Of a DNA stretch of 32,000 nt, positions 1-32,000 are shown piece by piece. The position numbers were made by a program, and so were the translations under genes. The DNA comes from Edaphobacter aggregans (lineage in GTDB: Bacteria; Acidobacteriota; Terriglobia; Terriglobales; Acidobacteriaceae). The notes beneath the pieces were generated by a model. The model worked only from the letters and a program-made list of their open reading frames with translations. It was not told the origin of the DNA and did no database searches. The stretch is from NCBI RefSeq assembly GCF_003945235.1, contig NZ_RSDW01000001.1, forward strand, positions 3,840,001-3,872,000, given 5' to 3'. How positions within the stretch are numbered: the stretch's first letter is position 1; every line of letters starts with the position of its first letter.

Positions 1-267
1 AATCCGGAGTTTTCGTACAGGATTGAGGTCAGGAATGCGGAGGGCCGGGCGGTGGAGGAGACAGCCTATGCTCGCGGGGTGCGGCAGAGCGAGGTCAACA
101 CGGTGGACTATGTTCAGCCGGGGGGAATCGCGGTGCAGACGGCGCATCTTGCGAAGCTGGTTAATTTGAGGCGGCCGGGACGGTATACGGTGCAGGTGTC
201 GCGCAAGGATGCGAAGACCGGTGCGATGGTTCGGTCGAATGAGATTACGCTGAATATTGTTCCTTGA
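1..267 (+). CDS. hypothetical protein, C-terminal fragment (gene starts upstream of window)
   Basis: Frame 1 is open from base 1 to the TGA at 265-267, so the listed 52..267 ORF is only the tail of a longer gene. G/T-ending codon bias matches neighbouring + strand genes. No family recognised. Confidence 0.45.
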   Translation, partial: NPEFSYRIEVRNAEGRAVEETAYARGVRQSEVNTVDYVQPGGIAVQTAHLAKLVNLRRPGRYTVQVSRKDAKTGAMVRSNEITLNIVP

Positions 268-314
268 GGCTGGCGTTCGCTTGCGGTGGGTGACAATGGT
301 GTGGGGAAGGTGCG

Positions 315-863
315 ATGGCGTTTGTGAGGGCTAAGAAAAAAGAACCGCTGGGGGAGCGGGAGTTGTTTGAGTATGCGGTGGGCGCGCTGTCTCGGCGGAT
401 GCGAACGGTGAGGGATCTGCGGCGTTTGATGAGGGCTCGCGCGGAGGAGGGTGAGGCGGGGGAGCAGGCTATGGATGCGGTGGTGGCTCGGCTGAAGGAA
501 CTGAAGTATCTGAGCGACACGCGGTTTGCGGCGGACTATACGCGGCTTCGTAAAGAGAACGAGAAGTATGGGCGGCGGCGGGTGCAGCAGGATCTGGCGC
601 AGAAGGGTGTGCAGAAGGAGTTGATTGCGACGACTCTGACGAAGGCGTATGAGGATGTCGATGAGGTGGCGCTGGCGCGGGAGTACATTGCGCGGAAGAG
701 GATGAAGAAGCCGAGCGGGGAGAATGCTCAGAAGGAGACGGCGCGGGCGATGGGGCGGCTGATGCGGGCGGGGTTTTCGGCGGGGGCGATTTATAAGGTG
801 CTGCGGGAGTGGGATGTCGAGGTGGATGAGGTGGAGGAGCCGATTTTGGAGGATGAGGGTTAG
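315..863 (+). CDS. recX: RecX-family regulatory protein
   Basis: 182 aa, ATG preceded by GAAGG. Sequence has the typical RecX repeated three-helix organisation (ELFEYAVGALSRRMRTVRDLRRLM..., AMDAVVARLKELKYLSDTRFAADYTR..., YGRRRVQQDLAQKGV..., ETARAMGRLMRAGFSAGAIYKVL). Confidence 0.8.
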   Translation: MAFVRAKKKEPLGERELFEYAVGALSRRMRTVRDLRRLMRARAEEGEAGEQAMDAVVARLKELKYLSDTRFAADYTRLRKENEKYGRRRVQQDLAQKGVQKELIATTLTKAYEDVDEVALAREYIARKRMKKPSGENAQKETARAMGRLMRAGFSAGAIYKVLREWDVEVDEVEEPILEDEG

Positions 864-903
864 TTTGTGCAGGCTTTCCAGAGTGGGATGTTGCTGTGTG
901 TGC

Positions 904-1350
904 TCATTGATGGGTGGCTAGAAGGAAGCAGACAAATGCGACGATGAGTGCGGCTACGCGGAGGCGGTGAAGGGTGTCCCATTTTTTGTGCTCGCGGCGG
1001 GCTCCTTCAGGAAATGAGTCGGGGGTTAGGCGGGCCATTCGATTGTTGATGGGCACGAGGAAGAGCAGCGTGACAAGAATCACGATGGCCCAGATGATGC
1101 TGGCGGCGATGAGTAGGACGAAGCCGGGTTCATGATGCCGGAGAAGGGTTTCGAGGCCGAGGAGGAGAAGGCTTACCGCGTACCAGAAAGGCATTGCGGT
1201 GCCGAGTCTTTCGGCGAACAGGCGAACCGCTGTGGCTTGGGCGCGATCGTCGAGCTTCCACACGATCGGGTTGATGAAGGCGGAGACGGCGAACTCGGTG
1301 CCGATTAATAGCCCTATGCAAACAGTGACGGCGATATCCAGAAAAGGCAT
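904..1350 (-). CDS. DUF1772-family integral membrane protein
   Basis: 148 aa with 4 predicted TM helices. N-terminal GTEFAVSAFINP and central VPINNRM segments are characteristic of DUF1772 (anthrone-oxygenase-like) proteins. AGGAG lies 7 nt upstream of the ATG at 1350. Confidence 0.7.
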   Translation of the reverse strand: MPFLDIAVTVCIGLLIGTEFAVSAFINPIVWKLDDRAQATAVRLFAERLGTAMPFWYAVSLLLLGLETLLRHHEPGFVLLIAASIIWAIVILVTLLFLVPINNRMARLTPDSFPEGARREHKKWDTLHRLRVAALIVAFVCFLLATHQ

Positions 1351-1420
1351 TCACTGACTCCTGCGTATCAGATGCGAGCGGATCGCAATGCTGTCGGAAT
1401 GATTGCAACCGGCAGTGCTT

Positions 1421-1612
1421 CTAAATGGCGCGGATCATGCGTGCGGGAAGGTAGAAGAGTGCGGCGATGAGCTCGAATGTGCCGCCTACGACGAGGCCAA
1501 GGAGGCGGAACGGCAGCAGAATGAGCCAGATCAAGGGATAGAGGATGACCGCGGCAATCGCGACGGGCCAGCAGACGACCAGCAGGAGACAGAAGATCAG
1601 GAACTTCAGCAT
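1421..1612 (-). CDS. small two-TM membrane protein (63 aa)
   Basis: Internal ATG at 1612 of the 210-aa minus ORF is preceded by AAGGAG (reverse complement of 1619-1624). Product MLKFLIFCLLLVVCWPVAIAAVILYPLIWLILLPFRLLGLVVGGTFELIAALFYLPARMIRAI is strongly hydrophobic. The rest of the 210-aa ORF is Pro/Arg-rich antisense noise. Confidence 0.6.
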   Translation of the reverse strand: MLKFLIFCLLLVVCWPVAIAAVILYPLIWLILLPFRLLGLVVGGTFELIAALFYLPARMIRAI

Positions 1613-1684
1613 CGGGGTACTTCTCCTTATGGAAAGGATACGACGGTGCGGCGGAAAAGTTCCGTCGAGTGGGATGATGGTGGG

Positions 1685-2617
1685 ATGGGAGAGTCGGGGT
1701 TGGAGCGTGTGGTGGCGGTGGACTGGAGCGGCAGGGTGGATGCCGCGGGGCAGCGAAGGCATATCTGGGCAGGGGTTTGGACGGCTTCGGGATCGGGTGG
1801 AGTGTTTTCGCTGGAGGCTGGACGGACTCGTGAGGAACTGATTGGGTGGCTGATTGAGATGGCGCGGGAGACTCCGCGGATGGTGGTGAGTGTGGATTGC
1901 TGCTTCAGTTTTCCGGCCTGGTTTTTGGAAGAGCATGGGTGTGGGACGGTGTTCGAGTTCTGGCGAAGGGTGGCGGCGGGGCAGGGCGAGCGGTGGCTGG
2001 CGCGGGAGTGCGAAGAGGTGGCGCGGGATGAGCGCTTCTGGGGTGCTCCGCATAAGAGGCCGGAGCAGTTTTGCGGGCCGGGGCTGGCGCGGTCGATGCG
2101 GTCTACTGATATGGAGAACAAGATCACGCCGAAGATGCTGGAGGGCGATCCGGAGCGAGCGGCGAAGGTGAAGGGGATCACGCCGAAGTCGCCGTTTCAG
2201 ATTGGTGGGAGCGGGAGTGTCGGGACCGGGTCGTTGAGGGCGATGCCGTTTTTGCTGGCTCTGTGGGAGGCTGGGTTCACGGTTTGGCCATTTGAGTCTT
2301 CCGGGCTCGGTGATACAAAGCCGAAACCGCTACTAGTCGAGATGTATACGCGACTGATGACGGGGGCCGTGGCGAAGAGTAATGAGGTTGCGCGGCGGGC
2401 TTATCTGGTAGCGAAGAAGAAGAGCGATGCCGCTTATGCGGAACTAGGACGCGGCGTACTGGCGAAGGCTTATGCGAGTGAGGATGCTTTCGATGCGTTG
2501 GTGAGTGTGGTGGAGATGGTGCGGTATAGAGAGGAGTTTGCGGGGTTGAAGGCTACAAAGGATAAGATGCTGTGGTTGGAAGGAATTACATGGCGGCCGG
2601 GGATAGGGACGGAATAA
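1685..2617 (+). CDS. hypothetical protein, possibly RNase-H-like fold (DUF429-like); tentative
   Basis: Start set at ATG 1685 (MGESGLERVVAVDWSGR...) because the upstream 94 codons of the 404-aa ORF are antisense to the small membrane gene. The N-terminal VAVDWSG...IW motif resembles DUF429-type proteins, recalled from memory only. Start could also be GTG 1664. Confidence 0.5.
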   Translation: MGESGLERVVAVDWSGRVDAAGQRRHIWAGVWTASGSGGVFSLEAGRTREELIGWLIEMARETPRMVVSVDCCFSFPAWFLEEHGCGTVFEFWRRVAAGQGERWLARECEEVARDERFWGAPHKRPEQFCGPGLARSMRSTDMENKITPKMLEGDPERAAKVKGITPKSPFQIGGSGSVGTGSLRAMPFLLALWEAGFTVWPFESSGLGDTKPKPLLVEMYTRLMTGAVAKSNEVARRAYLVAKKKSDAAYAELGRGVLAKAYASEDAFDALVSVVEMVRYREEFAGLKATKDKMLWLEGITWRPGIGTE

Positions 2618-2628
2618 CACTGAAGACG

Positions 2629-3219
2629 ATGCAGGCAACAACGACGTGGACGATGGTGAGTCTGCGAGTGGTGCTGTGCCCGGTGATTGTGTGGGGAGCA
2701 CATGCAGGTTGGGATGGGCGCTGGCTGGGTTTGATCGTGCTGGTAGCCCTGATCGATGACATCTTCGACGGTGTGCTCGCTCGGCGATGGGCTTGCGACA
2801 CGCCCGCGTTGCGCCTTTCGGACACACTAGCGGACACGGTCTTTTACCTTGGAGTCGTGATAGCGCTATGGATGAGGGAGCCGCAGCTGCTGCGCGGGAA
2901 CTGGCAGTTGCTGGTAGCCCTGTTTGCGACCGAAGCGATGAGATATGGGTTCGACTTCTGGAAGTTCGGCAAGGGCGCAAGCTACCATACCTACCTGGCG
3001 AAGTGCTGGGGCCTGGTGATGGCGGTGGCAGTGATCGGAGTGCTGAGCTTCGGAGGCCTGCAGTGGTTAATTACGGTCTCGCTGGTTCTGGGGATTGCGT
3101 GCAACACGGAGGGTCTGGCCATGAGCGTGGTGTTGCCTCGATGGAAGAACGATGTGAAGACACTGGGCGCTGCATGGCGGCTTCGTAAAACGATGACCAA
3201 ACCCGCTACTGGGGTGTGA
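2629..3219 (+). CDS. CDP-alcohol phosphatidyltransferase family membrane protein
   Basis: DDIFDGVLARRWACDTPALRLSDTLAD nearly matches the family signature D-G-x2-A-R-x8-G-x3-D-x3-D (Leu in place of the Gly). Multiple TM helices. Start at ATG 2629 is just after the upstream stop (2615-2617); ATG 2653 is an alternative. Confidence 0.6.
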   Translation: MQATTTWTMVSLRVVLCPVIVWGAHAGWDGRWLGLIVLVALIDDIFDGVLARRWACDTPALRLSDTLADTVFYLGVVIALWMREPQLLRGNWQLLVALFATEAMRYGFDFWKFGKGASYHTYLAKCWGLVMAVAVIGVLSFGGLQWLITVSLVLGIACNTEGLAMSVVLPRWKNDVKTLGAAWRLRKTMTKPATGV

Positions 3220-4747
3220 TGGTAAGCGTCATGTGGTGCATATCGGAGTAGGTCAGGTTGAGTGTGTCGTTCGCCTCATAAAGTGTGGACTGCGCGATAG
3301 AAAAGTGCTTCTGATCCGCGTCGATGGTGACGGTAAGACCAGGGAGAGACCACTTGTTTGCTGTGATCTGGCTTAGTCCGGTGCCCTCGGTATGGATGCG
3401 CAAAATAAGCGTTCCGTCGGCAGTAATGCGGATGCCGGTCTTCGAGGCTTCGGCGTCGATCTTTGGCGATTGCGCGACGTAGAACCAGCCGATGCTGCCT
3501 GATGGGGTTCGCCACTGTGCGGTGACGGGATGGAATTGCGTGTCGGGAGGAGCGTCTTTGGTGAGGCTGGTGATCTGGCCTCCGTAGATGGCCTTGTTGC
3601 CTATCCATGCGGTGGCGGTGCGCTCGTCTGTGATGGTGCGGCGAACCTGATGCTCGCCGGAGAAGTGGCGGATCTGACGGAGGGCCGCAGCGGGAGGCTT
3701 CGCGCCGAGGATGGTGAGTTGCGGGGCGAACCAGAGGTCGGTGAGGTGGTCGGTGTGGGCGTCGGGAATGGGGAGTGGGGCTTTGTCAGCGGGGAGGAGC
3801 ATGCGCATCCAGACGCCGGTGAGGGCGACGTAGGTCTCCATGTCCATGCCGTAGGAGCGGTCGTAGGGGCCGGCGATGTTGCGCAGGTCAGGATGATAGA
3901 AGGCGGCGATGTCGGTCCAGAGCGTGGCTTCGATCTCGGAGCCGAGCTGGCGGATACGCGGGGTGGATCCGTAGGAGCGCCAGAGTGCGAGGCCGTAGAG
4001 ATCGACGCCGTAGTAGGTGGGTGAGTTGTATTCGTTGAAGGCGTTGTGCTGGCGGAAGAGGGTGGCGACGTTCTCGATCCATTCGGCGGACTTGCGTTTC
4101 CAGTCGGCGTTGTTGTCGTGGGTGGCGGCGAAGTCCCAGAGTGCGCCGTACATGAGAGCGATGTTGGAGTAAGAGGGGGTGAGGCGGCCGTGCTGCATCT
4201 CGCCTTCGATGGCGCGATCGATGGCGGCGTAGAGACGTTCGGCGAGGGTGGATGGGATGCGGTCCGGATACTCGATGAGGATCATCTGGAAGGTGGTGCC
4301 GATGAACTCGCGCCAGTTGGGGTCGTAGGTGCGCCAGATGGCGGCGGCGTCTGAGGGGGTTGGCTCTTCGGGGGAGCGGCGGAAGGTGCCGTGCCAGGCT
4401 TTGCCCTGGTCGGGGAACTGCTCGTTGAGGACGGCTTCGAGGGCGTCGACGGCACGCTGGCGGTCTCCGGGGGCATCTCGCGCGAGCAGGCCGAAGGCGT
4501 ACCAGCTGGTCTCTCGAACCATGTAGTGGTTGGGGGAGGCGTGTTCGCCGCGAACGGCGGGTGTGCGCAGGAGGTGCTCGGAGGTGTCCCAGAAGCTATC
4601 CATCGAGCTCATGGAGAGATCGAAGGTCTGGCGGGTGTTGGCGTCGAGCTGTGCAGGTGCAATGTGTCGCGGCGTGGCGGCGTGGAGAGCGGAGGTTAGT
4701 GTAAGCGCGGCGGTGGCGAGGATCGAGCAGAAGCGAAGAGAGATCAT
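3206..4747 (-). CDS. exported hypothetical protein (513 aa)
   Basis: Start at ATG 4747 ([23 protein letters not shown], a signal peptide) with AAGGAAA upstream. C-ending codon bias as in other minus-strand native genes. The listed 835-aa ORF's extra N-terminus is antisense to alaS. Helix-rich with many W/Y/F residues, possibly a glycan-active alpha/alpha-toroid, but unproven. Confidence 0.7.
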
Positions 4748-4867
4748 CGGTTTCCTTTGCTTTGGATGGTACATTTTTCGCCGAACTTGAGGCTTGATTT
4801 GCGTGGCTGTGTGGCCGGATGCCGCGCCCGCGCCGTGTGTCCGTTTGCGCTGGTAGACTTTAAGTCT

Positions 4868-7549
4868 ATGAACTATAGGTCGGGAAGCCAGATTCGGGAA
4901 GATTTTCTGCGGTTTTTTGAGGGCAAGGGGCATCGGAGGGTGCACTCTTCTTCGCTGGTGCCGGCGAATGATCCTACGCTGCTGTTTACCAATGCAGGGA
5001 TGAATCAATTTAAGGATGTCTTCCTGGGCGCGGAGAAGCGGGATTACTCGCGTGCGGCCAGCTCGCAGAAGTGCGTGCGTGCGGGTGGGAAGCACAATGA
5101 TCTGGAGAACGTCGGGTTTACGCGGCGGCACCATACCTTCTTCGAGATGCTGGGGAATTTCAGCTTTGGCGACTACTTCAAGAAGGATGCGATTGCGTTT
5201 GCGTGGGAGCTGCTGACTTCGAAGGAATGGTTCGGGATCGATCCTTCGCGACTGTATTGCACGATCTTTGAGGGTGATGAGGGTGTGCCGCGGGATGCGG
5301 AGGCTTATCAGTATTGGCTGGAGGTTGGGGTTCCGGCGGAGCGGATCTTTGAGCTGGGGGCGAAGGATAACTTTTGGGCGATGGGGGATACGGGGCCTTG
5401 CGGGCCTTGCAGCGAGATTTATTACGACCTTGGGGTGGAGGCGAGCGAGTTTGGGAAGGACCTGCCGTTTGGTGAGGATGAGCAGCGGTATGTCGAGATC
5501 TGGAATCTGGTGTTTATGCAGTTTGATCGCACCGTTACCGCATCGGGCCCGCTGCTGACTCCGTTGCCGAAGCCTTCGATTGATACGGGCATGGGGCTGG
5601 AGCGGATTGCTTGTGTGTTGCAGGGTGTGCTCAGCAACTTTGAGACGGATTTGTTTACTCCTCTTATTAAGAGAGCGGAGGAGTTGACGGGGCATAAGGT
5701 GGAGGCGGATCACGAGGTGGATGATCGGTCGCGGGCTTCGCTAAGGATTATTGCGGACCATGCTCGGGCGGCTACGTTTTTGATCTCGGATGGTGTGCTT
5801 CCGGCGAATGAAGGGCGTGGGTATGTGCTGCGGAAGATTTTGCGGCGCGGGATTCGGCATGGACGGCTGCTGGGGCAGGAGAAGCCGTTTATGCATGAGA
5901 TGGTGTTTGCAGTTCGGGATGAGATGGGTGTTGCTTATCCGGAGTTGAAGGAGTCTGCGGAGCGCGTGGCTAAGGTGGTGTTGGCGGAGGAGCAGCAGTT
6001 TGCTCGCACGCTGGAGCTTGGCCTGAAGCAGATGAATGAAGAGACGCTGCGGTCGGGTGCGCTGGCGTTTCGTTTGTACGAGACATTTGGGATGCCACTG
6101 GACTTTATGGTGGATGCAGCTCGTGATGCTGGAATTCCTTTTGATATGGCGGGATTTGAAGCTGCGAAGGAAGAGGAGCAGGCTCGGGCTCGGGCTTCGT
6201 GGAAGGGTGGGGCGCAGAAGTCGGCGGCTCCGGTTTATCGGGAGTTGGCGAAGACTGAGTTTGAAGGGTACTCGGCGCTGCGGGTAGATGGTGCGCGGGT
6301 GCTGGCTCTGGTGAAGGATGGCGTTGGTGTGCCGGAGTTGAAGGGTGGCGAGTTGGGTGAGGTTGTGCTCGACGCGACTAGCTTCTATGCGGACTCGGGT
6401 GGACAGGTTGGCGATGTGGGTTGGCTGTATTCGGAGGATCACAACTCTGTTGTCGCTGAGGTGAGTGGTGCGACCAAGCCGGTGCAGGGTGTGTTTGCGC
6501 ATAAGGTGAGGGCGAATCAGACGATTGCTGTGGGGGATACGGTCGATACGGTTGTCGATGCGACGAATCGGCTGGCAACGGAGAGGAACCATACGGGGAC
6601 GCATTTGTTGCATGCGGCGTTGCGTGAGGTTCTGGGCAAGCATGTGAAGCAGGCGGGATCGCTGGTGGATGCTTCGCGGCTACGGTTCGATTTCTCGCAC
6701 TTTACGAGTGTGGCGGAAGAAGAGTTGCAGGAGATCGAGAACATTGTGAACGGCCAGGTGCTTGCGAATACGAAGGTCGAGACGATGGTGGATGTGCCGA
6801 TTGATATTGCGGTGAATGAGTTGGGCGCGATGGCTCTGTTTGGCGAGAAGTATGGCGAGCGCGTGAGGGTTGTGAAGATCGGGGACTTCTCGACGGAGCT
6901 TTGCGGTGGAACGCATACGGGGGCTACCGGGGAGATTGGTTTGATCAAGCTTGTGGGCGAAGGGTCTGTGTCTAGCGGCGTTCGGCGTGTCGAAGCTGTG
7001 AGTGGCACGGGGGCGTTGAGTGAGTTCCGGCGCGGGTTTGATGTGGCTCGTGTGGTGGGGCAGCTGGTGGGAGCGACGGATGTTGCTCCGGCGGATGCTC
7101 TGCGGCACAGGATCGCGGCGCAGGAAGAAGAGATGAAGAAGCTGCGGCGGGAGCTGGATCAGGTTCGGATGAAGGCGGCGTCTTCTTCGGTTGCTGATGC
7201 TGCTGGTTCGGCTGTTGATGTGAAGGGTGTGAAGGTGTTGGCGCAGCGGGTGGATGGCGTTGAGAAGTCGCAGATGCGGGAGCTGGTGGATCAGCTTCGC
7301 GGGAAGCTGGGTTCGGGTGTGGTTGTGCTTGGGGCCGCGGCGGATGGAAAGGTTGCGCTGATTGTTGGCGTGACAAAGGATCTTACTTCGCGGGTGCAGG
7401 CTGGGAAGGTTGTCGGGCAGCTTGCCGCGCTGGTTGGAGGCAAGGGTGGTGGACGGCCTGATCTGGCAGAGGCTGGTGGCAGTGATGCCGGGGCTCTCGA
7501 CGGAGCTTTGACTAAGGCTGCGGGTGTGGTGGAGGGGCTGTTGTCTTAG
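4868..7549 (+). CDS. alaS: alanine--tRNA ligase
   Basis: Start [22 protein letters not shown]. Class II motifs [29 protein letters not shown] and [15 protein letters not shown]. Editing domain [12 protein letters not shown]...CGGTH. C-terminal DHHA1-like [15 protein letters not shown]. Confidence 0.97.
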
Positions 7550-7897
7550 CGGATTTGCTTTGGAGCAGAGTCGTTGGAAGGTATAGGCAGTCGTAACGGC
7601 AACGATTCAGTCGTTGCGTCCTGCGGGCTTCACTCCGGTTCTTCGACTTCGCTCGGGGCAGAGCGGTGGCTGCTTCGCGGTGGGTTTTAGACGCGGGGCT
7701 TAAGCCTCAGCTCGATCTTAGAAGCAACCGCAAACTGCAACGACAATGCAAATACGGGCTTTCGCTTCGCGAAGTGTGGGCAGGTGGAGATAAACACCCA
7801 ACGGTAAATGAGTTGCTACATCTTTGGTGGGGGTATCGGGGGGAGTACCGGGTGGGTTTTCACAGTCGGGATGAGGAGCGGGGACTCTTAAACTGGG

Positions 7898-10297
7898 GTG
7901 GCGATGATCGTGTGCAAGACAATGCGAGGACGATGGGTGTGGTGCGCCGTTTGCGCGGCCGGGTTGGGTTGTGGGGTTGCGCTGGGGGCCATGCAGGCCA
8001 AGGCTAAAGGCTCTTCGGGGCAGAGGCGCGTCGCTGAGATGTCTCCGTGGGAGCAGGCTACGCAGGGGCGCGAGGCGCTGGAGGCTATTCCTGACGGTTC
8101 GCGGACGAAGGCGGACTACGCGCGCGCGATGGATGGGTACAGGGCGATCTATCATGAGACTCCGCAGAGCCAGTATGCGGCGGCTTCGGTGAATGCGGTT
8201 GCGGAGCTGCTCGCCGAGCAGGGGCGAGGGTTGCAGGATGCGAAGAGCTTGAAAGCTGCGGTGGGGCAGTATGAGTTTTTGCGGACGCAGTATCCGGGGA
8301 GTTCGCTGCGGGTGGGCGCGCTGCTGGCCGAGGCTCAGATTTATGAGAACGATCTGCATGATGCGACGGCCGCGAAGGAGAAGTATGCGCTGCTGGTGAA
8401 GCAGTATCCGCGAAGCTCGCAAGCGGAGGAGGCTCGGGCGGGACTGGATTCTTTAGAGCAGGGAACAGGGAGTAGAGAAGAGGGAATAGCGGATAAACAG
8501 CAGAGGCCAGGACAGAGCGCGGCTGCTGCGAGTGCGGAAGATAAGGCTGGAGCGAGTTCGTTTGCGCCTATGCCAGTGACTCGGAGTGCTGGCTTACCCG
8601 CTGCACAGAATCGAGCGGCGGTCGTGGGGCCGAGCGCAGGCGATTCGGCTGCCGCTTCGTCTGCGAAGGTGGCTTCGGGGAACACTTCGAATGATGCGGA
8701 TGCAGCAGAGCGGCGAGGGACTTCGAATCCGATGGATGAGGCTTCGGATGGCGCGGAACAGAATGCGGTGGTAGGGCTTTCGCATGTGGCGAAGAACGCT
8801 GGTGGGAAGCGCAAGGGGTTTGCGCAGGTGACGGGGATTCGGCACTGGTCGACGCCGAACTATACGCGGGTGGCGATCGACCTGGGCGACGATGTGACGT
8901 ATGAGGCGGCGCGGGTTCCGCATCCGGACCGCATCTATTTTGATCTGCATGGGACGCGGCTGGCGCAGGAGTTGGTGGGGAAGAGCTTTGCGGTTACGGA
9001 CGATGGCTTTTTGAAGAAGATTCGTGCGGCACAGTTTTCGAACGATGTGACGCGGGTTGTGCTGGATGTGAATGATGTGACGGAGTACTCGGCGTTTTTA
9101 CTGCCGAATCCTTACCGGCTGATTATTGATATTCATGGTGGGACTCCGCTGCAGGCGGGAGCGAGTAAAGATCAGACGGCGGGCTCGCAGGCGACGAATG
9201 CTGATGAGGTTCCGGCTCCTCGGACGGCGGCTGCGGGAAAGACTGCGCCGGGGCGGCCGGTTCCGAATACGGTGGCGACGAGGAATGCAAGCACGGCGAT
9301 CGATGTTGCGGCGTTGAGTGATCAGCCCGGCAAGGTGGAGGCGACGAGTGTACCGACCTCGCGGCCAATTGCAGCGGTAGTTCCGGAAACAGGGGGCAGG
9401 GAAGAGGGAGTAGGGAGTAGTAAGCAGACTGCTGATGTCGCGGCTACTCCGACTGCGGGTTCGGGTTCTAGTTTGAGTTCGCGGAAGGGGAAGAAGGGTG
9501 CGGCTGTGGTTGATCCGGCGGCTCCAGCTCGGGCTGCAGTGCCTACGGCGGATGGTGAGACGTCGCTGGTGCGGGCGCTGGGGTTGAAGATTGGGCGTAT
9601 CGTGATCGATGCCGGGCATGGTGGGCACGACTCGGGCACGCTGGGTGTCGACGGGTTAGAAGAGAAGGACGTTGTGCTGGATGTCGCGCTGCGGCTGGGA
9701 AAGATACTGCATGATCGGCTAGGCGCGGAGATTATTTACACGCGGTCGGATGATACGTTCATTCCGCTGGAGACGCGGACGGCGATTGCTAATAAGTCGC
9801 AGGCGGATTTGTTTTTGAGTATTCACGCGAACTCGTCGAGTGACGCGAGCGCGCGTGGAGTGGAGACTTACTATCTGAACTTTACGTCGCAGCCGGATGC
9901 TTTGGAGGTTGCGGCTCGTGAGAATGCGGTGAGCGATCAGTCGATCCATCAGCTGAGCGATTTGGTGAAGAAGATTGCGCTGAAGGAGAAGATCGATGAG
10001 TCGAGGGAGTTCGCGAGCGATGTGGAGACGAGTCTGTATGGCGGGTTGCAGAAGGGCAATGCGGGGCTGAAGAATCGCGGGGTGAAGAAGGCTCCGTTTG
10101 TCGTGCTGATTGGTGCGAATATGCCTTCGATCCTGGCGGAGATTTCGTTTGTGACGAATCCAAAGGATGCGAGGCAGTTGCGTCAGACTGATTATCGTCA
10201 GCGGGTGGCGGAGAGTTTGTACAAGGGTGTCGCGAAGTATGCGGGTGGGTTGAGTGGGGCGAAGGTTTCGTCGGAGCGGGCGAGCAACGACAAATAG
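7898..10297 (+). CDS. N-acetylmuramoyl-L-alanine amidase (TPR-like N-domain + AMIN domain + Amidase_3 domain)
   Basis: C-terminal IVIDAGHGGHDSG...LFLSIHANSS...GVETYYLN...KAPFVVLIGANMPSILAEISFVTNP is an Amidase_3 catalytic domain. Central VTGIRHWSTPNYTRVAIDL...YRLIIDIHG is an AMIN domain. The N-terminus has a signal peptide and TPR/YbgF-like helices. Start is GTG 7898, ATG 7904 or ATG 7922. Confidence 0.9.
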   Translation: MAMIVCKTMRGRWVWCAVCAAGLGCGVALGAMQAKAKGSSGQRRVAEMSPWEQATQGREALEAIPDGSRTKADYARAMDGYRAIYHETPQSQYAAASVNAVAELLAEQGRGLQDAKSLKAAVGQYEFLRTQYPGSSLRVGALLAEAQIYENDLHDATAAKEKYALLVKQYPRSSQAEEARAGLDSLEQGTGSREEGIADKQQRPGQSAAAASAEDKAGASSFAPMPVTRSAGLPAAQNRAAVVGPSAGDSAAASSAKVASGNTSNDADAAERRGTSNPMDEASDGAEQNAVVGLSHVAKNAGGKRKGFAQVTGIRHWSTPNYTRVAIDLGDDVTYEAARVPHPDRIYFDLHGTRLAQELVGKSFAVTDDGFLKKIRAAQFSNDVTRVVLDVNDVTEYSAFLLPNPYRLIIDIHGGTPLQAGASKDQTAGSQATNADEVPAPRTAAAGKTAPGRPVPNTVATRNASTAIDVAALSDQPGKVEATSVPTSRPIAAVVPETGGREEGVGSSKQTADVAATPTAGSGSSLSSRKGKKGAAVVDPAAPARAAVPTADGETSLVRALGLKIGRIVIDAGHGGHDSGTLGVDGLEEKDVVLDVALRLGKILHDRLGAEIIYTRSDDTFIPLETRTAIANKSQADLFLSIHANSSSDASARGVETYYLNFTSQPDALEVAARENAVSDQSIHQLSDLVKKIALKEKIDESREFASDVETSLYGGLQKGNAGLKNRGVKKAPFVVLIGANMPSILAEISFVTNPKDARQLRQTDYRQRVAESLYKGVAKYAGGLSGAKVSSERASNDK

Positions 10298-10428
10298 AGC
10301 TGGCTTAGAATGCTCGGCAGCATGGTCACCCGCGATCTTGTTTCTCTAGGAAATCCGAACGAAACAGTTCTGAAAAATTATGTCGAGCGAAAGCTGACCT
10401 TGGCCGTCTGTCTGCATAGAAGGGACTT

Positions 10429-10977
10429 ATGACGTCGATCGAGGAATGTGGCTTGGTGCTGTCCATGGAGGACGTGGGATCGGAGATTGACCTTGCGGCT
10501 CTCGTGGAGACTTACTCTGCACTTCTATTCCGGGTCGCTCATTCGGTTCTTCGTTCGCGAGCAGAGGCTGAGGATGTCGTTCAGGATGCTTTTGTTCGCG
10601 TCGTCGAGCGTCGTAGCTCCCTGCGGGCTGTGCGGGACATGCGTGTTTGGCTGATTCGAATCACGTGGAATCTTGCGATCGATCGCAGGAGGCGCGTACG
10701 GCCCGAGCAGATGGACGAGGGTTTTGCGGAGAGTCTGGTCGCGTCGAGTATGCCAGCCGATCAGGCATTGGATGAATCGCAGAGGATGAAGGCTGTTCTG
10801 CGCGAGTTGGAGAGATTGCCGAAGGCGGAGCGCCATGTTCTGCTGCTTTCCTCGCTTGAGGAGCTGGGGACGGTGGAGATGGCGAAGGTTCTGGGAAGAA
10901 GCGAGTCTGCTGTGCGAGCGTTGCTGTTCCGGGCACGAATGCGGTTGCGAGAGCGGCTCGAGAGAGGAGGAGCATGA
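10429..10977 (+). CDS. ECF-type RNA polymerase sigma-70 family factor
   Basis: Region 2 (LLFRVAHSVLRSRAEAEDVVQDAFVRV...WLIRITWNLAIDRRRR) and region 4 (ERHVLLLSSLEELGTVEMAKVLGRSESAVRALLFRARMRLRE). AAGGGA lies upstream of the ATG. Confidence 0.9.
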   Translation: MTSIEECGLVLSMEDVGSEIDLAALVETYSALLFRVAHSVLRSRAEAEDVVQDAFVRVVERRSSLRAVRDMRVWLIRITWNLAIDRRRRVRPEQMDEGFAESLVASSMPADQALDESQRMKAVLRELERLPKAERHVLLLSSLEELGTVEMAKVLGRSESAVRALLFRARMRLRERLERGGA

Positions 10978-11558
10978 GGAAAAGCGCTGAGGACGCGATC
11001 AGCCAGGTGCTGGAGGGTTTGCGCGACGTTGAGGCTCCGATCGGAATGGAGCGACGGATTCTGGATGCAGTGCTGGATCGTGCGTCGGTTAGGTCTGTGC
11101 GGATGCCGCTGTGGGCGTGGAGCGCTGCGCTGGCTTGCGCGATGGTGGCTTGCATTGCGGTCGCTGCAGTTTATCGGACTGCCAGGGTTCCTGTTCCGTC
11201 GATGCATTCGGTCCTTGTAGATAGGACGCCTAAGGCAGATTTAGAGACCCCGGTGAGAAGCGTACCTACTGTTTTAGCTGCGCAGAGCGTGAGGTCGAAG
11301 ACGAATGAGAATGGGAAGAGAGCGAAGGTGGCTCGCGATAACGATGCAGCGGCTTTGCGCGAGATGCATGCTGCCAGCTTTCCGGCGCCACCGATGCCTT
11401 TGACCGAGCAGGAGAAGCTTTTGCTGCGGATCGCTCATCGCCGCGATCCGGAGCAGCTTGCGATGCTGAATCAGGAACTGCGTGACAAGAGGGAAGCAGA
11501 CAGCAACGCGGAGTTTCAGAAGTTTTTTGAACCAACAATCACGGGAGATAGCGAATGA
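10974..11558 (+). CDS. putative anti-sigma factor (single-pass membrane protein)
   Basis: ATGA start/stop overlap with the sigma gene (ATG 10974-10976 / TGA 10975-10977). One TM helix (WAWSAALACAMVACIAVAAVY) sits ~45 aa from the N-terminus, the typical position and topology for a cognate anti-sigma factor. Confidence 0.6.
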   Translation: MRKSAEDAISQVLEGLRDVEAPIGMERRILDAVLDRASVRSVRMPLWAWSAALACAMVACIAVAAVYRTARVPVPSMHSVLVDRTPKADLETPVRSVPTVLAAQSVRSKTNENGKRAKVARDNDAAALREMHAASFPAPPMPLTEQEKLLLRIAHRRDPEQLAMLNQELRDKREADSNAEFQKFFEPTITGDSE

Positions 11559-12331
11559 GGTTGATTAGCACGATGAGAGGGATACGGTCGATGAGGGTAG
11601 TTTGCGGAGTTTTGAGGGTTGTTCTGGCCGTGGGTTTGAGTGGGGGGAGCGTATGGGCGCAGACATCACCTTCCACCGCTGCAAAGCAGAGTTCGGAGTC
11701 TGTACGGACTTTTTATCTTCACAATATCGGTCAGCAGGCCGATGCTAACGAAGTCGTCACTGCGCTTCGCAACTCACTGGATCCGACTGTAAAGATGACA
11801 GGCGTGCCATCACAGAATGCCGTAGTTATACGCGGTACGCCTGACCAACTCGATATGGCACAGAAGCTCATCAACGAGCTTGATCTTCCCAAGAAGAACT
11901 ATCGCCTGACTTACATGATCAACGAGATGGATGGCGACAAGCGCGTTGGCTCGCAGCATTTCACGATAGCCCTAATCCCAGGTCAGGTGACGACGCTAAA
12001 GCAAGGCAGTAAAGTGCCGGTTGTGACGGGAACCTACAATCCAGGGAGTTCGAGTGCGCAAAGTCAGATGACCTATCTCGATGTGGGCATGAATTTTCGT
12101 GCGTCCGTGGAGGAGTTCACCGATGGAGTGAGATTAAGTTCAAAAGTGGAGCAATCGAGCGTCGCCGAGGAGAAGTCCGGTGTGGGTGAGCAGGACCCTA
12201 TCGTGCGGCAGACAATTCTGGAAGGTTCATCGATCCTCGCTCCGGGCAAGCCTCTTAGGTTGGGATCGCTCGATATTCCCGGCAGCACTCGGCATTTGGA
12301 GATTGAGGTGGTTTTGGAGCCGGTTCGATAG
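11555..12331 (+). CDS. exported protein with secretin-N (GspD N-domain-like) module
   Basis: ATGA overlap with the upstream gene (11555-11558), GGGAG RBS and a signal peptide. FYLHNIGQQADANEVVTALRNSLDPTVKMTGVPSQNAVVIRGTPDQLDMAQKLINELD resembles the short secretin N-terminal domain. It has no secretin pore domain. Confidence 0.6.
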   Translation: MRLISTMRGIRSMRVVCGVLRVVLAVGLSGGSVWAQTSPSTAAKQSSESVRTFYLHNIGQQADANEVVTALRNSLDPTVKMTGVPSQNAVVIRGTPDQLDMAQKLINELDLPKKNYRLTYMINEMDGDKRVGSQHFTIALIPGQVTTLKQGSKVPVVTGTYNPGSSSAQSQMTYLDVGMNFRASVEEFTDGVRLSSKVEQSSVAEEKSGVGEQDPIVRQTILEGSSILAPGKPLRLGSLDIPGSTRHLEIEVVLEPVR

Positions 12332-12360
12332 ATAAGGCGAAGCATAGCCATTCGTAATGG

Positions 12361-12419
12361 TGCCCAGGGCTGGTTGAGAGTTCTCTATGTGCGGACTCAT
12401 ATACTGGCCCTGGGCATTT
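12361..12419 (+). terminator. possible terminator hairpin after the ECF operon
   Basis: Perfect 10-bp inverted repeat TGCCCAGGGC (12361-12370) / GCCCTGGGCA (12407-12416) followed by TTT. The loop is unusually long (36 nt), so confidence is low. Confidence 0.35.
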
Positions 12420-12469
12420 GTTAAGGGTGCTGCTATCGCGTTTTATCTTTCTGCTGGAGTGCTGGGCTT

Positions 12470-13702
12470 TTGCGAAGTCTGACGACGGCTGTTGAGGAGC
12501 GGACCGATCGTGCGCGTTGGCGCATGCTCGGATTGATCTGCGCTGGCGTTGTGCTGTGCATGACGACTTGGTTTTCTGCGACGGCGATTACACCGGAGCT
12601 TGTTCAGCTTTGGCGGTTGTCCGCCGGGCAGGTCGCATGGCTGACCAATGCGGTTCAACTAGGCTTCGTTACCGGGGCGCTGCTTTCAAGTTTTGTCAGT
12701 CTTCCAGATTTGATTCCGCTGCGTAGATTGATGGGAGTGAGCGCGCTTGTGGCGGCGTCGGCAAATCTGTGTCTGCTGTGGGTGCCTTCCGTAGCTTTGC
12801 TGCTGGCGGCGCGTTTTGTTACGGGCGTGGCGCTTGCGGGAATCTATCCGCCGGCTCTTAAGCTGATATCGACGTGGTTCGTGCGTGGACGAGGCACAGC
12901 GTTGGGGATGGTGATCGCGGCGTTGACGCTGGGGTCGGCGCTGCCTCATCTCGTGCGATTTCTGACGGATCGTGTTAATTGGCAGGCTGTGGTGGTGGCG
13001 GCATCGGTGTGCACGCTGGCGGGTGCGGGTTTGATGGTGTTCTTTGCTGCGGAGGGGCCGTTTCCGTTCAGCAGGGCTGTGTTCAATCCGCGTTATGTCG
13101 GGGTGGTGCTGCGAAATCGTCCGCTCGTCCTGGCCAATCTTGGCTACCTGGGGCATATGTGGGAGTTGTATGCCATGTGGGGATGGTTTCTGGCGTTTGT
13201 GCGGGCGGCGTCTCCGCATCTCGGTTTGGCTGGGACTAAGACTGCGTCGCTTGTGACTTTTGCGGTGATCGCCTCGGGGATTGTTGGAGCAGTGTTGGGT
13301 GGAGTGCTGGCTGATCGTACGAGTCGTCCTTTCGCCGCCGGGTTGATGATGACGTTGTCCGGCCTGTGTGCTTTGGCGATTGGTGTCGTCTTCGACGGGC
13401 CACTGTGGCTGTTTCTGCTGATTGCTGTTCTGTGGGGGATTACAGTCATTGGCGACTCGGCGCAGTTTTCGGCGATGGCGACGGAACTCAGCGACCCGAG
13501 CTATGTCGGAACTGCACTCGCGCTTCAACTCGGTCTCGGCTTTGCGCTGACGCTTGTGTCGATCCGCTTCACGTCAGTGCTTGCGGCGCACATCGGCTGG
13601 CGCTGGAGTTTCCTGCCGTTGGCAGTTGGGCCTGCCGTTGGGGTGGTTGCGATGGTGCTTTTGCGCCGTTTGCAACAGGGCGGGGTTCTCAACAAAGGCT
13701 AG
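12470..13702 (+). CDS. MFS transporter
   Basis: 410 aa with ~12 hydrophobic helices and an MFS-like loop 2-3 region (ARFVTGVALAGIYPPALKLISTWF..RGRGTALG). Start is TTG 12470 as listed; ATG 12524 is an alternative. Confidence 0.85.
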   Translation: MRSLTTAVEERTDRARWRMLGLICAGVVLCMTTWFSATAITPELVQLWRLSAGQVAWLTNAVQLGFVTGALLSSFVSLPDLIPLRRLMGVSALVAASANLCLLWVPSVALLLAARFVTGVALAGIYPPALKLISTWFVRGRGTALGMVIAALTLGSALPHLVRFLTDRVNWQAVVVAASVCTLAGAGLMVFFAAEGPFPFSRAVFNPRYVGVVLRNRPLVLANLGYLGHMWELYAMWGWFLAFVRAASPHLGLAGTKTASLVTFAVIASGIVGAVLGGVLADRTSRPFAAGLMMTLSGLCALAIGVVFDGPLWLFLLIAVLWGITVIGDSAQFSAMATELSDPSYVGTALALQLGLGFALTLVSIRFTSVLAAHIGWRWSFLPLAVGPAVGVVAMVLLRRLQQGGVLNKG

Positions 13703-13719
13703 CTAGGTATACCGAAGAA

Positions 13720-15597
13720 CTATTCTGCCTTGCCTACGGAGTGGTCCTTATAGACCTTTTGGAACTGGGTGAAGGCTAGCTTCTTTTTGCCGTCTTCGGA
13801 GATGAGGCCCTTGCGGTTGAAGCCGTCCTGCAACTTAGGAATGTTGCGAGTGGGCGAGCGGAAGTCCATCAAGACCCAGGGAACGAGGCCACGTACCTGA
13901 GGGATCTTGCTGATCATGACGAACTGATGTTCGTAGACGTTGACTTGTTGCTCTTCGGCCCAACGCTCGTCTTTGCCGCCGTGGACTCCTTGCTTTGCTT
14001 CGGCTCCGAACTCTGAAATGAGAATGGGTTTCTGCGGGAGCGTCCACTTGATGTTGTCGGCGTCTTCGGGGCGACCCTCGTACCAACCGACGTATTCGTT
14101 CTGGCCTACGACGTCGAGAGCGTTGGCCAGTGGGTCGTCCTGGACCATCTCGTTCCCTTTGGCGTGTGGGCCGATGAGGGCGGAGGTGATGGGGCGCGTG
14201 GGGTCGAGTTTGCGTGCTTCGTTGGCTAGGTTAGTGAGGAATTCTGTGCGCGTGGGGTTGTTGGGCGTCTCGTTGGAGACGGACCAGAGGATGACCGAAG
14301 CTTTATTGCGATCGCGCCGGATCATCTCGTTGAGCATGTAGGTGGCTTTGGCGTAGACCTCAGGTTTTTCGAAGGAGATATGCTGCCAGAGCGGAATCTC
14401 TGACCAGATCATGATGCCTTCGCGATCTGCGGTGCGCTCCATGCGTTCATCGTGCGGGTAGTGGGCTAGACGAACGAAGTTGGCGTTGAGGTCTTTCAGG
14501 AAGCCGAAGATATTTTTGACGTCTTCGTCGCTGTAGGCGCGGCCGGTGCGATAGGGGGCCTCGGCATGCATGTTGGCGCCCTGCAGAAAGATGGCTTTGC
14601 CGTTGAGGAGGATGCGCGTGCCGTCGACGCGGATGTCGCGGAAGCCGATGTCGTCGGTGAGCTTGTCTTCACCGGAGGCGAGTTCGACTTTGTAGAGCTT
14701 TGGCGTCTCGGGTGACCAAAGATCGAGCTTGCTGGCCTTGATGTCGAAGGGTGCGCGTCCTTCTGCGTCTGTTTTGAGGGTGGTGTTGACGCCTGCCTCG
14801 GGTATGCGGAGGGTGACAGGGGTTCCGGCCGTGGCGCCTACGACGTGAACGTAGCCGGTCAGGTTGGTATTGGAGGGGGAGAAGGTGCCTTCGTGCTTGA
14901 GGTGGACGTCGTAGTCGTCGATGAACTGCGTGGGAAGCGTGACGAGGGAGATATCGCGGGTGAGGCCGCCGTAGTTGAACCAGTCGATGCCGACGGAGGG
15001 AATGCCGTCGACTTCGCGGGTGGAGTCCACGGCGATGACGACGAAGTTGGTGCCGGGTTTGAGCGCTGCGGTGACTTCGCAGTCGAACGGGGTGAAGCCG
15101 CCTTCGTGATCGCAGATGCGCTTCTGATTGACCCAGACAAAGGACTTATAGTTCGCAGCGCCGATGTGGAGGAAGGTGCGCGTGTTGGGCCTGGGCTGGA
15201 AGTCGAAGTCGCGTTGATACCAGATGACTCCTTCGTAGCGAAAGAGAGTGGGGTCCTGGGTGTTCCAATCGCCGGGGACTTTCAGGGTGGGAGCAGTGGC
15301 GAAGTCGTATTCGTCGTTATGCGGACCGCTATTGATATTTGGGTGGGTGTTCAGGGCGTAGCTGTTGTCGCGGACCTTGCCTGCAGGTGTGTAGAGGGCT
15401 CGCGCTGGCGGCTGGTCGACGAGGTAGTGCCAGTCTCCATTCAGGGACATGACGGAGCGGTGGTCGACGCCGACGAGAAGCGTCTTAAGTGGTTGCTGCG
15501 CAAGCGCCGGCAGGGCGGCGGCATACCAGACAAGGGAAATAAATGTTTTACGGCAGCCCAGTTTTCCACCTGCGAAGACCTTCGAGAAATAAGTCAT
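13720..15597 (-). CDS. glycoside hydrolase family 2 (beta-glucuronidase/beta-galactosidase-like), exported
   Basis: Signal peptide; sugar-binding and Ig-like N-domains. TIM-barrel motifs NFVRLAHYPHDE, ILWSVSNE (acid/base Glu) and LISEFGAE (nucleophile Glu). GAGGGTG RBS. Confidence 0.88.
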   Translation of the reverse strand: MTYFSKVFAGGKLGCRKTFISLVWYAAALPALAQQPLKTLLVGVDHRSVMSLNGDWHYLVDQPPARALYTPAGKVRDNSYALNTHPNINSGPHNDEYDFATAPTLKVPGDWNTQDPTLFRYEGVIWYQRDFDFQPRPNTRTFLHIGAANYKSFVWVNQKRICDHEGGFTPFDCEVTAALKPGTNFVVIAVDSTREVDGIPSVGIDWFNYGGLTRDISLVTLPTQFIDDYDVHLKHEGTFSPSNTNLTGYVHVVGATAGTPVTLRIPEAGVNTTLKTDAEGRAPFDIKASKLDLWSPETPKLYKVELASGEDKLTDDIGFRDIRVDGTRILLNGKAIFLQGANMHAEAPYRTGRAYSDEDVKNIFGFLKDLNANFVRLAHYPHDERMERTADREGIMIWSEIPLWQHISFEKPEVYAKATYMLNEMIRRDRNKASVILWSVSNETPNNPTRTEFLTNLANEARKLDPTRPITSALIGPHAKGNEMVQDDPLANALDVVGQNEYVGWYEGRPEDADNIKWTLPQKPILISEFGAEAKQGVHGGKDERWAEEQQVNVYEHQFVMISKIPQVRGLVPWVLMDFRSPTRNIPKLQDGFNRKGLISEDGKKKLAFTQFQKVYKDHSVGKAE

Positions 15598-15821
15598 ACC
15601 ACTTCACCCTCTGGCAGGAATTGAAGGAATTTTGAATGAAACACGAAAGAGGGCGAGACGGATAGCAGCACAAGCAACCGAACGTCACACACCTTGGCCC
15701 ACCGGGCAATCGTACCAGACGGTTGTCGTGGCTTTCCATTGAGCATCAGGGCGCGTAGCGCGTTTCGTGCAGAGGAGGGAGTCAGCTTACGAAGTGGGTT
15801 CGGTGGTAGTCTGACCGAAGT

Positions 15822-16970
15822 ATGGGTTTTTCGGTACGGTTTCGGATGGGGTTGCGGGCGCTGCTGGGTGTGGCGCTGCTGGGGGCTTCGGCTGGGCTTG
15901 CGGTAGGGCAGGCAGGACAGACGACGCTGGTGGTGCCTCCTGCTCCGCTATTGCCTGTGCAACTTGGCGATTGGGTGAAGGGCGACGCGCCACCGGCGGA
16001 TAGTGTGGCGCAAGCCGATGATCCGGTGCTGGCCGAGTCTGGGCTGAAGCGGCAGGAGCGTGCGGTCTATCACTCGGGGGCGAATCCTCAGCAGACGATT
16101 GCGGTGACGGCGTATCAGTTTGTCGATGCGACGGGAGCTCATTCAGCTTACAGCTACTATCAGCGGCCGGGCGGGTATAAGGGACCGAAGATCGGTGATG
16201 AGACGGCGAATGGATTTCTGTTCCGTAGCGGGACGACGCTGGTTTCAGTTGACTCGAAGCTTCCTGTTGATCAGACCGCTATGGTTCTGAGGGATCTGGA
16301 GACGCATCTGCCGAAGGTGGGTGGGCCTAAAGGACTTCCTCCGCTGCTGCCAACGTATCTGCCAGCGAAGGGACTGCAGACGGACTCTGTGAAGTATGCG
16401 TTGGGGCCATTGAGCTACAAGGCGATGGGCGGCATGCTGCCGGGAGAGATCATCGGGTTCGACAAGGCGGCTGAGGTGGTAACGGCGAAGTATGCAGGGC
16501 AGGGTACGCTGACGCTGCTGCTGTATCCGACGCCTCAGATTGCTGGGGAGCATGGGCGCGCGATCGTGGAGGAGGTCAATCGAATAGGGCCTCCTGCAGG
16601 GACGGTGTTGCTACGGCGCGAGGGTCCCCTAGTTCTGATGACGACGGGAGCGTGGGACGCTGCCGAGGCGAAGCGGATGGTCGAGGGTATCCATCTGCGG
16701 AATGAGCTGACGTGGAACAAGCCGGTGCCACTGGAGTTTCATGCCGAGGTGCTGAAGACGTACAGCTTGCTGACGAGCATTGCCATCTTCTGCGGAGTGG
16801 GAGCGCTGGCGGCGGTGATACTCGGACTGTTCCTGGGCGGCGGACGGGCGGCGATTCGGGTGCTTCAGGGTAAGCCAGCCGCGTCGGAGCCGGAGTTTTT
16901 GCGGATCGATCTGAGCGGAAGAGTGGCGGCAATTCATCCCGAGGGTATCGAGGGAGAGGCTCAAAGGTAG
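15822..16970 (+). CDS. exported hypothetical protein with C-terminal TM anchor
   Basis: Signal-like N-terminus (LRALLGVALLGASAGLAVGQA), a C-terminal TM helix (LLTSIAIFCGVGALAAVILGLFLGG) and native G-ending codon bias. Start is 15822 or 15846. No family recognised. Confidence 0.65.
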   Translation: MGFSVRFRMGLRALLGVALLGASAGLAVGQAGQTTLVVPPAPLLPVQLGDWVKGDAPPADSVAQADDPVLAESGLKRQERAVYHSGANPQQTIAVTAYQFVDATGAHSAYSYYQRPGGYKGPKIGDETANGFLFRSGTTLVSVDSKLPVDQTAMVLRDLETHLPKVGGPKGLPPLLPTYLPAKGLQTDSVKYALGPLSYKAMGGMLPGEIIGFDKAAEVVTAKYAGQGTLTLLLYPTPQIAGEHGRAIVEEVNRIGPPAGTVLLRREGPLVLMTTGAWDAAEAKRMVEGIHLRNELTWNKPVPLEFHAEVLKTYSLLTSIAIFCGVGALAAVILGLFLGGGRAAIRVLQGKPAASEPEFLRIDLSGRVAAIHPEGIEGEAQR

Positions 16971-17171
16971 ATTCAGGTGGGGTTGCGGGGCTCCGATGTG
17001 TGCACTGGGGATGGTGCAGGCGGGGGGCTAAGCGGCTGATTCGATAGTGCTTTGATGGTTGGTCGGACCGCTAAAAGCGAATGTATGGCGAATGCATAGA
17101 AGCATGTTGTAGGTTTAGTAACCCTCGTAACTGCATAGCAAATAATGACTTACGATTGTCTAGTTTTAGCC

Positions 17172-17200
17172 TTGACACGTCATTTTGCCAAACTTAGTAT
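17172..17200 (+). promoter_or_regulatory. sigma-70-like promoter candidate
   Basis: TTGACA (17172-17177), a 17-nt spacer, then TAGTAT (17195-17200), in a locally AT-rich intergenic stretch. Confidence 0.4.
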
Positions 17201-17252
17201 TTCGCCAGAAAGTTCTGATGGCTTTGCCTCCGTTGGAACTATTCTCCCTAAA

Positions 17253-17291
17253 GAAGAGGCCGCCCTGTTGCCGGGCGGCTTCTTCGCGTTT
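17253..17291 (+). terminator. strong GC-rich hairpin (terminator/attenuator candidate)
   Basis: 13-bp stem GAAGAGGCCGCCC (17253-17265) / GGGCGGCTTCTTC (17273-17285) with one G-U pair and a 7-nt loop, followed by GCGTTTGTG. It lies ~50 nt downstream of the predicted promoter. Confidence 0.45.
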
Positions 17292-17436
17292 GTGCGGAAG
17301 ACGGAAGGAGGTCGTTACCAAAGTGGGAGAGTGGGGGTCGAGAACTGGCGATAGAACTGTGACGGGGAGGCAAGAGCGTCGATAGAGAGAGTGTCGAAAG
17401 GCGCCGAAGAGGCTCTTTTTGCAGGAGGGACACTCG

Positions 17437-17568
17437 ATGATCGCGGTTCTGATGGTGGTGCTGTATCTGGTTCTTATCCTGATGCCGTGCCTGATCGCGG
17501 CGAGCATCGATCTTGAGGCCGAGGAAGCGAATGCAATGGCCCCAATGGAGGAGGGTGACCGGGGTTGA
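17437..17568 (+). CDS. candidate 43-aa membrane micro-protein upstream of GH28
   Basis: ATG 17437 is preceded by AGGAGGG (17423-17429, 7-nt spacing). Product MIAVLMVVLYLVLILMPCLIAASIDLEAEEANAMAPMEEGDRG has one TM helix plus an acidic tail. It falls below the ORF-track size cutoff. Confidence 0.45.
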   Translation: MIAVLMVVLYLVLILMPCLIAASIDLEAEEANAMAPMEEGDRG

Positions 17569-17613
17569 TCGATTGTGCTAGTTTGGCCTCTGCGGTTTCA
17601 GGAGGTCGGACCA

Positions 17614-19071
17614 ATGATGTGGCGACAGGTGCGTGTTCGGGTCGGAGTGGCTTTGTGGGCGGGTTGCACTTGGCTTTCGGCGGCCTCGCAGGATACGCGG
17701 CAGGTCGTAGAGCCGAAGATTCCGCCGGCTTGCGTGCAGTTGGAGGCGAAGCTTAAGACCGTCGATGACAAGGTTGCTCCGGCTGACGAGTCGAATCTGG
17801 ATACTGAGAGGATCCAGAAGGCTCTGGATGGGTGCGCGCCGGGGAAGGCCGTGGAGTTGAAGACCGCTGGCGGCAACAATGCCTTTTTGACAGGACCGCT
17901 GGAGATGCGGACCGGCGTAACGCTGCTGGTGGACAAGGGAGTGACTCTATTCGGGTCGCGGGATGCCTCTCTTTACGAAGTGACGGGCGAAGGGGTGACG
18001 CCGGGATTGTGCGGGACGATTGCGACGGGTGCTCCGCCGCCGGTTTTTCCGGCTCCACAGCGTCCGGCTCCGGTGCGCGGGGGGTGCAGACCGCTGATCT
18101 CGGTGATTAATGCCAAAGATGTCGGGATCATGGGGGACGGCGTGATCGACGGACGGGGCTACGCGAAGATTCTGGGCAAGGACTATAGCTGGTGGGAGAT
18201 GGCACGCAAGGCCGAGCCGAAGAATGAGCGGTACTTTACGACCAGGATGATTGTTGCCAGCCATGCCGACGGGCTGGTGATGTATCGGATTACGCTGCAT
18301 AACTCTACGAACTTCCACGTAAGCGTGAATCAGACGAATGGGTTCACAGCCTGGGGCGTGCATCTGTTGACGCCGACGACCCGCGGCGTGGATGCACGAA
18401 ATACGGATGGCATCGATCCGGGGAGTTCGACGAACGTGACGGTTGCGCATAGCTGGATCGACAATGGCGACGACAACATCGCCATCAAGACGGGCGTGTC
18501 GCACATGAGCGTGCTGGACAATCATTTTTTCAGCGGGCACGGCATGTCGATCGGGAGCGAGACGTTTACAGGACAGAGCTTTCTGTTGGTGGACGGCCTG
18601 ACGTTGGACCATACGACCAGCGGTATCCGGATCAAGAGCAATGTGACGCGCGGCGGTTCGGTGCACGATCTGGTGTACCAGAACATCTGCATGCGCGGCG
18701 TGAAGAATCCGATTGCGATCAGCCCGTATTACACGAACCAGACGACGGAGCCATACGAAGATCCGAAGTATACGGGAGATCGGATTCCGGACTACAAGGC
18801 GATTACGATTCGCAATCTGACGAGTACGACTCCGGGAGACGTTCTGATTGCCGGCTTGAACGACGAGCACCAGACCGAGATTGCCCTGGATAATGTGCAC
18901 ATCGCCGACATTACGAAGGCACAGGTCCACGGCCACTTTGCGACGGTAACGGTGGGGCCTGGCGCGACGAACATAGACTTCAGCGGGACTGATATCAAAG
19001 TCGTTGCGACGAAGGGAGAGAAGAGCGGCGCGGCGTATAGCTGTGATGGAAGGTTCGTGCCAATGCAGTAG
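17614..19071 (+). CDS. glycoside hydrolase family 28 (polygalacturonase-like), exported
   Basis: ATG 17614 with AGGAGG 8 nt upstream; signal peptide MMWRQVRVRVGVALWAGCTWLSAAS. GH28 signature set NTDGIDP, GDDNIAIK, SGHGMSIGSE and IRIKS. Confidence 0.9.
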   Translation: MMWRQVRVRVGVALWAGCTWLSAASQDTRQVVEPKIPPACVQLEAKLKTVDDKVAPADESNLDTERIQKALDGCAPGKAVELKTAGGNNAFLTGPLEMRTGVTLLVDKGVTLFGSRDASLYEVTGEGVTPGLCGTIATGAPPPVFPAPQRPAPVRGGCRPLISVINAKDVGIMGDGVIDGRGYAKILGKDYSWWEMARKAEPKNERYFTTRMIVASHADGLVMYRITLHNSTNFHVSVNQTNGFTAWGVHLLTPTTRGVDARNTDGIDPGSSTNVTVAHSWIDNGDDNIAIKTGVSHMSVLDNHFFSGHGMSIGSETFTGQSFLLVDGLTLDHTTSGIRIKSNVTRGGSVHDLVYQNICMRGVKNPIAISPYYTNQTTEPYEDPKYTGDRIPDYKAITIRNLTSTTPGDVLIAGLNDEHQTEIALDNVHIADITKAQVHGHFATVTVGPGATNIDFSGTDIKVVATKGEKSGAAYSCDGRFVPMQ

Positions 19072-19134
19072 AGCGGGCTATTTTCGAGGGTGATTTTGCG
19101 CGATGCGTCTTCACCCGCTAAAATAGATCCATAC

Positions 19135-19210
<76 letters not shown>

Positions 19211-19244
19211 TTCCTTTCAATAATTTAGAGCTATTTTTCGTAGG

Positions 19245-19271
19245 CTCCCACAGAACGATTGTGGGAGTTTT
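19245..19271 (+). terminator. rho-independent terminator-like hairpin after the tRNA
   Basis: 8-bp stem CTCCCACA (19245-19252) / TGTGGGAG (19260-19267), 7-nt loop, then TTTT (19268-19271). Confidence 0.5.
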
Positions 19272-19284
19272 GTGGGAATCGATT

Positions 19285-20340
19285 TCAACCCGCCTTCAAA
19301 AGGTGTAGCGAGTTGGAGTGATTTCTGCGATTGACTACCGCTGCAGCCCCGCTGGTATCGGGGTGCAGATACTTCATGGTCGTCTTGATGTCCTCGTGTC
19401 CCATGAGTTCCTTAACCTCGACTACGTTCAGGCCCTCGGCGAGCATGTCAGTGGCGAAAGTGTGACGGGCACAGTACAGTTTCAGGTCCGACGAGATCGG
19501 CTGCAGCTTTTGTTTTGCGTTCGCGAGATTGGCGGCCTTGACAGTCGCTCTCCATTGTTTGGAGATGGTCGTCAAGTGCCCGCACTTCGCCCGCCTCGAT
19601 GGGAAGATCCAAGGGCTGCCGCTAGACTCGCGCAGGCGCAGTAGATCGCGCATGCGATCACTCAATGGAACGTAGCGCTTGGATTTGAAACTCTTACCGT
19701 ACGGCACCAAGACGACGGAGCGGGCCCAAAAGATGTGCTCCTTGCGGATCCGCATGGCTTCTTCGGGGCGCATTCCAGAATCCATCATGATAATCAGGAC
19801 ATCAGTGAGCGGTTGGGAGGCGTGCTTAAGCAGCAATGCCTCGGTGGATGATTCGACCAGCGCCGTACGCCCGTGCTCCTCGAGCAGTTTGATGCGCGGT
19901 GCGGCCCGCATTATGTTCCAGTCCACCGCGATCCGCAGCATACGGTGCAGAGTGCGGAGGGCCCGGTTGGCGTTGGAGGCACTGTGGGGGAAAGTGAGGA
20001 TTGCGGCGTCGCTGGTACCGATCTGATCGATACGCATTCCTGCCACTCTCGTCCCTTCCAGCATCTTCCATCCCCCGTGATAGTAGCGTTTCGTGTCGAG
20101 GTCCAGTTGGCCCGAGACCGCCTGCGCGTCCACAAATTCAAGGAAGCGATTTGAAAAGTCCCGGAGAACTGGTGCCCGCCGCGAGTTCAAGCTGCCACCA
20201 TTGTTGCGGATATCCGCAATGCGGAGAGCCTCGAAGGTGTTGGCACGGGACTTAACCGTCTCCTTGGTGGTGCCCCGATACTTCCGACCATCGATCATGA
20301 ACTCGTAGTGCCAGTATTTACCGCGTTTAGTAATGGCCAT
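19285..20340 (-). CDS. tyrosine-type site-specific integrase
   Basis: Start at ATG 20340 (MAITKRGKYWHYEF...) with a GGAGAG RBS. The C-terminal catalytic region is YCARHTFATDMLAEGLNVVEVKELMGHEDIKTTMKYLH (R, HxxR, Y). The gene is adjacent to the tRNA 3' end. Confidence 0.92.
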   Translation of the reverse strand: MAITKRGKYWHYEFMIDGRKYRGTTKETVKSRANTFEALRIADIRNNGGSLNSRRAPVLRDFSNRFLEFVDAQAVSGQLDLDTKRYYHGGWKMLEGTRVAGMRIDQIGTSDAAILTFPHSASNANRALRTLHRMLRIAVDWNIMRAAPRIKLLEEHGRTALVESSTEALLLKHASQPLTDVLIIMMDSGMRPEEAMRIRKEHIFWARSVVLVPYGKSFKSKRYVPLSDRMRDLLRLRESSGSPWIFPSRRAKCGHLTTISKQWRATVKAANLANAKQKLQPISSDLKLYCARHTFATDMLAEGLNVVEVKELMGHEDIKTTMKYLHPDTSGAAAVVNRRNHSNSLHLLKAG

Positions 20341-20341
20341 G

Positions 20342-20551
20342 CTATCTCTCCAGTGTTGCCCGCACGGATGGAAAGCGTCGGCCAGTTTCAACATACGCAA
20401 GTATGTCAACGGCATCATACTTCACTCGAGCCTTGGGTCCGTTGCCCATCTTGATGTAGGGTGGTCCGTCGCCGACGCAACGCCACCGTCGCAGCGTCCC
20501 CATGGGGGTCGCAAGGATTTCGGAGACCTGTCTCTCTGTGAGCAGCTGCAT
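20342..20551 (-). CDS. AlpA/Xis-type helix-turn-helix DNA-binding protein (putative excisionase/regulator)
   Basis: MQLLTERQVSEILATPMGTLRRWRCVGDGPPYIKMGNGPKARVKYDAVDILAYVE is a typical HTH_17/AlpA-like excisionase fold signature. Its stop is 1 nt from the integrase ATG. The start may instead be ATG 20635. Confidence 0.75.
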   Translation of the reverse strand: MQLLTERQVSEILATPMGTLRRWRCVGDGPPYIKMGNGPKARVKYDAVDILAYVETGRRFPSVRATLER

Positions 20552-21220
20552 CTCCCGTACCTGCTGAACTCGTTTTGTGCCGAACGGCTTTCGCCCTTCT
20601 CTCCCCCTGGCGCACTTATCCTCATGTGGCATCATGTGGGGTAATACCGTCTCCAGAGCCGGGACCCTCGATATTGCCTTCAGATCGTTAGACACTAGGA
20701 CCATGGAGCAGATGGCTATCGACCACATCCTGTTCAGCGACGCATCTCCACGCAAAGGTCCACCAAGTCTTCGTCGCATCAAATGCACGGACATGGCATG
20801 GGCGCATGGTCTCGATGACGGTGCAGATTTTGCGCGATTCGCTGCTCCTCCGGGTTAGCGAGGGTCTTCGGAGTGTTCGATTCGGCCCCGGTGATATCTG
20901 GCTAACATTTGACCGTCAGTATTTTCTTCTGTGTTTGCTTCGCGTGGGACGACGGTGAAACCATGAACGGCCATTCTTGAAATGCCCGCCCTCCGCTATA
21001 TATCACGACCAGATCGATGAGATCTCGAGAGCACACACATAATCCAATATGCCTTCACTGACGACGGTCCTGACGAGTGCCCGGTGAGGCAGTGTTCGCC
21101 TCTCGGGAATGCATCGTTGACTTGCAATCAATAGAGTCGCCTCCTGGGTCGTAAGGCCGATATGAGGGCCAACTCTACCTATTGGAGAAACCATGTCTGG
21201 TCGTTAGGAGACGTCTCGCG

Positions 21221-21907
21221 CTAGCGGCTGGAGAGACCGCGCTCAATTGCAGCGAGCAGTTCATCCCGCCCCAAGGTTCCGAGCTGCAGTTCGAGCTCGT
21301 CCGCGACTGATTCAACTGCGGCCCATACCGAATCGTTGTTTAAGATTGCGATGGCCTTGGCCTCCCACAGAAGCAACTGGTGATCGCGGACCTCATTGGA
21401 AAACTCAAGGGCAGAGTGGCACATAACCCGAACCAACAACTGGTTAACACGCCAGTAGTCACCGACGCAGCCTTCATCAATGATGATGTTGGACTCTGCA
21501 CGCAGGTCGACAAGAGATTCTCCACGGATCTTAGCCTCTGCCGCCGGACCCGCAATGTACATGACGGCATACTCGCCAGCACGTACCCTAGCTTCCCGAG
21601 TCCGGAATACGAAATTGGCGGTGTGAACAAACTTTAAGACGCGCCGATCGAGCTGCGTGACATCATTATCGATGTACATCGGCCTAAAACCGAGGAGGTG
21701 GGCGACCACCGCATGTGCGGCTTCGTGGTACCGCTTAAGCTTCCAATGGTAGTTGCTCTCTTCGAGTTCCGACATCTCTTCTAACGACAAAGGGTTCGTA
21801 CCATCGACCACGGTTTCATCCCCTACCGGTTTCGACTCGGGGGATGTAACAGGTTTAGGATCGGACAGGTGGGCGTGCAGACTGACCTCTTCAAGGTTCA
21901 GTGACAT
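21221..21907 (-). CDS. stand-alone FtsH-type (peptidase M41-like) zinc metalloprotease domain protein
   Basis: 228 aa, AGGAG 9 nt upstream. YHEAAHAVVAHLLG (HExxH, cf. FtsH HEAGHA), then MYIAGPAAEAKIRGE (cf. FtsH GGRAAEE) and GCVGDYWRVNQLLVRVM (cf. FtsH GAxNDxxxATxxARxMV). No AAA+ module and no TM segment. Confidence 0.65.
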   Translation of the reverse strand: MSLNLEEVSLHAHLSDPKPVTSPESKPVGDETVVDGTNPLSLEEMSELEESNYHWKLKRYHEAAHAVVAHLLGFRPMYIDNDVTQLDRRVLKFVHTANFVFRTREARVRAGEYAVMYIAGPAAEAKIRGESLVDLRAESNIIIDEGCVGDYWRVNQLLVRVMCHSALEFSNEVRDHQLLLWEAKAIAILNNDSVWAAVESVADELELQLGTLGRDELLAAIERGLSSR

Positions 21908-22096
21908 CTCAAAGGACTCCTATTCGGTTTTGTATGCTCAGCGCCTCGAGCACATGAGGGGTAATACACCGACAGGTGTCCGAATGCGTATATCTTGGAA
22001 ACTATTTTTCGAAAGAGCGAAGCTGTCGGGACAGGTGCTCTGATGGTGCCGAATAAAGGATTTCTGGTTTGATCGTGGGTGCAGCGACCTCCGGGC

Positions 22097-23806
22097 TTAC
22101 GTTTTCTTCCAGGTCTCCCCTACTGCCGTCTCTACCTCGACGGGAACTTGGCCGCTGAGCAGTTGATCGGCGGCACGGACCATCGTATCCACGACGGCTT
22201 GTTCGACTGCCGTAGCTTGGTTCACCGGAACCTCCAACACCAGTTCATCGTGCACCGGCATCAGGAGCATGGCTGCTACGTCCTCCGGTAGCGACGCAAT
22301 CGCCAATGCAAGAATGTCCGCTCCGGTTCCCTGGTTTTGGTAATTTAATGCACGTCGAAGGTCATTCAGTATTGCAAACGGGCGGCCCGACAGGGTACTC
22401 GTCTCATAGACCTTGACGCCATGACGACCGGGATTGACCAACCTTGCTTCATATGGATTCCAGAGAACGCATGCGTTCGGAATGACCTTGCGGAACCGTT
22501 CGAAATTGGTCCACCAATGCCAGATCCGAAATTCGGGATAGAGCTCAAACCAATCGTGACGGGCTTGTGCGGCTTCCTCTAAGCTCCATGTCAGCCCGAA
22601 CGTGGCGATACCACTTCGGTGTAAGCCTCCTGCACCCATGCCATAGAGCAAGCCGAAGTTGACCGCCTTCGCTCGTTGTCGTTCTTCATGTAACTGTGCC
22701 TTCAGCTCACTCTGAGTTTGACTATCTCTTGCCGCGAGCCATTCGACCGGATTCGCTCCGCAGTCGATCCTTCCTTGGCGTCGGGCCATATCGATGCCTG
22801 TAACCATGTGGGGGTCGAGGCCACGGCGGAAGATCGATATCATCATTTGAATATCGCTGCAAAGGACGGCCTGGGATACGGCAGGTATAGCCGCTCTATA
22901 CCAATCGAGTTTTTCGGCATCAGGCTCCGGCGGACAGAGGAGCTGTTGATTAGATCGCATACCCGCTCTAGCGAGAGCCACCCACCAGTTGGTGGGTTCT
23001 TCCTGAACCCGTAGGCGAAGATCGGCCCGCTCAGCCAGAACCGCAGCTATCCGCAACTCGATCGCGGCATAGTCGGCAGAAAGGATGAGATGGCCAGCCC
23101 GAGCGCGAAAAAGGTCTCTGAATCGAGGATCGCGTGGCACGTTTTGAACTGTGGGCCAGGCGCTCGTGGTACGCCCCGTCGCCGCTGCGAAACCAATTAA
23201 TGAATGGAGTCTTCCATCGAACTTTGCCGCACGTTGGTATTGCTCCAGTAAGCGGACCCTGAACTTGTTCTCCTTTATCGCCTCCAGCATGGGGCCCGGT
23301 GGTAGATTCTCGATGTTCTGGGCATTCAACCCGTCCAGACCTGTGCTATGCGAACTAACCTGGTTCTGAGACAGAGAGATGCCGTGGGTTGCTACATGTT
23401 CGGCCAGTGCACGCTTCAGTTCCGCAGTTTCGCCGATCCGGGTGTCAGTCAGCGGTTTCCCCAGAGCGGAAAATTCAGAAAATTTCGTTAGATCTTGTAC
23501 AGACCGCTCAAGATCGTCGATGCACTTGGATCGGATCTTCAAACCCGCTTCCACATCAAACGGGACGCCTTTGCTGTGGGCTTCTGCGAGCCGAATAGCT
23601 GCCCGGCTATATGAGAAATACCAGGGAGCCTGGTGTCGGATGTAGGAGGGCATGTCCAACACGCTTGTGTCCGCTATCAAGGTCCGGAGAATCCGGATCG
23701 GCAGTTTAACTCTTTTCGCCAGGTAGGCGCGGTGGTGGGCGGAGAGAACACTGACACACCAGTTCCTATGGGCTTGATATTCCTTGTCAGGCACTCCCAG
23801 CCTCAA
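22097..23806 (-). CDS. family A DNA polymerase-like protein, polymerase domain only (no exonuclease domain)
   Basis: GRLHSLIGFAAATGRTTSAWPTVQNVP; motif A LSADYAAIELRIAAVLAE; LDPHMVTG; motif B RQRAKAVNFGLLYGMG; motif C MPVHDELVLEV. The listed start is TTG 23806; GTG 23794 or ATG 23653 are alternatives. Confidence 0.85.
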   Translation of the reverse strand: MRLGVPDKEYQAHRNWCVSVLSAHHRAYLAKRVKLPIRILRTLIADTSVLDMPSYIRHQAPWYFSYSRAAIRLAEAHSKGVPFDVEAGLKIRSKCIDDLERSVQDLTKFSEFSALGKPLTDTRIGETAELKRALAEHVATHGISLSQNQVSSHSTGLDGLNAQNIENLPPGPMLEAIKENKFRVRLLEQYQRAAKFDGRLHSLIGFAAATGRTTSAWPTVQNVPRDPRFRDLFRARAGHLILSADYAAIELRIAAVLAERADLRLRVQEEPTNWWVALARAGMRSNQQLLCPPEPDAEKLDWYRAAIPAVSQAVLCSDIQMMISIFRRGLDPHMVTGIDMARRQGRIDCGANPVEWLAARDSQTQSELKAQLHEERQRAKAVNFGLLYGMGAGGLHRSGIATFGLTWSLEEAAQARHDWFELYPEFRIWHWWTNFERFRKVIPNACVLWNPYEARLVNPGRHGVKVYETSTLSGRPFAILNDLRRALNYQNQGTGADILALAIASLPEDVAAMLLMPVHDELVLEVPVNQATAVEQAVVDTMVRAADQLLSGQVPVEVETAVGETWKKT

Positions 23807-23908
23807 CGAGAATGCGGCCCGATAAAAATCGTCTGCCTATCGACGCCCTTCATTTATGCCATTCCGCGTTCGTATTCGGACCGCCCACATGAAAAGAAGC
23901 CCACCGTA

Positions 23909-24727
23909 GTGGATCACGGTACGTTGCTTATGGTCGTTCTCGTCGCCATCGCATTGTTGATGGGACTTCGGAGCGACTGGGCCCTTCGAATCGTAACGAT
24001 TGGGGTTGGTCTTCCAACCTTTTTCGTGATGCGCAACATGATCAAGAGGTATCGTGACTGGTCGCTGAAGCTTAGTGGGTCGACGGTGCCCCGCATAGAG
24101 CTTCCATCCGGGTCTCTATTGTTCCTACGCTTCCTTGCCGACGAAGCTACTTTCGCGCTCATTACTTTCCAGTCCATTCAATATGCATTTGTCCGTATCG
24201 CGAAGGCGCAGGCACAGCTGATCGAGAACACCGGCGATATTCTGCGATATCTCGTGGGCAAGTGGAGTGGCTTCTTCTCGCTGTTTCTTATAGTGGCGGG
24301 GGGAACACTTGGCATTATCCTGCTTTATTTAGTCTCTCTGATCAGCGTGTTTGTTGGTGCGCGACATCCGGTCGATGCGGACTGGCTTGCACCGCACAAT
24401 CCATACTCCGTTGTTGTCCTTATTCCCGTCATGCTTGCGCCCGCAATCATCTTCTTTCTCATGTTGCTCACGCTGTTCCTGATGGTCCTCAACATCGTCT
24501 TATACGTCTTGATGCCACTGGCGGGCGCAAAGGTATTCGGCTGGCGCCTTGCGGCATCCTCCGTCTTCAACGAAATCACCGTTGAATCCGCTCCGCTCGG
24601 CACCTGGAGCCTGCTCACACTGTTCCCACTGCCGGGAGATGTCTGGTTGCGGCACAGCATGGGTTACGAAGATCCGAATGCCAGACAGCAAGTGGTGACA
24701 TTTATCATCGAAAATCTCAAGGCGTAG
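23909..24727 (+). CDS. polytopic membrane protein, unknown function
   Basis: Divergent from the polymerase-like gene. About 5 TM helices (LLMVVLVAIALLMGL, IVTIGVGLPTFFV, FFSLFLIVAGGTLGIILLYLVSLISVFVG, VVVLIPVMLAPAIIFFLMLLTLFLMVLNIVLYVLMPLAG) plus soluble loop and tail regions. Start is uncertain (GTG 23909 or ATG 23930, both with weak RBS); the listed 23633 start is antisense to the polymerase gene. Confidence 0.5.
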   Translation: MDHGTLLMVVLVAIALLMGLRSDWALRIVTIGVGLPTFFVMRNMIKRYRDWSLKLSGSTVPRIELPSGSLLFLRFLADEATFALITFQSIQYAFVRIAKAQAQLIENTGDILRYLVGKWSGFFSLFLIVAGGTLGIILLYLVSLISVFVGARHPVDADWLAPHNPYSVVVLIPVMLAPAIIFFLMLLTLFLMVLNIVLYVLMPLAGAKVFGWRLAASSVFNEITVESAPLGTWSLLTLFPLPGDVWLRHSMGYEDPNARQQVVTFIIENLKA

Positions 24728-25806
24728 ATGCCGAAATCAACACGGTTCCATCCTCGAATCTTCTTGGACGCCGAAAATCCTACCGGAATCGCGTACCTTT
24801 CTGAAAGGTCTTCGCGAGGTCGTTGAACGATAGGTTCACGAAGGTCCACAACTGCGCCTGTTTACTCCTGCGGATTGGGTGCTTTGTTTGTTTCCGTAAC
24901 TGCCCCGATAATGGCTCGCTGAACGATCGGGAAATCGGGTTGCCGGATGACATAGATTCAAAGATGCTTGCCAGCAAAACCCCAACTACATCTCTTTACC
25001 GAAATCGATCTTGGTTGTCAGACCCGCCAGATCTAATACCCGACTTGCACACCGCCTACTCAGCAAACTCATGAAGGTTGGAGATTTTTCCTCCGGCGGT
25101 ATAAACGATACGAATCATGCGAACAAATCGCCGCCATGGGGTTGCCCTGTTTTCGCCTGTACTCCTGATCAGTTCCCGGAGTTGATGGCCGCAGCGTTGA
25201 CATGTCAGGATATCTCTCAGTGGGCCGCAGCGTGGGATATCGCACTGGTTCGCGGAGCCCTTATTCGACAGATTTCGGTGGTCCGCAATCTGTAGGTTGG
25301 GAAACAGCAGACGTCCACGAAAGCGCCTATCGATATAGGCGGCAGAACCGGTTCGACGCGATAAAAAGGGCCGTGAAATGACGCGAACAGTAGCGAGCAG
25401 TCGGTGACTACAATTCGCTTCGCTTTTCAATAATTCGTGGCTTGTCTTCGCGAATTCTATTGACTTTCCTGAAGCTGCAGAGCAATATTCCCAGCTAAGC
25501 TATCTACTCCTCCCTCTTACAGCTTCCAGCGTCATCCCCCGGAATTTGGGCTATGGGCCACTTATCCGTTTAGAAAGTCTCGACCCTCGGTGGAAGTGCC
25601 ATGGAATATCGTCACCGTCTTATGCGGATTCCGAGAACCCCTCGAAGCAGCGAGTCCGGATGCGCCGTGCCTCGGAGGCTTCTGGGACTGATGCGCCTCA
25701 AGGAAGATGCTCCAACCAATCTCGGAACGAATCTGAGCTTATCGTATGCTCGTGGGTCGGCCCTGCAACGATTCTCCCAACAGTTCGCGAAATTGGAGGG
25801 AGAGAG

Positions 25807-27453
25807 ATGAGCGCGTTTACTTCAACAAAATATTCGTCGATACTTCTCTTTCTTATCCTGTTTGCATGCGCTTCCCAGGTTATCGCACAGGTCTATCAGA
25901 TCACTGATCTCGGCACACTGCCCAGTCAAACTAGCAGTTCTGCTGTGGGAATTAATCAGCTTGGGCAAATCGCCGGAAGTTCGGGGAATCACGCATTCCT
26001 CTACTCGAATGGAACGATGACGGACCTGGGCTTTTTGCCAGGCTCGAATCAGGCGAGCGCTTCCGCAATCAACAACAGCGGGCAAATTGTTGGAACTTAT
26101 GGCCTAACAACCTTGCAAGGTCGAACGCTGGGATTCCTCTGGGATAGCGGCGTCATTTCGGATCCCTTCAATTCCGCCGCCTACATTAATGGCCAATTTG
26201 AAACGCAAGGCTTCGAGCCGGTCGCTATAAATGACAACGGCCAGGTCGCGGTAAATCTAGCCTCGAACGGCAATTCTACTGCCTTACTCTGGCAAGTCTC
26301 CGGAAACCAAATCACGACGCTCTCCTCTGGAGGCAGCACCGCGTACGCGATCAACAATGTCCCGCAGGTATCTCTCGTCGATAGGCCGTCCTACGCATTT
26401 GGCGCGATTTGGAGTTTAAGCGGAACAACTGTCTTGCCGACCTTATATCCCCCCTTGGCAGGATATGGACCGACGCCATATGGAATCAACCAGAACGGAC
26501 AAGCCGTCGGGGAGTCTTATGCCAATAGTCAGGCGCAGATACATGCCTTCCTGTGGAGCAACGGTACGATCAGCGATCTCGGTACACTTGGGGGCGCGAA
26601 CAGCACAGCCAGGGCAATCAACAGTACAGGACAGCAGATCGTCGGAGATTCCGACCAGAATCCGAATACGGCAACTACCCAGAATCGGCGTGCATTTCTT
26701 TACGCCAACGCCAACATGTTGGACCTCAACTCGCAGGTCGCCAATATTTTGGGTTGGGAGCTGCAATCAGCTGTCGGCATCAATGACTCAGGGCAAATCG
26801 TAGGGAATGGCACCTACCTTGGTAATGCGCACGCTTTTCTCTTGACTCCTATAATTCAGGGCACCGTATCTCCAATACAGGGCGGCAATGCCGGCAATGT
26901 TACGTTGAACGTGTTTTATCCGGGAACCATGCCTACTTCAGTGGATCTGGCGTGTGCTGGAGGCACGACGATTGTGGGCGGTGTTCCGGTTCCGATAAGT
27001 TCCAACTTCGTCCAGGTGACCTTTAATCTGACCGGAGTAACTCCTGGTGCCTGCAGCGTTGTTCTCAACGAACCGGGAGGGAGTATTCTCACTACTCCCA
27101 ATGCTTTCACGGTAGTTCAGGGCGGTGCACCCGACATCCGAATCAGCGTCGCAGGATTTCCTCAACTTCGAGCGGGGTTGCCGGAGACCTACTATATCGT
27201 GGCCGAGAATGTTGGGAACGTCGATTCCGGTTCTGTTCGGATCTGGGTTTCGTTCCCAAGCTTTCTGCAATGGCAGCCAGCTGGTGTGCAGCCAAGCTCA
27301 AGTGGCGCAATGAACGGAAATACTTTTGTAGCTTTCGACATTCTTCCGAAGGCGAGTTCTAATAATCCAATTCCTTTTCTGCTGACAGCTCCCGTCAGCT
27401 CAAATTTGGTGCATAAGCCGTTTCAGATTCAGGCATGGAAGCTGGGGCAATGA
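25807..27453 (+). CDS. exported HAF-family repeat protein with C-terminal CARDB-like domain
   Basis: ATG 25807 with GGAGGG 6 nt upstream; signal peptide MSAFTSTKYSSILLFLILFACASQVIAQ. Repeated units such as AVGINQLGQIAGSSGNHAFLYSNGTMTDLGFLPGSNQASASAINNSGQIVG match the extracellular HAF repeat pattern. Confidence 0.8.
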   Translation: MSAFTSTKYSSILLFLILFACASQVIAQVYQITDLGTLPSQTSSSAVGINQLGQIAGSSGNHAFLYSNGTMTDLGFLPGSNQASASAINNSGQIVGTYGLTTLQGRTLGFLWDSGVISDPFNSAAYINGQFETQGFEPVAINDNGQVAVNLASNGNSTALLWQVSGNQITTLSSGGSTAYAINNVPQVSLVDRPSYAFGAIWSLSGTTVLPTLYPPLAGYGPTPYGINQNGQAVGESYANSQAQIHAFLWSNGTISDLGTLGGANSTARAINSTGQQIVGDSDQNPNTATTQNRRAFLYANANMLDLNSQVANILGWELQSAVGINDSGQIVGNGTYLGNAHAFLLTPIIQGTVSPIQGGNAGNVTLNVFYPGTMPTSVDLACAGGTTIVGGVPVPISSNFVQVTFNLTGVTPGACSVVLNEPGGSILTTPNAFTVVQGGAPDIRISVAGFPQLRAGLPETYYIVAENVGNVDSGSVRIWVSFPSFLQWQPAGVQPSSSGAMNGNTFVAFDILPKASSNNPIPFLLTAPVSSNLVHKPFQIQAWKLGQ

Positions 27454-27902
27454 CGATGCTTAAGACCCTCGCCCTGACATGTCGTGCTATGCAGTTTGCT
27501 TTTTTTGCCTCCTCCGTGAGCTTTTCGATGCTTGCCTATGCTCAAGATCCGAACGTCTTCACGGTCAATCAAGGCGGCGCTCCCAACATCCAGATCAGTA
27601 TTGCCGGATTCCCGCAGCTTAGGGCGGGGCTGCTTGAAACTTGCTATGTCCTGGCCGAAAATCGTGGCAACGACGACTCCGGCATCGTTCGGATTTGGGT
27701 AGCGTTTCCGGACAACCTGCAATGGCAGTCCGTAGGCGTGCAGCCCAGCTCTATCGGTGACATGAATGGAAACACGTACCTCGCCTTCGACATCAGTCCG
27801 GCACTCGGTGGCAATGTTCCAATCCCTTTCCTACTAGCTGCTCCTTTCAATTCCTATCTGGCACACAAACCCTTTCAGATTAGCGCGTGGGTAAATCAAC
27901 AA
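27100..27902 (+). repeat. tandem paralogous ~350-bp coding modules (27100-27450 and 27549-27902)
   Basis: The last 113+ aa of the HAF protein and the mature part of the next ORF align without gaps. By hand alignment, 80 of 113 residues are identical (e.g. QGGAPxIxISxAGFPQLRAGL.ET.Y..AEN.GN.DSG.VRIWV.FP..LQWQ..GVQPSS.G.MNGNT). Confidence 0.8.
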
Positions 27903-27905
27903 TGA
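27450..27905 (+). CDS. small exported CARDB-like protein (paralogue of the HAF protein C-terminus)
   Basis: ATG 27450 overlaps the upstream TGA (ATGA, 27450-27453). Signal peptide MTMLKTLALTCRAMQFAFFASSVSFSMLAYA. The remainder is the duplicated module. Confidence 0.7.
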   Translation: MTMLKTLALTCRAMQFAFFASSVSFSMLAYAQDPNVFTVNQGGAPNIQISIAGFPQLRAGLLETCYVLAENRGNDDSGIVRIWVAFPDNLQWQSVGVQPSSIGDMNGNTYLAFDISPALGGNVPIPFLLAAPFNSYLAHKPFQISAWVNQQ

Positions 27906-30211
27906 AGATGCCCTCATTTTTAGCCGCGCTGACCGTCATTATTACTAATGTGTTGATTTGCTTCCAAGGAATATGTCAACCACCATTGGGTCTAACCTGT
28001 ACTGACGCGGCAAGTTGTCCGTGGAGAGAGCCGACAGAACAACCTCTTTGTACGAATTTCACGGATGGATCCCCTGAGGACGTAGTACGCCAACAGCTTT
28101 ATTACGCATCAATTCGCGTCAACAAATGTCCGTGCGATGCTGACGGTGATGAGAATTGCACAGACGTGAAAAAACTAATGGCAACAACAATCACAAACCT
28201 CATTGTTTTCCAATCGGAGCATCTCGCTCCTCTTGTGCTCACAGGAGGATCGGAGCTAGATAATCATCATGATGCTGGTCTATACAGCCACCCCAATGGG
28301 TACAAGGCCGATCTTCAAGACGCTGACGGTTCGGTGAAGAACTCGCTTTTGCCCTTTATCCAGAAATATTTCGATCGGCTGTACCCGAATCGAGGAGATT
28401 CATGTGAAATTTGGGGGATGTATCAGTATGACCCATCTGATCCTGGCCCGCAATTCGCGTATGAGGATTCATACTGCGACAGCACATTACACATCGACAT
28501 TGTATTCCCGCCGGTGCCTCTGGCGAACGTTACACTGACCGTCAGTGGAACAGGAACGGGACAGGTCACGGCGAGTCCTTCGACCGTATGCGTGGGCTGC
28601 GGCTCCATCTATGTCACGAAGGGGATGAACGTGAACATAGCCGCAATACCAGACGCAAGTTCCGTCTTTGACGGCTGGGTCGGAACGATACCCGCAGGCA
28701 ATTGCGCGACGAGCGGCGAAGATTGCATCAACGGAGCTAATGCCACAATCTTTGCGGATGGATCACGGACAGTCACTGCAATCTTTGACCTTTTGCCGCC
28801 TCCCCCTCCAGGCGGCTTCGGATGCTGGGTTTGGGATGCCACATTGGGTAATCAAGGAGGGTACAAATGGACTTGCACAAGTCCTTCTCCCCCAGCAGGT
28901 GGAGGTGTTCAGCCACAAGTAGGTTGTTGGCATTGGGACCCTAACTCAGGCCCATTCGGTGCGTGGCTCCGTGATATTTGCGGTGGGGGCTGCGGTCTGA
29001 ATCTTACGACTGGCTTGCCCATGGTGTACTGCCCTCCGGGAGGCATCTTCGGAGGCAAAATCATCGAGCCAGGCGATCCAAACGACAAGGGCGGTACTCA
29101 GGGAACTGGATCGCAGCAGTATGTAGCTGCGTCGACTCCATTGCTCTATGCCATCTCTTACGGGAACGAAGCGACCGCCAGTGCAAATGCGCAGACGGTC
29201 GTGATCACTGATCCTCTAAACACATCAGTTGACGACCTCACCACCTTCTCGTTTGGCCCAATCTCCGTTGCCGGTCAAACACTCTTCCCACCGCCGGGCA
29301 CAACGTACTCGACAACCATTGATATGCGACCCGGAACAAATCTCCTGGTCGGAGTTAATGCTCGTTTAGACTCGAACGCCGGAATCGCTACCTGGAGGTT
29401 TACTTCCATCGACCCCGCTACTGGATTGCCCACAACCAATCCAACCGCCGGCTTCCTGCCTCCGGGTGCAAATGGCAGCGTTTTCTTCACCGTGATGCCC
29501 AAGCAGAATGTGACTAGCGGAACCCAGATCCAGAACCAGGCCACCATCGTCTTCGACGCCAATCCTTCCATGAACACTCCGACCTGGTTGAACACGTTCG
29601 ACGTAACTGCGCCAGCGAGCCAAGTTCAAGCCCTTCCATCAACTGAAATGTCCAGCAGTTTTGTCGTCCAATGGCAGGGCACCGACATCGGCTCCGGCGT
29701 TCAGGACTACACCGTCTACGCATCGGTCGATGGCGCAGCCTTCGCTGTGTGGCTGACGAATACGGCAGCGACATCTGGCACGTGGACCGGACTAGCAGGG
29801 CATGCGTATAGTTTCTACAGCCTCGCTCGCGATCTCGTGGGAAATGTTGAAGCTGCCAAGACCTCGGCCGAGGCAACCACGATAGTCAGCACGCTCTCGA
29901 ACGTGACCTCGTCGGTAAAGGTCACGAGTACGGGATTCCTCTACAGCCGCGCCACTCGCACATACAATGGAACCATCACCGTGACAAACGTAAGCGGTTC
30001 TGCGATTTCGGGACCTCTCCAGATTGGTTTTGGGGGATTGCCTGGAGGCGTCACGCTAACGAATGCAACTACGGCGAATGATGGCATTCCCTTTGTCACC
30101 CTGCCTGCCGGACTTGCGCCAGGACAATCCACGGCCTTTACAGTGCAGTTCGGCGACCCATCTAACTTGAGCATTACCTATTCACCGATCGTCTATTCGG
30201 GAGCGTTTTGA
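27902..30211 (+). CDS. large exported multidomain surface protein (769 aa)
   Basis: ATG 27902 overlaps the upstream TGA (ATGA), followed by a hydrophobic leader MKMPSFLAALTVIITNVLICF. Domains in order: Cys-rich N-domain; a bacterial-repeat (InlB-B-like) segment VTLTVSGTGTGQVTASP...FDGWVG...; a GDPNDKGG-initiated beta-sandwich region; an Fn3-like segment (FVVQWQGTDIGSGVQDYTVYASVDG); and a terminal Ig-like domain. Confidence 0.8.
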   Translation: MKMPSFLAALTVIITNVLICFQGICQPPLGLTCTDAASCPWREPTEQPLCTNFTDGSPEDVVRQQLYYASIRVNKCPCDADGDENCTDVKKLMATTITNLIVFQSEHLAPLVLTGGSELDNHHDAGLYSHPNGYKADLQDADGSVKNSLLPFIQKYFDRLYPNRGDSCEIWGMYQYDPSDPGPQFAYEDSYCDSTLHIDIVFPPVPLANVTLTVSGTGTGQVTASPSTVCVGCGSIYVTKGMNVNIAAIPDASSVFDGWVGTIPAGNCATSGEDCINGANATIFADGSRTVTAIFDLLPPPPPGGFGCWVWDATLGNQGGYKWTCTSPSPPAGGGVQPQVGCWHWDPNSGPFGAWLRDICGGGCGLNLTTGLPMVYCPPGGIFGGKIIEPGDPNDKGGTQGTGSQQYVAASTPLLYAISYGNEATASANAQTVVITDPLNTSVDDLTTFSFGPISVAGQTLFPPPGTTYSTTIDMRPGTNLLVGVNARLDSNAGIATWRFTSIDPATGLPTTNPTAGFLPPGANGSVFFTVMPKQNVTSGTQIQNQATIVFDANPSMNTPTWLNTFDVTAPASQVQALPSTEMSSSFVVQWQGTDIGSGVQDYTVYASVDGAAFAVWLTNTAATSGTWTGLAGHAYSFYSLARDLVGNVEAAKTSAEATTIVSTLSNVTSSVKVTSTGFLYSRATRTYNGTITVTNVSGSAISGPLQIGFGGLPGGVTLTNATTANDGIPFVTLPAGLAPGQSTAFTVQFGDPSNLSITYSPIVYSGAF

Positions 30212-30212
30212 C

Positions 30213-30902
30213 GTGAGACTAGCATCGTTGAAGGAACTAATTGTGCGATCTCTGCCGACTATGGGATTGTTGACACTCCTCGGAATGTTTTCTACCGGCG
30301 GCCCCGCGTGGGCAGACCCGCTTTCGTATCTGGTGACGATCAACACATCGACGATCAACGGTACCTCGGGAAATCTGGATCTGCAATTCAATCCTGGGGC
30401 GCTTCCCGGCACGCAATCAGCCACCGCGACGGTCCAAGGATTCGCTTCCGACGGAACCCTTGGAACTGCGGGGCTAACAGGCGACGTTGCTGGAACGCTG
30501 CCCGGCACACTGTCATTCGACAATCAGACCGTATTCAATGATGACTTTCAGGCGATCGTATTTGGCAACACCATTCAGTTCAATTTGGTTCTATCCGGAC
30601 CTGCGGTGCTGACTCCCGATGGCATCTCAACTTCGGGCAGCAGCTTCGGCATTGGACTGTGGGACAGCACCGGCTTCAATCCGCTCCTGACGTCGGACCC
30701 GAACGGCTTCGCAGGGATCGTGAACATTAACCTCGATGGAAGTGGAACGGCGACCATTTTCCTCACTGATGCCGGTGGTCCACCCGTGGTGACTGTCACA
30801 CCGGAGATAGCCTCCACCGTGCCGGAGCCGGGTAGCATACTGCTATTCGGAACCGGGCTGACGGCAATGATCAGAATCGTTCGCAGGGGACTTCGAGGGT
30901 AG
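30213..30902 (+). CDS. PEP-CTERM sorting-signal protein
   Basis: C-terminus VPEPGSILLFGTGLTAMIRIVRRGLRG has PEP, a TM helix and a basic tail. N-terminal signal peptide. GTG 30213 is 1 nt after the upstream stop; ATG 30261 is an alternative. Confidence 0.85.
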   Translation: MRLASLKELIVRSLPTMGLLTLLGMFSTGGPAWADPLSYLVTINTSTINGTSGNLDLQFNPGALPGTQSATATVQGFASDGTLGTAGLTGDVAGTLPGTLSFDNQTVFNDDFQAIVFGNTIQFNLVLSGPAVLTPDGISTSGSSFGIGLWDSTGFNPLLTSDPNGFAGIVNINLDGSGTATIFLTDAGGPPVVTVTPEIASTVPEPGSILLFGTGLTAMIRIVRRGLRG

Positions 30903-31184
30903 AGACTGAGTCAGGACCGGCAGGTTTCCAGCAGTTGGCAGGCCTGTGATCTGTTTCACGACGGTGTACGAAGACAGTCCTCTCAGAGAAAATGGGGAGC
31001 GAGCGCGGTATGGTCACCTGATCGACGGGCGCGGATACCGTGTATGGTCCTCAACCTGTAGGTCGTTGACCACCTCGAAGTCTCCTTCTTCGGCGCCGTT
31101 TATCAAAGACTTATCGACCCCCTGACGCGACCCCTTATTCACCACCGAGCAACCGCTACCATAGGATGAAAGGTGAGGAAGCCT

Positions 31185-31214
31185 ATGTCATCGAACCAAA
31201 TGTCATCGAACCAA
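31185..31214 (+). repeat. perfect 15-bp tandem duplication including the start codon
   Basis: ATGTCATCGAACCAA occurs twice in tandem (31185-31199 and 31200-31214), giving MSSNQMSSNQ. Confidence 0.9.
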
Positions 31215-32000
31215 ACTTCTGCACCTCGTCAGCACGCATCCACTGGACCTACGCTGCCGCCACTACCCGAACCGAGCCACGCTGAGCGTGTCCGGACCCT
31301 CATGTCACTGGCCTCAGTTGCCACCCTATCGACGCTTTCCCGCAAGCACCCGGGCTTTCCCTTCGGTTCGCTGATGCCCTTCGCTCTCGATTCTTCCGGT
31401 CGGCCCATCTTCTTCATCAGCAATATGGCCATGCACACTCAGAATCTGAAGAGCGACCAGCGATGCAGCCTCTTCGTTGGGCAAGTAGCTGCCGATGGGG
31501 ATGCACTTGGGGCCGCAAGGGTGACCCTGATAGGCACCGCCGAACCCATGGCCCAGAACGACATAGTTGACGCTCGGGAGAAATACCTCGCTCGCCATGA
31601 GAATAGTCGCTACTGGGTTGACTTCGCAGATTTCAGCTTCTTCCGACTCCAGCCCATCGATGTCTACTACATCGGTGGCTTTGGCGTGATGGGTTGGGTC
31701 GAGGCGCGAGACTATGAACAAGCCGCTCCAGACCCGCTGGCCGGGGCCGCTCCTGGCATTCTGGCGCACATGAACGCTGACCATGTCGATTCGATGATCC
31801 TGTTGGCGCGGTCTCATGCAGGAATCGAAGCGACAGAGGTGGCTATGACCTCTGTCGACCGCCTGGGTTTCTCTCTTCGATTGAAGACCCGTGAAGGAAT
31901 GAAAGGTACTCGCATCAACTTCAACCATGAGGTAGTCACTCCGCAGCAAACTCGGGCAGTGCTCGTTGAGATGGTGCGTCAAGCCAGACTCGGAGCGTAA
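31185..32000 (+). CDS. pyridoxamine-5'-phosphate-oxidase-fold protein with C-terminal DUF2470 (HugZ/HOZ-like heme-binding family)
   Basis: Split-barrel region (VATLSTLSRKHPGFPFGSLMPFALDSSGRPIFFISNMAMHTQNL...RCSLFV...RVTLIG) followed by a DUF2470-like tail (ILAHMNADHVDSMILLAR...VDRLGFSLRLKT). GAGGA RBS before ATG 31185 (listed GTG 31173 is less likely). The TAA stop is at the last bases of the window. Confidence 0.75.
   Translation: MSSNQMSSNQTSAPRQHASTGPTLPPLPEPSHAERVRTLMSLASVATLSTLSRKHPGFPFGSLMPFALDSSGRPIFFISNMAMHTQNLKSDQRCSLFVGQVAADGDALGAARVTLIGTAEPMAQNDIVDAREKYLARHENSRYWVDFADFSFFRLQPIDVYYIGGFGVMGWVEARDYEQAAPDPLAGAAPGILAHMNADHVDSMILLARSHAGIEATEVAMTSVDRLGFSLRLKTREGMKGTRINFNHEVVTPQQTRAVLVEMVRQARLGA

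Follow-up and report, generated by a model that had tools for sequence, protein, structure and literature searches.

A 5'-truncated family-A polymerase and a stand-alone M41-like peptidase in a probable integrative-element remnant at a tRNA-Thr gene of Edaphobacter aggregans

Gene content and limits of the island

We analyzed a stretch of 32,000 nt of Edaphobacter aggregans DNA (the window), in which all ORFs described in an earlier, sequence-only reading were recovered at their positions. That reading had placed a polymerase-like gene, an M41-like peptidase gene, a Xis-like gene and an integrase gene in this co-directional order on the minus strand, and this order was confirmed. The locus contains the following features:

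19135-19210, plus strand: tRNA-Thr(CGT), the integration site of the island, attL side (ARAGORN; Rfam tRNA, 75.5 bits)
19285-20418, minus strand: tyrosine integrase (Pfam Phage_integrase, 8e-24; PHROG integrase, 2e-42)
20342-20794, minus strand: Xis/HTH_17 excisionase-like gene (Pfam HTH_17, 3.5e-4; PHROG excisionase)
21003-21194, minus strand: 63-aa ORF of doubtful reality
21221-21907, minus strand: pep, encoding pep228, an intact stand-alone M41 (FtsH-type)-like zinc metallopeptidase domain of 228 aa
21908-22012, minus strand: stretch 5' of pep that shares the gene's conservation and may hold a promoter of its own
22097-23815, minus strand: 5'-truncated family-A DNA polymerase fragment (ORF 22097-23806), equivalent to residues ~231-804 of ~804-aa relatives
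23816-23821: deletion or rearrangement joint between two truncated genes (last position with polymerase homology 23815, first with TM-family homology 23822)
23822-24727, plus strand: 5'-truncated fragment of a hydrolase-TM family gene (annotated as a 272-aa ORF from the GTG at 23909, 23909-24727)
24728-31152: variable, compositionally foreign remainder, a non-coding stretch followed by secreted/PEP-CTERM protein genes
25546-27453: DUF3466 gene (Pfam), in the variable region
27435-27905: gene of the secreted/PEP-CTERM set, in the variable region
27887-30211: DUF7619 gene (Pfam), in the variable region
30213-30902: PEP-CTERM gene (Pfam), in the variable region
31173-32000, plus strand: CREG/PNPOx/DUF2470 gene (Pfam), the conserved far-side flank

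As in tRNA-integrated islands, a tyrosine integrase and an excisionase adjoin a tRNA gene and the composition is foreign, in this case from 19.2 kb to the window end. The same tRNA-Thr site is occupied in a sister contig (L007), where it adjoins an integrase 91% identical to that of the window. The L007 copy is called as 351 aa; the window integrase probably starts at the ATG at 20340, which gives the same length and an overlap with the xis stop. Conservation of the Xis/HTH_17 protein is limited to its C-terminal ~70 aa, suggesting that the true gene is likely 20342-20551; its L007 counterpart is 56% identical and called as 71 aa. DNA identity between the window and L007 stops at window position 20575. 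The 63-aa ORF has no family match and is conserved in none of the pep-bearing loci.

On the far side, GC3 skew is ~0 in the 24728-31152 region vs. +0.6 in host genes. This stretch is wholly missing between pep and CREG in another contig (L001), in which the orthologous CREG flank lies ~280 nt from pep and the CREG gene shares 85% DNA and 88.6% protein identity with that of the window. The far boundary of the island may be placed at ~31153, from the CREG orthologue only. A second copy of the tRNA 3' 25-mer, which would mark attR, was not found with up to 3 mismatches allowed, and a candidate att repeat at 25383-25450 scored no better than the null median, so the exact island limits are undefined. 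Among the window ORFs scanned there are no primase, helicase, capsid or conjugation genes, in agreement with the sequence-only reading.

The polymerase and membrane-protein reading frames

The polymerase ORF matches the family-A polymerase domain (Pfam PF00476; E 1.4e-40, 139.9 bits vs. a cut-off of 34.3) and carries motif A ('SADYAAIELR') at 243, motif B ('NFGLLYGMG') at 383 and motif C ('VHDELV') at 518. The fragment retains the whole of the thumb, palm and fingers. It lacks Exo I and Exo II (those of relatives, at aa 73 and aa 159, have no counterpart in the window), and the sole exonuclease remainder is a degenerate Exo III region ('YLAKRVKL'). Alignment to relatives begins at their residue ~231 (231-234); the break falls past Exo II (aa 159) and short of Exo III (aa 261), i.e., inside the exonuclease domain, and the N-terminal sequence is found nowhere in the window. 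In addition, homology to the polymerase does not end at the first possible start codon but continues beyond it as far as 23815, at the joint, and no Shine-Dalgarno sequence precedes the TTG. The assignment to a PolA-like family and the absence of Exo I/II, both part of the sequence-only reading, therefore hold; an 'exo-less' polymerase as a native architecture was rejected, the ORF being the product of a truncation through the exonuclease domain.

Polymerase homologues at 40-57% identity have ~800 aa wherever the contig is long enough. The full-length polymerases overlap or adjoin a D5_N/DUF3854 primase-helicase (PHROG DNA primase match, E 6e-108) in four of the four sampled lineages (L003/4, L005/6, L031 and L032), and a tyrosine integrase accompanies them in L003/4, L005/6 and L031; none is called within the 22.7-kb locus of L032. 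The intact Acidobacteriaceae module consists, in order, of a small ORF, a ~772-aa D5/P4-alpha-type primase-helicase and a family-A polymerase of ~804 aa, which is translationally coupled to the primase-helicase and bears an often degenerate 3'-5' exonuclease domain at its N terminus; an integrase lies nearby. In the searchable literature we found no description of such Acidobacteriaceae integrative elements, with a family-A polymerase of their own that is coupled to a D5-type primase-helicase. In the window, tblastn with the proteins of these relatives detected no primase-helicase or other backbone remnant, and the D5/P4-alpha-type primase-helicase that would mark a self-replicating integrative element is absent next to the polymerase.

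In the fragment 569 codons remain open and every catalytic motif is kept, and its dN/dS relative to another contig (L029) is ~0.26, a signal possibly older than the truncation. Four further short homologues, which belong to different sublineages, start at the same relative position (226-239), a hint that the boundary is tolerated or recurrent and not a random break; each is nearest to long forms (P0067, for example, is 84% identical to residues 251-888 of P0072). Identity of L029 and L030 to the window reaches 96%, over 21281-23178 only, and only 349 aa of their polymerase remain, abutting an SNF2/PLD helicase gene; the thumb is lost and the cut point differs from the window's. The variable slot of L029 holds defence-like genes, namely the SNF2/PLD helicase and a metallophosphatase.

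On the opposite strand, homology to the hydrolase-TM family can be followed from 23822, ahead of any start codon and at a point corresponding to residues 59, 37 and 80 of three different homologues; the fragment is without the N-terminal 36-79 residues that the three closest homologues have before the aligned region. The family is real (34 representative clusters) and the ORF contains at least three strong hydrophobic segments. The two fragments abut within 6 bp, and judging from these alignments the polymerase and TM ORFs are two 5'-truncated fragments meeting at one joint, not whole genes. The divergent multi-TM protein proposed from sequence thus exists as the 272-aa ORF, but as a truncated piece abutting another. 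TM homologues are absent from all pep and polymerase loci examined, and the closest one has no polymerase or pep gene nearby. The headline proposal of a designed three-gene polymerase-protease-membrane system with defence-like logic is refuted: both partner genes are truncated, the three genes show no conserved co-occurrence, the polymerase relatives routinely sit in replication modules, an outcome that the sequence-only reading had itself named as refuting, and PADLOC-DB v2 yielded no defence signature, with neither pep nor the TM ORF giving a match.

The stand-alone M41-like peptidase

The peptidase carries an HEAAH motif, and H61, E62, H65 and D150 are invariant in an alignment of 12 family members. 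In its AF2 model (pLDDT 80), residues 1-36 are predicted to be disordered, and the top eight Foldseek matches in the PDB are all FtsH/YME1/FtsHi (probability 1.0, TMq 0.46-0.51, E 1e-3 to 3e-2). The best BFVD match is a 'Peptidase family M41', the UniProt name is 'Peptidase M41-like protein', and the pep228 profile matches proteins bearing PF01434 (the distant members P0128, P0130 and P0131, by precomputed match, 'faint' in L009), all of which upholds the M41-like assignment made from sequence. By itself, pep228 has no Pfam match at E up to 0.1 and also falls below the NCBIfam, PHROG and PADLOC thresholds; it has no AAA Pfam match and no hydrophobic or TM segment. Its best PDB sequence match is 5IQJ, a marginal one ('LHESAHTVIAQVLGF', profile E 0.035). 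Sequence and model together mark pep as a real and intact gene, whose product, a soluble zinc metallopeptidase, has the protease fold of FtsH (M41) and an HExxH...D site. The family is very rare: 5.8 billion proteins contain ~12 clusters of it, and in 185,579 species genomes there was one true match.

A comparison of the loci that encode relatives of pep228 showed that pep is the only gene common to independent pep loci, with no conserved neighbour. Window positions 21227-22012 are homologous to L001 DNA (75%), and this homology stops before the polymerase stop codon; pep and ~105 nt upstream are the only part conserved among the window, L001 and L002, where the neighbours differ. The linkage between peptidase and polymerase did not hold up either. 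The gene is found without any polymerase in L001, L002 and L033, and the pep HMM detected no partner in elements of the 804-aa polymerase type (four lineages) or in 80 viral PolA loci. Adjacency of polymerase and pep is seen in two of five independent lineages of closer pep relatives, not in the remote L009, and in none of the four lineages of the 804-type polymerase. The second adjacent case is the sister island L007/L008, in which a non-orthologous 589-aa PolA lies directly upstream of the pep homologue. This recurrence, only partly accounted for, speaks for the sequence-only reading.

Interpretation and comparison with known systems

We consider it quite probable that a mosaic integrative element inserted at tRNA-Thr and that the locus is what is left of its integrase-proximal part, joined by one deletion. 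One deletion or illegitimate recombination event at 23816-23821 would have removed the first ~230 polymerase codons, the primase-helicase and everything beyond, and would have fused the remainder head-to-head to an equally 5'-truncated hydrolase-TM gene. With a single truncating joint, the 'exo-less polymerase' and the 'divergent membrane protein' would be gene fragments without a native promoter or start, and not partners. A minimal replication and regulation module of an integrative element, which the sequence-only reading had offered as its alternative, is therefore upheld as regards origin, since the locus would derive from such a module; what is left amounts neither to a complete replicon nor to a minimal one. 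The peptidase gene, for its part, would be an autonomous accessory gene of integrative elements that keeps its upstream region and catalytic residues even as, in related genomes, the DNA upstream of it is exchanged or decays. We infer that pep is expressed together with the excision/integration genes, that it cleaves a specific target which is already accessible (e.g., a regulator of the element or the host), and that it does not work with the polymerase.

It is unlikely that pep228 is a regulatory protease of the element in the manner of ImmA/IrrE, an anti-repressor cleaving a repressor to switch on excision and replication. Among closer relatives, pep always lies in integrative-element contexts, with a co-directional recombinase <1 kb downstream in the window, L007 and L002 (1.5-8 kb away in L001 and L008, none visible in L033). 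In the window and L007 the gene has the replication genes on one side and xis-int on the other, and in L033 it follows an HTH_36 protein. This proximity to the integrase is analogous to the immR-immA-int arrangement of ICEBs1, and the invariant metal-binding residues also agree with a regulatory protease. However, the fold is M41 and not M78, the Pfam scan gave no PF06114 match, no conserved HTH repressor is adjacent, no neighbour is conserved across the pep loci, and the remote member L009 is in a non-mobile context.

We assign a similarly low probability to pep being a backbone gene of undescribed small Acidobacteriaceae integrative elements with interchangeable replication modules, acting as an ATP-independent regulatory protease (an excision/replication switch) or neutralising a host factor. 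These modules may be an 804-aa PolA with a primase-helicase, a compact 589-aa exo+pol PolA or an HTH_36 Rep-like protein. If this were true, the recurrent position of pep directly downstream of non-orthologous replication genes would reflect function, not chance.

A domestication of pep228 for the benefit of the host (e.g., as a toxin, abortive-infection effector or stress protease) while the rest of the element decays is rather improbable. The conservation of only pep and its upstream ~105 nt among the window, L001 and L002 is in line with it, as are the helicase and metallophosphatase of the L029 slot; against it are the lack of a PADLOC match for pep, a 1-nt insertion (frameshift) in the pep gene of L029 and the extreme rarity of the family, which argues against a broadly useful function.

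Finally, we regard as very unlikely a functional two-gene module (for defence or element replication) of a polymerase-domain-only protein and an M41-like peptidase, selected as such with a dispensable N-terminal domain: the open frame with intact motifs A, B and C, the dN/dS of 0.26, the adjacency in two element lineages with non-orthologous PolAs, the mild cluster of short homologues and a weak PADLOC match to 'RTasPolA' (34 bits) favor it, but the last is a generic family-A cross-match far below generic PolA models (140-165 bits), each short homologue is closest to long forms, homology runs past the first possible start with no Shine-Dalgarno sequence before the TTG, L029 truncates the polymerase further, and pep occurs without polymerase in three lineages and the 804-type polymerase without pep in four.

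Under the preferred reading of an element remnant, one deletion joint in a decaying mobile element accounts for an exotic-looking combination of an exo-less PolA, an orphan protease and a divergent membrane protein, which should therefore not be pursued as a new defence system. The case also calls for caution, as 'domain-minimal' island enzymes can be truncation products despite an open frame and intact catalytic motifs.

The island resembles P4-type/satellite-like elements in its tyrosine integrase at a tRNA gene, its Xis/HTH_17 gene and its variable cargo slot, and the intact relatives L003, L005 and L031 carry a large DUF3854/D5_N/DUF5906 primase-helicase as replication initiator. It differs from them in that these relatives add their own ~804-aa family-A polymerase, translationally coupled to the primase-helicase, and in that the window island has lost the primase-helicase and shows no capsid-related or helper-exploitation genes. 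Self-synthesizing elements such as pipolins and casposons are likewise integrative elements with their own replicative DNA polymerase beside a recombinase. Pipolins and casposons use family-B, protein-primed or primer-independent polymerases, whereas here the polymerase is of family A, with a primase-helicase in relatives, and the window copy is a non-autonomous fragment.

With ImmA/IrrE (M78), pep228 shares the character of a small HExxH metalloprotease near and co-directional with the integrase of an integrative element, but its zincin family is M41-like and no cognate repressor is adjacent. PDB 5IQJ, a Vibrio cholerae protein of unknown function (134 aa) that was also a Foldseek match, is likewise a short stand-alone M41-like domain, although much shorter than pep228. 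In site and fold, pep228 resembles the FtsH/YME1 protease domain (MEROPS M41, PF01434), with the pattern 'YHEAxHAV ... AGxAAE ... D', an Asp as third ligand and a helical fold (Foldseek probability 1.0, TM ~0.5 to 3kds, 6az0, 2dhr and 8xks). Unlike FtsH/YME1, pep228 comes without an AAA+ ATPase or a TM anchor, has 228 aa, lies below the Pfam threshold and is encoded on mobile elements, and this very rare stand-alone FtsH-type family could serve as a model of an M41 protease without an AAA+ unfoldase.

Layout and composition of the island

The locus, in the chromosome of Edaphobacter aggregans, is a decayed, mosaic integrative island and not a new system. The sequence-only reading had proposed that an exo-less family-A polymerase, an orphan M41-like peptidase and a divergent membrane protein form an undescribed, anti-phage-like system. 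All of the ORFs that it described are present (the three candidate-system ORFs have the locus tags EDE15_3215, 3216 and 3217 in UniProt), and our analysis showed that both polymerase and membrane protein result from truncation, and that the peptidase occurs independently of both in other genomes.

Features of the island (window coordinates)
19135-19210: tRNA-Thr(CGT), directly adjoining the integrase gene
19285-20418, minus strand: integrase (Pfam Phage_integrase, 8e-24)
20342-20794, minus strand: HTH_17/excisionase-like ORF (xis)
21221-21907, minus strand: HEAAH protein of 228 aa (pep228)
22097-23806, minus strand: family-A polymerase (PF00476, 1.4e-40)
23909-24727, plus strand: hydrophobic ORF

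The island is integrated at the tRNA-Thr gene, beside int and xis, with a tRNA-to-int spacing of only 74 nt. As called mechanically, the xis ORF (150 aa) and the int ORF (377 aa) are probably too long. The same tRNA-Thr, adjoining the same GH28 gene, is the site of a sister island, L007 (3520-8755); Xis conservation with it is limited to the C-terminal ~70 aa, its xis is called as 71 aa, and its integrase (351 aa) begins right after the xis stop. By these gene calls, the window xis would span 20342-20551 and int would begin at 20340, its start overlapping the xis stop. The tRNA 3' end does not recur elsewhere in the window. A candidate degenerate attR, consisting of a direct repeat (19215-19240 / 25425-25450) and a tRNA-like stretch, was rejected because 200 random host queries give a median local-alignment score of 22, the same as this candidate. 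A promoter and terminator scan of 19.2-25.6 kb gave counts at or below shuffled expectation.

In host core genes of window 1-19000 the GC3 skew is extreme (+0.61 to +0.64 in the alaS-like gene, 4757-7549, and the amidase gene, 7898-10297), and the overall plus-strand composition is ~40% G and ~20% C. The skew falls to ~0 exactly at tRNA-Thr and remains near 0 or below it in all of the DNA from the integrase onward; the L007 contig has the same host skew as the window. GC3 skew is a very sharp marker of foreign DNA in this lineage, and its drop agrees with the decay series of related genomes. There is no return of the host skew in the flank encoding a CREG/PNPOx protein (31173-32000, the last gene). 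Further within the foreign region there is a 253-nt direct repeat of 71% identity (27096-27348 and 27548-27800), and the 635-aa DUF3466 protein (25546-27453) has its C-terminal domain repeated in the ORF that follows, of 156 aa (27435-27905). Together with the DUF7619 and PEP-CTERM proteins encoded after them, these two ORFs form a small secreted-protein cluster.

Identity and genomic contexts of the M41-like peptidase

Searched alone, pep228 has no match in Pfam, NCBIfam, PHROG or PADLOC. A profile built from its three close homologues picked up nine further proteins, PF01434 being present in three of these, and in the resulting 12-sequence alignment Y60, H61, E62, A63, H65, A66, V67, A119, G120, A123 and D150 are invariant. 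We take these residues to reproduce the FtsH pattern HExxH ... AGxAAE ... D, with the Asp as third ligand, and the fold search supports this assignment. In the AlphaFold2 model (mean pLDDT 80, residues 1-36 disordered), the top eight PDB matches are all protease domains of FtsH, YME1 or FtsHi (probability 1.0, TMq ~0.5, E 1e-3 to 3e-2). The next match is 5IQJ, a functionally uncharacterized short protein from Vibrio, and the best viral structural match is a Megaviridae 'Peptidase family M41'. Predicted structure and alignment thus show a genuine M41-like fold with a conserved metal site, and the earlier assignment as an M41-like HEAAH peptidase was borne out. No AAA+ module or membrane segment is present in pep228. 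The protein is a rare orphan M41-like domain, already labelled so in UniProt ('Peptidase M41-like protein'), and may be a soluble zinc protease that works independently of ATP on one specific, accessible substrate, which could be a regulator of the element.

Genome and metagenome scans using the peptidase alignment were swamped by ordinary FtsH genes, owing to the choice of the pattern YHEA[GA]HAV. The family-specific pattern IAGPAA[EQ]AK returned 16 genome loci, among which only L028, on the same contig as the Acidobacteriaceae MAG locus L001, is a true homologue; the same search of IMG/VR returned none, and no relatives were found in phage and plasmid collections. Nothing relevant on stand-alone M41 proteases on mobile elements was found in the literature.

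Neighbors of the peptidase gene
Window/L029 (related genome): upstream, fragment of the polymerase type that is ~804 aa in full length
L007/L008: upstream, a different 589-aa PolA with its own Exo I 'VLDAEF' and Exo III 'YCFGD'
L033: upstream, HTH_36 protein and 65-aa ORF
L001: upstream, CREG flank; downstream, small ORFs and large serine recombinase
L002: upstream, partial Abhydrolase_11 gene; downstream, integrase
L009 (remote member): upstream, GntP permease

An all-against-all ORF comparison within 6 kb of the peptidase gene found no other gene shared between independent peptidase lineages. In addition, all ORFs of 113 loci, including four lineages of elements with the 804-aa polymerase type and 80 PolA-bearing IMG/VR contigs, were scanned with an HMM of the peptidase family; no further member was found except for one weak match (23.5 bits) located 5.5 kb from PolA in L059, which indicates that the polymerase-peptidase adjacency is not general. 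Among the contexts listed, polymerase and peptidase genes are adjacent only in window/L029 and L007/L008, and the peptidase occurs without a polymerase in the other contexts.

The window island and L007, both at tRNA-Thr, share 91% identity in the integrase, 56% in Xis and 49% in the peptidase, and their polymerases are non-orthologous. The compact 589-aa exo+pol PolA of L007 is preceded by an overlapping 274-aa ORF without family match. L008 has the same polymerase (85%) and peptidase (87%) as L007, but at tRNA-Val and with extra cargo (DUF5677 and a HATPase_c protein). The comparison of the window with L007 shows that modules were exchanged in the slot on the upstream side of the peptidase gene. 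The best remaining argument for a functional link between peptidase and PolA is that the peptidase gene lies directly downstream of a PolA twice (window; L007/L008), each time of a non-orthologous one. We read this adjacency as a position at the border of replication and xis-int modules, not as a partnership.

Truncation of the polymerase and membrane protein genes

The window polymerase is an uninterrupted 569-codon frame with intact motifs A, B and C. It has 454 homologues; where the contig is long enough, the ones with 40-57% identity reach ~800 aa, and several of these carry the PF01612 3'-5' exonuclease domain. The window protein aligns to them only from their residue 231-234, and their first 230 residues have no tblastn match anywhere in the window. 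Since Exo I, Exo II and Exo III are found at residues 73, 159 and 261 of the 804-aa type, the break at ~231 lies inside the exonuclease domain and not at a domain border. As judged from these alignments, the window polymerase is a 5'-truncated fragment, and what had been described as an exo-less architecture is a product of truncation.

A natural polymerase-domain-only form, or a tolerated boundary at reference residue ~231, may be considered, as four homologues (P0055, P0060, P0063 and P0067) begin at reference residues 226-239, like the window copy. These are, however, spread over four sublineages, each nearest to long forms (P0067 has 84% identity to residues 251-888 of P0072), and the start positions of the short homologues as a whole run continuously from 48 to 509, a spread largely explained by short contigs; a short-form clade was therefore rejected, and a tolerated boundary at this place may still exist. 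Integration through an attP inside the polymerase gene was likewise discarded, given that intact relatives keep an unsplit gene while integrated (L003, adjoining tRNA-Pro) and that the tRNA-int gap here is 74 nt.

The N-terminal part of this polymerase clade appears modular, since P0053, P0056 and P0058 (694-715 aa, e.g., from Terriglobus sp.) have only the C-terminal palm/fingers in common with the reference, from residue ~420-480, their N-terminal 330-380 residues being unrelated to it. The DxE Exo I motif is retained in only about one in three of the long polymerases, as counted with a crude regex. Identity of the window polymerase to viral ones is only ~25% for actinophage Pol I and ≤34% for IMG/VR PolAs.

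The family of the hydrophobic ORF is small but real, with 34 representative clusters matched at E<1e-3; many of its members are N-terminally extended, the match beginning at residues 90-250 of proteins of up to 498 aa. Alpha/beta-hydrolase signatures are present at the N-terminus of P0134 (399 aa), the closest member. Using tblastn with three members, homology begins at window position 23822, which corresponds to their residues 59, 37 and 80 (motif 'IKIVCLSTPFIYAIPRS') and lies 87 nt upstream of the annotated GTG. Polymerase homology ends on the other strand at 23815, 6 nt from this start, indicating that one point marks the loss of the 5' end of either gene. One deletion or illegitimate recombination event, joined at 23816-23821, would explain this most simply, and the supposed divergent promoter region is, by homology, composed of coding remnants. 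The presumed divergent partner is thus a 5'-truncated fragment that meets the polymerase fragment at one joint. No polymerase or peptidase gene was found in the P0134 locus, and L007 has no homologue of this ORF.

Decay series and comparison with intact modules and defense systems

The related contigs L029/L030 have 96.2% DNA identity with the window over 21281-23178 only. Their polymerase is reduced to 349 aa, with loss of the thumb, and abuts a PLD-SNF2 helicase gene; their peptidase gene is split into 143 + 82 aa by a 1-nt insertion. The slot upstream of the polymerase fragment (L029:352-4517) encodes a 960-aa PLDc_2 + SNF2 + Helicase_C protein and a metallophosphatase, a pairing that looks defense-like. 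Metallophosphatase and integrase genes also adjoin a homologue of the hydrophobic ORF in locus L010. In the comparison of the window with L029, the polymerase part is tenfold more divergent than the peptidase part (only 3 substitutions), which suggests a mosaic history; given this history, the purifying signal in the polymerase (dN/dS ~0.26) may predate the truncation and cannot date the loss of function.

In L001, the CREG/PNPOx orthologue (85% DNA and 88.6% protein identity to that of the window) lies ~280 nt from the peptidase gene, with no polymerase, at the place where the window has 9.1 kb (22013-31152). Homology between the two comprises the peptidase gene and ~105 nt upstream and ends before the polymerase stop codon, suggesting that the peptidase gene travels with its own upstream region; its own promoter would lie within 21908-22012. 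The closest peptidase homologue (68%) is encoded here (L001:10001-19626); after it come three small ORFs and the gene for a large serine recombinase of 610 aa, and a tyrosine integrase is found beside a tmRNA gene 8 kb from the peptidase gene. This looks like a different, possibly composite, island at the classic tmRNA site.

Taken together, we propose that the ancestor was a self-replicating integrative element and that the polymerase and membrane protein fragments, truncated at one joint, are non-functional; no remnant of the primase-helicase or of other backbone genes was found in the window.

The likeness to defense systems was not sustained. PADLOC gave a single signal, a 34-bit match between the C-terminal part of the polymerase and 'RTasPolA', far below the 140-165 bits of generic PolA models and thus a family-level cross-hit; nothing relevant on PolA in defense was found in the literature, and the peptidase has no relative in the phage and plasmid collections.

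The sequence-only reading itself would count it against a new system if the polymerase routinely sat in complete prophage replication modules, and its full-length relatives are found in such modules of mobile elements. We sampled four independent lineages (L003/L004, L005/L006, L031 and L032), and in the first three the polymerase gene begins before the stop of a gene for a 771-802-aa primase-helicase with DUF3854, D5_N and DUF5906 domains (PHROG 'DNA primase', E down to 6e-108). L032, from an Acidithiobacillus lineage, encodes a DUF3854 protein divergent from the polymerase. No description of PolA-encoding integrative elements in Acidobacteria was found in the searchable literature. The acidobacterial module (L003:744-7388, an element adjoining tRNA-Pro; L005:7441-17442; L031:7285-20236) consists of an 81-104-aa ORF, the primase-helicase, the overlapping ~804-813-aa polymerase and, within a few kb, a tyrosine integrase. 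Relatives of the window polymerase are therefore routinely part of complete mobile-element replication modules.

Follow-up and report, generated by a model that had tools for sequence, protein, structure and literature searches.

Isolated polymerase domains of Pol I are catalytically active, as is known from work on the Klenow domain, and engineered Pol I fragments that lack an exonuclease are active in vitro. CcPol enzymes, whose exonuclease domain is truncated in nature, are also catalytically active, and PolAs of mobile genetic elements with partly deleted exonuclease domains act as primases (PMC7581432, PMC10061031, PMC10201439). Rice (2023) proposed that mobile-element primases arise via partial truncation of the N-terminal domains of PolA (PMC10061031). 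A further group of PolAs, cluster #10, comes mainly from Acidobacteria (Czernecki et al. 2023, PMC10201439). In the stretch of 32,000 nucleotides analysed here (the window), the first-pass annotation had described a family-A polymerase reduced to its polymerase domain, with an insertion after motif A. We compared this open reading frame and the DNA around it with full-length relatives. With a probability of about 85%, the ORF is the surviving 3' part (about 71%) of a mobile-element polymerase of ~804 aa, that is, a deletion remnant and not a naturally minimal enzyme.

A family-A polymerase with intact catalytic motifs

The following elements of the polymerase ORF are referred to below.

22097..23806, - strand: 5'-truncated family-A DNA polymerase ORF, matching residues ~231-804 of full-length relatives
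23699..23734, - strand: residues 25-36, HRAYLAKRVKLP, what is left of Exo III from the lost 3'-5' exonuclease domain
23135..23182, - strand: residues 209-224, ATGRTTSAWPTVQNVP segment of the palm, before motif A
23051..23080, - strand: residues 243-252, motif A (SADYAAIELR) with catalytic D245 and E250
22826..23026, - strand: clade-specific helical fingers insertion of ~60 extra residues, lying between the helices of motif A and DPH
22640..22681, - strand: residues 376-389, motif B / O-helix (RQRAKAVNFGLLYG) with R376, K380, F384 and Y388
22229..22255, - strand: residues 518-526, motif C (VHDELVLEV) with H519, D520 and E521

The window ORF is a genuine family-A polymerase. The alignment to PF00476 upheld the initial family assignment (E 1.4e-40; 139.9 bits, with the Pfam gathering threshold at 34.3 bits), the PHROG 17 DNA polymerase profile matched at 5e-56, and phmmer matched the ORF to Pol I of Aquifex pyrophilus (8jrb) at 7e-30. 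The AlphaFold2 model (pLDDT 90.5) showed the palm, fingers and thumb fold, and Foldseek related it to Pol I structures with a probability of 1.00, again with 8jrb as the top match (1e-18). The motif strings quoted previously for motifs A, B and C were all located and none of the key residues is missing; D245, E250, R376, K380, F384, Y388, H519, D520 and E521 were invariant in 52/52 aligned sequences, the window copy included. Position B3 of motif B is Phe (F384; NFG). At family-conserved positions the window polymerase deviated in 1/63 and 3/93 cases, no more than full-length relatives do, which is why a recombinant fragment may well be able to extend primers. A weak 34-bit PADLOC match ('RTasPolA') covered the C-terminal polymerase core only, and we took it as generic PolA similarity rather than a sign of a defence system.

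The reading frame is open across 569 codons, which corresponds to a product of 569 aa from TTG 23806. The start codon is ambiguous, as had been pointed out, and TTG 23806, GTG 23794 (used for the 565-aa P0121) and ATG 23653 (Met52) are all real candidates. A fourth start, GTG 23554, is used by one source annotation and gives the 485-aa product P0001.

Full-length relatives, the N-terminal domain and the fingers insertion

The view of the enzyme as reduced by design did not survive comparison with its relatives. In all 51 aligned sequences (759-993 aa), 181-347 residues precede the position of the first window residue, and this region contains a DnaQ-like 3'-5' exonuclease domain. Lengths of 802-805 aa were found for the closest homologs (P0002, P0003, P0007, P0009 and others), which share 53-57% identity with the window polymerase at 100% query coverage. 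PF01612 matched residues 132-276 of P0007, and the model of P0002 (pLDDT 93.3) contained a five-strand alpha/beta N-terminal domain. The target-normalised TM score to Aquifex Pol I (exonuclease plus polymerase) was 0.75 for P0002 versus 0.62 for the window protein, and Foldseek matched a full-length relative to the same enzyme at 4e-25. The N-terminal domain, with invariant residues inside it, is retained by all other members of the clade. When four full-length relatives were used as tblastn queries, residues 231-803 aligned to 23815-22103 and residues 1-230 had no match anywhere in the 32-kb window.

The residues before motif A (~242; ~230 in the first-pass annotation) had been assigned to the thumb, with no room for an exonuclease domain. 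They are not all thumb, however: residues ~1-45 correspond to the final helices of the 3'-5' exonuclease domain. In the alignment columns of Exo I, II and III, the first two are missing from the window protein, and in the Exo III remnant, HRAYLAKRVKLP, the Tyr is retained and the catalytic Asp is replaced by Lys. The degenerate exonuclease fold that had been named as possible counter-evidence was thus found in part, as a degenerate Exo III segment. The DEDDy motifs needed for proofreading (Exo I DxE, Exo II NxxxFD, Exo III YxxxD) are not present as a set, and the polymerase is non-proofreading, as proposed. Residues 1-40 of the window model had a pLDDT of 62-82; in the full-length model this segment reached 94-97. 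The closest full-length relatives carry KVE, SIE or DLM where DxE is expected, and their exonuclease catalytic residues are already lost. The Acidobacterial branch has lost these residues repeatedly and kept the domain.

Between the motif-A Glu and the DPH Asp, the window polymerase has a spacing of 80 residues, which is 82-149 in the 51 relatives and 91 in the polymerase of phage contig L089, against ~21 residues in KlenTaq (a hand count from the KlenTaq string). The ~60 extra residues reported after motif A are therefore real. HMMER placed query residues 271-375 opposite KlenTaq chain residues 343-366, and in the alignment to 8jrb query residues 267-372 (106 residues) took the place of 397-421 (25 residues). 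The insertion was confidently modelled as helices at residues 263-268, 274-284, 300-315 and 321-327, and at its start two codons that every close relative has are deleted in frame from the window copy. A search with the insertion sequence matched members of the clade of ~800-aa mobile-element and phage PolAs, which we define here as P0002-P0120 plus the polymerase of L089; two other matches, P0138 and P0142, were multi-stretch and covered short parts of the query only. The insertion is thus a hallmark of the whole clade and not, as had been thought, an unusual trait of this gene. The clade's conserved helical fingers insertion of 60-125 residues is seen in no solved PolA. It presumably has a role in docking or structure; a more speculative reading is that it marks an undescribed PolA subfamily and docks the D5-type primase-helicase.

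The intact relatives are encoded in an operon that consists of an 81-aa wHTH-like ORF, a gene for a ~772-aa primase-helicase with Toprim-like (DUF3854), D5_N and SF3-helicase parts, and the polymerase. The ~804-aa polymerase has a short N-terminal extension, the DnaQ-like exonuclease domain and the polymerase domain with its fingers insertion. In four full-length contexts (L001/L002, L003/L004, L087 and L088) the polymerase gene follows the P4/D5-type primase-helicase gene with a 4-nt overlap, and in L089 it also lies directly after, and overlaps, a DUF3854/D5_N/SF3 primase-helicase gene. Domains PF12965, PF08706 and PF19263 and the P4-type model TIGR01613 (2e-77) were detected in the primase-helicases of the relatives. 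An integrase and small HTH genes stand beside the primase-helicase in these intact elements of a few kb, and phage contig L089 also encodes an endolysin, a primase/helicase, TerS and TerL. The intact enzyme would presumably replicate the excised element or the phage genome together with the primase-helicase. No tblastn trace of the primase-helicase, which looks like an obligate partner of the polymerase, was found in the window.

Most clade members found here lie on Acidobacteria-annotated or unannotated metagenome contigs; Acidithiobacillus and Acidiphilium have more distant ones. One of the copies, P0053, is from Terriglobus. The scan of viral contigs returned L089 and L090 as the only members. 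In the scan of genome contigs by back-translated patterns (AKxxNFGLLY and others), which were too generic and did not recover the window's own genome, 79/80 loci were unrelated PolAs and the sole clade locus, L007, lies on the same contig as L001. A tblastn search of GenBank phages and PLSDB plasmids gave no close named relative (best identities 25-27%). Since no characterised phage or plasmid in the searched collections has a close relative, the clade is a candidate for biochemical study. Its interest for specialists is moderate and comes from its place as a PolA lineage of phages and small integrative elements, from the translational coupling of its gene to that of a P4/D5-type primase-helicase, from the conserved fingers insertion and from the repeated loss of exonuclease residues.

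The deletion junction in a compositionally foreign island

The polymerase ORF lies in a compositionally foreign island beside a tRNA gene, and the following features of this region are relevant to its origin.

19135..19210, + strand: tRNA-Thr (CGT; ARAGORN), putative integration target, at the left edge of the foreign DNA
19285..20340, - strand: tyrosine integrase, 351 aa from MAITKRG (PF00589 8e-24; PHROG 1 2e-42)
20342..20551, - strand: AlpA/excisionase-type HTH_17 gene (PF12728 E 3.5e-4; PHROG 66 excisionase)
21221..21907, - strand: 228-aa ORF (ORF228) with an FtsH-like YHEAAHAV (HExxH) motif, downstream of the polymerase remnant
23819..23820, no strand: deletion junction, with the polymerase (-) from ~codon 229 on the left and the hydrolase/membrane gene (+) from ~codon 113 on the right
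23820..24727, + strand: 5'-truncated remnant of a 414-aa hydrolase/membrane gene

Three host genes on the + strand had a GC3 skew of +0.46 to +0.64, the GH28 gene beside the island one of +0.25 and the - strand host gene one of -0.52. The skew collapses at the tRNA-Thr gene, stays at ~0 in the genes for integrase and polymerase and in those downstream, and is foreign from 19.2 kb to the end of the window. In the attL/attR search the 3' end of the tRNA gene was not repeated. The only repeat, the 11-nt TTTCAATAATT at 19215 (next to the tRNA gene) and at 25425, is too short to be relied on and could be due to chance. The GC3 skew remains foreign past 25425, and the right end of the island may lie beyond the window. 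The probable start of the AlpA-like gene is an internal Met at 20551 of ORF 20342-20794. No - strand ORF of at least 30 aa was found between the polymerase stop (22097) and ORF228 (21907). ORF228 had no Pfam, PHROG or NCBIfam match and three homologs, P0133 (L169), P0135 (L170) and P0134 (on the polymerase-remnant contig L005). We considered it as a partner of the polymerase and rejected it: P0133 and P0135 lie beside recombinase genes, with PolA absent.

Polymerase homology to the 804-aa relatives stops at 23815-23818 (tblastn), and blastn homology to contig L171 starts exactly at 23820; the end of the polymerase match (RAAFSLRL matching MAASLNL) is 2-4 nt from the start of the L171 match. 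L171, with 93.3% identity to window 23820-25061, holds an intact 414-aa gene, of which the window copy is without the first ~112 codons; 113 residues of the L171 product have no counterpart in the window. The N-terminal alpha/beta-hydrolase-like part with GHSHGG is gone and the C-terminal multi-pass membrane part is retained. A 364-aa ORF at 23633-24727 could be taken for an intact overlapping gene; its first ~60 codons are antisense polymerase, and the true gene is beheaded at 23820. The end of polymerase homology and the start of neighbour homology at 23820 indicate that one deletion joins two 5'-truncated, head-to-head genes.

The source of the ORF would be the replicative family-A polymerase gene of small integrative elements and phages, which in the intact element would be expressed from the operon with the wHTH-like ORF and the primase-helicase. 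A single deletion would have taken the ~230 first polymerase codons, the primase-helicase gene and whatever lay beyond, and, in the same event, the first ~112 codons of the divergent hydrolase/membrane gene, to leave the junction 23819|23820. The catalytic core would be undamaged because the deletion is evolutionarily recent. TTG 23806, the first possible start, is only 13 nt from the junction, so nothing is left of the gene's native start, its promoter and its ribosome-binding site. With these and nearly all of the N-terminal domain and the partner lost, the remnant is likely non-functional. We regard it as most likely a relic, presumably one that is not expressed. The original suggestion of a probably active polymerase is supported only in part: the active site and the conserved positions are intact, but the native start, the promoter and the partner are gone.

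It is improbable that the truncated protein is made via a fortuitous promoter and an internal start and that island or host retains it, be it as a polymerase that works alone without an exonuclease or as a CcPol-like primase. The intact catalytic residues, the lack of surplus substitutions at conserved positions and the confident model would agree with such a role, as would the activity of the truncated mobile-element PolAs cited above. A GAGG at a plausible Shine-Dalgarno distance precedes GTG 23794. Upstream of the remnant, however, the - strand showed no sigma-70-like promoter, and there is a terminator-like hairpin at 23921-23902. A helicase domain is absent from all island ORFs, and the CcPol-type operon of Pol, small OB-fold SSB and helicase is not matched. 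The junction also destroys the neighbouring gene, unlike a selected gene fission, and the lost N-terminal domain has invariant residues in all other clade members. A more specific form, in which the beheaded polymerase is alive and transcribed from inside the neighbour remnant, with a start at GTG 23794 or further inside, seems to us slightly harder to credit; if it were true, the route of Rice (2023) would be caught in the act.

The metagenomic relatives L005 and L006 bear on the same question. They are 96.2% identical to window 21281-23178 and represent two separate assemblies in which decay of this kind has occurred at a different site: the L005 polymerase is cut at window 23178, inside the ATGRTTSAWPTVQNVP segment, where an SNF2 gene abuts. 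The frame of this shorter remnant, which is without the thumb, is still open, and the open frame in the window is therefore no evidence of function. The dN/dS ratio between the window polymerase and the L005 copy was 0.25 (dS 0.11), and that of the hydrolase/membrane neighbour remnant was 0.40. The value of 0.25, which could be counted in favour of a functional fragment, may reflect either purifying selection over most of the divergence or very recent truncations, and it is uninformative on function because the divergence largely predates the deletions.

Gene splitting, in which the N-terminal/exonuclease part and the primase-helicase would come from genes at other genomic sites and join the window protein in trans, after the manner of the exonuclease/polymerase fission in S-SBP1-like T7-type phages, is very unlikely. 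Split exonuclease/polymerase PolA genes do exist (PMC10201439), and a related cluster contains a form split by a frameshift into P0124 (210 aa) and P0123 (609 aa), seen on 11-12 contigs. Known fissions have adjacent halves, however, whereas the 32 kb examined here hold no match to residues 1-230, the upstream DNA is an unrelated beheaded gene on the opposite strand, and a 3' part that abuts a 3' part fits a deletion and not an inversion or fission. That the junction is a chimeric assembly artefact and the true genome has a full-length polymerase is equally hard to believe: the junction is known from one contig and no independent contig was found to span 23178-23820 (L005 reaches only 23178 and L171 starts only at 23820), but that contig is 6.15 Mb long, two independent source annotations (P0001 and P0121) call the truncated gene, and the same type of decay occurs elsewhere in the polymerase of L005 and L006.

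A deletion remnant thus remains the preferred reading, and it carries a caution for annotation: an ORF can be a deletion remnant even when its polymerase motifs are perfect and its structure model is confident, a status that became apparent only because relatives were compared on both sides of the break. The window copy itself offers little beyond a record of the decay of such an element.

Comparison with known systems

The best sequence and fold matches of the window polymerase were the Aquificae-like or 'Hot Spring' PolAs (clusters #8 and #10; 8jrb, apPOL/PREX). Both these enzymes and the window clade combine exonuclease and polymerase without a 5'-3' nuclease, and both have Phe at B3 (NFG; PMC10201439). 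The primase-helicase is fused in PREX and adjacent, with an overlap, in the intact relatives of the window clade. Identity to the window polymerase is only 21-23%, and the clade has ~22 more inserted residues ahead of the O-helix as well as an N-terminal extension of ~60 residues. Its partner is a D5/P4-type SF3 primase-helicase with DUF3854 and not a Twinkle-like one as in the 'Hot Spring' PolAs. [quoted passage not shown] The nearest structural neighbours of the window and full-length models were cluster #8 enzymes, in a comparison from which a cluster #10 reference was absent.

CcPol-MP-Cch2 of SCCmec and the Bacillota Pol-SSB primases (Bebel et al. 2020, PMC7581432; PMC10061031) are, like the window polymerase, family-A polymerases of integrative elements. 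CcPol and the window protein both lack most of the 3'-5' exonuclease domain, keep its last helices and have intact polymerase motifs. CcPol is followed by a small OB-fold SSB (MP) and a helicase (Cch2), whereas the window polymerase is without both neighbours, and the window island has a tyrosine integrase at a tRNA gene where the CcPol elements have a large serine recombinase at rlmH or ssrA. Unlike in CcPol, the truncation in the window is a recent deletion that cuts a neighbouring gene, with all relatives full length. An affinity to CHEAPs, the closest subfamily of CcPol, was rejected, B3 being Phe here and Leu in CHEAPs.

The window protein shares its fold (Foldseek), motifs A-C, thumb, palm and fingers with the isolated Klenow polymerase domain and the KlenTaq/Stoffel fragment. 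These are laboratory constructs, however, and KlenTaq has a vestigial exonuclease domain where the window protein has only ~45 residues, modelled at low confidence. In S-SBP1-like T7-type phages with split exonuclease and polymerase genes, the polymerase ORF also begins past the exonuclease domain; there the exonuclease gene lies immediately upstream, via a frameshift (PMC10201439), whereas the DNA upstream of the window polymerase is unrelated and a sequence encoding an exonuclease is absent from the whole window. P4-like and satellite elements resemble the intact relatives in that a primase-helicase (P4-family primase C-terminal domain/D5-type helicase) stands next to an integrase. The window copy has lost its primase-helicase, and the intact relatives, unlike P4-like and satellite elements, bring a family-A polymerase of their own.

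The polymerase core, the missing N-terminus and the fingers insertion

The ORF at 22097-23806 (minus strand; 569 codons if started at TTG) matched Pfam DNA_pol_A (E 1.4e-40, 139.9 bits, cut-off 34.3) and PHROG 17 'DNA polymerase' (5e-56). A phmmer search of PDB sequences returned Aquifex pyrophilus Pol I (8jrb) as the top match (7e-30), with KlenTaq, the apicoplast polymerase and Klenow ranked next. The AlphaFold2 model, with the family alignment as input, showed a pLDDT of 90.5 and a pTM of 0.89, and Foldseek matched the protein to Pol I-type structures at probability 1.00. The ORF and all motif strings quoted in the first-pass annotation were found in their places, as listed here by protein residue.

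Residues 209-224: ATGRTTSAWPTVQNVP segment
Residues 243-252: motif A, SADYAAIELR
Residues 376-389: motif B, RQRAKAVNFGLLYG
Residues 518-526: motif C, VHDELVLEV

The catalytic and dNTP-binding residues D245, E250, R376, K380, F384, Y388 and H519-D520-E521 were present in the window protein and invariant across the 52-sequence alignment (window protein and 51 relatives), which bears out the intact catalytic core. The three alternative starts are all present in the sequence; a fourth, GTG 23554, is the start chosen in one source annotation.

Among 5.8 billion proteins searched, 609 homologs were found, the closest being 802-805 aa long (53-57% identity, 100% query coverage), several with a Pfam 3'-5' exonuclease match. 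Each of the 51 aligned relatives carried 181-347 residues N-terminal to the first residue of the window protein. When four full-length relatives were compared with the window by tblastn, their residues 231-803 aligned to 23815-22103 and their residues 1-230 had no match anywhere in the 32 kb. Because PF01612 spans residues 132-276 of the full-length relative P0007, the window ORF retains no more of the exonuclease domain than its final ~45 residues. In its Exo III segment, HRAYLAKRVKLP, the Tyr is kept and the Asp is replaced by Lys. The model of full-length P0002 (pLDDT 93.3) showed a five-stranded alpha/beta N-terminal domain. The target-normalised TM-score against Aquifex Pol I (exonuclease and polymerase) was 0.75 for P0002 and 0.62 for the window protein, the orphaned first 40 residues of which had pLDDT down to 62-82.

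The canonical DxE, NxxxFD and YxxxD motifs were kept in distant clade members (Acidithiobacillus, Acidiphilium and a phage contig). In the Acidobacterial branch nearest the window (P0002-P0018) the DEDDy catalytic residues were replaced (KVE, SIE, DLM, GVT), the Exo III Asp of the nearest full-length polymerases being Ala, Ser or Thr. These replacements suggest that the intact enzymes of the subclade are probably non-proofreading too, even when full-length. The nearest full-length polymerases retain the whole exonuclease domain and several invariant non-catalytic residues, and the domain presumably has a structural role in the subclade.

Since query residues 271-375 (105 aa) occupied the place of 24 KlenTaq residues in the HMMER alignment, the insertion noticed after motif A is real. 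It consists of two parts, ~58 extra residues ahead of the DPH motif and ~22 ahead of the O-helix, and the main part was modelled as helices 263-268, 274-284, 300-315 and 321-327. The motif-A Glu and the DPH-motif Asp lie 80 residues apart in the window protein and 82-85 apart in its closest relatives; the spacing is 91 in the polymerase of the phage contig L089 and reaches 149 in distant relatives. When the 75-residue insertion was the sole query against 1.84 billion representative proteins, clade members were recovered, and the only non-clade matches (P0138 and P0142) were both multi-stretch over short query parts. As this search recovered its own clade, the insertion is a lineage-specific elaboration and no captured domain. 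We infer that it could be a docking site for the co-encoded primase-helicase.

The island and the deletion junction

The polymerase ORF lies in island DNA starting at a tRNA gene, with the following features in order.

Left of the island: host genes alaS, amidase, MFS transporter, GH2 and GH28
19135-19210: tRNA-Thr(CGT), start of the island DNA
First after the tRNA: tyrosine integrase (PF00589, 8e-24)
Second: AlpA/excisionase-type HTH gene
Third, 21221-21907, minus strand: 228-aa ORF (ORF228) with an FtsH-like YHEAAHAV (HExxH) motif
Fourth, 22097-23806, minus strand: polymerase remnant

Three plus-strand host genes had a third-position GC skew of +0.46 to +0.64; the value was +0.25 for GH28, which borders the island, and -0.52 for the minus-strand GH2. 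It was about 0 for the integrase and the polymerase, and for the genes as far as 30.2 kb. Overall GC skew was +0.10 to +0.43 per kb in the host part (1-19000; above +0.16 up to 18 kb) and dropped to about 0 from tRNA-Thr through the window end (19100-32000). Strand-specific GC skew of such magnitude is unusual in bacteria. With the skew lost from 19.2 kb on, the DNA out to 30 kb or beyond, at least 11-13 kb of the window, looks recently acquired. When the right island boundary was sought, only an 11-nt repeat beside the tRNA recurred. This imperfect direct repeat (19215-19240 and 25425-25450, 11-nt core TTTCAATAATT) starts 5 nt past tRNA-Thr, recurs 6.2 kb downstream and is a possible att remnant bounding a 6.2-kb element, short enough for chance. 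Further right, a 253-nt direct repeat of 71% identity (27096-27348 and 27548-27800) runs from the 3' part of ORF 25546-27453 (DUF3466-like protein) into ORF 27435-27905 and points to a duplicated domain module.

ORF228 had no match in Pfam, NCBIfam or PHROG and only three homologs, two beside recombinase genes in elements without PolA (L169 and L170) and one on the polymerase-remnant contig L005. The position of the first two ruled it out as a polymerase partner. The L005 copy is frameshifted and 99.5% identical in nucleotides, against 4.5% divergence of the adjacent polymerase segment, which suggests a mosaic history.

Upstream of the polymerase lies a hydrophobic ORF (23633-24727, plus strand) whose sole non-self homolog in 5.8 billion proteins was P0137 (414 aa). 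The contig with the intact gene, L171, is 93.3% identical to window 23820-25061, and its N-terminal alpha/beta-hydrolase-like part (…IHGTF…GHSHGG…) is missing from the window. Nucleotide homology to L171 starts precisely at 23820, and minus-strand polymerase homology reaches ~23816-23818 (window RAAFSLRLGVPD against P0002 MAASLNLQAPD). Two 5'-less genes therefore meet head to head, 2-4 nt apart. This geometry, 3' part against 3' part of divergent genes, is the one expected of a simple deletion; an inversion would arrange the parts otherwise. The first start available to the polymerase, TTG 23806, lies 13 nt from this junction. A crude scan of the minus strand upstream of the polymerase ORF detected no promoter-like site and a terminator-like hairpin at 23921-23902. 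The stretch 23820-24727 (plus strand), annotated as a 272-aa membrane protein, is the beheaded remnant of the 414-aa protein (L171 807-2051), in which the N-terminal hydrolase-like domain (GHSHGG) is followed by a multi-pass membrane domain; an HNH-like nuclease ORF lies upstream of that gene in L171.

Intact operons and the state of the remnant

A ~772-aa gene precedes the polymerase in four independent full-length contexts (L001/L002, L003/L004, L087 and L088), its stop overlapping the polymerase start by 4 nt. Domain scans of the L001-L004 and L088 copies found DUF3854, D5_N and DUF5906/Pox_D5, the L087 copy being cut by the contig end and unannotated; the L001 copy matched TIGR01613 'phage/plasmid primase, P4 family' (2e-77). 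An 81-aa wHTH-like ORF leads the operon in L001-L004 and L088, the contigs reaching far enough upstream, and integrases lie near the operon in L001 and L003. Neither the integrase nor the HTH gene of the window is related to these counterparts, so the modules have been shuffled. No trace of the wHTH-like or primase-helicase genes was found in the window by tblastn. L089, a 32-kb IMG/VR contig with a more distant clade polymerase (33% identity) directly downstream of a primase/helicase gene, also encodes an endolysin, an exonuclease, a Sak-like annealase and both the small and the large terminase subunit, and is a bona fide phage. These contexts suggest that the intact enzyme replicates the DNA of phages and small integrative elements, partnered by a P4/D5-type primase-helicase. 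Outside the window, one 90%-identity cluster (P0123, P0124, P0128) also contains the 804-aa polymerase split in two by a frameshift: the N-terminal piece of 210 aa, found on 11 contigs, ends in an out-of-frame tail, and the remainder of 609 aa occurs on 12 contigs. The split form is a pseudogene that recurs or else a fission into exo and pol genes as in S-SBP1-type phages.

A metagenomic relative with two assemblies, L005 and L006, carries a second remnant and shares 96.2% identity with window 21281-23178. Homology to the polymerase ends there at 23178, within the ATGRTTSAWP segment, leaving 349 codons with the frame open and the thumb absent, and lacking a thumb this remnant cannot work as a polymerase. 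In this lineage, then, function cannot be argued from an open frame. In L005 352-4517 the remnant abuts a SNF2-family helicase gene (960 aa, opposite strand), whose start codon as called falls within polymerase-derived sequence, and a metallophosphatase gene; the two are possibly a defence-type cargo module. The dN/dS was 0.25 between the two polymerase remnants (dS 0.11; 346 codons) and 0.40 between the neighbour-gene remnant and L171; both values are compatible with genes that diverged under selection when still intact and were then cut, recently, by independent deletions; they discriminate no further.

We conclude, with a probability of about 85%, that the window ORF is a relic, what a recent deletion left of the replicative polymerase of a mobile element, without its native start, N-terminal domain and partner. 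Residual or co-opted function is improbable. Of 63 positions that 90% or more of the relatives conserve, the retained part deviates at 1, and of 93 positions invariant in the 18 closest relatives it deviates at 3 (0-9 in full-length proteins), so the fragment has no damage and, were it made, might be catalytically competent; however, the two-gene deletion scar and, weakly, the promoter scan argue against such a role, and the thumb-less relative deprives the open frame of weight. Trans-complementation and assembly error share the little probability that is left. The first-pass reading of a minimal, non-proofreading polymerase thus holds for the intact core, the real insertion and the lack of proofreading (~45 exonuclease residues, Exo III Asp to Lys). 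Its 'reduced' architecture is very probably a recent deletion, all 51 relatives being longer N-terminally. The uncharacterised polymerase clade is of more interest than its decayed member in the window.

Comparison with known PolA systems

A search of 50,697 GenBank phage records and 72,556 plasmids gave no close relative. [quoted passage not shown] A CcPol-type system was rejected for the window, which lacks its defining features: no helicase is present, no small ORF follows the polymerase, and the truncation is the scar of a deletion through two genes. In the split exo/pol of S-SBP1-like phages the exonuclease gene is adjacent, which is not so in the window. Cluster #10 'Hot Spring 2' is reported mainly from Acidobacteria, with no fingers insertion described for it (Czernecki et al. 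2023, PMC10201439). The nearest structural neighbours, Aquifex Pol I and apPOL, belong to cluster #8 'Hot Spring 1' of the same study, and position B3 of the window protein is Phe, which it shares with the Hot Spring clusters but not with the CHEAP/APEX supercluster.
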